Shown here: positions 1 to 64,000 of the stretch, piece by piece
How positions within the stretch are numbered: the stretch's first letter is position 1
Layout: each line of letters starts with the position of its first letter
Assembly (NCBI GenBank): GCA_965240325.2
Contig: OZ251223.1
Location: 3,224,001-3,288,000 of the forward strand
Length of the DNA: 64,000 nt
Direction: 5' to 3'
Source of the DNA: Rebecca billardiae RCC1528
Taxonomy: Eukaryota > Protista > Haptophyta
Translations under genes and position numbers: made by a program
Notes under the pieces: model-generated
Told to the model about the DNA's origin: nothing
Databases searched by the model: none
The model's input: the letters and a program-made list of their open reading frames with translations, nothing else

Positions 1-680
1 CGTTGCTCCGTGCTCACTTCGACTCCGGGACCATCAAGCGCGCAGTCGATGACATTGCGACGGCAGCGCATGCAGGTGCATGCGTGGAGCAGGGTGAGCG
101 TGAGTTGCCGCGCCCCGATTCGCTGGAGTCGAACGTGCACGATAGGCGTGTGCTCTTCAACGGTCTCGCGGAGCTTGGTCAACGCGACGCGCGTCCCCCT
201 CACTGCCTGCCATCAACTGTCATTCGCACCGTGGCGATCAACCAACGCGCGTCGCGCTCTCTCGCTCGTGCAAATCTTGCGTCGCGTGCGATGGCGCTTC
301 CCGCCCGCGAGACACCTCGTGATGAGGGCCTTTCCGCACCGAGTTCGATGCGCGGCGGTGGATCGCGCGAGGTGGTTGTCGTGCGCAGCGCTTGATGTTA
401 TGGCCCATGCGAGCGCTCGACGTGCAAGTCGGGCGAGGACCGCCCTAGGTCGCACGATCGTGTCGACGCGCCGAGCGTACCTCCCGAAACGCGTCGACTT
501 TGGCCCTCGTTCGACCTGCACGCGAGACGACGAGGGTAGCAATCGTGAATCAGGCGAAAACATGTCTCGGGAATCCTCGCGCGATGTCCGCGCCGGCGTT
601 GGATTTGGCGCGCGCGGCCCACGCGCTCCGCGCCATCGGGCATATCTTTTTCGGCCGAGCGTCCCCAGTGGGAGCTGCGA

Positions 681-775
681 GGGCGCCCGGTAGACGGTAG
701 TGAGCGAAGCGATTTTCTTTTCTTTGCGAGGCGATTTTCTTTATTTCTTTGTGAGGCGATTTTCTTTTTTCCGGG
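681..775 (+). repeat. T-rich dispersed repeat with AGGCGATTTTCTTT subunits, copy at 10683-10779
   Basis: Identical 29-bp core GCGATTTTCTTTTCTTTGCGAGGCGATTT at 709-737 and 10713-10741, with similar flanks. Confidence 0.75.
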
Positions 776-1035
776 AGCTCTTGCCGGTACGCGTTGCGCG
801 TGCGCGGGCACTCCCGGACTGGCTGGTACGCACGCAGCCGCCTTGGCGTCCGGACTCCTGGCCTCCTCCGCCGCCAAGGCGGTCGGCGAATTTGATGCAA
901 AAATATAGGGTTCGCCGGGTCGGCGATTCGCGGCGAATCCATACAAGAAATGCACTCGCCGAATTTCGCCGAATCGCTCGCGGCGGGGTGAAGAACGGCC
1001 CTAATCAATATTCAACGTACCGTGTGTACGGGGTA

Positions 1036-1121
1036 GACTTCGTGTCGACGATCGGGCACTGCCGACGACGAATCAGGAGACCTGCGCCGTCCTACCTGTG
1101 TCGTTAAATCATAGAATGAGT
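1036..1121 (+). repeat. 86-bp dispersed repeat ending TTAAATCATAGAATGAGT, inverted copy at 41185-41270
   Basis: 3 mismatches in 86 bp by manual alignment. Confidence 0.88.
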
Positions 1122-1469
1122 GAATACAAATACAGATCAAAATCTGGTTGTCTGGACCTTCCCAATTTTTTGTGGTGGTCAGGCTTTGCCGACGAATCAG
1201 GGAGAGCTACCCGCGGGCGTCGTCCTCCAGCCGCTGTGTGTCGTAGGACCATCGGTAATTGATGAATGGGTACAGAGAAACGGAAGGTTCGGTGGGTCGG
1301 TTGAAAGTATACTACTATTTAATTAGTGGACCCAAAGGAATGTGGACCAAGGGTTTGACTGTTGCTCATTGAGCGACCCTGGTCCGTCGACGGATCAGCC
1401 TGATCTCAGATCCAGGAGATCTAAAAGACCCCTGCGCCCCGTCGTCACTCCCCGCCCAACTTCATCACC

Positions 1470-4400
1470 ATGCCCGTCGGGGACGACGACGCAGAAACGG
1501 CCTCGACGGCGGTCAACCCCTCTCGCTCTCTTGTGCCGCGGACGGTGCACGGCGTGCTGCGCTCAATCGGACGCTCGTCACCACCCGCTAGTGCGTCGGA
1601 GCCACCGCAGACACGCGGCATTCTGCGCAGGCCCGATGCCAGCTCGCAAAGGCCTCGCGGCCAGCGGGCGAGGGTGCGCTGGCGCACCGTGCTGATCGGC
1701 ACGAGCGCATCTAGCGAGCTCGAGCGGCGCGAGCTGGTCGTGCGAGAGCTCGAGCGCCGTGAGCGCGCCGAGCGCTTCGCAAAATACTCCACGATCGCGC
1801 GGCTTCCGGCGCTCACGTTCGAGGAGCTGCTGATCCCCCTGCGCGTCGCGCTGCCCGAACTGGTGATCGGCAGCCCGACGGCGATCGCGCTGGACGTGGC
1901 CATCGACGCGTTTGAGCTCGCATGGCTCGCGCAGACCGTGCTGCGCCAGCGGCGCGCGGCGCGGGAGGCCGCCGCCGCGACGGTGGCTGCGCCGTTCTCG
2001 AGCTCGATCGTCGCTCGCGACGTTGCGGTGGTACTCGCCCTCCACGTTGGCCGCGCGGTCTTCTTTGCCACTGGCTCGACGCTGGCGTGGTCGTGGCTGC
2101 AGCTCATGCGCCTCGTGCGCGTGCGCGAGCTCGTCCGCTTCGTCGCCGACATCAACAACGACCTCTCGACCGACACCAAGTTTGTCGCGGTGTACAAGTT
2201 TGTGCTCGTGCTCGTGAGCGTGCCGCACTGGGTGGCGTGCGGCTGGTGGCTGATCGCAAACTCGTGGAGCTCGCCCCCGCTCGAGCTGCCCACCTGGGCG
2301 GCCCAGCTTGAGCTGCTCACTCACAACCCTGAGCTCGACCCGCACCGGCAGGACGGTTGGCACCAACTGCTCATGGCGCAGTACATGGCATGGGCGGGCA
2401 TGTCTTGTGCGCGCCTGGCCCGGACCACGCCGAGGCGACACCACGGTGGCCTACTGACGACTGCGCCCGCTGCGCGCCCGCCGCACGCCCGCGCACCCTC
2501 GCGACACCGACGCGCCCGTGCGCAGCGATGGGTTACGGCATCCTCCTCGCGACGCAGCTCGAGATTCTCTACGCGGCGGCGGTGACGCCGATCCAGATGG
2601 TCTTCTACGCGTACGTGCTCGGCACGCTCTTCCACTACCTCGTGCGAGTGGACGAGAACACGCTGCACTTCAAGGAGCTGCTCAAGTCGGTGGACGAGTA
2701 CGCGGCGACGCGGCAGCTGCCGCCCGCGCTCGCCGTGCGCATTCGCGAGCACTTCACCTTCCAGCACGCCAAGGCGGCCTCCAGCATCTCGCGCGTCGTC
2801 TCGCAGATGCCCGTCTCGCTGCGCACCGAGGTGGCGGTCGCGCAGTACTCGAGGGAGACGGCGAGCACGTGGCTGTTCCACGGCTGCTCGACGCAGTTCC
2901 ACGACGAGCTTGCACTCGCGCTGCTCGAGCGGTACGTGCTGCCGTCCGAGACGCTCTGGAAGCGCGGCGACGGCGCGACGGAGCTGCTGTGGTGCGTCGG
3001 CGGCGCGCTGCACGTGACCAAGCAAGGCGAGCACATGGCGACCATCCGCTCCGACCTCGGCCCCGGCCAGCTCGTGGGCGAGATCGCGTTCATCGTGGGC
3101 ATCCCACAGCCGTACACGGTGTCGACGACCGCGACCTCGGAGGTGATCCTCGTCGTGCTGCCGGCGCGCAGCTGGGAGGAGCTCGTGAAGAGCTACCCCG
3201 AGCAGGCCGAGCTCGCGACGCACAACCTGCTGCGCCGGTTCGGCCTCGACGCGCGCGGCGACGAGACGGTCGACGGCGGGGGCTTTGACAAGAGCACGAT
3301 GACGGAGGACGAGCTCCGCGAGTACGAGCTGCTGCGCGCGACCATCCGCAATGCCATCGTCGAGCGCAACGAGGACGCGTTCGCGCAGATGGCGATGGCG
3401 GTGCGGCAGGGCGACACCGAGGCGATCAAGGCGCTCGTGACGCACGGCTTCGATCTGAGCACCGCCTCCTACGACCAGCGCACCGCGCTCCACCTCGGTG
3501 TGCTCGAGGGGACGTCCGCGGTGGTGCGCCTGCTCCTCGAGCTGCACGCGGACGTGCACGCCCGCGACCGCTTCGGCTCGACCGCGATGGAGATGGCCGT
3601 CATCTCCAGCCAGGCAGCCATGGCCGAGGAGCTGTCGCACGGCGGCGCGACGCTTCAGCTCTCCAACCCGGCCATGCATCTGCACGGTGCGGCCGCGCGC
3701 GGCGACGTGATGCACCTCACGCTGATGCTCGAGCACTCCGTCGACGTGAGCAGCGCAAACCACGACGAGCGCACGGCGCTGCACGTCGTCGCGACGAGCG
3801 GCGACCTCCGCACCACCGAGTTCCTACTCCAGCACCTGGCAGACGTGACCGCGACCGACCGGTGGAGGTGCTCGGCGCTTGACGACGCGATCCGCGCGGG
3901 CCACGGCCTCGTCGCGCGCGCGCTGATGCGCGCGCGCGCGCGCCCGTCCGCAGAGCACCTCGGCAAGTGGCTTCGCGAGGCCGCTGCGCTCGGGGACGAG
4001 GAGCGAGCCAGCGAGCTCGTCCTGCTCGGCGCGCCCCTCGACTCGACCGACTACGACGGGCGCACGGCGCTGATGCTGGGCGTGCTCGCGGGGGCGACGT
4101 CGGTCGTGTCGCAGCTGGTGTGCGCGCTCGCAGACGTGTCGCTCGCTGACCGCTGGGGCCGGACGCCGCTGGTCGAGGCGCTGGGCGCGCGAGCGCGCGA
4201 GGTGCGCGCCGAGGTGGTTCCTCTCTTGATCAGCGTAGGCGCGCGCGCGCCGCCCGAGCTCGCTGCCGAGCCGTCCGTCCAAGGCATCCTGAAAGCCGCG
4301 AGCGAGATCGACATGCTCGAGCTGCGCAAGCTGATTCGCACGCGCTCGACCGAGCGCGCGCGCGAGCGCGAGCTCGCGCTCAACAGCGTGCACGAGGTGT

Positions 4401-7400
4401 CCGTGAGCCTGAAGCGCGCGAGGCAGGCCGCGCGGCTGCTCGCTCGGGAGCATCGCGCGCTCTTCAAGCTGCTCGGCCGCCATGTCGAGCTGTGGATCAG
4501 CAGCTACGCCGTCGAGGATCCCGAGTCGGACACAGACGACGAGGGCGGCAGCGAGGACGAGGACGGGCAGCGCACCGGCGCAGACCGCGGGGATGGCCCG
4601 GCCGAGGGCCGCAACGGTGGCACCGACGAGCAGGCGCGAGTGGGTACAAGCCACGTCCGCGCACTGGCAGGCCGCCTTCCCGACGAGGGCGTGCCCGAAG
4701 CCGGCGCCGAGGGGGCCGATGCCACTGCCGATCCTCACGCCACCGGCCATCAGCAGGCTGCCAGCGTCGCCTTCCATCGGCTGGTGCTCAAGCTGCCCGC
4801 CGCAGAGGCCGGGCTGGCGAAGCTGCAGGAGCTCTTCGCCGCGCGGCTCGATCCGGGCAGGCGCGAGACGATGAAGCGGGCCGAGCGGCGCAAGGCCGAG
4901 CGCCTCGTCCTGCGCACGCTGCTCCGCGAGGAGCTGGGCGTGGACGACGACGACTCGATCGAGATGGCGGAGGAGGTGGACAGCCTGTGGCCGCGCCACG
5001 CGTTCATCTCAGAGGGCGGCTTCATCGTGCTCCTCCTCTCGCACCGCTTCCTCGCGCACTTCGGCGAGCTGCACGACAGGCTGAGGACGCGCACGCTCAC
5101 GCCCACCGCTGATGCCGAGCTGGCCGAGTCTGTCGACGCGCCGTCGCCGGTGTGGCGCAAGTCGCGGCTCTCTCGCTCGGCGCAGCTCTCGCGGCTGAGC
5201 CGCAACAAGCCAGCCGGGCTGTCTGCCGGGTCCAGGGCAGCAGGGCTCAGGGCGTCCGCGGTGTCGGTGGCGTCGACCGGCGGTGACGGAACCCCCCCAG
5301 CGTCTCCTCTTGCCCCGAAACACTCTTCGCCCCACCCCTTGCACTCGAGCGGGAGCGGCTCGGCGCTGGCGGCCAGGCCCTGGGCGCCAGCTGCTGGCGT
5401 GGAGTCGGCGCCGAGCACTCCGCCGCAGCGGCTCGAGCCGGTGCCGCGATCGGCCGAGCTCGTCGCCGAGGCCGCGCACGTGCTCGGCGCCCTCTTCTCG
5501 CTGTTCGACTCGCGCAAGCGCGGCTCCATCCGCGCGCGCGACGTGCGCTCCCTGCAGGGCTCCCTGGGCGAGATGGGCAAGCACGAGATCCAATCTCTCT
5601 TCCGGCACGTGAGCATGGCGGCGCACGCGCTGATGAGCGTGTCGGGCACGGGGCGCAGCTCGTCGCAGCGGCGCTCGACGGCCCTGAGGCGGTCGAGCAT
5701 CGCCGAGGACGCGCTCAGTCGAGCCAAGCACGAAGCGGCAGTTGCGAGCGCCGCCGCCCGCGCTGCCGCCGCCGTGGCTGAGAGCGACGAGGCCGACGAA
5801 GCAGGGCAGCCGGGCGCTCTGGCTCCCGCGTCGACAGCTGACGAGGCTGCTGCGGACGCCCACGCCGAGGGGTCGCCGGCGGCGGAGACGACGGTGAGCA
5901 CGCGCATCTCGGTCACCGAGCACGACGACGACAGTCCAGCGGAGGACGTGCCGGTGAGCCCCACCGCCGCCGAGGCCGACGCCCCTGCGGGGCCGGACGA
6001 TGGCAGCGCCGAGGGCGACTCCTCGCCGCTGTTCGGCTTCCACGACGTACCGGTGGGCGCGGCGCTTGTCACAGCGCAGCACGCTCGCGTGGACGAGCCA
6101 GCCGTGCCTCACGACGCGCCGGGCCGCGCGGGCGACGCCGGCAGCTCTGCCGCAGGCGGTTCGGAGCCCACAGCGCGCGATGAGCTGGGTGAGCTGCGCC
6201 GCTTGCTGGGCGTCGAGACGGCGAGCGGCGCGCGCGGCGCGCCCTCAGCGGACAACGCCGGCGACAATTCGGAGTCGCACCGGCGGGCGTCGACTGCGCC
6301 GTTGCAGGCTCTGATACGCGGGGCGCCCGTCGTGCCAGGCGCTGGCGACGGCGCCGCCGACCGTTCCGGGCGCCGCGGCTCCACGCTCTCCACCACCCAG
6401 CGCCTCCCTTCCAACATCACGCGGCAGCACTTCATGGTGGGCGTGGCGGCGTGGATCCTTGCTGGCCACTCGGCCGCGGCAGAGGACGGCTCGACGTCGG
6501 CCCGGCCCGCTGGCGAGGAGGCGGGCGAGGAGGCGGGCCGTGCGCACGCACAGCTGCTACCGCCGCTCCACCTGGGCGCCGCGCCCACCGTCCCGTCCTC
6601 GCCGCTCAAGCAGAGCACGCAGAGCGCGCGCAGCGCGCACTCGCCCTCGGAGGGGCGCGCCGAGGAGGGCGCGGCGAGCGCCGGCATCGGCGGCGTGCGG
6701 CACAAAGGTGCTCGCGCGTCGCCTGCCGACGATGCGGGCACGTTCGCCCAGCTTTCCGTCGCGCTCGGGACGGCGGCGGCGTGCGCGGTGCTCGCCGAGA
6801 CCATCGAGCGGCTGCTCGACACGCGCCGGCTGCTCGGCGTCAGGCCGGTGAGCGCGCGCGAGTTGCTGGCCGTGATGGAGCGGCCGATCTCGCTGCCGGA
6901 GGGCACGAGCGCCGAGCACGTGCGGCGCTGGTGCGCCGAGGCGCTCGGTCTGTCGCTGCCGCTCGACGGGGCGAGCGATGCGGTCGAGCTCGCGGCGGCC
7001 CAGCTGAGCGGCGGCAACGACGGCAGCCTCCAACTCCAAGCTGCCGCCGCCGCCGCTCCGCAGCCGGCACCTCCGAACCGCGGCTCGAGCGGCTCGGAGG
7101 AGCGAGACGGCAGCTCTGGCGCTGAGCCGGGTGTGGTCTGGGATGCGCTCGTCGTGCGGCTACGCGAGCGGGCGGACCAGCTCCGCTCGAGCGCTGGCGC
7201 CCGCGGGCGGCTCGACATGGCCAGCCTGTCGCGAGGCGCCAGGCCCGGCAGCGGGGCCAGGGGCTCGAGCGGCGGCGCGGATGACGCCGCCCGCCGCCCG
7301 TGGTACGTGATCAGCTGCCGCTCGCCGTTCACCGCCTGGCTGCACCGCTCCTTCCTCGCCGCGACGGTGTTCGACATGGTGCTGGTGCCTCTGCAGCTCG

Positions 7401-10400
7401 CCTTCTTCGAGGACACGCGGCAGATGGAGTGGATCCACACCCTGGGCTTTGCGCTCGACGGCTTCTACGTGCTGCGCATGGCGGCGTGCTTTGTGACAAC
7501 GTACGTGAACGACAACTCGGTCGAGGTGGTCGAGCCGAGAGAGCTGCGGCGGCACTACCGCGACACGCACTTCACGCTCGACCTGCTCGCGTCGTGGCCG
7601 CACGACGCGCTCGCGTACGGCATGGGCGCAGACCCGCTCGTGAGCTCGGGCCTCCGCCTCGCGCGGCTGGTGAACGTGCGGTACGTGCGGACCGCCTTCT
7701 CTGGCTGGTACTCCAAGCTCTCGGACACCGACCTGCTGGGCGGGCTGGTCGTGAGCCTGGGCGTGCTGGGGTACATGTCGCACCTGTGCGCGTGCGTGTG
7801 GAACATGATGGGCTACGGCGAGCTCGCGCACTCGCTCACCGACATCACGTGGGCGGACGAGTACGAGATGCTCGCGAGCCACGTGGGCGGGCACGTGCAG
7901 CACTACGACTCGCCCGAGGCGCGCATGTACGACCACTACCTCATCTCGTTCAACGCGGTGACCTCGATCATCTCCGCGCTCGGGACCGCCCAGGTGCCGG
8001 CGAATCACGCCGAGATGGTCTTCTACATCGTCCTGCTCGTGGGCAACATGACGGTGTACGCGTGGGCGGTGGGCAGCGTCTCGGGGCGCGTGATGCGGCT
8101 GGACGACACCATCGTCGCCAAGCGCGCGCAGCTTGAGCTCGCGCACACGTACATTGCGCACATCCGCGTGCCCTCCGAGCTCAAGGCGCGGCTGCGCAAG
8201 TTCTTCACGCAGCGGCTGCAGAGCGCCTCGCTCTCGCAGCTGCAGGCGGACGCGATCTACACGGCGCTGCCGATGGCGCTGCAGGTCGAGGTCTCGGCGC
8301 ACACGAACCGCGCGCTCGTCGCCAACTGCGCGCTGCTGCGCGGCTGCTCGGGCGGCTTCCTCGACCGCGTCTCGTCCTCGCTGCGCGAGCGCTCGCTCGA
8401 GCCCGAGGCGAGCGTGTACCGGCAGGGGGAGGTGTGCAAGGAGCTGCTGCTCATCTCGAGCGGCGAGCTCGAGGCGTACCGCGAGGAGGAGGAGGAGGAT
8501 GGCAAGGACGCGGGCCAGATGGACGTGCTCGGCCCGGGCGACACCGCCGGCGCCGTCCCGTTCATCTTTGGCACGCGGCACACGCTGTCTGCGCGCGCTG
8601 GGCAGGGCGCGCACACCCTCGTCTTCGCCCTCTCCACCGAGGCGTACAGGGCGGCGCTCAAGCTCTTCCCGGCGGAGGAGGACCGCGTGCTGGACAACGC
8701 GTCGGCGCAGCTCGATGGTGCGCGCCGCTCTAAGCCTCGCGGACGCGCGCACGCGCTCGCGCCCCCGCGCGCCCGGCACGCCTTCTGGCTGACGCCCACC
8801 CCTGCTCGCGTCGCGCGCGCCCACGCGTGCCACTCAGGCGAGCCCGTCACCGGCCGCACGGTCGGGACAGCTCGGACGGGCACGTCGATGGCATCAGGCT
8901 CGACGCACGCGGATGGCTCGTTCACGGCGCGCTCCGAGGGCGCGCGCTCCGAGGCCAGCGGCGGCCCCGAGAGCGGCCTGCGCTCGGCCCAGCACGCGCT
9001 GAGCGCGGCCGCACGCAAGCGAAGGCAGCTGCTGCACGCGCGGCTGTGCACGGCGTGCGTCAAGGGCGACGTGGACGCGGTGCGCCGGATGCTGGGCACG
9101 CGGGCGGTCGAAGTGAACAGCGCCGACTTCGACGGGCGCACCGTGCTGCACCTCGCCGCGTGTGGCGGCAGCGCGCCCGTCGTCACGCTGCTGCTCGCGC
9201 ACAAGGCAGACGCGCGCGCGGAGGACCGGCGCCACGCGACCGCGCTCGACGACGCGCTCGTCGGCGCGCACGCGGACGTGGCCGCGCTGCTCTCGACGCA
9301 CGGCGGGACGCGGGGCTCGGCAGATATGTGCGAGCGGCTGTGCTCTGCGGCGAAGCACGCCGACGGCTCGGCCGAGCTCGCCCAGCTCTGCCGCTTCGGC
9401 GTCGACGTGACGATCGTCACACGGTACCGCCGCACCGCGCTGCACGTCGCCGCAGCGGAGGGCCACGTGGAGAATGCGAGGCTGCTGCTGCAGCAACGCG
9501 CGGACGCGAACATGGTGGACGTGCGCGGCGCGACGCCGCTGGTGAACGCGGTCAACTTCGAGCGGGACGCGTGCATCGAGCTGCTGCTTGAGCACGGTGC
9601 AACCCTCGGCCCGGCCTTCGACCCCGCGTCCTCGCTGTGCGACGCCGCGGCGCGCGGCGACGACGGCCGCGTGCGACGGCTGCTGCGGGCCGCATGTGAG
9701 GTCAACGCCGCCGACGCGCACGGGCGCACGGCGCTGCACCTCGCGGCGTCGAGCCGCGCCATGGAGTGCCTCCTCCTGCTGCTGCGCGAGCCCGCGCTCC
9801 AGGTCAACGCGGAGGACCGCTTCGGCGCCACCGCGCTCGACGACGCGGAGCGCGAGGAGGAGGGCGGTGAGCAGATGATGTGCTCCATGCTCCGGGGACA
9901 CGGCGCGCGCCACGGCTCACGCCAGCTGCTGCGCGACAGCCCGGTGCGCCGCTCGCGCATGGACCAGCAGCGCGCGCGCGAGATGAGGGAGGCAAAGGCG
10001 CGCCAGACGCTCGCCGTCCGCGCGCGCCTCGTCGACGCGTGGGTCGAGCGCGAGCGCGAGGCGGCGGTGAGCATGCGCCGCGAGGCCGAGTCGGCAGTCG
10101 CGCTGGAGCGCGCGCGCGGCGCCGTGCTTGCCGACGAGCGCCCTGAGTTCTGGGAGCAGCTGTACGCGTTCCTCGAGAGCCACCGCATGTGGCACCGGCA
10201 GGCAGTGTATGCGGTGCAGCCCGCACTGCAGCTGTGGAACGACGAGGCGCGCGCGTACGCTCACGACGCCGTGGAGAAGATGGCACGCATGGTGAGTGCG
10301 GCCGTGCAGCCGCCTGCCTCGCGTGCGCGCCGCCGCGCGTCAGCGCCGCGCCAGCTGAAAAATATCCCACGACCCCCGTACCACTCCGCGCACGTGCGCA

Positions 10401-10563
10401 CGCGCAGCTGCAGGCCTTGCTCAAGGAGCACGCCAAGGGCGTGCGCGCCATGGAGCGCCTCGAGGAAACTACCTTCCGCAAGCCGGCGGGCCATGAAGCC
10501 CACGAACAAGCATCAGAACTCCAGCAGCATGTCCATGACCATGGCCACCAGGCCCATCAGTAA
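1470..10563 (+). CDS. Giant two-repeat Shaker-like/cyclic-nucleotide-binding-domain cation channel with ankyrin repeats (~2,900 aa; predicted introns 2407-2525, 8718-8837, 10292-10407)
   Basis: Unit 1 has S4-like LMRLVRVREL, S5 HWVACGWW, pore GMSSMGYG after splicing, C-linker, CNBD (LVGEIAF) and ankyrins (DQRTALHL, DERTALHV). An EF-hand-like LFDSRKRGSI lies in the linker. Unit 2 has S1-S6 (LRLARLVNVR, HLCACVW), C-linker, CNBD and ankyrins (DGRTVLHLAA, RRTALHVAA). GT..AG introns join the frames consistently. Confidence 0.88.
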
Positions 10564-10682
10564 CTAACCAGCATCGTCAGTGATTATTCTGATGATGCTT
10601 GCATTATTGCTGCTGCTGCTAGCGCGCTGATGATGATATGATGATGACCATCTGAGCAGCCGCCTGATCGCCGGCCCCCGGA

Positions 10683-10779
10683 GGGCGCCGGTAACAGTGA
10701 GCAAAGTGCAAGGCGATTTTCTTTTCTTTGCGAGGCGATTTCTTTCTTCTGCTTTTCTTTTTCTTATCTTTTCCCCGGG
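10683..10779 (+). repeat. Direct copy of the 681-775 T-rich repeat
   Basis: Shared core, GGGCGCC..GGTA left flank and CCGGG right flank. Confidence 0.75.
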
Positions 10780-11052
10780 CACTACAAGGGGCGGACCTAC
10801 GGCCCGCCATATAGCTGACGACTGGGATTACGTGATATGACTGTGAAGTGTGAGTGTGTCATCTGACAGTGACACTGTCACTGCTCGTCGTCGTGACTGC
10901 TCTTAGAGACCTCACTCGACCTCGTAATAGTATTATATATATTAGTCGGATATGACCAAACAGACGAGCCCGGCGGCTGGCAGCCGTCCTCGGTCCTGCT
11001 CGGACCGGCGAGTCTGAATAGCTCCACTACTTTAGACCGTCGTGAGTCGGTC

Positions 11053-14000
11053 CTAGACGCGCGGCGCCCACATGGATGCGCCGGCGCCGCCGAAGGCATT
11101 CGGAGCGGGCGTCGTCGATGGCGCGCCGAAGCCGCCACCGCCGGTAGGCGCGCCGAACGCGCTTCCGGTCGTCGCCGTCTGGCCGAGTGCGCCGAAGCCA
11201 GTGGGCCCCGACGTCGCTGGCGCCTGCCCAAAGGCCATGCCACCGGTGCACGCCGGCATGAACGCGCCGCCGCCGGCTGCGGGTGAGCCGAAGGGCGATC
11301 CGGTGGCACCGAGCGCAGACTGCTGCCCAAACGCTGGGCGCAGGGGCGTCGCAGCACTCGCGGCGCCAAAGGCGCCGCCGGCACCACCGCCGAGTGGCGC
11401 GGGCTGGCCGAAGACGGCCGTGCCGGGCGAGCCGCCGCCGCCGAACGCGCCACCCCCCGCCGCCGGCTGGCCGAACGCGCCGCCGCCGCCGCCGAGGGCC
11501 GACGGCTGGCCAAACGCGGGCGCGCCGCCCCCCGCCGCCGGCTGACCGAACGCGGGGCCGCCGCCGGCCTGCTGACCAAAGGCCGCGGCGGGCTGGCCGC
11601 CGCCAAAGGGCGTGGCGGCGGCGGCGCCCGCCCCTTGTGCGCCGCCCCCGAACGGCGTGGCGCCCGCGACCGAGCCGCCCGCGCCCAGGCCGCCGCCACC
11701 GCCCAGTCCGGAGGGCTGGCCAAAGGCGGGCGTGGTCGGCGCGCCCAGCGGGCGCGCGCCGCCAAACGCGCCGCCAGCCCCGGCCCCCAGCCCGCCGCCA
11801 GCGCCCAGCCCGCCGCCGCCAGCGCCGAACGCGGGTGCGGGCGTGGCGCCAGCCGCAGACGCGCCGAACGGCGTGCCGGCCGCCGGGGAGCTTGACGCCG
11901 TCGTGCCGAGCGCCGACGCGCCGAACGCGCCACCCCCCGCCGCCGGCTGGCCGAAACCGCCGCCACCAGCCGCCGCGCCGCCGCCGAAGAGTGCGCCGCC
12001 GCCGGGCGGCGCAGCGCTCGTCCCGCCCAGGCCGGCGCCCGCGCCGAACGCGGCGGCGGCGGTCGCGGAGGGCGGGGCGGCGGCGCTGCTGGACGGGCGC
12101 GGCGCGCCGAAGATCGTCGAGGGCGCCGAGGAGGCGCTGAGCGCGCCGCCGAGGCCGCCAAAGCCGCCAAAGCCGGCGCCGAGCGCGTCGACGGCGCCGG
12201 CGCAGCCCGCGCCGCCCGGCGCCGGCGGCGGCGCGCTGGCGGCTGGCGGCGGCGCCCCCGCGCTCGACGCAGCGCCGATGGGAGAGACCGCGCTCGCTCC
12301 ACCAAACAGCCCGCCGCCCGCGGCCGCCGCGGCGCTCGGCGGCGGCGCGCTCGTCGCGCCAAAGCCGACTGAGCCCGAGCCGGGGCCCCCGAAGCTGAGC
12401 GGCGCGGGCGCAGCCGCGCCGCCCGCCGGCCCTGCGGAGAAGGCGGTGCCGAGCTCGGCGCAGCCAAAGGACGGCAGGCCCGAGGTCGTCGCAGGGGGCG
12501 CGCTGGATGCCGCGGTGCTCGGCGGCACGCCCAGCGGCGCGGCGCCGCCGCCGAAGGCGGCAGTGCCCGCGCCGCCCGCGCTCGGCGCGGCCGCCGCGTC
12601 CGCCGGCATCGTGCCGCGCCTCTCGACGAGCTCCTCCGGGAAGCGGCCGGCCGCGTGGCGCGCGCAGAAGTCGTGCGCGCGCTCCTCCTCCGGCGTGGGG
12701 CCGGACTCGGAGCCAGGCGGCACGAGCCGCGCCTGGCTCGTCTGCAGAGCCTCGGAGCTGGCGAGCGCCGGGCTGACTCCCAGCGGCGGCGCGCTCGCGG
12801 CCGCAGCCGAGCCGGGCGGCAGCCCCGACGCGGGGGCGGGCGGCGTGGCGACGCCTGCGCCAAACACGCCGGGAGCCGGCGCGGCACCGGCCGCGCTCGT
12901 CGGCGTGGTGACGGTGCTCGTCGTCGGAGCGGCAGCCGCGCTCGCCGCCGCCGAGGCGCCGAGCGGCGAGCTACCCAGCGTGAAGCCCGCGCCCAGCCCG
13001 GCGAACGCGCTGCCGCCTGCGGCCGGCGTGGCCCTTGGCGCCGTCGACGAGGGCGGCGCCGCGCTGCCGCTGCCAAACAGGCCGCCGCCGCCCGCGCCGG
13101 GCGGCGCGGCCGCCGCGCCAAACAGGCCCAAGCCAGCGCCGGGCGGCGCGGCGCTCGTGCCGCTCGGCGCCACGGTGGGCTTGGGCGCGGGCGGCGCGGG
13201 CGCGGTCGAGCCCGCGCCCGCCGGGGCCACCGTCGTCGTCGTGGTCGTCGCGCCCGACGGCGCGAGCTGCGCCGGCGCCGAGCCGGCCGCGCCGGGCGGT
13301 GGCGGCGCCGAGTGCGACGCGCCGGTCGGGTTGAATGCGAAGAGCGGCGTGGCGGTGGGCGCACAGCTGGCGCACGCCGCGGAGAAGGCGCCGCCCAGCG
13401 GCTTGCTCGTGCCCGACGGCGCGCCGTCCGGCGTGGGCGTGGGCGCCGACGCCGTGCCCGCCGAGGGCAGCGCCGGCGCCGCGCCGCCGTCGGCCGCTGC
13501 GCGCGAGCCCACCAGCCCGAACGGGGCCGCCGCCGACGCGCCGGCTGGCAGCAGGGGCGCGCTGCTCGGCGCGGAGGGCGCGCCGAACAGCGGCGGGGCG
13601 GAGGTGCCCAGCGCCGCGCCCGGCTCTGGAGGCGCGGACGAGGGCGGGCCTTTGGGCCTGCACGCGCTCCCACCGCCCGCGGGCGTGCTGCCGCCCGCGC
13701 CCGCGCAGCCTCCGCCAGCCGCGCCGCTCGCGCCCGTCGGCCCGCCGCCCTTCTGCGCGCCGTCCGCCGCCTTGGCCGTCGGCCCCGGGCTCAGCGCGCT
13801 CGCAAGGCCGGCGGGCGCGAGCGAGAGCTTGCTGCCGCCGTCCACAGCGCCGCCGCCGCCGCGGCCGAGCGCGGACCCCGCGCGGCCGCCGCGCGCGTGC
13901 TTGCTGCTCGCGGCCGCCTCGTGCCTCTGCCTGAGCAGCTCGTGCAGCACGCCGATGCGGTGCCGCCGGCCCGCGCGCTCCGCGCCGTCGGCCTCGTCGT

Positions 14001-15812
14001 CCTCCGCGCGGCCATCCTCGTCCGCGCGGCCGCCGCCGCCGCCGCCCGCCGCGCCGAGCGCGTCGCCGCCGTGCGCTTCGCGCAGCTCGCTCGCCTCAGA
14101 CTCGAGCACGGCGAGCCGGGTCATGAGCGCGCGCAGCGACGCGTCGTGCTCGCGCAGCAACGCCTGCAGCACGGGCAGGGCGGCGGCCGCGTCGCCGCTC
14201 TCGAGGGCGGAGGGCTCGGCCGAGGGCGGCAGCGTGCTGCGCAGCCGCGCCATCCGCTCCTGCGCGCGCGGCGCGCGGCGGGCGGCGCGCGCGCAGCGGG
14301 CCAGGGTGCCACGCGGCCTGCGATCAGCGCCCTGCCCGACGCCCCGCCCACCGCGCGCCGCGCCGCTCCGCCGCGCGCATGCTGTGCTGCGCACCTCGAC
14401 CAGCAGGCTGGTCCGCTGCATGGCGCGCACGGACGCGCCGTCGAGCTTGGGCGCGGCCAGCATCTCGATCTGGTCCGGCTCGCCTGCGCGCGCGCCGCGC
14501 GGCGGCGTGGCGTGCGCGCGGCGCGTGAGAGTGCGCGCGCGCTGCCGCCCAGGCGCCGGCGGAGGGGCGGCCGACGCGCAGGGGGCACGCGCGCGCGCTG
14601 CCGGCGGCGCGGTGGGCGCGGCGGCGCACCGCCCTGCCGCGCCGCATCGAGCATCGAGTCGATCGCGTGCGCGAGCTCCTCCGCGCGCCGCAGCTGCGCC
14701 TGCATCGCGCGGAGGCGCGCGTCCGCGTCGCTCGCGCCGCCGATCACGGTGCGCCTGCGCTCCTGCGCGCGCGCCACGTCGGCCGACCACGCCTCGCCGT
14801 CCGCCGCCCACGCGCCTCCAAAGTCGTCGCAAGCCTTGGCGAGCTCGGCGGCCTGTGTGCGCACCTGGCTGAGGCGCTCGCGCAGGCTGAGTGTCTTCTC
14901 CTCGAACGCGCGGCCGAGCTCGTCCGCCGTCTCCGCGTCCAGCCCCGCCGCCGCCGCCGCCGCGCGGTGCCAGTCGCGCGCGCTCTCGACGCACGCGCGG
15001 TCGTCCGCGTTGAGCGACTTGGGCAGCGGCGCGGCCGAGGCGGCGCGCCCCGAGCTGCCGCCGGCTCGCCCGCCGCTCGAGCCCGCGCCGACGGAGCTCC
15101 ACACGTCGGCCCTGCGCGCGGGCGCCGGCGCGCCGCTGGGCGCGGGCGCCGCGCGAGAGCCCGCCGCCTCCGTCGCTGCGCGGCGACGGGAGCGCGCGCC
15201 GAGCCGGGCGCGTGCGTCGGGCGGGTCGTGAGCCGTAGGGCGCGGGCGGAGGGGCGCGGGCGGAGGGGCGAGGGCGGCGCGCCGCGCGCGCACGCAACGC
15301 ACGCACCCGAGGCCGCAGAGCCGCTCGATCGCGTCGCGGCCTGCGCAGCGCCAGCGCCGACAGCTGGCGCGGGCTTGGCGCCGGTGCCGCCATCGCCCGA
15401 GCGGGCGCCGCCGCCCTCGCCGCCGCCGCTCGCGCCGCCGCTCGCGCCGCCAAACAGCGAACGAGACGGCGCGCTCGACGACGCGGCGGGCATCGCAAAC
15501 TGGCGCGCGCGCGAGAGCGCGGGCGGCTCCTTCTCGGGCTGCGAGCTGCCGCCGCCGGGCTGCTCCGCGCGCGAGGGTGCGGCGGGCTTGGGCGCGGCCG
15601 CGGCCGCTGCGCTCGGCTGCGCAGCCGGCGGCACGTTGCTGCCGCCGCCGTCAGAAGACGACGCGGCGGGTGTGGAGGCGGGCGGAGGGGCGGCGGCGGC
15701 GCTGACGCTCGGCTTCGAGGGGGGCTGCGAGGCCGGAGGCGCGCTGCTCACAGGCGGCGCGCTGCTCGCACCGCCCCCGAACAGCGAGCTGCCGGAGGTG
15801 GCCGTGCCGAGC

Positions 15813-15863
<51 letters not shown>

Positions 15864-15872
15864 AAGCTGAAG

Positions 15873-15913
<41 letters not shown>

Positions 15914-17863
15914 AAAGGGCGCTGGCGCGCTGCTCGAGTCCTTCGGCGTGCCGAAGAGCGAGCTCGCGGCGCTCGAGCCGAAAAGGCCGCCGCCACTCGG
16001 CGCCCGGCCCGTGCCTGGCCCGGCGCTTGCGCCCGCGCCGCCGAAACAGCCCGTGCTGCCGAGCGCGCCGCCCAGCGGCGCCGCGCTGACTGGCGGCGCA
16101 GGCGCAGCTGAGCTCGGCACCGCTGCCGCCGCCGCCGGCTTGCACAGGACGGGCGCGGGCGCCGAGGAGCCGCTCGGCGCCGAGCTGGCCGGCAAGGACG
16201 CAGCCATGCCCCCGCACGCTAGCGGCGCCGACGGCGGCGCCGCGCCCCCGCCGAACGAGAAGCCGCCAGCCGCCGCCCCAAAGGGCGCGCCGAGCGCGGA
16301 GCTCGCCGCCGCCACGGGCGTGGCCAGCGCGCCGCCGCCGAGCGCGCCACCGCCGAACGGGCTGCTGCCAGCGAGCGCTGGCGGCGCGCCGAACGGCGCG
16401 GTGGCGGGCGTGGGGCCCGGCGCGGGCTGCGCCCTGGCCTCCGCGCTCGCAGGCGGCGGCGTGGCGCGCGGCTGCGGCAGCGCCGTCGGCTCGCGCATGA
16501 AGGGATACGCACTCGCGCACCCCGGCGCGGCCTTGGCGGCGGGCGCCTTGGTGTGCAGCACGCACCATGCGCACAGCGTGCCGCGGCCGGTGAGCATCCA
16601 CACGACGGGCGAGGGCGGGAGCGGCTCCTCGCCGGCGACGAGCGGCACCGGCCTGCTCGCCGTCAGGTCGAGCGCGAGCCCCACCGCGAACTGCTCGGCG
16701 CCCGACTCGAGCAGAGGCACCACGGGGGCAAACGACTCGTCTCGCATCTGCCAGCGCTTGAGCTCGAGCGCAGGCGCCGCCTTGCGCGAGCCGGCGCACG
16801 AGAGCTGGTCCGAGTCGTTCGACGCGAGGACGAGCGTGCGCCACTCGGGCAGGTGCAGCGCGTAGCACGCGCGCCCGGCGCGCGGCTCCCACGGCTCGCC
16901 CTTCGAGTCCTCGAAGCGGCCGCCGGCCGCCATCGGGCCGAGGTTGAAGCACGGGCACTCGGCCGCGCCCGGCTGGCCGCACCACATCCAGCCGAGCGCG
17001 GGGTCGGCGGTGGCGGGCAGCTGCCACACGAGCGTGCTCGTGTCGTAATCGCTCGTGCTGTAGTCCACCACGAGCAGCTCCGCGCCCGCGCAATGCACCG
17101 ACAGCACCACCGCCTCCTCAGCGCCGAGCTGCGCGAGAGGCGCGGCGATGGCGGCGGGCGCGGACGCCGCCGCCGGGTCGCGCACGTGGACCGAGCCGTC
17201 GGAGCGGCCGCAGAGCACGTGGGAGCCGTCGGCGGACCAGCAGACGCACGTCACGCTCGGGTCGTCGCACACGGACGCGCACGTGAGCTCACCGGCCGCG
17301 CCGGCCGCTGCCTCGGGCAGGCGGATGAGGCGCACGGAGCCGTCAGAGCTCAGGACGAGCGCCGCGCGCGCGTCGCTCGGGCTCCAGCGGATGGCGCGCA
17401 GGCGCGCATCGGCGGGCAGCTGGAGGTCGTGGGTTGCGATGGGTGCGACGCCCGTCGCACCGGGGCGCAGACAGCCGAGCTCAAAGACGTGCAGGCGAGC
17501 GCGGCCGTCGGCGCTGCCCACAGCGCACGCGCACACGCGCGTGTCGTCACACGTGAGCGCGAGCGAGAAGAGGGGTGCGTCGGCCGCGCCAGCGATGGGC
17601 ACGTCATGGAAGCACGGCGAGATGTCCTCGCCCGCGCACCACGCCGACTCGAGCGCACGGCAGCTCGCCCAGCGAAAGCCGCTCGGCGTCGCGTGGAGCA
17701 GCAGCCCGTGCGCGTTCGACACGCAGAGCACGTCGGCGCGATCATCCACGGGCCAGCTCTGCGAGTCGGAGCCCTCGATGAGCGTCGTTCGCCCCGTGTG
17801 CGACTTGTCGTTCTGCGAGTTCCGTCCGACGAACCGCACGAACTCGACCTCCTCGACGGACAT
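11053..17863 (-). CDS. NUP214: FG-nucleoporin Nup214/Nup159-like (beta-propeller, FG repeats, coiled coil, C-terminal FG repeats; predicted introns 15176-15306, 14484-14629, 14260-14394)
   Basis: N-terminal WD/propeller-like region from MSVEEVEF (VTCVCWSADGSHVLCGRSDGSV), SLFG/PFG repeats, a central heptad region and many AFGQP/TPFG repeats at the C-terminus. The splice sites restore the frame. Confidence 0.8.
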
Positions 17864-18659
17864 CGCGGGACGTGTCGGTCGCCGCTGCGACGACGGCTGC
17901 GCGCTTCGTCGGCTTGCGTGCCCGCCAGGCGCTGGCGACTTGCCGTGCCGTCTTGCCTTGTCCGGCTGCTCGAATGAGCAGCCCACGATGGCGGTCGTCA
18001 CTCACATAGTCACATCCGGCGCTGATCCCTTATCCCACTATGCCGCTAGCTATGACCTAGACAGAGGGACACACTGACTCGCTGACTCAGTCACTGAGTA
18101 CGGTACAGTATTACCGTAGTACAGTAGTAAGCTACCTAGTAGTACTCAGTACTTACAGGAGGCCATCAACCACAGCTGTTCAGACTGAGTCAATGCTAGC
18201 CTGCTGCTTCTACTTTCTAGCAGGGTTGAACCGCTTTGATTTCAGTCGGCAACATTCACCGTAAAGTACAATCTTCGTCATCTGCTTGGCCAACGCGCCA
18301 CACGTGGCATGCAGCATGACGGCGCAGCTCTGGCCTGATTCTTCGTCGGCAGCCGCTCGATCGTCGACAACTGGCTGTCTGGCAAGTCGCCGTAGGCGCA
18401 CGTTTGGCCGCTTCGAGTTCGAGATCGCCGAGACCCGAGCAGTGACTGTTAGTGGCTAGCTGCGCCTGCAGGCGCTCTCGGCGGCGCGGACGACCAGGCG
18501 GTCTGCGCGCGGATCTGATGAGGCCGCCAGCGCGGCGGGGCAATGCCAACTGCGCGACGTCGGACGCGCGGGTGGCACCGACTCGCCCTCCTCGAGACCG
18601 CCCATCACGGAATGGCGTGGATCAAGCCGTCGTTGCGCCGGCGCGGGAGTACGCGGCCT

Positions 18660-20426
18660 TCACCAGCGCGCGAGCAGCCCGGCCGGCACGCGCTTGAGCA
18701 GCACGTACTGGCCCCACGCGTTCTTGCGCGCCGACAGCCACGGAAGCCACAGCGCGCGCGTGAGGGCGGGCGACCGGCGCGCGTCGAGGAACGGCACGCT
18801 CCGTACGACCTCCCAGCCCCGCTCGGCCGACAGCCGAGGGCCATCGTCGCCGCCCTCGCCCCCGCCCCCCTGTGCGCCGGACGGCTCAAAGTCGACCACG
18901 TAGCTGCACGCGCGCAGCGGCACGTACCGGGACGGCTCGTCGGCGTTGTGCACGTTCATGCCGGGCGGCTCGGCCCGCGTGCCGTTCTCCGCGGCGAAGG
19001 GCTGCGGCAGCTGCCCGCGGAACGCCGAGCGCACGAACGAGAGGCACGCGCGCTCGTGCGGCACGAAGAAGGAGGACGGGAAGCGGTGCCACTGGCCGCG
19101 CACGCACAGCCGCGCGCGCGCGCCGCACGCTGTGCCTGCGCTCTCTGGCACGGCCGCGACGCGCACCGCGGGGTGCAGCTCGGGCAGCCCGCTCGGCGCG
19201 CGCAGGCTCGAGTACAGCGCGATCGGCGCCCGGTAGTACGACGTGATCGCCACCACGCGCGATGCCGACAGCGCGCCCGTCAGCAGCGCGAGCGCGAGCG
19301 CCAGCGCGCGCATCGTGCGCTGCGGACGCAGCCGCGGGCTGAGGGCGCGCGCGCACGCACGCACGAGGGCGTCGGCGCTGAGGGCGGCGCACACGCAGAG
19401 CGGCGCGTACGCCACGAACATGAAGCGCTCCTCCTTGTGCGCCACGCACGAGAAGAAGCCCACCCAGAGCCACAGCGCGGCCGCCTGCAGCCGCAGCCAC
19501 GCGAGCGTGCGGCTGCGCAGGTGCGGAGGCGCGGCGACCGACGGCGCGAGCAGCAGCGCGGGGAGCGCGAGCAGGGCGAGCGGGAGCGCCGCGTTGAAGT
19601 TGAGCGCCAGGTTGCGCAGGTAGAACGACGCGGGCTCCGTCCCGTACAGCTCCGAGCCGCCCGGTGCGCCGCCCTCCGCGCCCCCGCGCGCCGCCCACGT
19701 CGAGGGCAGCACGTTGTACGCGAGCAGGTTGAGTGTCGACACGGTCGCGCGCCCGTACAGGGACACGTCGGCGAGGGCGACGGCGCCGAGGAGCACGATG
19801 CCGGCGCGGCTCGCGTACGCCAAGAACGCGAGTGGGCCGTGCTCGCGCGAAAACATGAGCTCGAGCGCAAGCGGCACGCCGATCAGCGCCGCAAATGGCC
19901 AGCCGACGATCGCGGCGGCGGCGATGCACGCGACGGCGAGCCGCGGCTGCGCGCGGGCCGGGGACCAGAACGCCCAGCACAGCGCGACGAAGTACATGGC
20001 AAACGACGACGGGAGGTAGCTCACGCTCGCGTGGAACATCCCCGCACTCGACAGCAGGAACCACCACGCCCACGCGCCGACCGGCACGCCGAGGCTGCGC
20101 TGCACGCTGTCGAGCAGCAGCGCGTCGCAGAACGCCGACTTTGCGGCGAGGGCGAGGCGGACACCGTAGAAGGCACCAACGCGGCTTCGCAGCAGGAACG
20201 CAAAGATGCCACCGAAGAGGGCGTGGTCGAGCACATACAGGTACGAGCGCAGCGCGTTGCTCGGCGCGTACTCCCACGTCTGCAGGCCGCCGCCAAAGAG
20301 CACGTGATAGGTGGGCTCCCAGTAGTTGTACGTCTCGTCGCAGTCGCTGATGTTGCTCACAAGCGCGCTCAGAGCGCGGACGACGAGTAGCGAGCCGAAC
20401 GCGCGCTCGAACGTGAGCGCCATCAT
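18660..20426 (-). CDS. ALG9: Alpha-1,2-mannosyltransferase ALG9 (GT22)
   Basis: ISDCDETYNYWEP...GLQTWEYAP..ALRSY, HKEERF and WHRFPSSFF motifs; multiple TM segments; intronless. Confidence 0.93.
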   Translation of the reverse strand: MMALTFERAFGSLLVVRALSALVSNISDCDETYNYWEPTYHVLFGGGLQTWEYAPSNALRSYLYVLDHALFGGIFAFLLRSRVGAFYGVRLALAAKSAFCDALLLDSVQRSLGVPVGAWAWWFLLSSAGMFHASVSYLPSSFAMYFVALCWAFWSPARAQPRLAVACIAAAAIVGWPFAALIGVPLALELMFSREHGPLAFLAYASRAGIVLLGAVALADVSLYGRATVSTLNLLAYNVLPSTWAARGGAEGGAPGGSELYGTEPASFYLRNLALNFNAALPLALLALPALLLAPSVAAPPHLRSRTLAWLRLQAAALWLWVGFFSCVAHKEERFMFVAYAPLCVCAALSADALVRACARALSPRLRPQRTMRALALALALLTGALSASRVVAITSYYRAPIALYSSLRAPSGLPELHPAVRVAAVPESAGTACGARARLCVRGQWHRFPSSFFVPHERACLSFVRSAFRGQLPQPFAAENGTRAEPPGMNVHNADEPSRYVPLRACSYVVDFEPSGAQGGGGEGGDDGPRLSAERGWEVVRSVPFLDARRSPALTRALWLPWLSARKNAWGQYVLLKRVPAGLLARW

Positions 20427-20639
20427 CGGTGTCGGTGTCGGCGGTCGCCCCGCCGGTCCGGGTGGGGCAAGATCTTTCGGGGAAGCACCAGGCAAAGAAA
20501 TAGACCAGGCGGCGGGCCGGCGGCAGGCAGTGACAGCCGGTGACGACATCCTCACCGGCGGCGTGGCCGTGGGGCCTCGCCGAGCCGCCGAGCTGGGCGG
20601 GGTGCGCGCGTGCGGTCGTCGCTCTGGCGTTGACAGGCG
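20427..20639. promoter_or_regulatory. Putative bidirectional promoter ALG9/XPR1
   Basis: Divergent start codons only ~213 bp apart. Confidence 0.5.
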
Positions 20640-23442
20640 ATGGTGAAGTTCAATCAGCGGCTACACGCGAACGTCGTGCCCGGCTGGGCCGACGACTACG
20701 TGGACTACGGCCTGCTCAAGCGCGTGATCCACGACTTGGAGTCGCGCGGCGACGCGCCTTCACCCGACCTGACGACAGCTCTGCTCTCGCAGGTCGAGGC
20801 GCCTGAGGGCGTCGGGCAGCTGAACGCCTTCGTGCAGGCGCTGCTGCAGGAGGCGGACAAGGTCGAGCGCTTCTACGCCCGGCTGATGAAGGATGCCAAG
20901 TCGGAGTGGGAGGTGTACCGGCTGCGTCTGCACGCGCTCGGCCCGGATTCGCTCAAGGGCACCCCCAAGGTGCGGAACGCCGACCACGAGGACACGCCTC
21001 GCGACCGGCTGCAGTCCAATGTGCGCGATCTGTACCGCACGCTCACGCACCTGCGCAACTTTTGCATCGTCAACTACACCGGTGCGCGCCTCACGCCGCG
21101 CGGTGATGAGCAAGCGCGCCGGCGCCACTTGTGCCCGCGTGCTCATGCGCCCGCGCGCGCGCGACGCGCGCAGGTTTCGTCAAGATCACGAAGAAGTACA
21201 CGAAGCAGGCGACTGGGGTCGAGCGCCGCGCCGAGGACGTCGCGCTGTGCATGCGGTACGTGCACAAGTGCGAGTTCTCGGGTGACGCGGGCAACGCGTT
21301 CAGCGCACTCGACGAGCTGGTGGGCGAGGTGGAGCGCGCGTACGCGCTGGCGTTCTGCGGCGGGAAGGTGGAGGAGGCGCGCTTCCGGCTGCTCACGCGC
21401 AGGTGGAAGCCGACGGACTGGCGCACGTTCAAACGCGGCCTCAACATTGGCATCATGCTCCAGCTCATGCTGTGGGTCACCTGGTGCGGCCGCGGCCGCA
21501 TGCGCACGCGCGCGCGCCGCGGCTCGCTCCCCGCGCGCCGCGGCGGGCCGGCCGGGCCAGGCCGTCCACTCGGGCCCACGCGGGCATCTGCGCGTGCGAC
21601 CGCGCGCGCGCGCGCGCGCGCGCGCGTGCGGCCGCCGGGCGCAGGGTGGTCTTCATGGAGTCGAACATCCTGCGCTCGCCCACGTGGCAGCAGGTGCACA
21701 CCTCCTCCAAGTGGATGGTGCTGCAGCTGCCCGTGTACCGGTGTGCGCGGCGCGCGGCGCGCGAGGCGAGCGCGGCGTCCCGATGCCGGCTGGCGCCTGC
21801 ACGTCGCTGCCGCACCGCCGTGGCGTCGGCCGGGCCGCGCGCCGAGCGCTCGCTCGGTCGCTCATCCGCCGCCCCCCTCGCACGCCCTCGCGCCGCGCGC
21901 GTCCGGGCGCATCTGTCGCAGCGGCATCGGCTGCGCCACGCTCGCGCTGTGGTGCTGGGGCGCGTGCCTCTACTGCTGGAACCGCGGCCGCGTGCACTGG
22001 ATCTACATCTTCGAGTTCGACGAGCGGCAGGCGCTGCGGCACTCGGAGGTCTTCGACTGGGCGACGTCGTGGACGCAGTGGTTCCTGCTCAACTTCCTCC
22101 TCTTCTACAAGTCGCTGCACGGTGTCAACCCGATGCCGGTGCGCGCGACGCTGTTCCCGCTGCTGCTCTGCCTCTCCGCGATCGGCGTGGTGGGCTGCAC
22201 CTCGCCGCTGCGCTCGGCCTTCATGCTGCAGACCGCGCGCCGGATCGTGAGCGCGCCGTTTGGCGCGGTCGCGTTCTGGGACGCCTTCGCCGCGGACGGG
22301 CTCACCTCGCTCGTGCAGCCCATGTCCGACCTCGCCTACTCGGCGTGCTACTTTGGCTCGGGCGAGTGGCTGCAGCCGCACGAGCTGCAGGGCGCGTGCG
22401 GCCAGTCGACGGCCGCAAAGACGATCGTGATGCCGCTGATCGCCGCGCTGCCGCTGTGGTGGCGGCTGTGCCAGAATCTGCAGCGGTACAACGCGACGCA
22501 CTGCCGCTTCCCGTGGCTGCTCAACGCGCTCAAGTACGGCACCTCGCTCACGGTCGTCGTCTTTGGCGTGTTCCACCCACAGATGCAGATGCGGGGCGAG
22601 CTTACTCTGTACCGCGCCGCCTACTTTTGCGCCTTTGTCGGTGCGCGCGCGAGCGCGAGCGCGCGCGCGTGCGATGCGATGGGCCGGGGCTGAGGGCGGC
22701 CGCGCGTGGCCGCGCGCGTGCGGACACAGGCTCTACGCTCTTCTCCTTCTCGTGGGACGTGCTGATGGACTGGCAGCTGCTCGAGCTGCACTGGGAGCCG
22801 CGCGAGCTTGGCGCGCTCGGCCGGCGCTGGTGCGCGCGCTGGCCGCGCGCGCGGCTGCGGCAGCGGCGCATGTACTCGCCGACGGCTCTGTACTGGGGCG
22901 CCATCACCATCGACTTCTTCCTCCGCTTCATGTGGACGACGACGCTCATCCCATCCGAGCGCATGCTGCGGCAGATGCCCACCTTCTTCCCGCTCATCTC
23001 GCCGTTCACCGCCGCCGCCGAGGTGTGCCGCCGCGCGATGTGGTCTGTCTTCCGCGTCGAGTCCGAGCACCTGCACTCGGAGGGCTTCAGGCGAGTGCAG
23101 CTGGTGCCGCTGCACTTCGACGACGCGAGCACGAGACGAGAGAGCAGCGAGGTGCGGGCCGGAGCACGTGCCGCCCGCGCGCGCGCCTGGCATATCCGTG
23201 AGCGTGATGAGGTGTGCCAGGCCTCAGCCCGAAGGCCGAGACGCATCCACGCGTCTCATCTCCCGCCCGTGGGCGTCGCGCGCCGCGTGCGTCACGCCCC
23301 GCAGGCGTATGTCTCCCAGCAGCGGCGATCGCGCTTGCTCGTCATCACCGAGATCGTCGTCTTCGCGATCATCGTTGTCGCGCTTGCGACGACAGCAATC
23401 CTCACGCGCACTACTCGGCGAACAATCCCGTCGTCGCCGTAG
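20640..23442 (+). CDS. XPR1: SPX-EXS phosphate exporter (XPR1/PHO1/SYG1 family; predicted introns 21082-21173, 21484-21644, 21741-21921, 22641-22729, 23152-23304)
   Basis: SPX start MVKF...WADDYVDYGLLKR and NYTGFVKITKKY. EXS motifs FWDAFAADGLTSL, LNALKY, WDVLMDWQL and EVCRRAMWSVFRVESEH. Five GT-AG introns give one continuous frame. Confidence 0.92.
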
Positions 23443-24441
23443 TAGGCTGCGTATACGGCTGCCTGCATCAGCCTGCTGATACTGTAAGCCTGAGAGGCTG
23501 ATGACTCCTGATGCCGCTCACCCGCTGGCGCTGCTTCACCATCGCCGTGCGCGCGAATCATCGTGACGATCGTCGCGATATCGTCGCGTCACGACGTCAG
23601 TGCGGCGATGCCCTCCGGGTGACGACACTCAGTGCCCTCCCGCCAGTCCCCGGGAGTGCGGACCGCCCGCGACTCACAGTGCTGAGTAGTAGTCACAGCG
23701 ACAGCGTCGTCGTGGACGTGGCGCGGTAGCGTTATTCGCCCGCTGTCGTCAGATATAATTTTACGACGCGACTGGTGATGACGACTGATGATGATGCTAC
23801 TCCTCGACCGGCGTATAGTCGTCGTTATTATCGCTCGGATGCTCGTTATTGAGTATTGGCCACCATGGGCTCAGTCGGCGCTACCACTCTCGGGTCAACA
23901 GCTCGAAAGACGCACAGCATGAAGAGAGCCAAGTGATAGTAGAGAGGCTCACGGTGATGAGACTTGATGATGAGTGAGGCTGGGCGCGGCGCAGATCGAG
24001 CAGAGGGCGCCTGGACCTAGACAAGGGCCAGGTGCAGCGGCGTCCATCGGGCTGAATGCCGCGCACCTCGAGCCGCTGACTCAGATCGATGACAAGCAGC
24101 ACAGAGTAAGCACTGCTCATCATCAGCAAGCAGCCGAGCGTCGTACAGTAGTACTATATATATAGTCAGCATCTACTACTAGCTAATAATAGTCATCATG
24201 CTGCATGCATGAGCATCAAGTCACTGCTAAGCCGACCATGCAGCATCAGCAAGTGGCTGGTGCTGCTGATGGCGAATACAGCAGCAATACTGCTGTATTT
24301 ATAAGCTACGACTGCTCGTCGCAGCCGCTATACGACGACAACGACTGCTCGTCGCGGCGTCGTCAGTAAACCATACATACATCACCATCGATCAATACGG
24401 TCATCGTCATCAGGCGGCGGACTACTACTGTACTGCGCTAA

Positions 24442-25836
24442 TCATGTGCACGCTCGCGCAATAGCATCGACGACGAGGAGCACACGGCCCCGCGCGTGCT
24501 CGCAGAGCCGGTAGAGCGTGGCTGAATGGCGAAGACGTTCCTCGCTCCACCCGCCACACGTGTCAGAGAAGCGGTGCGCTGCCATCTCGTGGCACTCACC
24601 GATGGCGCCATCGAGGCGGACCGCACTCGCAGGTGCTGCTGCCACTGCGCCATGGGGGGCGACGACCAGCTCACGCGCCTCTGCCTCGGGCAGGCCGTAA
24701 GCACGCGCGATGGACAGCGCGAGCTCATCCGCCTGCTGTGCCGCGCGTACGCGCGCAACGAGCGCCTCGCCATCGCGTGCGTCGCGGGTGCGCGCGAACC
24801 GCTCAGCCAACATGCGCAGAGGGAGGACGCGGCTGTCGATGGCCGACGCGTGCGCCAGGGCGTCCGTCGGCGGAAGGGTGAGCACAGAGGCCGCTGGCGC
24901 GGCATCGGGAGTGGCGCTTGCGCCCTCGAAATCCCCGACCATCCGCTTGTACGACATCGCGGTGTCGCCAAACTGCTGCACATGCGACAGGTTGGTCTCA
25001 GCCCTGGTGCGCACAACCTGCGCGTGCAGAGTCTCGCGCATGGCGCCACGCCGCTCGGCGTAGCGCATCCACGAGACGGAGAACAGATCGCCGAGGCACG
25101 TGCCGACGTGAACGCCGGCGACCACGTCGTACGGCGGGCAGTACGTGCCCCACGACGACTCGCTTGCGTTCGCAGCCGTGACCGCGTACACAGGCAGGCC
25201 CTTGGGCAGCAGCCCCTCGAACATCGACCCACTCTCGCACGTCTCGAGGTAGAACACGAGCTCGGCGAAGAGGCCGCGTGCGTGCGCGTGGACGAGGGCT
25301 GTGGTTAGCTTGCGCGCATGGAGCACACGCATGTCAGGAAATGCGATGAGTCCGACCGCGCCGTGGTCCACGAAGTAGACGAAGACGTTGTCATCCGCTG
25401 TGCTGTTCAGCACGCGCCGGCCGCCAGCAGCGGCCGCATCCCCCGTAAGCACCGCGAGGAAGTTTTGGGGGTTGACCTCGGCTCCAGTGTAGTCTTTGTG
25501 GCAATCAGTGTAGACATCCTCGCCCGCCGGATGGTTGAAGAGCTGGCCGGGAAATGGGTTCTCGCGTGCGTGCGCGACGTCGTCGGCGAGCATCGTGATC
25601 ACGCGCTCGCGCGGGAGGCCGTGCTCACGCAGCAAGCGACATGCGTGACACACGTCGGCCTGGTGGCGGTAATTGATGAAGTCCTTCGAGCCGGCGATCA
25701 CCACAGCCCAGTGCTCCTTCGCCGCCTGTGCTTGCCCAAGAAAACCAAGGGCCACAAGGGCCACCGCCGATACCGACCGAAGCCCAGCTGTACTGCAGCG
25801 CGATGCGGCCGCCGCGCGCGCGATCGCGGCCGCCAT
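24442..25836 (-). CDS. LGMN: Legumain / vacuolar processing enzyme (peptidase C13)
   Basis: WAVVIAGS..NYRHQADVCHA, catalytic DHG and ETCESGSM, CLGDLFSVSW; N-terminal signal-like hydrophobic stretch. ATG chosen at 25836. Confidence 0.93.
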   Translation of the reverse strand: MAAAIARAAAASRCSTAGLRSVSAVALVALGFLGQAQAAKEHWAVVIAGSKDFINYRHQADVCHACRLLREHGLPRERVITMLADDVAHARENPFPGQLFNHPAGEDVYTDCHKDYTGAEVNPQNFLAVLTGDAAAAGGRRVLNSTADDNVFVYFVDHGAVGLIAFPDMRVLHARKLTTALVHAHARGLFAELVFYLETCESGSMFEGLLPKGLPVYAVTAANASESSWGTYCPPYDVVAGVHVGTCLGDLFSVSWMRYAERRGAMRETLHAQVVRTRAETNLSHVQQFGDTAMSYKRMVGDFEGASATPDAAPAASVLTLPPTDALAHASAIDSRVLPLRMLAERFARTRDARDGEALVARVRAAQQADELALSIARAYGLPEAEARELVVAPHGAVAAAPASAVRLDGAIGECHEMAAHRFSDTCGGWSEERLRHSATLYRLCEHARGRVLLVVDAIARACT

Positions 25837-25875
25837 CGCGACTGATCCCCCCGAGTAGTTGTGTTTGTAGTAGTA

Positions 25876-26480
25876 TGGAGCGTTCGTTGGAACTTGACGC
25901 CGGTTTGGCGCCCGCGCGGCGAGGGCGACGACGGGCGTACACGGGGCCCGCGGCGGCGGGAAGCGCGCGGGCGCGGCCGAGAACGGCACGGTCCGGACGC
26001 CTCTCGCCAGCCGCGGACGCGCACCGCGCCTCCTCCTCGCACGCTGCTAACTTGATCCGGGTTAAACGGTGGTTATGCTGCCGACCAGCTCAAGTTCCAC
26101 GGCTGGTCAAGGTTCGGCTTGCGACCTCGCCGCTGGTGCTAGCAAGAAGGTACACGAGCTGGTCGAACTCCCACGCACCCGCTCTGCGCTCGTCGACGCC
26201 CTCTGAAGGTGACTTGGGGTGCATGCGGGGCAGTGGAATGCAGTGGTTCGGCGTTGCCTCTCAGTCGTCCAGCGCGCAGGCCATGTGGCGCGGGTGTGGT
26301 GCGCGCATGGCCCGGTAATTCGGTCGCGGCATGTCTGTCTGGGCTGCCCAAGGCCTGCCGCACCGCGAAGCGAGCGCTCAGGAGCGTGTGCCGACCGTGC
26401 CAGCCCCGCCGAGATGGGGCACTTCGCTGGGAAATGCGGTGTCAAGTTCCAAGCCCCGCCAAGTTCCAACGAGCGCTCCA
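25876..26480. mobile_element. MITE with ~22-bp TIRs and TA flanks
   Basis: TA|TGGAGCGTTCGTTGGAACTTG ... CAAGTTCCAACGAGCGCTCCA|TA, with internal CAAGTTCCA repeats. Confidence 0.72.
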
Positions 26481-26820
26481 TAGCACTTTAGTATGGGGGT
26501 ACCTACGACCGGGAGCAGTACTTACCGCCGCAAGTACGACGACGGCGTCCCACTCAAGTTGTGATAGAATCAGCATTGTCAGGAATACGTCGAATTAGCG
26601 CGAACTTGAAAAGAATACCTAACGTTGATTACCGATCGTTAGACCAGTACCCCCATACCCGGAAAGCGGGTTCGATCGACGCCAGAGCTGCAGCTGGCGA
26701 GCGGCCTGGCGCGGAAGGCAATTGGCATTGGCAAAGCCGGCCGTCTTCCGGCTGGACCTGAACAAGTGGGACGTCCCTGCTGGAGCTGGGAAGCGGCCGA
26801 GCAGGCCGCCGCGGCGCGCT

Positions 26821-29800
26821 ATGCCGTGGCACGTGGGTGGCATGCTCACCGCCCGCGTGAACCTCCTCGTCGTCACCGACCCAGGGCCCGATCCCGATGA
26901 CGTCAAGGCAGCCCTTGTGGCGGCGATGCTGCACAACGCCCGTAAGAGCGGCGTCCGGCTGCGAGGTCTCGTGGCGAATGGGGGCCATCAGCCGCGCGAG
27001 CGAGCGCGGCTTGCGCGAGCCCTCCTCGACCATGTCGGTGCGGGAGACGTGCCCGTCGGGTTCGGTTCGATGGGCAAGCCGCACACCGCCCAGCCGCACG
27101 AGTTCTCGCTGGCGGGGTACGATGCGGTGGATGACAGCCGCCTCCTGAGCGGCGCCGAGCTCATCAGGCGCGCGCTGCGCACGGCACCAAGGCAAAGCCT
27201 CACTGTTGTGCTCATCTCGGGGATGACGGACTTCGCCGACGCGATCCGCGAGGCGCCTGATCTTGTGGTGCGCAAGGTCGCGCACGTGTGCATCCAGGGT
27301 GGCCTCGAGCTGGCTGACTCGAGCCCGCTGGGCCGACGGCTGAGCGGCGTGGGCGCTGCGTACGCGCTCGACACGAGCGTGAACAACCAGTTCGACCCAG
27401 AGTCCGCTGCGCAGGTGTACAGCTTTTGCTTCGAGCGCGGCGTGCGCATGTCCGTCGTCTCGCGCAACGCTGTGCCGCTGCTGCCCATGCAGCTCGCCAA
27501 GTCTTTCGCGATGCGCAGCCGCTGCCCGGTGATGGCGTACCTGAATGCGGCGCAGTCCAAGGGGCTCGAGGGGCTGTGGCGCAAGCTGTGCGCGGGCATA
27601 CTGCCGCCACGCTGTACCAAGCAGTGGTACTTCGAGACGTTCTGCGGCGTCGGCCCCGCGGACTTTGCCACGCGCGGGTACGAGCGGCTGGACGCGGACA
27701 CGGACATTGCACAGCACCTGAACGGCTTCGTCAAACCGTGTGCGCTGCGACGGCCACGCGGCGGGGCGCGGTGTGGCGCTGCGCGCCGGCCCACGGCGCT
27801 GACGGCCTCGCTGCTGCGCGCCCTCGCCCCGCGGCGCGTGCCTCCACGCGCGCCTTGCTCCCGACCGCGCGCGCGGCAGGTACGACGTGGTGGCGCTCAT
27901 GATGGCGCTGCCGCAGGCGGCGCGCGTCGTGCCCCGCGGCGCACACGTCGTCGTGCAGGCGGACGCAGAGGGCGGGCACCGGCTGGTCACGCACCGGCTG
28001 CTACTCGAGAAGCAGCACGCTATTCCCATCCAGCCGGTGCTGCAGCTCCTGCGCGCGACGTACCACGACGTCGTTCTCGCCACGGCCTCCCGCGCCACAG
28101 GCGCCCACCTCGGTCGCAGGGCGGCGCGCGCTCTCGGGCTCAGGCGCTGGTCCAACCTCGAGCTGGAGGAGGCCGTGTCCGAGCCGACGACGGGCGGCAG
28201 CCAGGCGGAGACCGCCTCTGCGGGCCGCTTCCCCTGGCTCGGCGGTCTGCGGGGGTCCTCTGAGTACAGCCCGTCCGCGGAGGCGGGCGTGGACGTGCCC
28301 GGCCGCTCGTTCTCGTCCGCCGTGCAGCGCGGCGCGGACGGGCTGTTGTCGGCGCACGCGCTGTCACAGCTGTGCCAGGACGCGTTCGAGGACGCGCGGA
28401 GTGCGCTGTCGAGCCCGCTCCTCATCATGGGCTTGCTCGCGACCCTTGCGTTCCTGCTGAGCTTCGCCGCGCAGATCTTTGTTATGAGTTTCCGCGCGTT
28501 TGTCCGGCCGCCGCCCGCGTTGGCGCCGGTGATGCGCACGCTGAACGGCGTGCTCACGCGGGCGGCAGCGGTGGGCTTCACCCTCGCGTTCGTCTGCGGC
28601 GGCGTCGCTCTGCAGCCGTCGCGCAGCCACCGCAGCGGCGTGCTCGCGCTCACCTCCGCCATGCTGGTCTTCTCGGGCTACTTCACGTACTTCATGACCA
28701 ACTACGCGATCGGCTTTTGGGGCTTCCGCGAGGCTGTGGGAGGCGGCTTTGACATTTGCCCGGCCGCGCGGGTCGACAGGGGCCTCACCGCACTGGTCGG
28801 GGCGACCCAGTTGCTCCTTGCTTGCGTGTCGGCGGCGCCGCTGCTGCTGCTGAGCGTCGAGCTGCTCGCGCAGCCGCCGCGGTCGCGCGAGCTGCTCCGC
28901 CTGACGTGGACCTGCTTTGGCGCGCGCTCGCTCGTCGCCGGGCTGATCAACGCACTCGTGCTGATCCGTTGTGCCTCCTACTCCGACTTTGAGGGCAGCG
29001 CGGCCTTCCCCATGGGCTGGGTGCTCTGCGCTGTCCAGTGGGGCGCGGCCGTGCTCATGCTGTGGCCGGGCACGCTCTCGACGCGCGAGCGCTTGCAGCT
29101 GAGGCTCGCGACGATGCGCGCAAGCGCCTCCGACATCGCCCCACTCGCCGCGCTGCTTGGGCTCTCCGCTGACGGCGTGCTCGCGCCGCGCCGTGCGGTG
29201 CGCATCGCCCTTGGTCTCTTCGACGCGCCCGAGCTCGGGCCTGACGCGCGCTGCGTGCTCGAGTCCAGGGCGGCGCGTGCGATGGTGGTGGTGGCGACGG
29301 CGGGCGAGGGCAGCGCTCGTGGCGCGGAGGCTGATCTCGAGCTCGCCGTGATCGATCCGATCGAGCCCGCCCCCCACGCCAGCCCAGCTGCGGCGATCGC
29401 ACCTGAGCTCTCGTGGCCGGCCCCTGAGGGCAGCTTCATGCGCGGCGCGGGGCTGCACAGCGAGGTGCGTGCCGAGGCGAGGGTGGGCAAGGCGGCTGCC
29501 TCCCCCGCAGGCGTGCTCAACGCCGAGAGCAAGGAGAGTGGCCGCGCCGCTGCCGACGACCGGCTGCTCCCGACCGCCGACGCGTATGTCGTGCACGCTG
29601 CCGCGGACGACTTTGCTGCTCGCGCGCGCGCGCTCAACCGCTGGGCGGCCGCGTTCGCGAGCGAGCACGGGCGGTCGCCGCGTGTCTGGGTGCAGTGGGA
29701 GCACGCAGACCCGGGCCTCACCCCGGAGGAGAGGCTCGCTCACCTGCCCACGTACCTGGGGCGCTCCCGCCGGCTGCTCCTGCTCGCGGGGCCGCGGCTC

Positions 29801-30145
29801 GCGCTCGAGCTCGAGTGCGCTGTGGCCATGTACGTGTGGCGCGCGACGGGCGGCACGCTCGACGCGGTGGACGTGGTGCCAACGGCCAGCTCGCAGCAGG
29901 AGCACACCGCGGCCGTCGCGTCATTCGACACGTTTGCGGTACTCTTCTCGGCCATGCCGCCGCCCGGTGGCGCGCGGGACCGACTCGTGCGCTGCGTGCA
30001 GCTCGCCACGCCACATCGCTTCAACGAGGTCGTTCGCGCGTACCTGCCCGTGGTCCGAGATGCGTGGGCGGAGCGCGGACTGCACGAAGACGAGGGCGTG
30101 GGTGACGACGTGACGCTGACGGAACGGACTGATCATGATTCATGA
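26821..30145 (+). CDS. Fusion protein: nucleoside-hydrolase-like domain + ~6 TM helices + degenerate TIR-like domain (predicted intron 27738-27879)
   Basis: LLVVTDPGPDPDD resembles the IU-nucleoside hydrolase Asp-rich motif; also ISGMTDFA, IQGG, NNQFDPESA and spliced KPYDVVAL. About six hydrophobic helices lie at ~28420-29065. The C-terminal DAYVVHAAADD...PRVWV...LAHLPTYLGRSRRLLLLAGP has a TIR-like pattern. Confidence 0.75.
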
Positions 30146-30294
30146 CCGCACGCCTGAGACGTGGCTCGTGACGGCACTCCTCACTGGCCTGAGACGCGGC
30201 TCGGAGAGTCGGACAGTAGACGGTCAGACTCAGTAGACGAGTCGTCAGTAGACTCAGTAGTTAACTACAAACTAGTAGACGATCGGCTCGGAGT

Positions 30295-30296
<2 letters not shown>

Positions 30297-30355
<59 letters not shown>
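30297..30355. repeat. (CT)n microsatellite
   Basis: Perfect CT run, degenerate to ~30410. Confidence 0.97.
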
Positions 30356-30356
<1 letters not shown>

Positions 30357-31131
30357 ACTCTCAGTCTCTGGCAACTACTCTCACTCTCTCTCGTCAGTCT
30401 CTCTCTCTCACTGTCAGTCCGTAGATGATTCACGCGTCTGCATCACTTATTCACCGGCTCGGACTGCTCGTCTGCAAACTAAGCTAAGCTATGATGATCC
30501 GATGCAGATCGCCCCCCCCCCCCCCAGAAGGCTGACCACTGAGCGTTCCGAGCGAAAGCCCGGGGCGGGGCGGCGCACCAAAAGGACAGTTCGACAGGAT
30601 TTTATAATGAGGTCGAGGACTTGCTTGGTATAGGTGGATTTAGGTGTGAAAAGCTGCGCGCATGTGAGTACGTACTGCGTATAGTTATCCCTCCGCGTGA
30701 ATAGATTTTTGCAGCTTCGGTCCTTCGCGTTTGTCCACAGCTGGCGCAACGCCATCACTAGTTATTAGTATCACTACCGATCAGCTGCCTGACTGACCGC
30801 TGCTGGGCCTGCAGGGAGTGCCGTAAGCTAGTGGACGTGTGCGTGGTACGCCGTACGACGCGCAATGGTGAATGGGCCATGGGGCTCATCACTATCAGCC
30901 TGCGGCGCAGCAGTCTCGGCCGGGTTATTAGCTTAGCTATGCTACGCGGCTAGTATAAAGTTACCCAGTTATTTGCGTCGTGAGAATTCAGATCAGAATT
31001 CTCAATTATATTCATCCGACAGTAAATCACATTCCGACAGCTGCTGCGATTTACAGCATTTCTTTTATCCTCCCTTTTTTCGCGGCTACTGCCGACTGCC
31101 GCGCGCCCACGTCACCACGTGGTACGCTCGG

Positions 31132-32343
31132 ATGGCCGGCCACAAGCGCGGCGCGCGCGATGCGGTGGAGGCGAGCGGCCGGAGGAACGACTCAGACGAT
31201 TCAGAAGAGGAGATCGAGATCGAGCTGGATGGCTCACTCATCGAGCTCGACTGCGGCTTCCTTGCCCGTGCGTGGGACGGCATGATTGACGATGCACGCA
31301 TGCGCACCCTGGAGGAGGAGGCGCGGATGCTGCCATCGGACACCACCTTCTGGACAACGCCGGATCGTGAGCCGAGCTCTGCGCTAGAGGCGTACGCGCT
31401 CGACGTGTGGCGTTTTCACATGGGCGCAGGCGCCTGCCCGCAGCTGTGCGACCCGCAACGAAGCGGGGTGGAGTTTTGGGTGCAGCGCAGGTCGAGCAGA
31501 CAGGCCCGTGCCGCGCGCGCCATCAATTGGCACTTTGACAAGGACGAGCGGCTGCGCGAGGATCACGGCGTGTTCGTCCACCCCTATCTGTCGACGGTCA
31601 CCTACACGTCGGACCTGAACGGCGCGCCCACGGTCGTCCTGCCTGTGCGGATTTCGTTCGACGGCCAGCAGCCCACGCCAGCACCATCTGGAGTGCCGAC
31701 CACGGGGCGCGGCGTTGTCAGCTTTCCGAAGCGCGGACGCCACCTTGCGTTCAATGGGCGGCTGCTGCATGGCTGCCCAGTCGAGCTTGCGCACGAGCCC
31801 CGCGGCGCATACGAGCGCATGACCATCCTCGTGAACGTGTGGGTGAATCACCGGCCTCGAGATGTGGAGGTGGCGCAGCCGCGGGACCAAGGGCACGGCG
31901 GCGGCAGTCGCGGCCCGGTTGGAGCCAAGCGCGCGCGCGCGCACGCCGCAGAGGCGAACCACGTTGAGCAGTGGCGTGCGCTCACCCTCGAGGGTGCCGC
32001 GCGAGTGCCAATGCACAGCCTCGCTGCGACGAGCAGGGCTGACAGCCGGGCTTTCGCCTGCCCTGTCGGCGATGTTGCCGAGGCGACCGTCGCACTGCCG
32101 GCAAGATCGCTCAAGCGGGTCGTGCGCTCAGCTGTGCGGGCTGTCACTGGCACTTCTCGGGCGAGCCCAGGCAGACATGCCGCGCGCCAGCCGCAGGCGA
32201 AAGACACGCCCGAGCTGAGCTCGCTGGCCGCGGAGATTGAGTGCGAGGTGTGTATGTTGGAGAGCCCCCCATGCGCAAATGATGACGACGACGACGATGG
32301 CGACACCGTCGACGATGGGGATCCGCGGTCATCTGATCTCTGA
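31132..32343 (+). CDS. Putative 2OG-Fe(II) oxygenase superfamily protein
   Basis: GVEFWVQ, WHFDKDE (HxD), LSTVTY, FNGRLLHG (distal His) and RMTILVNVW (2OG-binding Arg). Confidence 0.7.
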   Translation: MAGHKRGARDAVEASGRRNDSDDSEEEIEIELDGSLIELDCGFLARAWDGMIDDARMRTLEEEARMLPSDTTFWTTPDREPSSALEAYALDVWRFHMGAGACPQLCDPQRSGVEFWVQRRSSRQARAARAINWHFDKDERLREDHGVFVHPYLSTVTYTSDLNGAPTVVLPVRISFDGQQPTPAPSGVPTTGRGVVSFPKRGRHLAFNGRLLHGCPVELAHEPRGAYERMTILVNVWVNHRPRDVEVAQPRDQGHGGGSRGPVGAKRARAHAAEANHVEQWRALTLEGAARVPMHSLAATSRADSRAFACPVGDVAEATVALPARSLKRVVRSAVRAVTGTSRASPGRHAARQPQAKDTPELSSLAAEIECEVCMLESPPCANDDDDDDGDTVDDGDPRSSDL

Positions 32344-32757
32344 TGATGTCTGATGATTATGATTCCACCGTAGTAGCTCAACAATGACGTACTGTAGCCA
32401 TCTGCAAGACGAGCCTGGCCATCCCGCGGGCATCCGTGACCACTGTGTCCACTGTCGTTATCGGACAATCTACTAGCAGCGTTCATTTATTACAATAAGT
32501 TCTTGACGACGACGGTCCGTTGGCCGGACCCTCCGTCGGGACTCCGTGATAACGAGTACTCCGAGTATAACTACCGCCTGTGTCTTTAAATCATAGAATT
32601 AGTACGGTACGAGCAGGCGTGCAGCATAAATTAAATACTGTTGAGAGTGTTGAGTAGTGCTGTCAGACGGTCCTCCGGCGGCAACAAACCCTGCCGCCGG
32701 CTTTGATCGAGGCCGACACGCCACACTATGGGGCCCACATCACCTGAGGGCCAGGCC

Positions 32758-32860
32758 TTATTTCAAAAAACGTTATTTCAAAAAACGAAAATAACATGAA
32801 AGTGGTTCAAAATAGCCAAAATAGGACCATTTCCGTGTTAATTTCGTTTATTTTTGAAAT
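32758..32860. repeat. AT-rich tandem duplication plus imperfect inverted repeat
   Basis: TTATTTCAAAAAACG occurs twice; 32775-32806 pairs imperfectly with 32826-32860. Confidence 0.7.
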
Positions 32861-33542
32861 CCGATTCGCATGCCGAGCTGGCTAAGCACAGTTTATGAGT
32901 ACGGCTCGGGAGTAGCTAGGGTCCCAGTAGAAGTTCTATAAAAGATTTCGAGTTTTGGCATGCCGCGTATAGCCTACTATAGGGCACCGGGGACGCTGCG
33001 CACGCGCGGTGACTTCCGTAGGGCCCCAAGCAGACTGTTCAAGCCACATACACAGGCCAAGTCCATATCGCTGACCTCGGTGTAGACCGTAGCGTACGCA
33101 CAGGGCGTTCCCTGCCGCCATGGGGCCATGCGCACCTCGCCCGAATGCTGCCCGTCGCGGCTTCTCTGGCCCCACGGGCTGCCCATGGAGTGCCGCCGAC
33201 ATCCGCGAGTAGGTGCACACCTCCAAAACGGCCTCGGCGCACGGTTCAAACGACTGGACGCACGTGCGCACGTCCGCCCCCGTACGCCCTGACCATCTGG
33301 GCGGCCAGTGGCGCACATACCATGCAGCGCATCCACCGCGTCTGCAGCTCGCCAGCCGACCCGCACGTGTGCACGCTGGTCCACGGCTGGAGCGTGAGGA
33401 GAGACGCGACGAGCTCATCAGAGGGCGGGGCAGGAGGCCGGCGCGCGTGCTTCGACCACCCGTCATGCGCTCCGGACCGTGCCGTACGCGGTCGGCGTGC
33501 ACGAGCCTCGACTCGGCGCGCGCACGCGGCAGCCATGGCTGT

Positions 33543-33684
33543 TACAGTTTACTAAGAATAAGAGACGCACACAGCTCAGGCAGGCGAGATTGACGCCCGC
33601 CAACTGTCACCGCCCATGAAGCCGTCGCCGATGGTAGCGCCGCCGGAAAAATTCGTTCAGCCGTCCGCCTGCGAGGCCTGGATG
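33543..33684 (+). repeat. Dispersed repeat / element end (TA-CAGTTTACTA...), inverted copy at 39740-39889
   Basis: ~140-bp near-identical reverse-complement match with a few short indels. Confidence 0.85.
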
Positions 33685-34140
33685 CGGGCTGCGGCCGCCA
33701 CGCGGCGCGCTAGCGCCCGTCGTCCTCTGTTGTCCACAAAACGTCGTCGTCCGAACTCGCCGACTGGGCGCCGATGCGACAGCGCGCCGACAGGATGAGG
33801 ATGTAGTAGGGAATGTAGAGCCCCACTGTCGGTTGGGGAAGGTGTGTATCAAGCGGCATGACTGGTACGTCGCGTCCCGCCGGTCCGGGCGATTTCCTGC
33901 CGTGCCACCTTAAATCATAGAATAATGAGTTACTGTAGGTGAGTAGCCCGTACGTACTAGCCGATCCACCTGCAGAGCCGACGTAGCCGACACGCTCACA
34001 GCCTCACAGTGCGTGAGCGACGAGATTCCCGGCGGAAGCCGCGCGATCCGTCTCCTTCGCCGCGGCGGGCGCGGCCATCGAGCGCGTCGCCTAGTCTGAG
34101 GGTGCGGCGCGGCGGTCGTCGTCGATCAGCTCTCGTCCGC

Positions 34141-35226
34141 ATGGTTCCCGGTGCCGTCGTCGTGGTCGTGCTCATCTCTGCGCTCACGGGGGGCACTGGG
34201 AAACGCTCTTCGGATGGTGTCCCGCCCTCACTCTCGCGCAAGCATGGCCTACCCTGTGACATGTTCTCTGACTCGCCCGTCAACCTCAACGCGACAATTG
34301 CCGTGATGACAGCAGCGGTGCCACCGTATGCGCTGTGCACACGCAACAAGAATCTCGTGGACACTTTCGTGCGCGTGCATGGGAAGTGGCGCGACTGCGA
34401 CGTACTGCCGCGGCTACTTGATCTCGCTGCCGAGACGAAACCGCGCCGGGTCTTCGTCGATGTCGGTGCCAATATCGGTGCGTGCTCAATGCTCATGGCA
34501 GCGCGAGGCGGCATCCGTGTCGTGAGCTTTGAGCCCGAGCCCGACAACTACTACGCGTTGAAAGCGGCCATGGTGGCCAACGATTTTGGCCCAGGCGTGG
34601 ACATGCGCCTGGTCAACGCTGGCGCTTCTGACGCCAGCGCGACCGCAAACATTTACGTGGATCGAATCAATTCTGGCAACTCAATCGTGCGCATGCAGGG
34701 CGAGCCTGCCCCCACACAGCCAGCGCTTGGATCAAACGGTAAGGGGTTCGTACCGCGTGGAACGTCGTCCCAGATCGCGCTCACGACCCTTGACGAAGAA
34801 ATCCACGAGCACGTGCACCTGCTCAAGCTGGACTGCCAGGGATGCGAGTTGCACGCGCTGCGCGGTGCGCGCATGCTCATGCGCACGCATGGCATCGACA
34901 TCATCAAGTTCGAGTTCGCGCCCCACTTCGTGCAGGCGTTTGCCGGTGGAGACGGAACGAGCGCCGAGCAGCTGCTGTACTTGCTCATGGACAACGACTA
35001 CACCCTGTACCGCTGCGGGAAGGGGATGGGCCGCCTGCATCGCAACCAAGTGCGTCCACTCATAGAGCACCTTGCGGGCGACACGAGATTGGAACAGAAG
35101 GACAATGTGCGCAGACCGTCCCGCAATGGCCGTGGCGCACTATACACCGACCTCTATGCTGTCCATGCGCGCCTCGCCTTGTCTGAGATGCGCGTTCTGG
35201 CGGCTCTTGCGCCAAATGTATGCTGA
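34141..35226 (+). CDS. FkbM-family SAM-dependent methyltransferase with N-terminal hydrophobic anchor
   Basis: FVDVGANIG, FEPEPDN and LLKLDCQGCELHALRGA motifs. Confidence 0.88.
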   Translation: MVPGAVVVVVLISALTGGTGKRSSDGVPPSLSRKHGLPCDMFSDSPVNLNATIAVMTAAVPPYALCTRNKNLVDTFVRVHGKWRDCDVLPRLLDLAAETKPRRVFVDVGANIGACSMLMAARGGIRVVSFEPEPDNYYALKAAMVANDFGPGVDMRLVNAGASDASATANIYVDRINSGNSIVRMQGEPAPTQPALGSNGKGFVPRGTSSQIALTTLDEEIHEHVHLLKLDCQGCELHALRGARMLMRTHGIDIIKFEFAPHFVQAFAGGDGTSAEQLLYLLMDNDYTLYRCGKGMGRLHRNQVRPLIEHLAGDTRLEQKDNVRRPSRNGRGALYTDLYAVHARLALSEMRVLAALAPNVC

Positions 35227-35439
35227 TGTGATATGGTGATGCGTCATATTCGCGAGACAGCTGTGACACTGCTCAGGAGTCTGCCTGAGACACTGAGGGC
35301 ACTCACAGTAGCTAGCTACGTACCGGTAATGGGCGGTATATTCACGGTAGAAAGTCATCATCAGCATCGTCAATTGGCGGATTTTATTGGGCCGGACCGC
35401 GGACTACGAATGATATGCCATCACACTCCGGCCTACTAA

Positions 35440-35484
35440 ACTACAGTTTACTATGATTTAACGTGCACACTTGGTTAAGGCGTG
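35440..35484 (+). repeat. 45-bp dispersed repeat ACTACAGTTTACTATGATTTAACGTGCACACTTGGTTAAGGCGTG, copy at 51807-51851
   Basis: 1 mismatch in 45 bp. Confidence 0.85.
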
Positions 35485-35593
35485 ATTAACGCCATCCAAC
35501 GACACTGCACAAAGACACCGTCACAAAACAGACCGGCGCAGGGGGGCTCTGAGGCTGCCCTACTCTGCTACTGCTATAAAAATGATGATGAGT

Positions 35594-35660
35594 AGAGAGA
35601 GAGCTAGAGAGAGAGAGAGAGACTAGAGCTAGAGAGAGTGAGAGCAGAGAGAGAGAGAGA
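35594..35660. repeat. Degenerate (GA)n microsatellite
   Basis: GAGAGA runs interrupted by CTAG/GTGA. Confidence 0.85.
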
Positions 35661-36706
35661 ATACTACTACAGGGTCCCCAACAATTATTCGGACACTGAT
35701 TTTTGCTGACTACGGAGCCTGCTGACGATGAGATGGGCCAGAGGCTCCATGGACCTTACTCCTAGTCCTCGGATGACGACAGGAAGTCGTGGTTGCAGCG
35801 AGCGGCGCGCTCTGCGTGTGGCCAGGGCTGGCTTGAATGTACAGCTCAACCAACTAGCGGTTGGCTCTGAACAGGTCCACTGAGCCCCAGTGAGTGGCAT
35901 GCATGCTGAAATTCGTATCTGGCGCACGGTTGCATTTGACGGCGGGCGGGTTGGTGTGCGCACTAGTGGGCCTCCAGCGTTCGCTGCGGGTAGTGGCGCC
36001 GAGTGTAGCCCTTGCCTGCACGGCCAGAGCCGATCGACTGGCTGTGCAGCAGCTGTGCAAGAGAGGTGTGCAACTGTTACTGGTAGGCTGGACCGATCGG
36101 GCCATATGCTCCCGGTGTAGCGCTACGCCCGGGCTCGCCCAGGGCTGTCGAGTGCATGTCGACATAGTCACCGACCATGCCACGTTACTACTATAATATC
36201 TGGGCGGCCTTGAGCGGGCTCGCTGGCTACAGACATGCGCAGAAGCCACACGGCTGCTCCACAGCCCTCACGACCAGCCTTGTGCCGACTGTCCGCATGA
36301 CCCAGAGGGGCGCTCAACGCGGGCTGCCCGGCTATGCGCGGTCGCAGACAGACCTAGTGGGGTGCACACGAGCCGAGCTGGCCGCTCCTGACCCCGCGCG
36401 AGGCAGCCACAGGCCGTACGCTGAGCTGCTGCCCAAAGTGTCATCAGCATCATCCAGCAGTCGTTTAATACTATGTTGGAGACCCTGTATCCGATGATGA
36501 TATAGTAGTATCAACGATTACGACATATCAAGTACGACAACTCTGAGGCTGCGGGGCGTAGTTCATCGTTATACTTCGACGCTAGCTACCGCGCCTACTA
36601 AGACTCTGCTAGCAATGAAGAGTGAACCTCAGTGATGACTGAACCTGCTCATCAATTGTCACTAGAACTTGCAGCAGTCACTGTCATCAATCTGAATCTG
36701 CACAGG

Positions 36707-39076
36707 TTAAGGAACCTCCGAAGACAACGCGAACGCCGCCGCAGCGGCGCCACGACGACCAGCAAGCGCAGCAGCTCGCTCCTCAGCGTGCGGCAGGTGC
36801 TCGAGCGCAGTGCGCCTTTGGTGCGATCCATGATCGCCGTCAGCGGCACAGTTTGCGTCGACGACTGCGCGCAGTGCGAGCGCTGCGTCTGCAAAGAGCT
36901 CAGCAGCGTGCGAAGCAGCGCTCGCGTCGAGCTGGAGGCGCGCGCCGCGCTCGGTCGTCAGCACACCATCCACGACCTTCGCCTCCACTCCGCCCGTGGC
37001 GCGCAGCTCAGCCTGCTGCGCCTGCGCCATCAGCGCGCGCGCGCGCAGGAACGCGGGTGCGCACGCGCCTGGCTCGAGCGCGAGCGCCTGCTCGCTGTAC
37101 TCGCGAGTCCCCGTGTGGTTGCTCGCCTCGTCCGCGCGGATGGCAGCCTCGGTCAGGTGGCGCACTGCGAGGTGAGTGTCCCCGCTCACCGTGTACATGG
37201 CCGCCACCATGGACTGCAGCCACGCATCGCGCGGGTACTTCTCCAGCAGCTCCTTGAACAGGCCGAGCAGCGCGGGCGCCGCGCTGTTCACGGTGAACGG
37301 GCACGTGAGCGACGAGTTCAGGTGGCCGATCGCGTCGCGCACGCTGCCGCGCTGGATGTGCACCTGCGCCATGTGCCAGTCGAGGTCGCAGAACTCCGGG
37401 TCGATCCGGCGCGCGAGCTCGTACTGCCGCCACGCGCCCTCCCAGTCGCCGCGGTTCTTGTACAGCGTGCCCATCTGCAGCTGCAGCTTGGCGCTGTCGG
37501 GGCAGACGCGCACGGCGCTGATGAACGCGCTGTCGTTGTTCAGCCAGTCGAGGTTGCGCACCATCGTGCGCGAGGCCGCGGCGGCGCACAGCACGCCGAG
37601 CGCCAGCGCCGCGCCCGCGCGCCCACCGAGCGGCCTCGGCCGCACCGACGGCGCCCACAGCTGCGCCAGCAGCATGCAGAAGCCGACCGAGGGGATGTAG
37701 AGCAGCCGCTCAGCCACAAACGTGCCGATGTTGAACAGGATGTTCGAGGCGGGCACCCAGGGCAGCACGGCCCAGGCGAGGCAGCGCACGTCGCGGCACG
37801 CGGTGGGCGAGCCGTCGCGCACGGCGCGCCACAGCCGCGCGCACGCCCACCCCACGATCGCGCACGCCACGGCGAGGTCGCCCCACGCGCGCGCGTCTGC
37901 CATCGAGCGCACCAGCCTGATGCACTCGAACGAGTACTCGATGGAGAGCTCGCGCGGCCAGAGGAGCAGCCACAGGTGGTACACTTGGACGCGCAGCACG
38001 GAGAGCGCCCACGCGGGGCCCGGCCGGCCGCGCAGGGAGGTGAGCGGGTTCTCAGCCTTGCGCACGAGCCGCGGCGACGGCTTGGTCGCCGACCACGTCC
38101 AGTGCGCGGGCCAGAACGCCCACGGCGGCGGCGGCGGCGGCGGCGGCGCGCCGTACTTGAGGTCGTACGGCTCGAACGGGGACATGAGCGCGACGCGGAG
38201 GAGGAGATAGGCCACGCAGAGCACGGCGAGCGGCGCGAGCCGCCACGCGCCGCCTCTGAGCGTGCGCAGCAGCCGGCGGCGGTCGAATGGCTGGATGAGC
38301 GGCGCGCGTGCGCGAGCTTCCGCAGGGGCGCAGGGGTGCTGCTCCGAGGAGGGCGGCGCTGCCGGCTGCCTCGAGCGCAGCGGGGAGCGGCTGGCCTGCA
38401 GGATCACGAGCACTTCGTGCGCACCACACACCAGCACGACGAACAGGGCCGTCTCCTTGCTGAAGAGCGCCAGCGTGAAGAGCACGCACGTGCGCGAGAC
38501 GCAGCGCAGCTGGATGCCCAGCGGCAGCCCCTTCGCCCCCACCGCAGCGGCGTGCGCGTGCGCGAGGAAGGCGCACGCCATCAGGACGCACGCGAGCAGC
38601 TCGGCGCGGCCGACCACGTTGACGACCGCCTCGACGTGCACGGGATGGAGCGCGAAGACCGCGCCCGCGATGAGCGCGCGCTCGAGCGCATGTCGCTCCT
38701 GGCCGGTGCACGCGCCCGTCAGCCGCGCAACGAGCGCGGTCGCGGCGGCGTGGAGCAGAGCGTTCACAAGGTGGTAGCCCCATGAGCCCGGGCAGATGCG
38801 CACGTTGCACTCGGGCTTCCCGCCAGTGAAGATACTGTTGAGGCGATACGTGATTGTCGTGAGAGGGCGGTACGATTTGTGCGATGATTCGTCCCGGAGG
38901 TCCCTGCCCCAAAAGTCGTCGACAAAGACGCCCTTCAGAGGCGAGGTGTAGTGGGCATCCACATTCTCCATCACGGCAAGGTTGTCGTCGAACACGAAGC
39001 CGTTCCGGAGCGAGTTGAGGTAGACGACGGCGCTGAGAAGCGCGACGAAGGCCTGCACCTCGCCGAGCGAGCGCAT
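36707..39076 (-). CDS. TMTC-type protein O-mannosyltransferase with C-terminal TPR repeats
   Basis: YLNSL.NGFVFDD, DDFWG....SHKSYRPLT, HPVHVEAVVNVVGRAELL, SKET and AERLLYIPSVG, followed by TPR-like helices. Confidence 0.92.
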   Translation of the reverse strand: MRSLGEVQAFVALLSAVVYLNSLRNGFVFDDNLAVMENVDAHYTSPLKGVFVDDFWGRDLRDESSHKSYRPLTTITYRLNSIFTGGKPECNVRICPGSWGYHLVNALLHAAATALVARLTGACTGQERHALERALIAGAVFALHPVHVEAVVNVVGRAELLACVLMACAFLAHAHAAAVGAKGLPLGIQLRCVSRTCVLFTLALFSKETALFVVLVCGAHEVLVILQASRSPLRSRQPAAPPSSEQHPCAPAEARARAPLIQPFDRRRLLRTLRGGAWRLAPLAVLCVAYLLLRVALMSPFEPYDLKYGAPPPPPPPPWAFWPAHWTWSATKPSPRLVRKAENPLTSLRGRPGPAWALSVLRVQVYHLWLLLWPRELSIEYSFECIRLVRSMADARAWGDLAVACAIVGWACARLWRAVRDGSPTACRDVRCLAWAVLPWVPASNILFNIGTFVAERLLYIPSVGFCMLLAQLWAPSVRPRPLGGRAGAALALGVLCAAAASRTMVRNLDWLNNDSAFISAVRVCPDSAKLQLQMGTLYKNRGDWEGAWRQYELARRIDPEFCDLDWHMAQVHIQRGSVRDAIGHLNSSLTCPFTVNSAAPALLGLFKELLEKYPRDAWLQSMVAAMYTVSGDTHLAVRHLTEAAIRADEASNHTGTREYSEQALALEPGACAPAFLRARALMAQAQQAELRATGGVEAKVVDGVLTTERGARLQLDASAASHAAELFADAALALRAVVDANCAADGDHGSHQRRTALEHLPHAEERAAALAGRRGAAAAAFALSSEVP

Positions 39077-39290
39077 GCTCACAACGCGACCGGCGCGGTT
39101 GTCCGGTGTCTTATGGCTCCGGATTTATTCAGGTGACTCCGGAGCGGTGCCGGCTTGTCCGGGTGCCGTTGTGCCCGATGTGCCGCGGTCCAAGGGCGGT
39201 CCGGTCCGGCCCGGACCTCCCTTGCGCGGTGCAATGCCCAGCCCCAATCTCAAATCGGCCAGTGGCAATGTGCAGATGGTCGGAGCAAGG

Positions 39291-39560
39291 GGCTTACAAA
39301 ATACCACTGTGGGCGAAACACAGCTGTCGGATGCGATGTACATGAGACGGAAAGTGTTACCGGTCAGCGGAAAACACTGTGCGAAAAGTTTGAATCCGGG
39401 AAAGCGGGTAGATCTGTCATGACCTCATCATATTCTTCCCAGGCATTCCTGTGTTTTCCTCATACGAGCTCCCGGACACTTTCCCGTTTCCGTCTCATGT
39501 ACATCGCATCCGACGGGGCTCCTCACTGGCGCTTTCGCCCCCAGTGGTATTTTGTAAGCC
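39291..39560. mobile_element. ~270-bp MITE-like inverted-repeat element
   Basis: GGCTTACAAAATACCACTG / CAGTGGTATTTTGTAAGCC and GTCGGATGCGATGTACATGAGACGGAAA / TTTCCGTCTCATGTACATCGCATCCGAC. No clear TSD. Confidence 0.7.
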
Positions 39561-39739
39561 TGCCTTCAGTGTTCGGAGTCCGTATCGTCATCGTGATTCC
39601 GGAATGGAGCTGCTTCAGTGAGTACTTGCTGGTTGCGAGTAGCTATACTAGTAGTCTAGTCTTACTAAGGTAAGTAACTGTATACCGTAAGTAGTTTTGG
39701 GCGTTTTGGCGAAATGGCGAATGGTCGCAGGCTCCGCCT

Positions 39740-39889
39740 CATCCAGGCCTCGCAGGCGGACGGCTGAACGAATCTTCCGACGGCGCTATGTACCATCGGC
39801 CACGGCTTCATGGGCGGTGACAGTTGGCGGGCGTCAATCTCGCCTGCCTGTGAGCTGTGTGCGTCTCTTATTCTACTTAGTAAACTGTA
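39740..39889 (-). repeat. Inverted copy of 33543-33684
   Basis: Ends ...TAGTAAACTG-TA; matches the 33543 copy on the opposite strand. Confidence 0.85.
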
Positions 39890-39950
39890 CGTAATTGCGG
39901 GACAGACTCTGAGATCCAGATTCTGGATAATTCCCGCCTTTATAATCTTC

Positions 39951-40981
39951 TGTCGAAGGGAATGAAGAGCCCGAAACGACTGAGCTAAATCGGTTCGCGC
40001 CAACCGATTTAGCTCAGTCGTTTCGGGCTCTTCATTCCCTTCGACATAACCGTAAGTCTCCTGTGGGACACCCCGCGAGGGGCTGTAGTCCCGTCCAGTG
40101 TTCTGACGGATTTGTTGTCGAGGTTTTTCTCTCCCCGCCTGGTCTTTCCCAGGTGTTCCACCCTGCGTGCTCGTCTGCTCTGTGGCTTCGTAGAGACTCC
40201 GTCTTTTGTGGGCGGTGAGCCCTTCTTTGCTGCTGTGGCTTTGTGAGGCTCTTTTTGTGTCTTTGTTGTTCACCCGGGCGACTGTACCCGGAGGTTGCGC
40301 GTCGCGGACCGTGCTCGTTTTTTCTGTCGTCGTCTTTCTTTGTCGGTCATCTTCTTCGTGCTCCCCTCTTTCGTTCGTCTTTTTGCCGACTCCTCGCTTT
40401 TCATTCCCCCCCGGAGCCGCGAGGCTCTCGCGAGGTCGAAAGCGCTTCGCGTGAAAGGCCAAGAGTTGCCCGCGTCGGTCGGTCGCTGGATTCGAACAGG
40501 TGACTTTACGGTTGTGTCGAAGGGGGAATGAAAAGCGAGGAGTCGGCAAAAAGACGAACGAAAGAGGGGAGCACGAAGAAGATGACCGACAAAGAAAGAC
40601 GACGACAGAAAAAACGAGCACGGTCCGCGACGCGCAACCTCCGGGTACAGTCGCCCGGGTGAACAACAAAGACACAAAAAGAGCCTCACAAAGCCACAGC
40701 AGCAAAGAAGGGCTCACCGCCCACAAAAGACGGAGTCTCTACGAAGCCACAGAGCAGACGAGCACGCAGGGTGGAACACCTGGGAAAGACCAGGCGGGGA
40801 GAGAAAAACCTCGACAACAAATCCGTCAGAACACTGGACGGGACTACAGCCCCTCGCGGGGTGTCCCACAGGAGACTTACGGTTATGTCGAAGGGAATGA
40901 AGAGCCCGAAACGACTGAGCTAAATCGGTTGGCGCCAACCGATTTAGCTCAGTCGTTTCGGGCTCTTCATTCCCTTCGACA
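39951..40981. mobile_element. Non-autonomous foldback element: 460-bp TIRs capped by 96-bp palindromes, TG..CA ends, 5-bp TSD TCTTC
   Basis: 39951-40410 is the reverse complement of 40522-40981. 39951-40046 and 40886-40981 are self-palindromic. TCTTC occurs at 39946-39950 and 40982-40986. Confidence 0.92.
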
Positions 40982-41184
40982 TCTTCATATTATAATTATT
41001 AACGGGCTCCGCAGGTGGCGGGTGCTAGTCATACTAGTTGACTGTTGAGTCTAGGACTAGCCTCTACTGCTTACTAGTTGGGTCTCATGTAGTCGTCTTA
41101 AGTCTGATAGACTAGCTAAGCTATATATATATACATACGTCGTCTGTAAGACTACGCAGCTCGATCCCGCCGGCGCCTGCACTG

Positions 41185-41270
41185 ACTCATTCTATGATTT
41201 AACGACACAGGTAGGACGACGCGGGTCTCCTGATTCGTCGGCGGCAGTGCCCGATCGTCGACACGAAGTC
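41185..41270 (-). repeat. Inverted copy of 1036-1121
   Basis: Reverse complement matches 1036-1121. Confidence 0.88.
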
Positions 41271-41951
41271 GGCGTTGGTGGCAGAGCATAGCCTGCACCG
41301 CGATCGTAAAGCTTGAGCGCGGCCTTGAGCTGCTGGAGCGCGATCCACCTGCGCTGCGCGGCTCGCATGGCCCTGCTGTGCCCCGAGCGAGGGCGATGGT
41401 GCAGGTCCGGATGTCAGCTGGCAGTCTCAGCCGCTGGTAGCAGCTGGTCGTACCTGCCCCGTGCTCCCCGGGCAGTCGCGTACGCGCTTGCCGCTCGAGC
41501 CAGCTGGCTGGCTGGCGGCGGCTGGCGCTGCGGCGTCGTCCAGGGTGCGCTTCGTCCGCTGCTGCGGCAGCTCCTCGTCGTCCAAGTCGTCGCCCGGGGG
41601 CGAGTCTCGGTCCTCGTGGAGCGGGGCGCCTGCAGTCCGACGGCAGCTTATACCGTATTAATTAATTCCGGTTACTAGGTCTAGTAGTGATACTACGACT
41701 AAATAACTACGAGTAACGCGCCGGCCAATCAAGTTGAATGAGAGCCGTCGTATCATCGGTCAGACAAAAGTGTCAGATCGGGCCGGACGGCCGACGACCG
41801 ACCGTCAGCGGCGTCAGCCGTCTGCCGGGCCCGTGGCCGTCAGTCCGCGGCCCGGCCGCCGCATCAAAGCCATCGGACTATGAGTCGCCCGCCATCGCGG
41901 GCCGCGCGGGCTTCTGGCGCGCGACTCCGCGGACTCCACAGTGAGAGTGCC

Positions 41952-44186
41952 TCAGTACGCGTCATCGTACTCATCGTCCGAGTCGTCGCTGGTCTCGCCC
42001 CCGAAGTGCACGGCAATGGGCTGCGGCTCGGTCTCGTCCACGTCACCAGCCGCGGCGTCCTGCGCCGAACCACCCAGAGGCTCGGCAACAGGGTCTGCGC
42101 CAGCTCGCGCCGTGAGGCCGTTCTCCGGCTCAGCTAGCATGCTCTCGACTTGGGGCACCATGTTGGCCACCGCCCGCGACGTGATCTCGCGCTCAGCGCT
42201 CGCTGTGGGGGGCGCAGGAGGGGCAGCCGGAGTGTCGACCGCGGGCTTCGCACCAGGCGTTGCCGCCGGTGCTTGGTCGTCGTCGTCATCCAGGTCGACG
42301 ACGGTCGTCATCTTGTCCGCGTTGAGGTCGATCGTGATCCGTTCGCGAGCGGCCGAGCCAGCGCCGTGCGGCGCTGCAGCGGCGAGCGCCGAAGACCTCG
42401 GCGGCACGGCGTGCAGCGGACGCGCGATGGCCGGCACATGAGCGGCGCCGACAGGAGCACCGCTGCCGCCGCCAAGCATCGGCTGGGCGCACGCGCGCTG
42501 AGCGGCGCCTGCTGCATGCGCAGGCAGCACAGTGCTCGTGCACCTGCCCGGCTGCATCTGGGCCGTGGCGGCGCTCGCGCACGCCCCGCTCTGTGGCGGC
42601 GGGCCCTGATACGCGCAATGGCCGGCGCCGGCGGTCGGGGCTGAGCACGGCTGCCTGTACGCGCACGCGGGCGGCTGCGGTTGGTAGGGCATCGGCTGCG
42701 CGCACATGTGCTGCTGCTGAGGTGGTGGCTGCGGCTGCATCTGGTGTTGTTGCTGCCACGGAGGGCCGGACGGCGCGTTGAATGATGCCCCACACGCCGA
42801 ACCATAAGCCGGGTACTGCTGCGGATAGGGCAGTGGCGCGGCCTGCTGCTGTGGCGGGCACTGCCAAGGAACACCCTGAGCCGCCTGAGCAGAGCCGGCC
42901 GCCACCCCCCAGCACGGCTGCGGCTGCTGGAACGGCGGGCGCCACGCATTCCGCGCCGGCTGCTGCTGCGCCGCCTGCTGCCACTGCTGCTGCTGCGCCT
43001 GCTGTGCGTACTGCGATGGTTGCTGCTGCTGCTGCAGCGGCTGCTGCTGCTGCTGCGGCTGCTGCAGCTGCTGCAGCTGCTGCAGCTGCTGCAGCTGGGC
43101 CTGCGGCTGCTGCAGCTGCGCCGCTGGCTGCGACATCGAATGCGCTTGGTGCTGTGCCGCTGGGCAAGGTGCAATTGGCACCTGCGCGTTTGCCTGCCGC
43201 GCGGGCGCGAGGTCCACGAGCGCGCGTGCGAGGGGTCGCAAGTCCTCCAGCACCGCGGCAGGGAGCCTCGCCTTCAGATCCCACCAAAAGCGCGGCGCAG
43301 GCATCCCGAATCTCTGCCAGCACCGCTCAGCGAGCTCGTCGGCGCTGCCGGCGTGCACGAGGCTCAGCAGCAACGAGAGGACGCCGTTGAGCGCGCTATC
43401 CTGCACTGGCATGGGGAGCGCGCCCGCCTCGCCGATCACGTCGAGCGCGCGCATCCCCTGGTCTCGCTCGTGCTGGCCGAGCACGGGCGGGCAGCCATAC
43501 ATCGGCTCGTTGTGCATCTGGCCCGTGCGCTGCGTGCAGCGCAACACGGCCAGCCGCACGTCGGGCTTCAGCGGGGCTCGAATCGTCTTGGATGGTGGTA
43601 CAGGGCCCGGGCACAAGCCCTGCTGGGGTGCGCCCTGGAGCCCGTGGCCCTCCGCGGTCGTCGACGGGGCGGTAGCGCCGCTCAGCCCTGCGGTGGCGTG
43701 GCAGGCCTCGTACTCGCCAAATGAAGCGAGCGGGTCGGGCGACGTGCCGCTCGTCGCCGCGGCGGCCGCCGCGCACTGCGTGAGCAGCCTGGGCGGCCCC
43801 TGCCCGCTGGCTGCGGCGCCCTGCGAGCCCGCCACCCTTCCATCTGTGCGATGCTCCGCGAACGCCACAACGTGCGGCCGCTTGCGTGCATCAGACGGGA
43901 CCACGACCGCCCCAACTGTCACTGCGAGAGGTGTGGCACCGGTGACAACTGGATGGCTTGTAATCGGCACTGCAAGCGCAGCCGAGCCCGCGTGTGCATC
44001 AACACCCTCGTCGACCGCGTCCTCCTCCTCCGCTGGCGCCGCAGCCGGACCGTCATACGTGGCGACAAAGAAGTCGAGCGCGGATGTTGCGTCGGCGTGC
44101 GAACCCTCCGCGAGTGCCTTCCACGAGAAACGCGGAGCTTGACCGAGGCTCTCCCCAGCAACACGCACCGTGAATGTGCACGCCAT
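41952..44186 (-). CDS. Hypothetical protein with poly-Q/PQY-rich low-complexity domain and acidic C-terminus
   Basis: Long ORF with CAG-rich poly-Q, an acidic tail (SDDSDDEYDDAY) and a head-to-head arrangement with RCL1. No family recognised. Confidence 0.65.
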   Translation of the reverse strand: MACTFTVRVAGESLGQAPRFSWKALAEGSHADATSALDFFVATYDGPAAAPAEEEDAVDEGVDAHAGSAALAVPITSHPVVTGATPLAVTVGAVVVPSDARKRPHVVAFAEHRTDGRVAGSQGAAASGQGPPRLLTQCAAAAAATSGTSPDPLASFGEYEACHATAGLSGATAPSTTAEGHGLQGAPQQGLCPGPVPPSKTIRAPLKPDVRLAVLRCTQRTGQMHNEPMYGCPPVLGQHERDQGMRALDVIGEAGALPMPVQDSALNGVLSLLLSLVHAGSADELAERCWQRFGMPAPRFWWDLKARLPAAVLEDLRPLARALVDLAPARQANAQVPIAPCPAAQHQAHSMSQPAAQLQQPQAQLQQLQQLQQLQQPQQQQQPLQQQQQPSQYAQQAQQQQWQQAAQQQPARNAWRPPFQQPQPCWGVAAGSAQAAQGVPWQCPPQQQAAPLPYPQQYPAYGSACGASFNAPSGPPWQQQHQMQPQPPPQQQHMCAQPMPYQPQPPACAYRQPCSAPTAGAGHCAYQGPPPQSGACASAATAQMQPGRCTSTVLPAHAAGAAQRACAQPMLGGGSGAPVGAAHVPAIARPLHAVPPRSSALAAAAPHGAGSAARERITIDLNADKMTTVVDLDDDDDQAPAATPGAKPAVDTPAAPPAPPTASAEREITSRAVANMVPQVESMLAEPENGLTARAGADPVAEPLGGSAQDAAAGDVDETEPQPIAVHFGGETSDDSDDEYDDAY

Positions 44187-44438
44187 CCGCCCACCGCTAG
44201 AGTGCGCACTCCCCCGTCGCGTTCGAAGTGCCTCTGGGCGGAAGCGAAAGCTGCTGCCGGTCAAGGGCTGCCGCCGCGAGCGGCGCAGTCGAGCGTGAGA
44301 GTGGTCCGGACGCCCGCGTCCGGGAGCTTGCTGCCTCGACGACGATGCCGTGACGAAAGCGTGCTGGCCCTAGGCACAAAGCTCGACGATTGAGGACCGA
44401 GGCTGCAAGCGTTGGTCCCCTGTTCCCCGCGTACACGC
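44187..44438. promoter_or_regulatory. Putative bidirectional promoter Q-rich gene/RCL1
   Basis: Divergent start codons ~250 bp apart. Confidence 0.45.
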
Positions 44439-45515
44439 ATGGGGCTCCTGCGCTTTACCGGTGCACGCCACCTCCGCCAGCGCATCGTCCTGGCCACGCT
44501 GAGTGGCAGGGCCATTCGCATCGACGACATCCGCGCAGACGACGCGGAGCGACCAGGGTTGCGCGACTTTGAGATCTCCCTGCTCCGGCTGATCGAGTCC
44601 GTGGTGAACGGGTGCGAGGTCATCATCAACGAGACCGGCACGGGGCTGCGCTACCGCCCGGGCGTGATCGTCGGAGGCACGGTCGTGCACGACTGCGCGC
44701 CTGGCCGAGCGATTGGGTACTACGCTGAGGCGCTGCTGGCGCTCGCACCGTTTGGCAAGGCGCCACTCCGTGCGACGCTGCGCGGCGTGACGAACAACGA
44801 CACGGACATTGGTGTCGACGCGATCCGCACGGTCACGCTGCCGCTGATGCGCCGCTTTGGCATCGAGGAGGGCCTCGAGCTCAAGGTTGCGAAGCGCGGC
44901 GCGATGCCGGGCGGTGGCGGTGAGGTGCAGGTGCAATGTCCCACTGTGCGCCGCCTGGCGCCCGTCGACATGATGGACGAGGGGAAGGTGAAGCGCGTGC
45001 GCGGCGTGGCGTACGCGACGCGCGTGGCGCCGTACGTCGCGAACCGCATGGTCGACACATCGCGCGGCGTGCTCAACGACCTGCTGCCCGACGTGTGGAT
45101 CTACACGGACCACTACAAGGGCGACCGCAGCGGCGTGTCGCCCGGCTTTGGCGTCACGCTCGTCGCGGAGACGACGTCGGGCGCCATGCTCTGTGTGGAG
45201 GGCACGGGCGCTGCGCAGGTGGTGCCCGAGGACCTGGGCACCTCGACGGCGCGGCTGCTGCTCGAGGAGGTCGGCAAGGGCGGCTGCATCGACACGGCCC
45301 ACCAGCCCATCGCGCTGCTGCTGATGGCCCTGGGCCCCGAGGACGTGTCCCGCGTGCGCATCGGCCAGCTCTCGCAGTACTCGATCGAGTGGCTGGTGCT
45401 GCTGCGGGAGTTCCTAGGCGTGACGATGCAGCTGAAGCCAGACCCGGCGACGCGCACTGTGCTGGTCACCTGCCGCGGAATCGGCTACAGCAACACAGCC
45501 CGTCGAGCCATCTGA
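44439..45515 (+). CDS. RCL1: RNA 3'-terminal phosphate cyclase-like protein Rcl1 (18S rRNA biogenesis)
   Basis: LRQRIVLATLSGRAIRI.DIR, INETGT, RAIGYY, GGGGEV, LPDVWIYTD, SPGFG and GIGYSN motifs. Confidence 0.95.
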   Translation: MGLLRFTGARHLRQRIVLATLSGRAIRIDDIRADDAERPGLRDFEISLLRLIESVVNGCEVIINETGTGLRYRPGVIVGGTVVHDCAPGRAIGYYAEALLALAPFGKAPLRATLRGVTNNDTDIGVDAIRTVTLPLMRRFGIEEGLELKVAKRGAMPGGGGEVQVQCPTVRRLAPVDMMDEGKVKRVRGVAYATRVAPYVANRMVDTSRGVLNDLLPDVWIYTDHYKGDRSGVSPGFGVTLVAETTSGAMLCVEGTGAAQVVPEDLGTSTARLLLEEVGKGGCIDTAHQPIALLLMALGPEDVSRVRIGQLSQYSIEWLVLLREFLGVTMQLKPDPATRTVLVTCRGIGYSNTARRAI

Positions 45516-46293
45516 GTTCGCAGGCTGCTTCGTCATCAGTCAGATTTACTACACACATATATGTATATATAAACTTAACATCGTCGACGTCCGTCGCACG
45601 ACTCGTCGGCCCCCATGCAGCCCGGCACAGGCCAGCACCGCCGCCACTAAGTGACTAACTGAGTACTGAGCGCCCTGCAGTAGCGGCGTCTTATCGCGCA
45701 CGCAGCAGCATTAATATATATACTGCGCGCATGCTCGGAATAGCCTGCGAGTCGGCTTACGAGTAGTCAATACGACAGCAGCGCCGGGCCGCTTACGTAA
45801 CGCGAGGCTTCGTCAATCGTCATCAATTTCTTGCCCTGCGCGTGAACGAATCGTGATTACGGTGATGAGCAGCAGATCGATGACTGCTACGAGTTCCGAA
45901 CGACTACAAGCGCAGGTCGTAGTTTTATTCATCCGGCACTTCCGCGACTAACTACTACTACAGCGCACGTACCATATCATCGTAGTAGTCAGGACGAGCG
46001 GCAGCAGCGCTGCTGAGTAGATATATTGTAGAACTGACGAGACGAAGGTCCGCTGACGTCGACGACCTGATGGCGGACGAGACCGGCCGGCGCCGCGGGC
46101 GCCGCGGGCGTCGGAGGTGGAGCCCGGTCCCGGTCTGGCCGGAGAGAGCCTCACGATAGTCCGTGATGGCTCTCGCACTCTCAGCCGCAGGCTGTCATCA
46201 GCAGGCACGCCGGGCACAGCCCGCAGCTGCAGCACTCAGTAGGCCGCCTAGCGCAGCTCCTGAGCTCGTCGAGGCTGCGAGCCGGGCAGCCGG

Positions 46294-49200
46294 CTATACG
46301 CGGTTGCGTTCTCGGGGCGGGGGCGGGCTCGCGCTAGGGCAATGGATGCCGTTGCCGGGCGGGGTCGAGGTCGCGTTGGCTGAGCCGCCGTTCGGGACCG
46401 CAGCGCTCTGCGAGCTCGCCCGGCGCGAGCCAGCCGCGCCAGCGGCGTCCCCACCCTGCTCGTCGATCGAGGCTGGCATCCACGAGACATTGTCCAGGTG
46501 CACGTTGTTCTCGTCCACGAGGGCAAACTTGCCCGACACGCTCGGCTGCTTCACGCCGCGCGACGCCTCGGGCTGCGGGTCGCCCATCTTGTAGCCCGCG
46601 CGCACAAAGGCCATGCGCGCGGCGTGGAACGCGCGCTCGATCAGGTCCTGCCCGCCGCTGCTCTGGCGCAGCTGGCCGGGCCGCTCGCGCAGCCGCTTGC
46701 CCAGGTAGTCGTAGAAGCCGAGCGAGAAGGCGCGCGCGGCCGCGTCGTCGACGATCGTCGTCCAGCAGATCACGCGCAGCCGCGGCAGCTCCTTGACGAT
46801 GTAGCGCGCGAGGTGGTCGGAGCAGCACGCGTTGAGGAACACGCACTGCAGCCGGCCCATCGGCCGCAGCAGCCGCACGAACTCGTCGGGGCGCGGCACC
46901 TGCGCTGTGCCGTCCTCGAGCTCAAAGAGCAGCGTGCCGCCGATCACGCCCGCGCCGAGCGCGTGCCCCGAGAACTGCAGCACGCGCGGCAGGTGCTCGC
47001 TGAGCGGCACCTCGACCGACTCTGGGAACTTTGCGGCCGGGCGGATCACGCGCTGCCCCTCGGGCACCTCGCGCTGCAGGTCCATCAGCTCGCGCATCAG
47101 CTTGAGGTGGGGCACGGCGCGGCGGTCGCGCAGCCGCACGGGCGAGGAGAAGATCGCGAGCACCTCGATCTGCTTGCGCTGCACCGTGTCCTCCGCCGGG
47201 CGGAAGAACTGCTTGTTGAGCACCTCGAAGAGCTGCGGCCGCTCGGCCGGGCTCGCGCGCAGCATCGGCAGCACGATGCGCAGGCAGCGCTCCTGCTCGC
47301 TCGTGTGCAGCCAGCCCGCGCAGCGCCAGCGCACGAGCGCGTCGGTCAGCCCGCCGTCCCTGGCGCGCCAGCGCGTCGCCGACGGCATCCGCTCGAGCTT
47401 GGGCGGCGAGCTCCGCGGCGGCCACGGCTCGGTGTGCGGGTTGAAGAAGGGGCGGAGCGTGAAGAGCTCGTACAGCACCAGCCCGCACGAGAAGACGTCC
47501 ACGGACGGCATCAGCGTCAGCAGGTCGCGCGCCTCGGGCTCGGGGGCGAGGGCGGTGGCGGCGCGCTGCGCGGCCGGGCCGAGCGCGCCGACCGTGCTCG
47601 CGCCGGGCACCGCGCCCGGCGCGCCCGAGGCCAGCGCTGACGCAGCGTGCGCCGCGCACGAGTTGACGGCGGGCGCGGACGCGGTGCGCGCGGCCGCCGG
47701 CGTGCCGAGGCCGGGCGGCGCGGAGCACCGGCTGCCGCGCGCTCGCGCGAGGAGGCGCGCGACCTCGGGCGCGCAGTAGCCCTCCGTGTATGCGGGCCTG
47801 TCCACCGCCGTGCCCACCGCCGCCGCCGCGCCGAAGTCGATCAGCTTCCAGTACCCGCGGAAGCGCAGGAAGTGCGCGGGCTTGAGGTCGAGGTGGACGA
47901 CGCCGAGCGAGTGCAGCGCGTTCACCAGGGTGAGCACGCGCTTCGCCGTGGCCGCGATCGAGAGCGGGCAGCGCGCGTCGGCGCCGCCCGCCCGGATCGA
48001 GCGGATGTAGTCGGCGAGCGAGTTGGACGTGTCCGCCGCCTCCATCACGAGCACGTACGCCGTCTCGCCGCCCGTGTCCGAGTGGTCGTCGTCGAAGGAG
48101 CCGACGACGCGCGGCGCGACGTGCGGCCCGACCAGGCCCATCACCTCCTTCTCGTGGTCGCGCTCCTCGAAGGAGGAGAAGTACTTGAGCGCGACGCGGT
48201 CGCCGGTGGTCTTGTCGGTGGCGAGGCGCACGACCGAGCGCTTCTCCTCCGACTCGCCGCGCTCGGCCGAGCGCTCGGGCAGCGGCGCGTGGTCGACGTA
48301 CCGCTCGGCGATCGTGGTGGGCGCGTGGTCGGCGGACGCGCGGCCCGCGCCGAGCGTGACGTGAGCGTCCCGCGCGAGCGCCTGCATGCGGGACCAGAAG
48401 CGCTCGGGGCAGAGGTCGTGCGGCCTGTTGCCGTCGACGTCGCACTGGCTGGCGAGCGAGGCCGCCCACGTGATCAGCTCGACGCACGCGTTCTCCTGCT
48501 CCGCCATCGCCGCGACGTGCAGCGCGTTCTGCTGCCGCGCCGTGCGCGCGTGCACGTCCACGCCCACCTCGCGCAGACGGCGGATCAGCTCAATCTCGCC
48601 GCGGCGCGCGGCGAGGTGCAGCAGCGTCTCGCCGCCGTGCTCGGCGGACTGCGCGCGGAGCAGCTCGCGCGCGACGGCCGCGCCGCCCTCCGCCGCGCCG
48701 CCGAGCAGCTCCGACGACGAGGTCGCCGTGAGCGTCAGCAGCGACTCGAGGCGCGAGCTCGAGGCGCTCTGCCCCACGCCCGCGACGCCCGCGCCGCCGG
48801 CGGCGCCGCCGTCCGCGGCCGCGCCGTCCGGCGTGACGGGCGTGCCCGGCGCCGAGCTCGGCTGCTCGGCGGAGCGAGCGGGCGTGGCGTCGGCTGCGCA
48901 CAGGCCAAAGCTCGCGCGCGAGCCGCCGCCGCCCAGCGGCGCGATCGGCGAGCCCAGCGTGCGCGCGCCACCGCGCTCGCCGTCCGTGAGCGCCGCGGCG
49001 AGCTTGAGCTCGAGCGCAGCGCACGCGTACATGGCGCCGACGCGCTGGCACTGGCGCGACGAGGAGGCCAGCATGGACATGATCAGGGTGGCCGCGCTGC
49101 GCGGGCTCACGTCGCGCTCGCTCGCCGGGAAGTCGAGCCGACCGCCGGTGGAGCCCGCCGAGCCGCCGAGGTATGCGCCGCCTCCGGCCGTGCCCGTCGC

Positions 49201-51726
49201 ACTGTCCCTCCGCTCCTGCGCGCCGCCGCCCGCGCCGCCGCCGCCGCCGCCTCCGCCGCCGCCGCCGCCGCCGCCGCCGCCCATGCCGCCGCCGCCCATG
49301 CCGCCGCCGCCGCCGCCGCCGCCGCCCAGGCCGCCGCCGCCGCCGCCCTTGGCGCCGGCGGCGTGGGCATGCGCGGCGCGCGCGGCGCCGCCCGCGTGCA
49401 CCAGCGCCTCCGCCGCGGCGGGCCTCGCCCCCGCGCCGCCGCCGCCTCGCGCGCGCGCCCGCGTCGCGCCGCCGCCGCCCCTGCTCGGCTCATCATGCTG
49501 GCCTGTGAGGCACTCCCAAGAGTGCCGCTTCGAGACGCCGTCCACCCACGAGGCGGCGGGCGGGGGCATGCCCACCGTGCTGAGCGAGGCGCGCGGCGGC
49601 GGCGTGTCGGCCGCGGCGTGCGCCGGCGCGCGCGACTCCGCCGCGCTGCCGTCGACCGCCGCGGCCGACACGCCGCCGCCGCCGCCGCCCGCCGCCCGCG
49701 CCGCGCGCGAGTGCGACCAGCGGTCGCCGCACATGGCAAACTGTATCGTCGCGGCGGCGAGGATGAGCTCGCGGCACCAGCGCGCGCTGCGGTTGAAGCG
49801 CTGCAGCGTGGCGGTCTCGTGCGCGCGGTCGAGCGGCGTGCAGCCGAACGCGTCCATCACGTCGAGCGGCAGCCGGCGCAGCAGCAGCTCGGCCACCACC
49901 TCCTCGTTGGCGCACATGGCGCCCAGGTGCAGCAGTGTCTGCCCAAACGCGTCGCGGTGCGCGCGCAGCGGCGCCGCCGCCTCGGCGCGCAGCGCGCCGA
50001 CGTCGGAGGCGAGGACGGAGGCCTCGGCGGCCGGCGCGGCGCGCACCGCCGCGCCGTTCCCCGTGCCCGTGCACCACGCCGGCATGCTCCTGCCCAGCAC
50101 GCCCACCGCCCTCATGAAGGCGTCCAGCTCCCGCTCGTCCGGCATGGACGGCCACGTGCCTTTGCGCGTCGTCGAGAAGGAGCCGGCGCACGAGGCGCGC
50201 ACGGCGGCGGCCTCGATGGGCAGCTTGCGCACGAGCGCGGAGACGAAGGCCGCGACGAACGCGTCCGCAGCGCCGATCACCTGCCCCGAGCCCATGTCCA
50301 CGCGGAACATCGGCACGACGAACACGCGCGCGCGCCTCGCCGCGGCCGCACCGCCCGCCTCCGACGCTCTGAAGGAGGCGTCCTCGGCCGCCCACGCGCC
50401 GCCCGCGCTCGCGCCGGCGGCGGAGGCGTCGGGCAAGGCGGCGGCGGAGGCGTCGCGGTGGGCGGGCGCCTGCGCGCCCGCGCCGGACGCGCCCAGTTCG
50501 GCCGAGGCGCCTTCGCTCGCCGTCAGTGGCGCGTCCGCCTCGCCTTCGCCTTCGCCTTCCGCGGCGCCGTCGCCGCCGGCGCCGCCCGCGCCGTCGCCGC
50601 CCGCGCCGCCGCCCGACTCCGCGCGCGCAAAGCGCTCGCGCCCATCGGCCGAGGCGTGCACGCCGCCGCTCGTGGCGACGATGTGCGCGGCGGGTGTGGT
50701 GAGCACCACCGTGCTGATCCCGAGCGAGCGCAGCTCATTCGCCGCGCGCGCCGCCTCCGCCAGGTCGCGCAGAGGCGTGCCGGTCGCGGTGCCGAGCAGG
50801 TTAGCGGCCTCGTGCTCGTTCGCAAACAGGATGTCGACGTGGCGGAGGAGGGCGGGCGGCGCGTCGGCGGCGGAGGCGCAGGGCGAGGCCTTGAGGACGA
50901 CGGTCTTGCCCCGCTCCGCCGCGAGCTCCGCCGCCTGCACCACCGCCGCGCGCGCCACCTCGAGCTGCAGCACGAGCGCCTGGCAGCGGCTGAGCTCGCT
51001 CTCGAGCAGAGACAGCTCGGGCGCGGCGACCGCTGAGTTGGCGCCCTGGCAGCTGATGGTGAGCTTGGCCTTCTCACGCTGGCTCGCGACGATGACCGCC
51101 ACGCCCGTCGAGTTCTTCTCGTCCCGCTGCACGCCGGACACGTCCACGCGGTACGTGTGCGCCAGCTCGTTGAGGAGGATGTCTGCCGTGGGGTCGTTGC
51201 CGACGCGCCCAATCATGATGGAGCGGATGCCGAGCCGCGCGATGCCCACCGCCTCGTTGGCGCCCTTGCCGCCGGGCGACTGGAAGAAGCGGCCCTTCGT
51301 GTTGCTGCCCACCTGCGGGAACCCCGCCGTCGTCTCCGCGTGCAGGTCCATGTTCAGCGAGCCGAAGACGATCACGCGCGGCGCCGCGATGTCGGGCGAT
51401 CGCGATGGCTGCCTCACCATCAGCGACGACTGCTCATCCGTCGCCACGGGGCGAAGGAGGAGCTGGCGCTGGTCGAGATCAGTTGCCGACGGAGATCGCT
51501 GCTGCGCGCGCGAGAGACGGGGTGGCGGCGTCGCCGGACCCGACTCGGCGCTGGCAGGCGACGCCGCAGGCGGTGCGTCATCTGCGCTTGTAGCCTCACT
51601 GCCGCCGCCGGGCGGCTCGCGCGGCGAAGGCCGCCGTCCGCGCCAAGCGCGCCAGCACGAGACGGCGATCGGCGCGATGGCCGCGGCCAGGCTCAGAAGC
51701 TGCAAGCCCACTGCTCCGCGCTCCAT
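46294..51726 (-). CDS. Multidomain protein: N-terminal TM + ribokinase (PfkB) + ankyrin repeats + Ser/Thr kinase + CHAT (caspase-like) protease
   Basis: PfkB: GSLNMDL, GGKGANEA, GRVGND, NEHE, GAADAF. Ankyrin: GQTLLHL, GETLLHLAA, QNALHVAA. Kinase: VALK, HLDLKP, DFG, APE, DVFSCG. CHAT: VLQFSGH, VFLNAC, W.T.VDD.AA..F...FY. Single uninterrupted ORF. Confidence 0.85.
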   Translation of the reverse strand: MERGAVGLQLLSLAAAIAPIAVSCWRAWRGRRPSPREPPGGGSEATSADDAPPAASPASAESGPATPPPRLSRAQQRSPSATDLDQRQLLLRPVATDEQSSLMVRQPSRSPDIAAPRVIVFGSLNMDLHAETTAGFPQVGSNTKGRFFQSPGGKGANEAVGIARLGIRSIMIGRVGNDPTADILLNELAHTYRVDVSGVQRDEKNSTGVAVIVASQREKAKLTISCQGANSAVAAPELSLLESELSRCQALVLQLEVARAAVVQAAELAAERGKTVVLKASPCASAADAPPALLRHVDILFANEHEAANLLGTATGTPLRDLAEAARAANELRSLGISTVVLTTPAAHIVATSGGVHASADGRERFARAESGGGAGGDGAGGAGGDGAAEGEGEGEADAPLTASEGASAELGASGAGAQAPAHRDASAAALPDASAAGASAGGAWAAEDASFRASEAGGAAAARRARVFVVPMFRVDMGSGQVIGAADAFVAAFVSALVRKLPIEAAAVRASCAGSFSTTRKGTWPSMPDERELDAFMRAVGVLGRSMPAWCTGTGNGAAVRAAPAAEASVLASDVGALRAEAAAPLRAHRDAFGQTLLHLGAMCANEEVVAELLLRRLPLDVMDAFGCTPLDRAHETATLQRFNRSARWCRELILAAATIQFAMCGDRWSHSRAARAAGGGGGGVSAAAVDGSAAESRAPAHAAADTPPPRASLSTVGMPPPAASWVDGVSKRHSWECLTGQHDEPSRGGGGATRARARGGGGAGARPAAAEALVHAGGAARAAHAHAAGAKGGGGGGLGGGGGGGGGMGGGGMGGGGGGGGGGGGGGGGAGGGAQERRDSATGTAGGGAYLGGSAGSTGGRLDFPASERDVSPRSAATLIMSMLASSSRQCQRVGAMYACAALELKLAAALTDGERGGARTLGSPIAPLGGGGSRASFGLCAADATPARSAEQPSSAPGTPVTPDGAAADGGAAGGAGVAGVGQSASSSRLESLLTLTATSSSELLGGAAEGGAAVARELLRAQSAEHGGETLLHLAARRGEIELIRRLREVGVDVHARTARQQNALHVAAMAEQENACVELITWAASLASQCDVDGNRPHDLCPERFWSRMQALARDAHVTLGAGRASADHAPTTIAERYVDHAPLPERSAERGESEEKRSVVRLATDKTTGDRVALKYFSSFEERDHEKEVMGLVGPHVAPRVVGSFDDDHSDTGGETAYVLVMEAADTSNSLADYIRSIRAGGADARCPLSIAATAKRVLTLVNALHSLGVVHLDLKPAHFLRFRGYWKLIDFGAAAAVGTAVDRPAYTEGYCAPEVARLLARARGSRCSAPPGLGTPAAARTASAPAVNSCAAHAASALASGAPGAVPGASTVGALGPAAQRAATALAPEPEARDLLTLMPSVDVFSCGLVLYELFTLRPFFNPHTEPWPPRSSPPKLERMPSATRWRARDGGLTDALVRWRCAGWLHTSEQERCLRIVLPMLRASPAERPQLFEVLNKQFFRPAEDTVQRKQIEVLAIFSSPVRLRDRRAVPHLKLMRELMDLQREVPEGQRVIRPAAKFPESVEVPLSEHLPRVLQFSGHALGAGVIGGTLLFELEDGTAQVPRPDEFVRLLRPMGRLQCVFLNACCSDHLARYIVKELPRLRVICWTTIVDDAAARAFSLGFYDYLGKRLRERPGQLRQSSGGQDLIERAFHAARMAFVRAGYKMGDPQPEASRGVKQPSVSGKFALVDENNVHLDNVSWMPASIDEQGGDAAGAAGSRRASSQSAAVPNGGSANATSTPPGNGIHCPSASPPPPRERNRV

Positions 51727-51806
51727 CGCCGCCACGCGCAGCTCTCGCCGGCGTGGCGCCGGTACTCAAGGACGTGCGTCCACCCCGATTTACAGATTGG
51801 CGGGCC

Positions 51807-51851
51807 ACTACAGTTTACTATGTTTTAACGTGCACACTTGGTTAAGGCGTG
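51807..51851 (+). repeat. Direct copy of 35440-35484
   Basis: 1 mismatch in 45 bp; lies ~80 bp upstream of the CHAT fusion gene. Confidence 0.85.
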
Positions 51852-54800
51852 TACGGGGCCGGTGCAGGTAAAATACAATCAGTCAGTCCATCATCGTCAT
51901 CATTGTCGACAGAGCTCCACGCGCGTACTTTAGTTAGATACTAGCTACAATACCGTACAGTGACGGTATGTTTGACTCGCGTGAAGCCGGCATAGGTGGG
52001 TGCGGCCGCCCGGCGAAGCCGCACGAAGCCGGTGAAGCGGGCGCGCGGTGGCCACGGTCGCGGCGATCCGCGCAGTCTAGCGGGTGGCGAGGCGACAGTG
52101 GGCGCGTCCCAGTCGGTCGCCGACGTGCCGCGCCCTGCCGACCAGCCGCCTTGACGCGATGGCCCGCCGACCCCCGGCGTCCGCCTGGGCCACGTGCACG
52201 CGGCGATTTGAATGAGGCGCGCGCTGCCGGCTGGCAAGGAATTCGACGAGGGCGAGGACGAGGGTGATGAGGAATGGATGGCCGTAGACACTGTGAGCGC
52301 TGGCCTCTCTGCTGACTCCACAGCGCCGCACGCGCACACGTGCAAGCACCCGTCTGGTGCGCCTCCGCATGGCAGAAGGCGGATCGTCCGTGGTGAAGTG
52401 ATCCGGAGATCCCTGGCGTTGAGTCGCCCCCTTCGGCGGAGGCAAGTTGGCGAGGAGTGTGTGCCGACCCGTGCTTCGCCGCGGACCCGTCCGCGTGTGG
52501 CCCCGCGACGTGCGGTCTCGCTGCGCCCCCGCCCAGCATTGCTTGGTGCAGGGCTACCTGGCCGCACACTCGTCAGCAACAGGCTGACGCGGCGACCTGC
52601 GGCTCCAAATGGCAGCAGCGGCGGGGTGCTGGTGGAAGAGCGCCATGCCTTACATAGCCACGGTGTGCGGTCGGCAGGTGCCATCGCCAGTGACCGCCGA
52701 GCGGCGACGGCTGAGCTGAGCTGCATGGCGACTGCGGAGCCCGCCGAGCGTCGAGCCGCGCGCCGCGCCCGGGCGCCCGAATCGGCGGAGGGCAATCGCG
52801 TGGACGGAGTCGGCAGCCTCAGGCCTGCTCGGTTGGTCCGCTCACCCCGCTGCCGCCAGCAAGGAGACTATGCGCTTAGGCTACCGCACATGAGACAGTA
52901 TACGTATGATCGTCGCCGTGCGGTGAATCTCTGGCTGCCCGCGCGCGCGGCGGTGCGCATGCACGGTGGGTGGGCTGATCTGTGATCATCAAGGTCACAG
53001 ATTCCGCCCGCCGATGTTGCTCAATGGCGGCTGACCGTGGGGGTGACTGTGGAGCTGGGGGTGGGAGGTGGGGCATGACGCTCTCCTACTCTTGCCGCAA
53101 GGTCCCTCGCGGTCGTCCCGCGCAGCGATTCCCGCACTCGCCCCTCGCCGTCATCACGCGCCCTCAGCAGCGCGCCGCTGCGCGGCGGCGCGCCCAACCC
53201 AGCCGGGCGGGGCACGCGCTCGCGTTTGCTCCCACCTCGCCCTCGAGACGAGCGCGGGCGGCGGGGCTCCTCCTCCTCCTCCTCTTCCTCCTCCTCTTGC
53301 GCGCGCCGGCGCCGGCGGGGCGGCTCCTCCTCCTCCTCCTCCTCCTCCTCATCCTCGCCGGCGCCGCAGCCGCCGGCAGCGGCGGCGCCGCTGGCGCCGC
53401 CGCCGGAGAGGGGCCGCCGAGGGCCAAGAGGGGCGGGAGGGGCGGCAAGGAGCGCGGCCTGGAATGACCTGCGCGAGCACGGGTGTCGCCGTCGCCGATG
53501 GCGACAGCCGTCTGTCGCCGATGGCGACGGCGCCGGCGCGAATGGCAGCGGACGGTCGCGGGCGCGTCGTCCATGCTGGCTTCAGCGCGGCTTCAGCCCG
53601 CTTCAGCGGGCTTCAGCGGGCGTGAAGCCGCGCTGAAGCCGCACTGCGCGTCGCTTCAACATGGTGCTGTACCATATTGTTGCCCCAAAGCGTATCTGGC
53701 TTCACCCTCTACTAGTAGTATAGAACGTATACAGTAAAGTACGACGATGATGAGCCTTGCTTTGACGATACAATGTTGTACTGTCATGTCTGCACTGCTT
53801 CATGCTTGTCCGACTGGACTGACTGCTGCTGCAACTTGACGTAGCTACGGCGTATCTGTCTAGCACTAGTAGTACGAGACGTCCCCTCCCGTCCGAGTGG
53901 TGAGGGCGATATATATGTCCTATCTCCCGGACTAGACAGACCGTCTGCGACGTGAGACTCCGACTCCGAGGCTTCGATCCGAGTCTGTCACCGAGACTCG
54001 AATGAGTCGAGGGCGGCTTGTGGGCCTGTGGCCAGCCGTGCCGCGTGCGCGCAGAGAGTTAGTCTGATATCGAGAGCCGGTAACGTCACTATTAACGAGT
54101 GGCCCGCCCGGCCGCGCGGCGGACTCGGCGCTCTCATTATCACCGCGACTCCGCGCGCCAGTAGTCCTGGCAGTGACCGCCTTGCAGCAGGGCCGGCAGC
54201 TCAGCAGATGCGCTGCTGCGGCTGCAGCGCTCGCCGCGCCGGAGCCTCCGCCTGTCACAATCAGCGCCCCAGCGGGCGGGCAGCGCGTCGCGCCTCGCAC
54301 GGGCCGTCCCGCGGCGAGTTCTGCACTCCGTCTCCGTAACTACTCGGACTCCGTGACCGTGACCCGGTATTCGGAATACTAGAATAGACTAGCTATATCG
54401 GACGAGTAGTCTATATCCGAGACTACTCCGCCTGCTAGACGTAACTCGGATCAGATGTCAGAAAGTCCCGGCCCGGCGGCCCACATATCACATTTAAGCA
54501 GTTGCATTAACACTGAATTGTGAATAACTGAAATTAATACACTTAAGTACACTACATTCGTAACGACTAACGCCTTACGCCGACTACAGACCGCCCGGGC
54601 GCGCACGGCAGCGCAGCTGCCAGCTGGCAGCACTAGCCACTAGTCCTATTTATAGTTATCCGAACATATCTAATTATATGTATATTTAAAAATACAATAT
54701 TTTTAATTATTAGTTTGTATAGAGCCACCGTCTGGCCAGCAGCCGCAGGGTCGCCAACGGCAGATGCCTGAGATCTATGTGGCCCGAGGCACCCAGTGAT

Positions 54801-54885
54801 GAGCAGTGTCAGCGTCTGGCTATCCCGGCCGGTGCGCACCGCGATTCAGCAACGCGTGCGCACGGGCAAGACTGCACTAGTCACG

Positions 54886-56406
54886 CTAGTATCGGCCAGA
54901 GGAGAAGCGGCCTGACTTGGTCATATTCCCTTGCGCGGCCTTGAAGTCCTGCGGGTTCTTGGAGTGCTTCGCGGCGTAGTCGGCCTCAACCTGCGTGGCC
55001 TCGAAGTTGATCTTCTCGAGGAAGCCGCGCTTCGCGCCCTTCGCGATCTTTCGGAGCACGGTCGCCTCCTCGTCGTTGCGCCACTTTGCGAGCTCGGCCG
55101 CGACCTCCTTGAAGTCCGGCCGCTTCTTGTGGTCGTCCTGCCATACGCTTTGGATCAGCTTGCGCGCCTCCTCGGGCCACTGCGGCGGGATCGTGGGCCG
55201 GAGCTCGTCGGCTGCGACCTTCTTCGCGATCTCCTCGGTCGAGAGGAACTGGCCCTCGTACGCGCGACCGCGCGTGAGCAGCTCGTACATGATGATGGCT
55301 GCCGGCGCGACCGCCGGGCCGATGGGGGGGGCGGGGGGGCGGCACGAGTGAGCGGGCGTCGCTGGCGCCGGCTGCCGCGACGTGCCGGCGAGCACGCACA
55401 CGCACGCGCGTGACTGCCGCGCGGCGCGGGGCGGGGACCCCCAGCGCGCACCGAACGAGAACTGGTCGTTGGTGCGCGAGTACTCGTCACCCCGGTAGTT
55501 CTCGGGCGCCATGTACCGCATGCTTCCGACCTTGCCAGTCATCTTGAAGTTGGCGAGCCGTGTGCCGCCCTTCTCGAAGGTGACGAGGCCGAAGTCGGCG
55601 ATCTTGGCGGTGCACGCCTCGCCGCACAGCAGGATGTTCTCCGGCTTCAGGTCGCGGTGGATGATCGGCGGCTTGCAGTCGTGCAGGAACGCCATGCCGG
55701 CCGCGATGTGGTACGTCCACCGCAGGCCGTCGCCCACCGTGAACGGCTTGCGCATGTTCGAGGTGGAGTTGACGAGCGGCTTGAGCGTGCCGTACGGCGC
55801 GTACTCCTGCACCAGCGCGATCTGGTCCTGCCCGTTCTCATCCTCCTGCAGCGTCACCCCAATGTAACCGATCACGTTCGGGTGGTGGAGTGACTTGAGC
55901 ATCAGCAGCTCGGAGGCAAAGTCTGCGAGCTCGCGGTCGCCGATGAAGGAGGGCTCGTCCGCCTTGACGACGCCGTCCTTGTCGACGGGGAGCTTCGCTT
56001 TCAGCTTCTTCACCGCCACGAACCCGCCGGCCTCCGCGACCAGCGCCGCGGCGGGGTGGCTGCGCGGCGGCGTGAACCTGCACTGCGTGACCACACCAAA
56101 CGCGCCCTCGCCGAGCACCTTCTCGTGCTTGAGCGACCGGTCATCGATGACCGTGTTCTCGTCCAGGTGCTTCTTGCGGAGCTTCTGGAAGTTGGGCTTG
56201 ACGCCCGTGTTGATGTCGCCCACCAGGCTGTTCAGGTCCTGCCCGGCAGAGAGCTTCTTGACCGTGACCGCCCGGTTGATCGGCTTCTTCCCACCGCCCG
56301 TGCTGCCAGACCGGCTCCGAGGGTCGGCCGAGGAGGGGCGCTTCGGGGCGGCGTCATCGGCAAACGACGTTTTCTTCTGCGTTCCCGAGCCACCGAAGAA
56401 ACCCAT
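54886..56406 (-). CDS. TKL-group (Raf/MAP3K-like) protein kinase (predicted in-frame intron 55299-55451)
   Basis: GEGAFG, VAVKK, HPNVI, HRDLKPEN, DFG, GSMRYMAPE and W..D..KRPDF; starts MG. Confidence 0.9.
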   Translation of the reverse strand: MGFFGGSGTQKKTSFADDAAPKRPSSADPRSRSGSTGGGKKPINRAVTVKKLSAGQDLNSLVGDINTGVKPNFQKLRKKHLDENTVIDDRSLKHEKVLGEGAFGVVTQCRFTPPRSHPAAALVAEAGGFVAVKKLKAKLPVDKDGVVKADEPSFIGDRELADFASELLMLKSLHHPNVIGYIGVTLQEDENGQDQIALVQEYAPYGTLKPLVNSTSNMRKPFTVGDGLRWTYHIAAGMAFLHDCKPPIIHRDLKPENILLCGEACTAKIADFGLVTFEKGGTRLANFKMTGKVGSMRYMAPENYRGDEYSRTNDQFSFGARWGSPPRAARQSRACVCVLAGTSRQPAPATPAHSCRPPAPPIGPAVAPAAIIMYELLTRGRAYEGQFLSTEEIAKKVAADELRPTIPPQWPEEARKLIQSVWQDDHKKRPDFKEVAAELAKWRNDEEATVLRKIAKGAKRGFLEKINFEATQVEADYAAKHSKNPQDFKAAQGNMTKSGRFSSGRY

Positions 56407-56825
56407 TCCTCAGGGCGGTGCTCGCTCGCGGGATCCAGCAGCGGGGCGAAGCGCGGGGTCCTGGCGGTGGGGGGGGCGGGGTCGCGGGCCACGCGAAAAG
56501 GGATCGCTCCCCTCCGACGACGACGGCCCCAAACGCCCGCGCGGCGCGGTCGCCGAACGATTTTGAGCGCTTACCCACATGTACGTAAGATGCCAATTAA
56601 GACGCATATTCGTCGCGTTGTGACGTAACTGTACTGTATTAATTAGGACAGTCCTACTGGTACTTTAGTACCCGCCCTCGGTCGGTTGGTAGAGTGATGA
56701 AACGGTCGGGAGATAACCGTATGTGCGTCCGTTCGTCTGAAACATTTCATCAGCTTGCCGCCCGAATTTTGTCCGCGCTGCTTGATGGCGTCCTTCATGC
56801 AGCCCTGCTCCTTGTGAACCAGGCC

Positions 56826-59800
56826 ATGAGCGCGTTCAGCTTTGGCAGTGCGCCCAAGCTGCCCTCGTGGGCGAGCGGACGGTCGGTGAAGACCGAGGCG
56901 CCAACTGACGCCGGGAACCCTTCCGCGAACGACGCCGCCGACGGTGGAACTGGCGCGCGCGGACCGACGGCGGAGGGCGGGGTGGCGAGCCGCGCAAAGC
57001 CGGGCTCGACCACGGCGCAGGGCACGGTGGTGCCGGCGACACTCAAGGCGGGCGAGTACACAGTGCGGGTGCACGTGCTAGAGGGCCAGCGCTTCGTGTC
57101 GGAGAGCGGCACAATCAACGCCCTCGTCGAGGTGGGCATCGACGGCGTCGGCACGGCCGGCAGCGTGCAGACGCTCCCGGTCGCTAAGTCGGCGGTCATG
57201 CCCGTGTGGGACCAGGAGCTGATCTTCGGGCTGGAGTGCAGCGCGAAGGAGGCGAACAACGCGCAGATCAGCATCGCCGTGTACGACGTGCTCGGCCCCA
57301 CGAGCCTCCTGGGCTTCAACCGCCTGATCGGCAGGTGGCACGTCGAGCTCGCGCACGTGTACGCGCACGAGGGCCACGAGATCTACAAGGACTGGATCGC
57401 GCTCGAGCTGTTGGAGGAGGGCATCGGCGCGCGCGGGCTGCTCAAGCTGACGGTGCAGGTGCTTGGCGACGGCGACGTGCCGCGCGAGCACGCGGCCGGT
57501 GACGACGGCGTCGATGCCGCCACGGCCATGCACCGGCTCGCGGCGGCCGTGCGCGAGCCGTGGTGCTTGGTCGCGCGCGTGCACCGCGCGCACAACATCG
57601 TCAAGACCGACCTGACGGGCCACGCCGACCCGTTCGTCGAGCTGCGCCGCGGGGGCGAGACGGTGCGCACGTCGACGATCAAGAGCACGCCGAGCCCCGT
57701 GTGGGAGCAGCAGATCGAGCTGCCCTTCGTCGAGCCCACGCCGCTGCAGGAGGCGCAGCTCTCGCTGAACGACCACGACTCGCTCAACATGCTGCACGGC
57801 AACGACGTGATCGGCACGCAGACCATCGAGCTGGACAAGCTGGCCGTCGGGACGCGCGAGCCGCCGGAGGACGCGGAGCCGCGCTGGGTGCACCTGTACG
57901 GCGCGCAGCAGGGCGTCGAGGGCGAAATCGCCGCCGCGATGAACGAGGGCCGCATGGAGGGCTACCACTACCGCGGCAGCCTGCTCGTGACGATTTGGAA
58001 GCGGCGCGGCGCGGGCGGCGAGCAGGACACGCGCACGCGCTCGGACGTGCTGCCGCTCGCCGGCGACCTGAAGCGGCAGAAGGGCAAGGTCTCCGTCCGC
58101 AGGGGCTCCACGCCGGGCAGCAGCCTCTCCGCGCCGCCCGGCGTGAACAGGCTGCTCGCGCCGCTCCGGCCCAAGTCGCGCCGGCTGCTGAACGTGCCCA
58201 AGCACCTCAAGCGCAGCGCGGCGCCGCTGACCCAGCCGCCGCCCGACGCCAAGTACGAGCTGCGCGTGTGGCTGCTCAAGGCGGTGGAGGTGGCCGTCGA
58301 CTCGAACGCGTCAGTCGAGGTGGAGATCGGCGGGCACGCCCTCGAGTTCCATGCGAAGGACCCGAGCCGCGGCATGGCGACCTGGCGCGAGAAGCAGCGG
58401 CTGACCGCCGAGCTGCCGAGCGAGCCGGCCGCGCTGCCGGACGTGTGCGTGTACGTGCGGCGCAAGCTGGGCGCCTTCGAGAACACGGCGGAGCGCGCGG
58501 CCGCGGCGATGGGCTTCGACAAAGGGGAGGCGCCGAGGACGACGGAGCGCGTCGGCTGCGCCCGGCTGCCCGCCGCCGCGCTCATCAAGGCGTGCGAGGA
58601 GCACCGCGCCGCGCACCCCGAGTGGGTGCCGCTGCGCTGGCTGCTGCTGCTGCGCGACCACTCGATCGATGAGATCCACAGCGAGCTCGCGGCGTACGTG
58701 CAGATCGGGATCGAGCTCGGCCGCGTGGACGCGCTGGCGAAGGTGGCGTTCAACGACGTGCCCCAGCCCAAGATGCAGGCGCGCCTCCTCGTCGGCAGGT
58801 TCTACCTCGGCCGCTCGCTGCCGCCGCCGCAGCCCAACCCGCACGAGCGCCTCTCCGGGCTGCTCTCGCTCCGCTCGGCCGACGAGGTCGACCCGTTCGC
58901 CGTGATGCACTGCCACGGCGGCCACGTGCGCTCGTCGACGAAGCAGAAGACGCGCAACCCGCGCTGGTACGAGGAGCACTCGACGCTCGTCCAGCTGCCC
59001 AAGAAGGACCACCTCGCGCCGCTCATCCTCCTCACCGTGCACGACTACGCGCTGTTTGGCACGCACAACTCGACGGTCGCGCACGCGTTCCTCAACGTGC
59101 CCGACGTGCGCGTGCGCTCGCTCGAGGCGCTCGACACGGCGCTGCCGGAGTGGGTGCCGCTCTCGTCGATGAACGGCGAGCCGCTCGACGAGGACGCGGG
59201 CGTGCTGATGACCGTCGCGCTCGTGCCGATGGACGAGGCGCCCTCGCCGCCGCGCCCCGTGCGCATCGCCCTCGACGCCGTGCCGGTGGTGGTCGAGCTG
59301 ATCGTGTTTGGCTGCCGACACCTGCGGCCGATGGGCGGGCTCGGCATGTCGATGCGCGCGACGTACGTCGAGGCCGACCTGGGCGACCAGGCGACGCGCG
59401 CCGCGACGCGGCACGCGCGCAAGCAGCCCGCCAACCCCACCTTCGTCGAGGTGCTCAACATCCGCTCCAAGCTCGCCAAGCCCGCCATCCTCGCGCCCAG
59501 GCTCAACCTGCGCGTGCGCTCGGCGCGGCCAGGCCCGCTCGAGGACGCGCTGGTCGGCGTCGCGTACATCGACCTGGGCTCGAGGCTGCCGTGGGTGGAC
59601 GCGGGCGCGAACGGCGCGGCGGAGGCGGGCGCGGACGCGGACGCGCCGCCGCCCAAGCTGGACACGCGCGGGCTGATCGCCTGGCTCACCAAGCTGCGCG
59701 ACCTGCGCGACCGCCTGTTTGGCAGGGACGCGCACGACGAGCCGCCGTCCGCGCTGGCCGGGAGGGCGTTGGAGACGCTCGCGCTCGGGATCATGCCCAC

Positions 59801-62227
59801 GGCGCCGGCGGAGGGCGGCGCGGGGCGCGCGGGGCGGCCGCCGCGCCTCGCCTCGTGTGACGGCACCGAGCAGCTCACCGCCTCCAACACCAAGCTGATC
59901 GTGGACAAGAAGGAGCCCAAAGGGCTGGGCCGGCTGCAGAAATCGATCGACCTCACCACCAGCGTGCTCGGCGAGCCGCCACGCAAGGGCAAGCTGCGCA
60001 AGCCCGAGCCGAGCTACAGCTACGCCGTGCTCGACGGCTCGGACGGCGGGTACGTGCCCGTGCCCGACGAGATCCGCCGGGAGTACCTCGTCGGGCGGGA
60101 GAGCTTCGCCGAGCCGCTCGAGGCGCAGCTGCCGCGCGCGCTCTTTGAGCGGTGGGACCTGAGCGCGCTCGCAGCGCCGAGCGTGTTTGGCACGAGCTCG
60201 CACACGCACCGCGAGAAGGTGGGCGTGTGCAAGGGGATCCTGCGCGTCTACGAGCGCGACCCCACGGCCGAGGACGAGGAGACGGACGAGACGCCGTCCG
60301 AGTCCGAGTCCGACGCGGAGGAGGGGCAGGAGCTCGACGAGGAGCAGGCGGAGCGAGCGATCGCGGCGGCGGCCGTCAGGGCGACGAGGCGCTCGCGCCG
60401 CTCGGCCGTCGTGCGCGTGCGCCGCGAGCGCTCGATGGAGGAGCGGCGCACCGAAATGCGCGAGCTCGCGACGATCACGCCGCTGATCCATCGCGCGCTG
60501 CGCGCGCGCGAGGTCGTCGTGCGCGTGTACGTGCTCTCCGCGCAGGACCTGCTCCCCGCCGACAGCGACGGGCTCGCTGACCCTTACGTGGTGGTGAGCT
60601 TGGGCGACGACAAGGTCGGCAGCGCGGACTGGCGCGAGGAGAACACGCGCGAGCCGCACTTCTTCCGCTGCTTCGAGCTGACGGCCTCGCTGCCGGGCGA
60701 CTCGCAGCTCATGATCATGATCTACGACTGGGATCTGCTCTCGATCGGCGGCGCGCAGCTGATGGGATCGTGCGCGCGCGCGCACCGCGCGCACCGCGCG
60801 CCGCCCGCTCCGCGCGCGCGCGCGCCGCGGCCGCCCACCTCGCGGCCGCCGCGCCCTCGGGCCGCGCGCGCGCGCGCTCAGGACGACCATCGACATCGAG
60901 GACCGGCTGATGAGCGTCGAGTGGCTGCAGGAGCGCAAGAAGCCGATCGAGCGGCGCTGGCTGCGGTGCGCACGCCGCCCGCGTCGCGCCCTCGGCCCGG
61001 GCGGCCGGGCCGCGCCGCGCGACGCGGCGCTGAGCCCGGCGCGCTCCCTCGCCGTGCCCCCGCGCCTCGCCTCCGCCCCGGCCGACGCGCTGCAGCCACC
61101 CCCGCTACGACGCGAGCATGTACCGCGGCTCCGTCGACCTGTGGGTGGACGTGCTCGACGCGCGCACGGCGGCGCGCCTGCCGCCGCTCAACATCGCGCC
61201 GCCCGCTCCCGAGCCGTTTGAGCTGCGGCTGATCGTGTGGCGCACGCGCTACATCCCAAACCTCGACGCCGAGCAGTCGGACCAGTACGTGCGCTGCCGG
61301 CTGCAGCTCGGCGGCGGGCGCAAGCGCCAGGAGGAGAGCACCGACGTGCACTACTTCGCGCGCCGGGGCAAGGCCTCGTTCAACTACCGCATGACCTTTG
61401 ACGTCACGCTGCCGGACGACGCGGAGGCGGCGTCGCTCATCGTGACGGTGCTCGACTTTGACCTGCTCACGCGCGACGACGTGGGCGGCACGGCCAAGCT
61501 CGACCTGCGCAACATGTTCGCGCAGGCGCACCAGCAGCTCGACCAGCTCACGGCGGACGAGCGCGCGCTCACCTTCCCGCTGCTCACGCCCGAGATGCTC
61601 GAGGCGGAGAAGCAAAGGGCGGCGGATGCCGCAGGCGGGGGCGCCGGCGGCAAAATCAAGCGCGGGCTGACCTTCTGGCGCAAGCCGGCCACGGGCGAGG
61701 CGCCACCGCCGTCCGCAGACCGACCCGACGAGGAGCGCGGCGAGGGCGCGGGCGCAGGCGGCGGCGGCGGCGACTTGGACTACCCTGCCGACGGCGCCGA
61801 GGACGGCCTGCGCTGGCAGACGCAGCGCTTCTGGTGCAAGCTCTCCCCGCCGGCGGGCCAGGACCCCGAGACCTTTGAGGGCGAGGTGGAGCTGAGCATC
61901 CAGCTGCTGCCCAAGAGCGTGGCGGACAAGTACCCGGCCGGGCGGACGGGCCGCGACGAGCCGAACACCAACCCTGTGCTGCCCGAGCCGGCGCGCCCGC
62001 CCGCGCTGCGCATGCTCTACTTGGGATGCCAGGCGCTGTGGGACGAGGTCAACGCGATCGTGCCGGTCGAGAAGCTGCTGTGCACCGTCTTCTGCTGCGC
62101 GTGCTGCGGCTTTCTCTTCTTCATTGCCTCGCACTACGGACTGCTCATCTACAGCGCGGCGCGGCGCGCGCGCGACGAGGGCGAGACCTTGGGCGAAGAG
62201 GTCGAGGAGATCGCCGAGGGAGAGTAG
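56826..62227 (+). CDS. Ferlin-like multi-C2-domain tail-anchored protein (predicted introns 60770-60881, 60966-61095)
   Basis: Six or more C2-like domains (DLTGHADPFVEL, DSDGLADPYVVV, STDVHY...FNYR), the ferlin C-terminal GRDEPN.NP.L.EP.RP motif and a single C-terminal TM helix. Confidence 0.88.
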
Positions 62228-62859
62228 CTGCGCCGCCGACTGTTCTGAGGCATCTGACACACCGTCGCTGATGGTCGCTGGTGGCCTGTTCGGTCATAAT
62301 GCCGACGGTCCCATCCGCCCAGTCGGCCAGTCCGCTGTGCACATCAGGCCGCACGAATCACTGCGATGACATTCATTCACATTGACCGGCACTGTCCGGG
62401 CCCGGCACGCACCCGGTCAGAGTGTCAGACGGCTCAGACGCAGTGATGCTGACTTCTTTTTTTTGCGTTCTGAAAGTATTCGCCTCATCTGGTGGGCTTC
62501 CGCTGCCCCGCCACGACGCTCTGGAGCTGAGCGGCAGCAGCAAGAAAGAGCCAAAATAAAAAAGTCTGCTTTATCTTGCCGATGGCGATCGTATGCAGAC
62601 AAGACCAGGTTTCGATCGTAAACCGACAGGTTTTCTGAAAACTGGCGGATTTATGGCCATTTTCTCCGCCTAAATTCACGTCGAGTCGGCGGATGATTTT
62701 CGCGCGCCGCGAAAAGCAGCCAATATCGAAATGTCAATAAAAGTGATGCTCGAACAATGACGAGTGACGACGTCACCTGCCGCCAAGGGGGTTCAATCCT
62801 GCCGCCGCCGCCGTGCGGCAAAGCGACCGTCATCCTGAAATCCCCGCCACAGTTGCAAC

Positions 62860-63333
62860 TTGCGGCCTGTCGTGAATCTCGAGCCACCGCAAAGCAGGGG
62901 ACCGGCTGCACCGCTGCAGGAGCTCGACGACGAGATGGGCCACAGCGACGAGCCTCCCCCGCCCATGTGGCCCGACGGTAAGACGTGCGGGAAGAGCGGG
63001 CATGGCGTGTACGACGCGTATTCGACAACACCGGCCAAGTGTGACGACAACAACCACTGCGACCCCACCAAAGACCTGAACGAACCAATCATCTTCAACT
63101 CGTGCACGCAGATCTGCATGCTGAAGGGGTTCCATGGGGCGGCTGCGAAGCACGGGATGAAGTTCGGGGGCACGTGCTTTGATAACAACCACATTGACGT
63201 CGATAAGTACGGCGAAGACGTCGTCTGCCCGGGCGCGAAATTCTACGAGGAGTTTAAGGCGTTTGGCATCCACATGTTCACATACACGTGCGAGGCAGGC
63301 ACCGTGATCGATTATGGCAAGCCATACAAGTGA
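62860..63333 (+). CDS. Small Cys-rich hypothetical protein (5' end uncertain; first ATG near 62935)
   Basis: Coding-like codon usage (C/G-ending codons, normal amino-acid mix) with 8 Cys; no family recognised. Confidence 0.55.
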   Translation: MRPVVNLEPPQSRGPAAPLQELDDEMGHSDEPPPPMWPDGKTCGKSGHGVYDAYSTTPAKCDDNNHCDPTKDLNEPIIFNSCTQICMLKGFHGAAAKHGMKFGGTCFDNNHIDVDKYGEDVVCPGAKFYEEFKAFGIHMFTYTCEAGTVIDYGKPYK

Positions 63334-64000
63334 GGGCTGTCCATCGATTCGGAGCGCCTGTTGCGCGCGTGCGCACGGCTTCACACCACGGGTCCTCTGC
63401 ATGGCCTCTCTGATGCCGACAGCGCTCGCCAACTACCATCGACGACGATTTCAGGCCGTGGGGCCTGCCGGCCGGGTGCCTAAGTTGCGCTGTTGCGCCG
63501 ACCAGTAGTATCTATTCGAACGCACTCACGCGCTTTGCTCAGCGCGGCACGGTAGCCTGCTCGAACTTTTTTGAGGCTTCGAATGGCGACTGTAGTCCGG
63601 TTGCCTAATCGCGCGTACGTAACTCGTAAGTAATAATATTATTATAAATATATTATAATAATGTCGTATGCAGTTTATTTACAGTAGGCAGTAGCTTCCC
63701 GGCTCAATCCCGCACGGCCCGTCGCGGGCGTCGGCCGGTGGGTCGGTAATGGTATACATACTATATATTCGTATAACGTAATACTACTACGACTATCTTA
63801 AATTCTTTGACAGACGTATATATATACACATGCATTACTCTCCGAATGACATCATTATTTATTGTATGCACAACACAGTGCAGCAGCCCGCGCCAGTCAC
63901 TAGTCCAAGACGGCAGACTCAGCATAAGGTGACTGCTATGGCTGTGCTAGCTACTGTACTACTCAGTAGCTACTAGTTAATAAGTAGTGCGCTGATCGCG

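Follow-up and report, generated by a model that had tools for sequence, protein, structure and literature searches.

A two-exon gene of the haptophyte Rebecca billardiae joins a XopQ/HopQ1-like hydrolase domain to membrane helices and a degenerate TIR-fold domain

In this work, we describe a genuine nuclear gene with two exons from the pavlovophyte-type haptophyte alga Rebecca billardiae RCC1528. The product is a polytopic membrane protein about 1060 residues long. Its N-terminal part is predicted to be a hydrolase of the XopQ/HopQ1-like (HLP) type, its middle part is a block of hydrophobic segments and its C-terminal part is modelled as a TIR fold that has lost most of its family motif, the catalytic Glu included. 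The gene occupies positions 26821-30145 on the + strand of the window, that is, of the whole 64,000-nt stretch of contig OZ251223.1 that was analyzed. Three observations are new here: the existence of at least 57 fusion loci, the contrast in Glu retention between the paralog classes, and the conservation of the hydrolase motifs. We tentatively read the product as a protein anchored in the membrane that would break or sense ADP-ribose signals of the TIR type, with the pseudo-TIR serving as a docking module, a reading that we consider quite possible although somewhat short of probable.

Results

The gene comprises about 1060 codons (Table 1) and draws on two + strand open reading frames, 26722-28263 and 27887-30145, which lie in different frames according to the ORF list. 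A preliminary description, made from the letters of the window, had placed a single intron with a split CC/G codon between them, and had proposed a fusion of a hydrolase, about six membrane helices and an alpha/beta domain; all of these features are present. Removal of the intron gives the junction ...GFVKP/YDVVALMMALP, and the motif KPYDV(V/L/I)ALM is uninterrupted in seven paralogs of the same genome and in the homologs P0002 and P0003. Furthermore, the paralog L016 carries a 121-nt GT..AG intron in identical phase and in the identical Pro codon. The intron is predicted because the splice recreates KPYDV as found in the uninterrupted paralogs and because of this phase-identical intron in L016, so that the support for splicing comes from comparison with paralogs and homologs. 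The idea that the intron is a mobile insertion was rejected, as its 142 nt gave two weak (74%) partial genome matches only. Neither a stop codon nor a frameshift occurs across the spliced reading frame. The DNA has a G+C content of about 70%, in which long open frames arise by chance too, as exemplified by antisense ORFs of 677 and 513 codons that overlap the gene.

Table 1 Features of the two-exon gene, in window positions
Feature	Positions	Strand	Content or basis
Exon 1	26821..27737	+	305 codons and 2 bases of the split Pro codon; begins with the start codon and covers the larger part of the XopQ/HopQ1-like nucleoside-hydrolase domain
Intron (predicted)	27738..27879	+	142 nt, GT..AG, phase 2, Pro codon split CC/G
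Exon 2	27880..30145	+	Hydrolase end, linker, six membrane helices, linker, TIR-fold domain, stop codon; its ORF is the public protein P0001
TDPGPDPDD, HLP-type calcium-binding motif DXXXDXDD	26875..26901	+	Aligns with XopQ TDPNKDPDD
SVNNQFD, Asn-Asn..Asp block of the hydrolase fold	27376..27396	+	Aligns with XopQ ..YNNATD
C-terminal part of the hydrolase, active-site Tyr-Asp first (YDVVALMMALP)	27881..28090 (end approximate)	+	Via homolog P0003
Six hydrophobic transmembrane segments	28412-28480, 28550-28618, 28640-28705, 28787-28870, 28910-28972, 29006-29068	+	Kyte-Doolittle
TIR-fold domain, algal membrane TIR/HET-like family, motif positions degenerate	29564..30091 (approximate)	+	AF2 model and fold match
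LELECAVAMYVW, degenerate counterpart of RLWCxxEL; Ala in place of the catalytic-position Glu	29804..29839	+	Alignment columns

Judged by its sequence matches, the N-terminal domain is of the HLP type, a calcium-dependent glycohydrolase class. Exon 1 matches the Pfam family PF01156 (IU_nuc_hydro) with an E value of 6.4e-12 and 46.2 bits, above the curated cut-off of 34.2, and its best NCBIfam model is XopQ (NF041355, E 5.2e-25). The score of 88 bits falls short of the equivalog cut-off of that model (500 bits), which identifies the domain as a relative of XopQ and not as an ortholog. With the same query, three XopQ chains were the sole PDB sequence matches at E <= 0.01, among them 7jlu_B (E 5.2e-23 over residues 14-285). 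Sequence identity to XopQ is about 30%, and the substrate specificity may accordingly differ. The first motif reads D-PGP-D-P-DD (26878-26901) opposite D-PNK-D-P-DD of XopQ, which is the calcium motif DXXXDXDD described for HLPs, non-canonical with respect to DXDXXXDD (PMC11685791). Thus, the assignment to the IU nucleoside hydrolase superfamily in the preliminary description stands, while the generic type with a DxDxxxDD motif that it named does not; its Asp-rich motif and the later PYD were both found, the Tyr-Asp of the latter at 27881-27886. Taken alone, the 93-residue hydrolase piece that opens exon 2 had no match in the PDB, and its identity follows from the uninterrupted homolog P0003, where this stretch is matched with XopQ ..LYDPLTLLAALPGT. 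The gene has kept its three hydrolase motifs intact, and they are conserved across the family: the TDPGPDPDD-type motif is kept in most of the members examined, SxNNxFD in 13 of 15 homologs examined, and no other part of the protein is as well conserved as the pocket motifs.

The C-terminal domain, as modelled, is a TIR fold with its structural core kept. The AF2 model reached a pLDDT of 91.9 and a pTM of 0.86, and the best 50 PDB structure matches to it were all TIR domains (VIA-align, Z up to 10.4), which bears out the TIR-like alpha/beta domain expected from the letters. The highest score, Z 10.4, was obtained with the TIRs of RPP1, RPPT and RUN1 (rmsd 3.4-3.6 A, with 136-140 residues aligned for RPP1 and RPPT); for the enzymatic TIR domains the scores ranged from Z 10.4 to 8.1 over 114-146 aligned residues. 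At the level of sequence, residues 520-748 of P0001, and likewise member 1 of the family alignment A2 described below, matched neither Pfam TIR or TIR_2 nor any other family at E <= 5, while 23 of the 75 relatives match TIR_2 (best E 4.1e-5) and 17 of them match HET weakly (best E 0.0088). The algal consensus given in the preliminary description is real, since the alignment of these 75 sequences (A2) reproduces its HSW, W.D, LP and RLWC..E blocks as DAFVVHSWxDD..VWxDxxCxD..LP..LLxLxGP....RLWCxxEL. Within it, the block RLWCxxEL aligns by profile match with TLR15 ..WCQYEL and with SIGIRR TIR motifs.

Relative to this consensus, the copy studied here has changed S and W after the His to A, D of WxD to Q, C to H, R to E, W to E and E to A, and only one of the eight family motif positions is left in it, so that by motif count it ranks with the two or three most degenerate of the 57. 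The loss of the catalytic Glu had been noted before and is confirmed: the ..WCxxE.. block where helix C begins, here LECAVAM, has Ala in a column that is Glu in 60 of the 75 sequences. The reading of SH as VH, by contrast, is no sign of degeneracy, as Val is the commonest residue at that position (38 Val vs 27 Ser of 75). The HET block W.D..C..Q is likewise absent, with WVQWEHADP in its place, and the protein itself had no match to Pfam HET. We infer that this TIR-like domain is catalytically inactive. Complex prediction between the two hydrolase pieces and the TIR-like domain returned a score of 0.00, which counts neither for nor against a contact between them.

Such a motif loss would also be expected of a paralog that has lost its function, entirely or almost so, in a family of fast turnover, its substitutions being drift without a new role, and the ease with which G+C-rich DNA yields long chance frames would fit this idea. 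However, the reading frame and the GT..AG intron borders are intact, the three hydrolase motifs are kept, and so are all 11 of the columns of A2 that are at least 90% conserved, which make up the TIR-like core; AF2 folds the domain with high confidence. In addition, its nearest paralog shares only about 50% identity with it in the TIR-like domain, which means that the copy is old and has nevertheless stayed open. We therefore regard decay as an unlikely account of the gene. An analysis of dN/dS against this nearest paralog was set aside, as silent sites would be saturated at that identity.

Between the two soluble domains lies the membrane block. The expected number of about six helices was recovered both as six Kyte-Doolittle segments and, at low confidence, as six long helices in an AF2 model (pLDDT 54, from a 4-sequence alignment). 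With an even number of segments and no evident signal peptide, the hydrolase and the TIR-fold domain should face the same side of the membrane, the cytosol, in line with the single compartment predicted for them earlier. The term receptor, used in the same description, finds no support here: the loops between helices measure 7-27 residues and an ectodomain is absent. Searches of the block against Pfam and NCBIfam returned no families, and a search of the ESM Atlas no usable matches.

A block of this kind could itself be the output of the protein, with the XopQ-like domain binding a TIR-derived nucleotide, with or without turnover, and thereby controlling a six-helix channel or membrane-disrupting effector. 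Signal-binding domains coupled to transmembrane effectors are known from bacterial Thoeris and CBASS, which such an arrangement would resemble. A number of 4-7 hydrophobic segments is constant between the two domains in 17 homologs, membrane segments are found in hydrolase-free members too, the strong conservation of the pocket motifs is as expected of a ligand site, and ADPR is bound in the XopQ crystal structure 4p5f. Against this, the sequence of the block is poorly conserved, as only one database protein and three ORFs of two paralogous loci could be aligned to it; its fold is of low confidence and no relative with a known function was detected; and the full set of catalytic motifs argues for turnover and not for mere binding. 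A sensor that drives its own membrane effector thus appears improbable to us.

The algal multi-TM TIR/HET-like family is defined here by alignment A2, with a profile match and an upstream multi-pass block as its marks; the protein has both and, as judged from sequence, belongs to it. A library search with the five-sequence profile A1 retrieved 2415 cluster representatives at E <= 0.001, and the locus itself matches that profile with an E value of 2.4e-81. Among the hydrolase-free representatives, 80 have 150 or more upstream residues, and each of these carries 1-7 hydrophobic segments, in most cases 4-6. In the R. billardiae genome, at least 57 loci pair a hydrolase with a TIR-like domain, namely the one described here and 56 others, which were paired from two match tables as matches on one strand that lie 2-7 kb apart. 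The fusion also occurs in single-ORF form on a JGI contig, in an MMETSP transcript and in the protein KAJ1636960.1 of Pavlovales sp. CCMP2436, and the homolog P0005 has the domains in permuted order.

The Glu of the TIR-like domain is kept in 24 of the 57 hydrolase-linked loci vs 38 of the 39 hydrolase-free ones, a contrast that rests on one or two independent events and not on 96 independent loci, as the domain tree shows only two changes of hydrolase linkage; the Glu itself changes state at least 10 times. For the same reason, Fisher tests of motif retention were set aside as proof of association, the tree providing only one or two independent pairs.

The size of this family also bears on a purely metabolic role, in which the protein would be a membrane-anchored hydrolase of nucleoside or nucleotide salvage and the TIR fold a module for oligomerisation or localisation with no link to NAD-derived signalling. 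Membership of the hydrolase in the IU nucleoside hydrolase superfamily and the missing catalytic motif residues of the TIR-like domain are compatible with it. Nevertheless, the motif is that of HLPs and not the canonical one, XopQ is inactive on nucleosides and nucleotides (see below), and at least 57 paralogs, each joined to an immune-type fold, are unlike a salvage enzyme, which makes such a role decidedly improbable.

Discussion

For two decades, XopQ/HopQ1-like hydrolases have been familiar as effectors of plant pathogens. To our knowledge, no function has been assigned to the eukaryotic HLPs. A substrate was given to these hydrolases only in a 2026 preprint, which identifies it as the TIR product 2'cADPR: the bacterial XopQ is described there as a specific and efficient hydrolase that converts 2'cADPR to ADPR in a calcium-dependent manner and has no activity on ten nucleosides and nucleotides (bioRxiv 10.64898/2026.06.15.732069). 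An earlier assignment, as cited in PMC9963460, differs and attributes to XopQ the hydrolysis of 2',3'-cAMP. By analogy with the preprint, the glycohydrolase output ascribed to the algal domain in the preliminary description would persist in altered form, being likely the breakdown or binding of a TIR-type signal and not the hydrolysis of nucleosides; the substrate of the domain may well be such a signal.

The protein shares the IU nucleoside hydrolase subfamily and the DXXXDXDD, NN..D and YD blocks with XopQ, HopQ1 and the HLPs of bacteria, fungi, mosses and algae. Whereas XopQ and HopQ1 are soluble secreted effectors, it is endogenous to the alga, crosses the membrane several times and carries a fused TIR fold. 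Algal HLPs of heterokonts and haptophytes have already been placed in a separate clade, in a study whose analysis is confined to the hydrolase domains and which makes no mention of transmembrane segments or of fusions (PMC6019455). With the enzymatic TIRs of plants (RPP1, RPS4, RUN1), of SARM1 and of the bacterial Thoeris and SPARTA systems it has the fold in common, and the RLWCxxEL block of its family corresponds to their ..WCxxEL catalytic-Glu block; however, our copy has Ala in place of the Glu, lacks the Trp and Arg of the block as well, and is without an NB-ARC, LRR, SAM or ARM partner domain. By sequence alone, the ..HSW.., W.D..C.D and R.W...E elements of the family consensus resemble three blocks of the fungal HET domain (PF06985), although the copy described here has lost the W.D..C block (WVQWEH). 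In Gephyrocapsa huxleyi, multi-TM proteins with N-terminal helices followed by a TIR with a conserved Glu are expressed during virus infection; no further domains are reported on them and nucleoside hydrolases are not mentioned (PMC12489294). Likened by layout, they share the basic arrangement of the hydrolase-free members of the algal family.

Taken together, these comparisons suggest how a membrane-anchored breaker or sensor might work. Hydrolase-free membrane TIR-like paralogs that have kept the Glu would make a NAD-derived signal of the ADP-ribose type; the pseudo-TIR of our protein would dock non-catalytically onto such TIR assemblies at the membrane; and the XopQ-like domain would hydrolyse the signal locally, setting a threshold or acting as an off-switch. 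The TIR-TIR docking, and any role of the protein in immunity, are conjectural steps of this scheme. A natural and repeatedly duplicated fusion of a hydrolase with a TIR provides independent "Rosetta stone" evidence that both activities belong to one pathway, and suggests that a marine alga uses nucleotide signalling of the TIR type. Furthermore, the Glu contrast between the paralog classes, with its many losses, suggests that an attached breaker frees the TIR domain to become a pure adaptor, which is a simple and testable model for the origin of pseudo-TIRs, and parts of the gene can be cloned and assayed directly.

In a broader view, which we hold to be rather doubtful, pavlovophytes may run an endogenous membrane TIR signalling system with a 2'cADPR-like messenger, in which Glu-intact "makers" are accompanied by a large clade of XopQ-type "breakers" whose fused TIRs have repeatedly turned into non-catalytic adaptors. 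If this were true, the regulation of TIR signals would be a native function of the eukaryotic HLPs, and the bacterial XopQ/HopQ1 effectors would exploit the same chemistry.

Gene structure and neighbourhood

The gene under study is laid out over two long ORFs in two different frames, which are joined once the intron placed by the preliminary description is removed. Its borders are of the GT..AG type, and splicing would fuse ...NGFVKP to YDVVALMMALP. The string G(F/Y)VKPYDV(V/L/I)ALM is uninterrupted in seven paralogs of the same genome and in the public homologs P0002 and P0003, and paralog L016 (contig C29) carries its own 121-nt intron (GTGAG...CACAG) in identical phase and in the same Pro codon. 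On this sequence comparison, the intron is well supported as real. The intron sequence is not a genomic repeat. The predicted spliced product has 305 + 1 + 754 = 1060 residues; P0003 is one ORF of 1220 codons (JGI contig), and an MMETSP transcriptome contains a homolog of 1054 residues in which the three parts are likewise present. Exons 1 and 2 were analysed individually, and the searches and folds described below cover the separate exons.

G+C content is ~70% around the gene and ~55% immediately 3' of 30145, where a microsatellite follows the stop codon. Two antisense open frames overlap the gene; their translations abound in Arg, Ala and Pro, and they most likely arise simply from the high G+C. 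In this genome the length of an ORF is thus poor evidence by itself. The two downstream ORFs have no evident link to the gene.

Features of the gene and its neighbourhood (window positions)
Feature	Position	Strand	Remarks
Upstream neighbour, Peptidase C13 (legumain/GPI8-type)	24445-25989	-	Pfam E 5e-94
Antisense open frame	26629-28662	-	677 codons
Long ORF, upstream frame	26722-28263	+	
First ATG in upstream frame	26821	+	
Intron	27738-27879	+	142 nt, Pro codon split CC|G
Long ORF, second frame	27887-30145	+	
Antisense open frame	28364-29905	-	513 codons
Loop between helices 3 and 4	~28706-28786	+	exon-2 residues 276-302
Microsatellite, (CT)n-type	30161-30424		translates SLSLSL...; G+C ~0.74 to 0.55
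Downstream ORF, 456 codons	30973-32343	+	no Pfam match
Next downstream ORF, FkbM-type methyltransferase domain	34009-35226	+	E 1.5e-14

Domain composition

Exon 1 matches Pfam IU_nuc_hydro over the cut-off, in keeping with the nucleoside-hydrolase-like N-terminus initially described. The DxDxxxDD motif cited there for IU-nucleoside hydrolases does not apply: the calcium motif is DXXXDXDD, which marks HopQ1-like proteins (HLPs), whereas the classical enzymes have DXDXXXDD (PMC11685791). The best NCBIfam model is XopQ, a bacterial type III effector of the same hydrolase subfamily (E 5.2e-25; its score of 88 bits lies far below the equivalog cut-off, 500), and in the PDB the sequence matches at E <= 0.01 are confined to three chains of XopQ: 7jlu_B (E 5.2e-23), 4kl0 and 4p5f. 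TDPGPDPDD aligns with XopQ TDPNKDPDD, and SVNNQFD with YNNATD. The P0003-XopQ alignment extends through KPYDVVALLAALP, opposite XopQ LYDPLTLLAALP, so the hydrolase active site is completed by the first residues of exon 2. TDPGPDPDD, SxNNxFD and KPYD are kept across paralogs and homologs. XopQ is reported in a preprint to hydrolyse the TIR product 2'cADPR and not nucleosides (bioRxiv 10.64898/2026.06.15.732069); earlier work, cited in PMC9963460, named 2',3'-cAMP as its substrate. A plain salvage hydrolase is an improbable reading of the protein.

The roughly six transmembrane helices first proposed, with their even count, were recovered by a hydropathy scan as six hydrophobic segments within exon-2 residues 178-396, with loops of 7-27 residues; an AF2 model from a four-sequence alignment also has six long helices, at low confidence (pLDDT 54). 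The even count places both soluble domains on one side, which we infer to be the cytosolic one. The block is poorly conserved in sequence and matches no known family. The same scan shows neither an ectodomain nor any hydrophobic segment encoded by exon 1. Between helices 3 and 4, the loop carries a D.C.AA motif (here FDICPAAR) shared unchanged by all four alignable membrane blocks; it could represent a conserved Cys motif on the extracytosolic side.

Five homologs of the C-terminal domain align well, and when 1.84 billion cluster representatives were searched with a profile, 2415 relatives scored at E <= 0.001. A 75-sequence alignment reproduces the algal TIR-like consensus given in the preliminary description. 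When members were scanned singly, 23/75 matched Pfam TIR_2 (best 4.1e-5), 17/75 HET and 4/75 TIR; the domain of the gene studied matched none of the three. With this alignment, AF2 gave a model of pLDDT 91.9 and pTM 0.86, for which the Foldseek search suggested earlier returned nearly all TIR domains as best matches, at a modest E of 4e-3. VIA-align gave Z 10.4 to RPP1 and RPPT (rmsd 3.4-3.6 A, 136-140 residues), 10.2 to RUN1 (rmsd 4.0 A, 140 residues) and ~9 to SARM1, all of the best 50 entries listed being TIR domains. In a profile alignment, the ..RLWCxxEL block of the family falls on ..WCQYEL of a TLR TIR. The domain is a TIR fold, a member of a TIR/HET-like algal family. The catalytic Glu was rightly reported as missing, as Ala occupies a column with E in 60/75 members, and substitutions also affect S, W, D (of WxD), C, R and W; the supposed loss of SH to VH was not upheld, Val being the commonest residue at that column. 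The gene retains 11/11 columns conserved at >=90% in the family and 1/8 motif positions. That it is simply a decaying copy appears improbable. The gene structure and the fold assignments are secure.

Paralogous family

Among the papers searched, none was found to describe a fusion of hydrolase and TIR domains. The closest reports are a phylogeny of HLPs from 2018, which was based on hydrolase domains alone and described an algal clade of heterokonts and haptophytes (PMC6019455), and a study on TIR proteins of Gephyrocapsa huxleyi that have several transmembrane helices and are said to be without other domains (PMC12489294). A family member from Pavlovales sp. CCMP2436 has been deposited under the name hypothetical protein. 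New here are the count of paralogs, the conservation of the intron and the difference in Glu retention between hydrolase-linked and hydrolase-free loci.

Searches of the R. billardiae genome (72 Mb, 41 contigs) with the TIR-like profile and with the hydrolase domain gave at least 156 and 136 matches, respectively. When the two tables were paired by hand, 56 further loci emerged in which a TIR-like match is preceded, 2-7 kb upstream and on the same strand, by a hydrolase match; in several, a single open frame of 1000-1600 codons contains both. These 56 and 40 other TIR-like segments were fetched and aligned to the profile. Glu is kept in 24/57 hydrolase-linked and 38/39 hydrolase-free domains, Arg of the block in 21/57 and 37/39, and Trp in 21/57 and 36/39; raw Fisher values for these counts treat the loci as more independent than they are. 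A maximum-likelihood tree of 80 domains, built from the alignment without its motif columns, shows only two changes of hydrolase linkage and ten or more of the Glu state. The fusion thus originated once or twice before expanding, and within that clade Glu was lost repeatedly. Hydrolase-free public members have 1-7 (mostly 4-6) hydrophobic segments upstream of the domain; the basic module is thus a multi-pass membrane block plus a TIR-like domain, with the hydrolase as an N-terminal addition. The two domains have been joined in both orders, since the TIR-like domain lies upstream of a XopQ-like one in L110 (G000:C23:523477-532266) and in the public homolog P0005 (locus L001:6001-8844); both keep Glu, P0005 reading RRWCVCEL. 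Three short hydrolase-free TIR-like genes (L081-L083, 284-295 codons) lie in mixed orientation within 9 kb at G000:C12:124860-133629, in what looks like a local tandem cluster of paralogs of the putative signal-making type.

Proposed function

For the function of the fusion protein, which we infer, we tentatively favor an enzyme anchored in the membrane that clears a TIR-type ADP-ribose signal. The pseudo-TIR would recruit the protein to signal-making TIR-like proteins, and the XopQ-like hydrolase would then take away their signal at the membrane. That the protein is instead a ligand-gated membrane effector seems unlikely. What stands is the pattern itself: in this family the TIR pocket is under relaxed or altered constraint and the hydrolase pocket is retained.

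What the first reader, a model, noticed from the sequence alone, without database searches (positions are those of the whole stretch)
39951..40981. Hairpin-capped foldback element: 460-bp TIRs ending in 96-bp palindromes, TG..CA termini and 5-bp TSD
Seen: 1031 bp with no credible ORF. Arms 39951-40410 and 40522-40981 are reverse complements around a 111-bp spacer. Each end is itself a 96-bp loopless palindrome (TGTCGAAGGGAATG...CATTCCCTTCGACA); the right is perfect and the left has one mismatch at 39996. The ends are therefore both direct and inverted repeats. The element is flanked by a TCTTC duplication. Known: TG..CA ends with 4-6-bp TSDs are the signature of retroviral-type DDE integrases (LTR elements, Ginger). 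Terminal hairpins characterise parvovirus-like or hairpin-telomere replicons. Inference: a recent insertion of a non-autonomous element that may replicate through hairpin-ended intermediates and borrow an integrase. This combination does not match a standard MITE class I know.
Basis: partly seen in the sequence, partly recalled or inferred. Interest (0 to 1): 0.85.

Follow-up and report, generated by a model that had tools for sequence, protein, structure and literature searches.

The report
Palindrome-capped foldback insertion, non-coding
A 1,031-bp non-coding insertion in a GC-rich protist genome is one long inverted repeat whose two ends are 96-bp palindromes, most likely a stripped-down mobile element moved by an enzyme encoded elsewhere; it is unusual but has published relatives in architecture.

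Summary
Arms 39951-40410 and 40522-40981 match at 459 of 460 positions around a 111-bp spacer. Each end is a 96-bp palindrome, the termini read TG..CA, and TCTTC flanks both sides. The long ORFs are a by-product of a T-poor strand and have no homologues. I add one feature: a third, degenerate copy of the body/cap junction at 40496-40536. The inverted repeat ends inside it, which suggests an internally deleted derivative of a longer element. No second copy exists in the window. None turned up in viral, metagenome or prokaryote contigs, phage or plasmid records, or 1.84 billion protein representatives. The source genome could not be searched, so family membership, copy number and mobility remain untested. 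Best reading: a non-autonomous element made almost entirely of its inverted repeats, inserted by a DDE or retroviral-type integrase supplied in trans. The hairpin-capped ends are not unprecedented. [quoted passage not shown] Classic Foldback, Ginger2/TDD and TRIM each fail at least one defining feature. Verdict: new variant of a known kind, moderate interest.

The parts
39946..39950 (.). Left copy of the 5-bp flanking direct repeat TCTTC (putative target-site duplication)
39951..40981 (.). Whole element, 1,031 bp, TG..CA termini, non-coding
39951..40046 (.). Left 96-bp terminal palindrome (cap), with one mismatch near its centre
40047..40410 (.). Left body of the arm, 364 bp. The + strand is A-poor (7.4% A, 36.5% T).
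40411..40521 (.). Unique 111-bp spacer, 62% GC, with no significant fold of its own (z +0.9). Its right end belongs to the third junction motif.
40496..40536 (+). Third, degenerate copy of the body/cap junction: about 19 nt of body-like sequence plus about 22 nt like the start of the cap. The inverted repeat ends inside it, so the left arm keeps only part of the motif (40396-40410).
40522..40885 (.). Right body of the arm, the reverse complement of the left body
40886..40981 (.). Right 96-bp terminal palindrome (cap), perfect
40982..40986 (.). Right copy of TCTTC

Best explanation
This is a non-autonomous mobile element made almost entirely of its terminal inverted repeats. It is probably an internally deleted derivative of a longer element whose TIRs (at least 460 bp) end in palindromes. 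It sits in an AT-rich patch of an intergenic spacer, about 870 bp upstream of a TMTC-like gene. Shown: the anatomy, the flanking 5-bp repeat, the absence of coding capacity, and the near-identity of the arms. Inferred: an enzyme encoded elsewhere inserted it by staggered cuts 5 bp apart, as a DDE transposase or retroviral-type (rve) integrase does. Also inferred: each cap presents the terminal 48 nt in both orientations and can snap back into a 46-48-bp hairpin. That hairpin could serve as a doubled end-recognition site, or as a priming hairpin for copying the ends. Read-through transcription would give a long hairpin RNA as a side effect.
For: The inverted repeat stops exactly at TG/CA and is flanked by TCTTC on both sides, with a chance probability of about 0.001-0.003. 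Body and spacer resemble nothing in the flanks or elsewhere in the window, so the arms were not copied from neighbouring DNA. There is no coding capacity. The arms are 459/460 identical, pointing to a recent origin or homogenisation. The inverted repeat ends inside a third junction-like motif, as expected if an internal deletion removed the middle of a longer TIR element. TGTNR termini with 4-5-bp TSDs and AT-rich targets are documented for integrase-type DDE transposons (PMC2836005). TSDs of 5-6 bp (mavirus and Maverick/Polinton elements; 3-5 bp predominate in endogenous mavirus-like elements) or about 4-6 bp (polinton-like viruses), with TIRs of several hundred bp, are documented for rve-integrase virophages and polinton-like viruses. 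Palindromes at TIR extremities next to TSDs are reported for some of these.
Against: Only one copy is known. There is none elsewhere in the 64-kb window or in any collection I could search. A repeat family, variable TSDs and an empty site are therefore all undemonstrated. No transposase, integrase or virus-like gene lies in the window. One 5-bp repeat is suggestive but not proof. The element's GC (56%) matches the intergenic spacer around it (53-57%), so composition does not mark it as foreign.
Confidence: 0.55

Rival explanations
1. It is a miniature satellite of a palindrome-capped virophage or polinton-like virus. It retains only the cis signals (capped TIRs). It would be copied through hairpin-primed end replication and integrated by the parent's rve integrase.
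For: The 460-bp TIR is close to the mean TIR reported for Halocafeteria polinton-like viruses (485 bp). A terminal palindrome lies next to the TSD, as in their virophage subtypes 1, 2, 5 and 6 and PLV subtype 4. The 5-bp TSD fits rve integrases. The host looks like a marine protist.
Against: There is no capsid, ATPase, integrase or replication gene in the element or the window. No sequence match was found in 2.9 million viral contigs. Hairpin priming is only a proposed model even for the published elements.
Confidence: 0.2
2. It is not mobile. A local fold-back or template-switch event during replication or break repair produced the palindromes in two rounds, and the TCTTC repeat is coincidence or microhomology.
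For: Perfect loopless palindromes and near-identical arms are what snap-back synthesis produces (my own knowledge). Only one copy is known.
Against: The arms and spacer have no source sequence in the flanks or the window. The inverted repeat ends exactly at a flanking 5-bp direct repeat. Identical palindromes at both outer ends are not expected from a single fold-back.
Confidence: 0.12
3. It is an assembly or amplification artefact, such as a fold-back chimeric read or an inverted chimera from whole-genome amplification.
For: Inverted chimeras are a known artefact class (my own knowledge). Reads are not available here.
Against: It lies mid-contig between ordinary genes. It has an asymmetric unique spacer, one arm mismatch, symmetric caps and a flanking duplication. 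None of these is expected of a chimera.
Confidence: 0.05
4. It is an LTR-type miniature element (TRIM-like), read as 96-100-bp terminal direct repeats with TG..CA ends and a 5-bp TSD.
For: The caps are also direct repeats (39948-40047 against 40883-40982, 98%). The TG..CA ends and the 5-bp TSD fit.
Against: There is no TGG-initiated primer-binding-type site within about 15 nt after the left cap, and no polypurine run before the right cap (read). The 'LTRs' are perfect palindromes and the interior is itself an inverted repeat. Reverse transcription does not explain either feature.
Confidence: 0.03

Closest known systems
[quoted passage not shown]
   Same: TIRs of several hundred bp, with a palindrome at the very end of each TIR next to the target-site duplication. 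The elements are associated with rve integrases, and a hairpin-priming model has been proposed.
   Different: Those elements are about 24 kb and encode capsid, replication and integration genes, and the one palindrome whose length the preprint gives is 52 nt. This element is 1 kb, non-coding, with 96-bp palindromes and only 111 bp between the TIRs. No sequence similarity could be tested or found.
Foldback-type DNA transposons and palindromic MITEs (Drosophila FB, Tm1, Galileo)
   Same: Long TIRs make up most of a short non-coding element, flanked by a TSD and mobilised in trans. The insertion site is AT-rich and partly symmetric.
   Different: FB and Tm1 TIRs are built of short tandem subrepeats with 9-bp TSDs, and Galileo has 7-8-bp TSDs. 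Here there are no tandem subrepeats, the TSD is 5 bp, and the ends are perfect palindromes.
Ginger2/TDD integrase-related cut-and-paste transposons (PMC2836005)
   Same: TGTNR termini (TGTCG here), 4-5-bp TSDs (5 bp in TDD-4 and TDD-5), and AT-rich targets.
   Different: Their TIRs are 50-180 bp and their target motif is RTATAY. Here the TIR is 460 bp, the TSD TCTTC sits between TTATAA hexamers, and no transposase partner is known.
Snap-back (self-complementary) defective genomes of hairpin-ended DNA viruses
   Same: The layout is terminal palindrome, sequence, short centre, inverted copy of the sequence, terminal palindrome. This comparison rests on my own knowledge and was not tested.
   Different: This element is chromosomally integrated with a TSD. 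No HUH/Rep gene or nick site could be examined, and nothing suggests a single-stranded form.

Membership tests
MITE / non-autonomous TIR element (generic) | Terminal inverted repeats with sharp ends | tested here: met
   460-nt arms, 459/460 identical, ending at TG/CA
MITE / non-autonomous TIR element (generic) | Flanking target-site duplication | tested here: met
   TCTTC on both sides, chance about 0.001-0.003. This rests on a single instance.
MITE / non-autonomous TIR element (generic) | No coding capacity | tested here: met
   No Pfam hit and no homologues. The ORFs are explained by the T-poor strand.
MITE / non-autonomous TIR element (generic) | Dispersed multi-copy family with different flanks | tested here: inconclusive
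   No other copy in the window or in the public collections. The source genome itself was not searchable.
Foldback (FB / Tm1 type) | TIRs composed of short tandem subrepeats | tested here: not met
   No tandem array in the arms
Foldback (FB / Tm1 type) | 9-bp TSD | tested here: not met
   The TSD is 5 bp.
Ginger2/TDD | TGTNR termini | tested here: met
   TGTCG...CGACA; criterion
Ginger2/TDD | 4-5-bp TSD | tested here: met
   5 bp; criterion
Ginger2/TDD | TIRs of about 50-180 bp | tested here: not met
   460 bp
Ginger2/TDD | Integrase-related DDE transposase in autonomous relatives | not testable with these tools
   No coding relative was found, and there is no such gene in the window
Virophage / polinton-like virus with palindrome-capped TIRs | TIRs of hundreds of bp ending in a palindrome next to the TSD | tested here: met
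   460-bp TIR, 96-bp terminal palindrome, TSD adjacent; criterion
Virophage / polinton-like virus with palindrome-capped TIRs | Capsid, packaging ATPase, protease, replication and integrase genes | tested here: not met
   The element is non-coding. At most it is a derivative, not a member.
Virophage / polinton-like virus with palindrome-capped TIRs | GC content below that of the host | tested here: inconclusive
   56% against 69% for the window, but the flanking intergenic DNA is 53-57%
TRIM / LTR derivative | Primer-binding site after the 5' repeat and polypurine tract before the 3' repeat | tested here: not met
   No TGG within about 15 nt of the left cap, and no purine run next to the right cap
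Rolling-hairpin (parvovirus-like) replicon | HUH/Rep endonuclease and its nick site; single-stranded genome | not testable with these tools
   No such gene in the window. No comparator motif was used, because none came from a tool.

The most novel reading that the evidence does not exclude
The element is a natural minimal satellite of a hairpin-capped virophage or polinton-like element. It would consist of two capped TIRs and 111 bp, carrying only the cis signals needed for hairpin-primed end copying and rve-type integration. It would thereby define which sequences suffice for that still hypothetical replication mode.
Probability: 0.15. Interest if true: 0.75.

Novelty: new variant of a known kind. 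Interest (0 to 1): 0.45.

Why it matters
Palindromes capping the TIRs of integrating virus-like elements have only just been noticed, and their role is open: they may prime replication from a hairpin, or they may be an accident. A 1-kb non-coding element that keeps only capped TIRs and still shows a fresh-looking insertion footprint suggests that the caps and TIRs are the functional cis part. It would also give a compact marker for finding the coding parent and its integrase in this poorly sampled, GC-rich protist lineage. If instead it is a lone fold-back duplication, it is a curiosity of repair.

Tried and rejected
- **Cap pattern scans.** The pattern (14 nt, a gap, 14 nt) gave 0 hits in viral, metagenome and prokaryote-genome contigs.
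- **Short degenerate end pattern.** It gave 5 viral and 47 metagenome loci. All are single 19-21-nt chance hits with no extension. One is a contig labelled as a human gut metagenome; it is microbial, a chance hit, and was not pursued.
- **Other DNA seeds.** Cap-centre and body seeds gave nothing in viral contigs. blastn against phages and plasmids gave nothing.
- **Protein route to other copies.** The 182-aa arm ORF gave nothing. The 353-aa ORF gave 0 hits among 1.84 billion representatives.
- **Exact look-up of ten window ORFs.** None is in the collection, so the source assembly could not be reached.
- **Host identity.** The best named hits are only 40-53% identical: Diacronema lutheri, an Alexandrium transcriptome and Prymnesium. 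A related Logan contig (L001) carries no copy.
- **Rfam.** Only sub-threshold generic matches of the caps to miRNA hairpin families, which reflect the perfect stem alone.
- **Bacterial promoter and terminator scan.** Uninformative.
- **Readings rejected.** TRIM/LTR (no primer-binding or polypurine signals). Classic Foldback (no subrepeats, wrong TSD). Two independent insertions of a 467-bp unit (the inner ends lack their own duplication). Local duplication of flanking DNA (no source sequence).

Full report
**Observation.** The repeat finder gives arms 39951-40410 and 40522-40981 (460 nt) with 111 nt between them. It also gives zero-spacer palindromes at both ends. A script finds a single arm mismatch at 39996, which is also the only flaw in the left 96-bp palindrome; the right palindrome is perfect. 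The first 30 nt of the cap occur four times, at both ends on both strands, and nowhere else in the window; 0 are expected by chance. As single-stranded DNA the caps fold at -58 and -60 kcal/mol (z about -19). The whole element folds as one 460-bp stem at -687 kcal/mol, and the spacer has no fold of its own (z +0.9). The ends are TGTCG...CGACA, and TCTTC flanks both sides. A 5-bp match in that position has a probability of about 0.001 from flank composition, and 0.003 empirically at this spacing in the window.

**Coding capacity.** Mechanical ORFs of 353 and 182 aa cross the element. The body is strongly skewed: on the + strand the left body has 7.4% A and the right body 7.4% T, so stop codons are rare on one strand. 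These ORFs have no Pfam match. They have no homologue in the word-indexed search, and none among 1.84 billion representatives. The element is non-coding, so there are no genes whose breaks could be counted.

**New anatomical detail.** A third, degenerate copy of the junction between body and cap lies at 40496-40536. It has about 19 nt like the body next to the cap, then about 22 nt like the start of the cap. It spans the right end of the spacer and the inner start of the right arm. The left arm holds only part of the motif (40396-40410), so the inverted repeat ends inside it. The simplest reading is that the arms are the remains of longer TIRs that carried a subterminal repeat of the end sequence, and that the interior was lost. 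Otherwise the arms contain no tandem subrepeats.

**Context.**
- The window is 69% GC (60-83% locally) and carries ordinary eukaryotic genes. These include a cNMP-binding, ion-transport and ankyrin giant ORF, kinases, C2-domain proteins, SPX and EXS, legumain, RNA cyclase and a nucleoporin-like repeat protein.
- The closest named proteins are only 40-53% identical: the haptophyte Diacronema lutheri, an Alexandrium transcriptome and Prymnesium. Stramenopile proteins score only slightly lower. The host is therefore an unsampled GC-rich protist.
- No window ORF is in the protein collection by exact look-up, so the source assembly was unreachable.
- The element sits in a 2.9-kb low-GC spacer (53-57% GC, against 56% for the element). 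It lies between a TMTC/DUF1736 gene (36707-39082, minus strand) and the 3' end of the ORF at 41952-44264.
- The insertion point is AT-rich, with TTATAA hexamers on either side.
- No transposase, integrase or virus-type gene is present in the window.

**Search for relatives.**
- There is no second copy in the window.
- The cap pattern gave nothing in viral, metagenome or prokaryote-genome contigs.
- A short degenerate end pattern gave only single 19-21-nt chance hits.
- Further seeds and blastn against phage and plasmid records gave nothing.
- Copy number, TSD variation, an empty site and a coding parent therefore remain untested. This is the main weakness of any interpretation.

**Mechanism.** I take it to be a non-autonomous element inserted by an enzyme that makes cuts staggered by 5 bp. 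The sharp inverted-repeat boundary at TG/CA, the flanking duplication and the absence of any local source for the arms argue for insertion rather than local duplication. Termini of the form TGTNR with 4-5-bp TSDs and AT-rich targets are documented for integrase-related Ginger2/TDD transposons (PMC2836005). For rve-integrase virophages, Mavericks and polinton-like viruses, TIRs of several hundred bp are documented. Their reported TSDs are 5-6 bp for mavirus and Maverick/Polinton elements, predominantly 3-5 bp for endogenous mavirus-like elements, and about 4-6 bp for polinton-like viruses (PMC8547959, PMC12220804). The closest architectural precedent is a 2026 preprint on Halocafeteria seosinensis. 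There, virophage subtypes 1, 2, 5 and 6 and PLV subtype 4 have palindromes (52 nt in one subtype) at the TIR extremities next to the TSDs. [quoted passage not shown] The authors propose that the palindromes form hairpins that prime replication, and they also allow that the palindromes may be accidental. Mean PLV TIR length there is 485 bp, against 460 bp here. Whether the caps act as doubled end-binding sites or as priming hairpins is inference. Near-identity of the arms means recent origin or homogenisation.

**Membership.**
- The element meets the generic criteria of a non-autonomous TIR element, except for a demonstrated multi-copy family.
- It fails classic Foldback: no subrepeats, and a 5-bp rather than 9-bp TSD.
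- It fails Ginger2/TDD on TIR length.
- It fails TRIM on primer-binding and polypurine signals.
- It cannot be a virophage or PLV member because it has no genes; at most it is a derivative.
- Rfam gives only sub-threshold hits of the caps to hairpin miRNA families, which reflect the perfect stem.

**Rivals.** These are a virus-derived mini-satellite (0.20, overlapping the best explanation), a local fold-back repair product (0.12), an artefact (0.05) and a TRIM-like element (0.03).

**Verdict.** The structure is real and unusual. It is most likely a recent insertion of a TIR-only derivative of a palindrome-capped element. It is a new variant of a known kind rather than a new class. Interest is moderate because a single copy cannot yet show mobility or mechanism.

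Noticed in passing
window 33543, 35442, 39878(-), 51809; and 1102(-), 32584(-), 33908(-), 35451, 41192, 51818: Two short motifs recur in low-GC intergenic spacers. TACAGTTTACTA occurs 4 times (0.01 expected) and CTATGWTTTAACG occurs 6 times (0.23 expected). They lie next to each other at 35440 and 51807. They may be a promoter, a transcription-start signal or the end of a repeat.
   Followed up: partly
window 39737-39889 vs 33543-33687; 41185-41270 vs 1036-1121: Conserved non-coding blocks (91% and 96.5% identity, inverted) bracket the foldback element, and each starts at one of the motifs above. One copy of the first block lies upstream of the TMTC gene and the other upstream of the FkbM-type ORF. 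No Rfam match at E<=1 for the copies at 39737-39889 and 41185-41270; the paralogous copies were covered only by the gathering-threshold scan.
   Followed up: partly
window 39291-39560: A second, older-looking imperfect inverted repeat lies 400 bp left of the element. Its arms are about 74 nt and 80% identical, with a spacer of about 133 nt and no clear flanking duplication.
   Followed up: partly
window 39640-39700, 41020-41130, 41655-41720: Low-GC stretches rich in CTAG/ACTAG and in stop codons occur in the intergenic spacers.
   Followed up: no
window 11000-18000: GC reaches 82-83% here, with dense GCC/GGC-type repeats, within long ORFs. One ORF has a NUP159/214-type beta-propeller, so this is probably an FG-nucleoporin gene.
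   Followed up: no
window 30000-36000: This is the lowest-GC gene-bearing segment (59-61%). It holds an FkbM-type methyltransferase ORF (34009-35226) and a 456-aa ORF with no family match. It could be acquired DNA.
   Followed up: no
window 39948-40049, 40885-40982: The caps give sub-threshold Rfam matches to several miRNA precursor families (mir-5985, mir-3202, MIR405). All are below the gathering scores and reflect the perfect stem only.
   Followed up: yes

Follow-up and report, generated by a model that had tools for sequence, protein, structure and literature searches.

On the evidence of its sequence, the reverse strand of the DNA analyzed here, a 64,000-nucleotide stretch of Rebecca billardiae RCC1528 (the window), carries a real, single haptophyte gene that is unspliced largely or wholly. 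The gene product is a large multidomain protein that joins a ribokinase-derived PfkB domain, ankyrin repeats, an atypical kinase, and a CHAT-type protease with an intact His/Cys dyad (Table 1). Taken as a whole, this protein is best explained, with a confidence somewhat short of even, as a ligand-sensing PfkB domain that is no longer mainly a ribokinase and that is coupled to a gated kinase–CHAT protease.

Table 1 Features of the fusion gene and its product, in window coordinates.
Feature	Residues	Position	Strand	Basis or remark
Whole ORF		46294..51726	-	Conserved blocks all in a single frame; colinear with P0001 and P0168
Putative signal anchor (hydrophobic stretch followed by an Arg-rich segment)	5-26	51649..51714	-	KD19 maximum 1.95
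Alternative start	Met103	51418..51420	-	14 codons ahead of the PfkB domain, at the onset of strong GC3
Ribokinase-derived PfkB domain	117-529	50140..51378	-	Pfam E 6.8e-42
Low-complexity Ala/Gly/Glu insert	353-467 (115 residues)	50326..50670	-	Divides the PfkB domain; tandem repeats
First ankyrin-like cluster	590-640	49807..49959	-	1-2 weak repeats; Pfam Ank families E ~4e-3, sub-threshold
(GGC)n microsatellite encoding a poly-Gly run		49221..49347	-	TRF period 3, 42 copies; absent from P0001
Conserved block	862-905	49012..49143	-	Matches P0001; weaker in P0168 and P0024
Second ankyrin cluster	1011-1085	48472..48696	-	Ank_2 E 4.7e-11, Ank E 1.2e-8
Atypical protein kinase	1164-1509	47200..48237	-	Pkinase E 3e-20
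CHAT-type caspase-like protease	1515-1740	46507..47184	-	Profile, fold searches, dyad

Results

A single reading frame shared with other haptophyte-type proteins

The stop-free frame opens upstream of the first ATG, at a GTG at position 51735, and from that ATG (51726) runs for 1,810 codons to a stop codon that closes it at 46294. The original prediction of one ORF of about 1,810 residues with PfkB, ankyrin, kinase, and CHAT domains is borne out by the single frame, the Pfam matches, and the colinear homologs, and the motifs quoted with it (GSLNMD, GGKGAN, GAAD, HLDLKPAH, FSGH, and LNAC) all lie where they had been placed. The length of an ORF alone is no proof of a gene in this DNA, as the plus strand over the same positions holds ORFs of 1,129 and 1,161 codons; these have no Pfam match and were rejected as genes for that reason. 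The fusion gene is judged to be real because of its domain matches, its colinear homologs, and its codon-position GC content, with a GC3 of 0.95 against a GC2 of 0.60 (GC1 0.74) over the whole gene. A nucleoside-hydrolase-like gene is located 18 kb from the fusion gene; a functional linkage was considered, and the proximity is treated as coincidence.

This domain order is shared by a Prymnesium parvum protein (KAL1507247.1), an environmental contig from JGI, and a marine contig cluster. The closest homolog, P0001, is colinear across all domains. In the P. parvum protein (1,771 aa) and the P0024 cluster (2,277 aa), Pfam identifies the PfkB, ankyrin, and kinase domains, and the CHAT-like C-terminus is recognized by alignment. 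A locus of Pavlovales sp. CCMP2436 encodes the ankyrin–kinase–CHAT part in intron-split form, with the examined DNA (10-kb flank) reaching the first ankyrin cluster. When the whole protein or its PfkB region served as the query in word-indexed searches, P0001 alone was returned among long proteins, and the P. parvum ortholog was reached through the cluster members of a short representative. A feature search of the ESM Atlas gave generic ankyrin–kinase clusters only, none with the fusion architecture, and a literature search found no published description of a PfkB–ankyrin–kinase–CHAT protein. The earlier statement that no characterized protein has this architecture thus holds for the literature, yet uncharacterized homologs are present in public databases and the architecture is not unique to R. 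billardiae.

Between the PfkB and kinase domains, of the two ankyrin clusters that had been proposed, the second is clear, whereas the first is sub-threshold in Pfam and yet is retained in the homologs; a DARPin match at this first cluster spans residues 591-669. The conserved block between the clusters has no Pfam match.

These comparisons bear on the possibility that part of the 1,810-codon reading is an artefact of a high GC content that holds frames open through in-frame introns or across two adjacent genes. Domain-free ORFs that run for over 1,100 codons without a stop on the opposite strand, a probable in-frame GT..AG intron within the neighboring kinase ORF, and the many introns of the CCMP2436 ortholog would be consistent with such an artefact, as would the near-uniform GC content across codon positions in the low-complexity inserts that P0001 lacks. 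The probable intron of the neighboring kinase gene is likewise near-uniform, and codon-position GC therefore cannot separate inserts from introns, so that an argument from the reading frame was used instead. From codon 380 onward, the conserved blocks are separated by at least nine internal inserts and all lie in one frame; if all of the inserts were introns, the chance of frame retention would be ~(1/3)^9. Several of the inserts are trinucleotide microsatellites, removal of any insert leaves the architecture unaffected, and P0001, the P. parvum protein, and the P0024 cluster are single products with an identical domain order. Based on these observations, an artefactual reading is highly improbable.

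The C-terminal domain is a CHAT-type caspase-like protease

Sequence profiles and a structural model agree that the C-terminal domain is a CHAT-type caspase-like protease with its dyad in place, for which activity is predicted. The CHAT profile PF12770 does not match residues 1500-1810 even at E <= 10; it is matched by 25 of 46 aligned relatives (E <= 0.01) and by 8 of 35 full-length relatives (best E 4e-20). The assignment was made from an exhaustive search of representatives and a profile of the 46 relatives. A single-sequence phmmer search of the PDB gives the SAVED-CHAT protease 8tl0_A at E 2e-4, and the profile of relatives matches the same chain at E 2.9e-18 (profile positions 22-177).

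The AF2 model of this domain (pLDDT 88.6, pTM 0.87) superimposes on 8tl0 with a VIA-align Z of 18.4 (rmsd of 2.4 Å over 181 residues, 25% identity), and on caspases-3/6/7/8 and gingipain with a Z of ~11.5. Leading Foldseek matches are 8tl0, C11 peptidase, caspase-9, legumain, and MALT1, with much weaker matches to 7y84 and 8eey (E ~1e-3). The domain thereby passes the caspase-like fold check that had been set for it. His1588 (codon 46963-46965, in FSGH, residues 1585-1588) and Cys1634 (codon 46825-46827, in LNAC, residues 1631-1634) come after model strands 80-87 and 129-133, respectively, and both residues are invariant among the 46 relatives. The dyad aligns with 8tl0 residues that are 47 apart and correspond to H375 and C422, mutation of which abolishes SAVED-CHAT activity (Steens et al., bioRxiv 10.1101/2023.06.23.546230). 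Both dyad residues of the original prediction are in this way confirmed.

An atypical kinase precedes the protease throughout the family

The kinase domain scores 73.1 bits against the Pkinase profile PF00069 (cut-off 31.7), and its AF2 model has the canonical bilobal fold, with target-normalized TM values of 0.65-0.78 to CaMK-type and other kinases. Lys1181, the αC Glu (1192 or 1194), Asp1280, Asp1297 of the DFG motif, and the APE motif are retained, with family-wide conservation of the Lys, Glu, and Asp residues, and a low-complexity insert follows the APE motif. Within HLDLKPAH (residues 1278-1285), the catalytic-loop Asn is replaced by His1285, and this His is found in all 12 clusters that were compared (HxD[LI]KxxHF). 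A regular-expression search for the Gly-rich loop (GxGxx[GAS]) gave no upstream match in any tested relative, and the sole match in the fusion protein lies 25 residues ahead of the kinase domain. The absence of the Gly-rich loop and the His in place of Asn, seen in the HLDLKPAH motif noted at the outset, are a family-wide pattern. Since the Lys, the Glu, and both Asp residues remain, the kinase may phosphorylate substrates and not merely dimerize.

A quite unlikely alternative is that one or both of the downstream domains are non-catalytic, as a pseudokinase, an assembly-only CHAT domain, or both, in which case the protein would be a scaffold and not a protease switch. The family-wide loss of the Gly-rich loop and of the metal-binding Asn would fit a scaffold, as would the lack of a PF12770 match to the fusion protein; in addition, ankyrin–pseudokinase proteins are a known kind, and TEX14-like examples are among those given by the ESM Atlas search. 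Against this alternative, none of 46 diverse relatives departs from the CHAT His and Cys, which also match the experimentally tested SAVED-CHAT dyad, and retention of the Lys, Glu, HxD Asp, DFG Asp, and APE would be unusual for a fully dead kinase. When the kinase and CHAT domains are modeled together, each is predicted with confidence and their mutual orientation is not (pTM 0.63).

The same kinase, with HxDxKxxHF and no Gly-rich loop, lies ~210-550 residues ahead of FSGH in 12 clusters. Kinase–CHAT is a conserved two-domain cassette, which in haptophyte-type proteins is placed behind PfkB–ankyrin, SAM–PARP, RRM, or PH N-termini. In a tree of CHAT domains, those linked to a kinase group together with 100/100 support; this tree is compatible with a single origin of the PfkB fusion and with several. 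Domains read from the set of 35 full-length CHAT relatives include LRR, NB-ARC, and TPR, and the structurally nearest bacterial CHAT clusters carry TIR, NACHT, or EAD.

The PfkB domain has lost its nucleotide-site glycines

Membership of the PfkB family is indicated by a PF00294 score of 144.3 bits (cut-off 25.8), with the match in two stretches (residues 117-347 and 468-529) on either side of the low-complexity insert, a site at which P0001 has ~35 residues. The best sequence match of the domain is E. coli ribokinase (1gqt, E 2e-29) and its best NCBIfam family match is ribokinase (E 1.2e-51), but at the level of the ribokinase equivalogs the scores fall well below the cut-offs (175.8 bits versus 299.65 for TIGR02152 and 147.5 versus 341 for NF008353).

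The ribose-contact set is present, comprising GSLNMD (residues 122-127), GGKGAN (152-157), Glu256 (the Glu of LQLE), and NEHE, and these residues align, along with the catalytic Asp488, with those of E. coli ribokinase and ten free ribokinases. In the nucleotide site, the loop reads TTPAAH versus [TK]LGxxG in ribokinases, and the anion hole reads GAAD (485-488), so that neither ribokinase motif is found. Among the ten free ribokinases compared (~40% identity), [TK][LM]GxxG and xAGD or GCGD occur without exception; the motif glycines of the nucleotide loop and anion hole are absent from each of the four fusion proteins (the R. billardiae protein, P0001, P0168, and P0024). GSxNxD, the Glu, and the Asp are present in all four. 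Three of the four fusion lineages also retain GGKGAN and NxxE; the P0024 cluster has GGAGAN and SEFD at these positions. The corresponding E. coli motif is AAGD, which indicates that some variation is tolerated in the anion hole. With its sugar-contact residues and catalytic Asp preserved across the family, and its nucleotide loop and anion-hole glycine lost, the PfkB domain fits a ligand sensor better than it fits a metabolic enzyme.

It may still be an enzyme, since the catalytic Asp and NxxE are retained. A less probable explanation, to which we give a minor share of our confidence, is that PfkB is a working kinase for ribose, a related pentose, or a nucleoside that is tethered to a signaling scaffold; the fusion would then be a metabolic enzyme under the control of the kinase and protease that it carries, rather than a ligand-gated protease. 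The ribose contacts, NxxE, and catalytic Asp of three lineages are consistent with such an enzyme, as are the ribokinase family match and the closest free relatives of the domain, which are ordinary ribokinases of ~310 aa with ~41% identity. It is disfavored by the sub-equivalog score, by the 115-residue insert that divides the domain, by the loss of the anion-hole Gly and LGxxG loop in every fusion and in none of the compared free ribokinases, and by the further changes of the P0024 lineage at the GGKGAN Lys and NxxE.

The N-terminus and the membrane-anchor question

The original prediction described the protein as membrane-anchored. The hydropathy maximum of the protein, measured as the 19-residue Kyte-Doolittle mean (KD19), covers residues 4-24. 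If Met1 is the true start, this stretch could act as the signal anchor of a receptor-like switch with cytosolic catalytic domains. Consistent with such an anchor are the hydropathy maximum and the Arg-rich segment after it, the context of the ATG at 51726 (a purine at -3 and G at +4), a GC3 of 0.85-0.90 over codons 1-30, and the possible membrane-targeting N-termini of homologs, which in P. parvum have a Cys cluster and in P0024 a PH domain. However, P0001 begins ~40 residues ahead of its own PfkB domain and does not have the N-terminal 100 codons. Over codons 31-100, moreover, GC3 drops to 0.6-0.8 (20-codon windows) relative to ~0.95 elsewhere in the gene, and Met103 is located just before the PfkB domain. 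With the extension missing from the closest homolog and a weak coding signal behind it, membrane anchoring is doubtful. Judging from the types of domain present, the fusion protein is probably cytosolic.

Discussion

Proposed mechanism

In the ligand-gated protease that we favor, the regulatory input would be ribose, or a metabolite that contains it, bound by a PfkB domain that no longer acts mainly as a metabolic ribokinase. Binding would alter the conformation or oligomeric state of the fusion protein, and the CHAT domains would be brought together, which would switch on proteolysis of targets. An oligomeric step is proposed because PfkB domains dimerize via their lids and kinase domains are able to dimerize. 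Activation by proximity is proposed from the ligand-induced oligomerization of SAVED-CHAT and from RNase L, in which ankyrin repeats, a pseudokinase, and an effector follow a similar logic. By analogy with such systems, a role of the fusion protein in stress, immunity, or cell-death signaling is plausible.

Significance

Recent work on bacterial antiviral systems has clarified how sensor-gated CHAT and caspase-like proteases operate. Haptophytes form major blooms, and viruses and programmed cell death keep their populations in check. Caspase-like activities have been reported in virus-infected haptophytes; to our knowledge, the proteases of haptophyte programmed death are poorly defined. Haptophytes are found here to hold close relatives of the bacterial SAVED-CHAT protease on very different, eukaryote-style inputs. 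In the fusion protein, this input is a ribokinase fold that seems to have given up enzyme function for ligand binding, with an unusual kinase behind it, and the family-wide motif loss documents what would be a clean case of conversion from enzyme to putative sensor. The family is conserved, its catalytic residues are clear, and its class of ligand can be guessed, which provides concrete proteins and point mutants for testing.

More speculatively, and with a low probability, the atypical-kinase and CHAT cassette could act across haptophytes as an effector of immunity or cell death that is gated by metabolites of the ribose or ADP-ribose type, with inputs that include the ribose binder and the PARP domain of the P0103 cluster. 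[quoted passage not shown]

Comparison with known systems

Among solved structures, the C-terminal domain is closest to SAVED-CHAT from the Haliangium ochraceum type III-B CRISPR/CBASS system (PDB ID: 8TL0). Its sensor is a SAVED domain, which binds cA3 and forms filaments (bioRxiv 10.1101/2023.06.23.546230). In the fusion protein, too, a CHAT protease is predicted to be joined to a domain that binds a small molecule. Unlike SAVED-CHAT, the fusion protein has a ribokinase-derived domain and ankyrin repeats as its N-terminal part and a kinase before the protease; it is also eukaryotic, ~1,800 aa in length, and without a CRISPR context, and its activation by oligomerization is inferred. Pfam finds no SAVED or CARF domain in it, and so the resemblance is one of logic rather than membership of the SAVED-CHAT/CBASS-CRISPR effectors. 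TPR-CHAT (Csx29, of the type III-E Craspase) and the caspase-like protease of a bacterial TIR system are also gated CHAT or caspase-like effectors. The trigger of the latter is an ADP-ribose-derived molecule (bioRxiv 10.1101/2024.10.24.620036), conceptually near the ribose-type ligand proposed here. What gates these proteases is an RNA-guided complex or a separate TIR protein instead of a fused PfkB domain, and neither has a kinase.

With E. coli RbsK (1RKD/1GQT), the PfkB domain shares the Asn and Asp of GSxNxD, GGKGAN, the equivalent of Glu143, NxxE, and the equivalent of the catalytic Asp255. It differs from RbsK in the change of Gly254 to Ala, the replacement of the TLGxxG loop by TTPAAH, and the loss of the DT ahead of the anion hole, as well as in its insert, its score, and its fusion to signaling domains. 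The order of the remaining domains is RNase L-like, with ankyrin repeats, a kinase fold, and an effector directly after it. In RNase L, a ligand on the ankyrin repeats and a nucleotide on the pseudokinase lead to dimerization, which activates the effector. IRE1 has a comparable plan of sensor, kinase, and effector, and the ankyrin–kinase proteins RIPK4, ANKK1, ILK, and TEX14 serve as further comparators. The effector of the fusion protein is a CHAT protease rather than a KEN RNase; the shared part consists of generic kinase and ankyrin folds, and the likeness is one of mode, not of membership.

A conserved multidomain architecture in one reading frame

A Pfam search with the whole protein returned significant matches to PfkB, ankyrin and protein kinase domains in one frame (see table). 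Together with the colinear homologues found elsewhere, this bears out the single ORF of the original prediction, and every motif quoted there was found where it had been placed. With a G+C content of 72–79% in this DNA, long open frames are cheap at this locus. On the + strand, antisense ORFs at 48386-51871 (1,161 codons) and 47647-51036 (1,129 codons) encode Pro-, Arg-, Ala- and Ser-rich sequences; neither has a Pfam match, and both are artefacts of the high G+C. Evidence for a gene therefore comes from the domain matches in one frame, the strong codon-position bias (GC1/GC2/GC3 of 0.74/0.60/0.95) and the colinear homologues.

Among named organisms, Pavlovales sp. CCMP2436 and Prymnesium parvum supplied the closest relatives found. 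P0001, a 1,351-residue protein encoded by a complete ORF on a JGI environmental contig of 4.8 kb, matches the window protein colinearly in every conserved block (identities of 52–55% for PfkB, about 60% for CHAT, and 45% for the whole region that starts with the second ankyrin cluster and runs to the C-terminus). The P. parvum protein KAL1507247.1 (P0168, 1,771 aa), annotated merely as "protein kinase domain-containing protein", contains PfkB, ankyrin, Pkinase and a CHAT-like end; the same set, with an extra N-terminal PH domain, is found in P0024, a cluster from marine contigs (up to 2,287 aa). In CCMP2436, the ankyrin-kinase-CHAT part occupies one locus and is split into ten or more exons that differ in frame, with the PfkB part beyond the flank examined. 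At least four lineages, two from named haptophytes and two environmental, thus carry the fusion, and the architecture is real and conserved. Public databases carry the homologues solely as hypothetical proteins, and the three-gene annotation of the Pavlovales orthologue hides the architecture. A literature search for CHAT combined with ribokinase, PfkB or haptophytes found no paper.

Features of the window gene, its protein and related sequences
Feature	Location	Details
Stop-free frame	51735 (GTG) to stop at 46294, - strand	First ATG 51726; 1,810 codons from ATG
PfkB	Residues 117-347 and 468-529 (two stretches)	Pfam E 6.8e-42
First ankyrin-like cluster	About residues 590-640	Pfam sub-threshold, E about 4e-3; kept in homologues
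Second ankyrin cluster	Residues 1011-1085	Pfam E 4.7e-11
Pkinase	From residue 1164	Pfam E 3e-20
In-frame GC-rich repeat tract	49221-49347	Period 3
In-frame GC-rich repeat tract	49638-49708	Period 3 at 49638-49704
In-frame GC-rich repeat tract	50561-50628	Periods 9-24
Pavlovales sp. CCMP2436 orthologue (L002)	MU631406.1, 2782-10766	At least 9 introns; annotated as three genes (228, 295, 258 aa)
P0103 cluster	Marine contigs	22 members; SAM + PARP catalytic domain, then atypical kinase + CHAT
P0033	EukProt	RRM, then atypical kinase + CHAT

Low-complexity inserts that P0001 lacks keep the conserved blocks apart; from codon 380 there are nine or more, and some are trinucleotide microsatellites, such as the (GGC)n tract at 49221-49347. 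The in-frame repeat tracts encode poly-Gly and Ala/Gly runs, are missing from the closest homologue and likely differ in length between strains. As all conserved blocks share a single frame, it is very unlikely, at ~(1/3)^9, that the inserts are all introns. One or two could be in-frame introns, because the neighbouring protein-kinase ORF 54886-56406 (-) seems to hold one; this would leave the architecture unchanged. In that ORF, kinase subdomain IX is interrupted between 'SFG' and 'IIMYELL' by an in-frame insert of ~50 codons with GT..AG borders, probably an intron without a stop codon; ORFs of this genome can thus conceal in-frame introns. Downstream, ORF 56694-61232 (+, 1,512 codons) is by eye a candidate multi-C2-domain (ferlin- or synaptotagmin-like) protein.

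The C-terminal domain as a CHAT-type protease

Residues 1500-1810 have no Pfam match even at E 10. With phmmer, the single significant match among PDB sequences is 8tl0_A ("CHAT domain-containing protein", E 2e-4), in which FSGH pairs with FIGH and LNACC with LNACC. When 1.84 billion representatives were searched exhaustively with HMMER, 1,833 relatives were found at E <= 1e-3, 144 of them at E <= 1e-10. In an alignment of 46 relatives, 25 of which individually match Pfam CHAT, the invariant residues are only one Pro, one Leu, His1588 and Cys1634, and the derived profile matches 8tl0 at E 2.9e-18. The AlphaFold2 model built from this alignment (pLDDT 88.6, pTM 0.87) was matched by Foldseek first to the SAVED-CHAT filament (E 2e-10), followed by C11 peptidase, caspase-9, legumain, MALT1 and Craspase TPR-CHAT. 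VIA-align gave a Z of 18.4 against 8tl0 (rmsd of 2.4 Å for 181 residues, 25% identity) and of about 11.5 against gingipain and caspases-3/6/7/8. The original prediction had staked this domain on a caspase-like fold, which is the fold that the model and these comparisons return. The 8tl0 residues aligned with His1588 and Cys1634 lie 47 apart in the chain, the same spacing as H375 and C422 of SAVED-CHAT, whose H375A/C422A double mutant is inactive (bioRxiv 10.1101/2023.06.23.546230). Based on the sequence and profile matches to 8tl0, the invariant His and Cys, the caspase-like model and the fold matches, the C-terminal domain is assigned, by sequence and modelling, as a CHAT-type caspase-like protease with its predicted dyad in place.

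A kinase-CHAT cassette with varied N-termini

The kinase domain is modelled with a canonical protein-kinase fold and keeps the VAIK Lys, αC Glu, HxD Asp, DFG Asp and APE; it has no Gly-rich loop, and His takes the place of the catalytic-loop Asn (HLDLKPAHF). In 12 different protein clusters, this same kinase lies at a similar distance ahead of the FSGH motif, preceded by SAM and PARP catalytic domains, an RRM, a PH domain or nothing recognisable. In a maximum-likelihood CHAT tree, a 100/100 branch separates all kinase-linked domains from the remaining, non-kinase-linked members; the tree is compatible with one or with two additions of PfkB. Given this recurrence behind differing N-termini and the tree branch, the kinase-CHAT pair resembles an output cassette whose inputs can be exchanged. 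The PARP input of the P0103 cluster is a second link of the cassette to NAD/ADP-ribose chemistry. LRR, NB-ARC, TPR and ANF-receptor domains also occur in full-length family members.

The ribokinase-derived domain and the N-terminus

The best matches of the PfkB domain are ribokinases (E. coli 1gqt, E 2e-29; NCBIfam ribokinase, E 1.2e-51), with an NCBIfam score of 175.8 bits that is below the equivalog cut-off of 299.65. The free-standing proteins closest to it are ordinary ribokinases, about 310 residues long and about 41% identical; named free relatives are mostly bacterial, with some fungal ones of lower identity. When four fusion proteins were aligned with ten free ribokinases, all four fusions kept GS[LI]NMD, the catalytic Asp and the LQLE Glu; three of the four lineages also kept GGKGAN and NxxE, which read GGAGAN and SEFD in the P0024 cluster. 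All ten free ribokinases contain [TK][LM]GxxG and DTxAAGD/GCGD. In contrast, the fusion proteins have TTPAAH, TTSVAH, TCGVAH or SSVTSH at the first site and GAAD or ATD at the anion-hole site, with the catalytic Asp still present in the PfkB domain. This family-wide pattern therefore points to selection on the sugar-touching residues, whereas those holding the ATP phosphates and stabilising the transition state are lost in the whole family. It is the strongest evidence for the idea that the ribokinase fold acts as a ligand sensor, as we infer from these motifs; the retained catalytic Asp and the AAGD of E. coli ribokinase itself count against it. About 18 kb from the gene, ORF 26722-28260 (+) matches Pfam inosine-uridine nucleoside hydrolase (E 2.2e-11), a ribose-releasing enzyme type near a predicted ribose-binding domain; a functional link is putative, and the proximity may be coincidence.

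Hydrophobicity in the protein peaks at residues 5-26 (19-residue Kyte-Doolittle mean, KD19, of 1.95), which are followed by an Arg-rich segment and lie behind an ATG in good context. A membrane anchor at this position is nevertheless doubtful: the first ~90 residues are missing in P0001, GC3 drops to 0.6-0.8 over codons 31-100 relative to 0.95 for the gene, and Met103 sits just ahead of the PfkB domain. The idea stays alive because homologues have other possible membrane-targeting devices, namely clustered Cys residues in P. parvum and the PH domain of P0024.

Proposed mechanism and comparison with known systems

The PfkB domain would bind a ribose-type ligand, binding would alter the conformation or oligomeric state, possibly via the kinase domain, and CHAT domains drawn together would become active. 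This activation is modelled on SAVED-CHAT, in which cA3-induced filaments activate the CHAT. An immune or cell-death role is plausible by analogy, because CHAT relatives carry LRR, NB-ARC and TPR domains and, outside haptophytes, the closest structures belong to bacterial CHAT proteins that also contain TIR, NACHT or EAD domains. The window protein also shares with RNase L the order of ankyrin, kinase-fold and effector domains. Sensor-gated CHAT proteases are already known, and this gene would add a variant to that kind.
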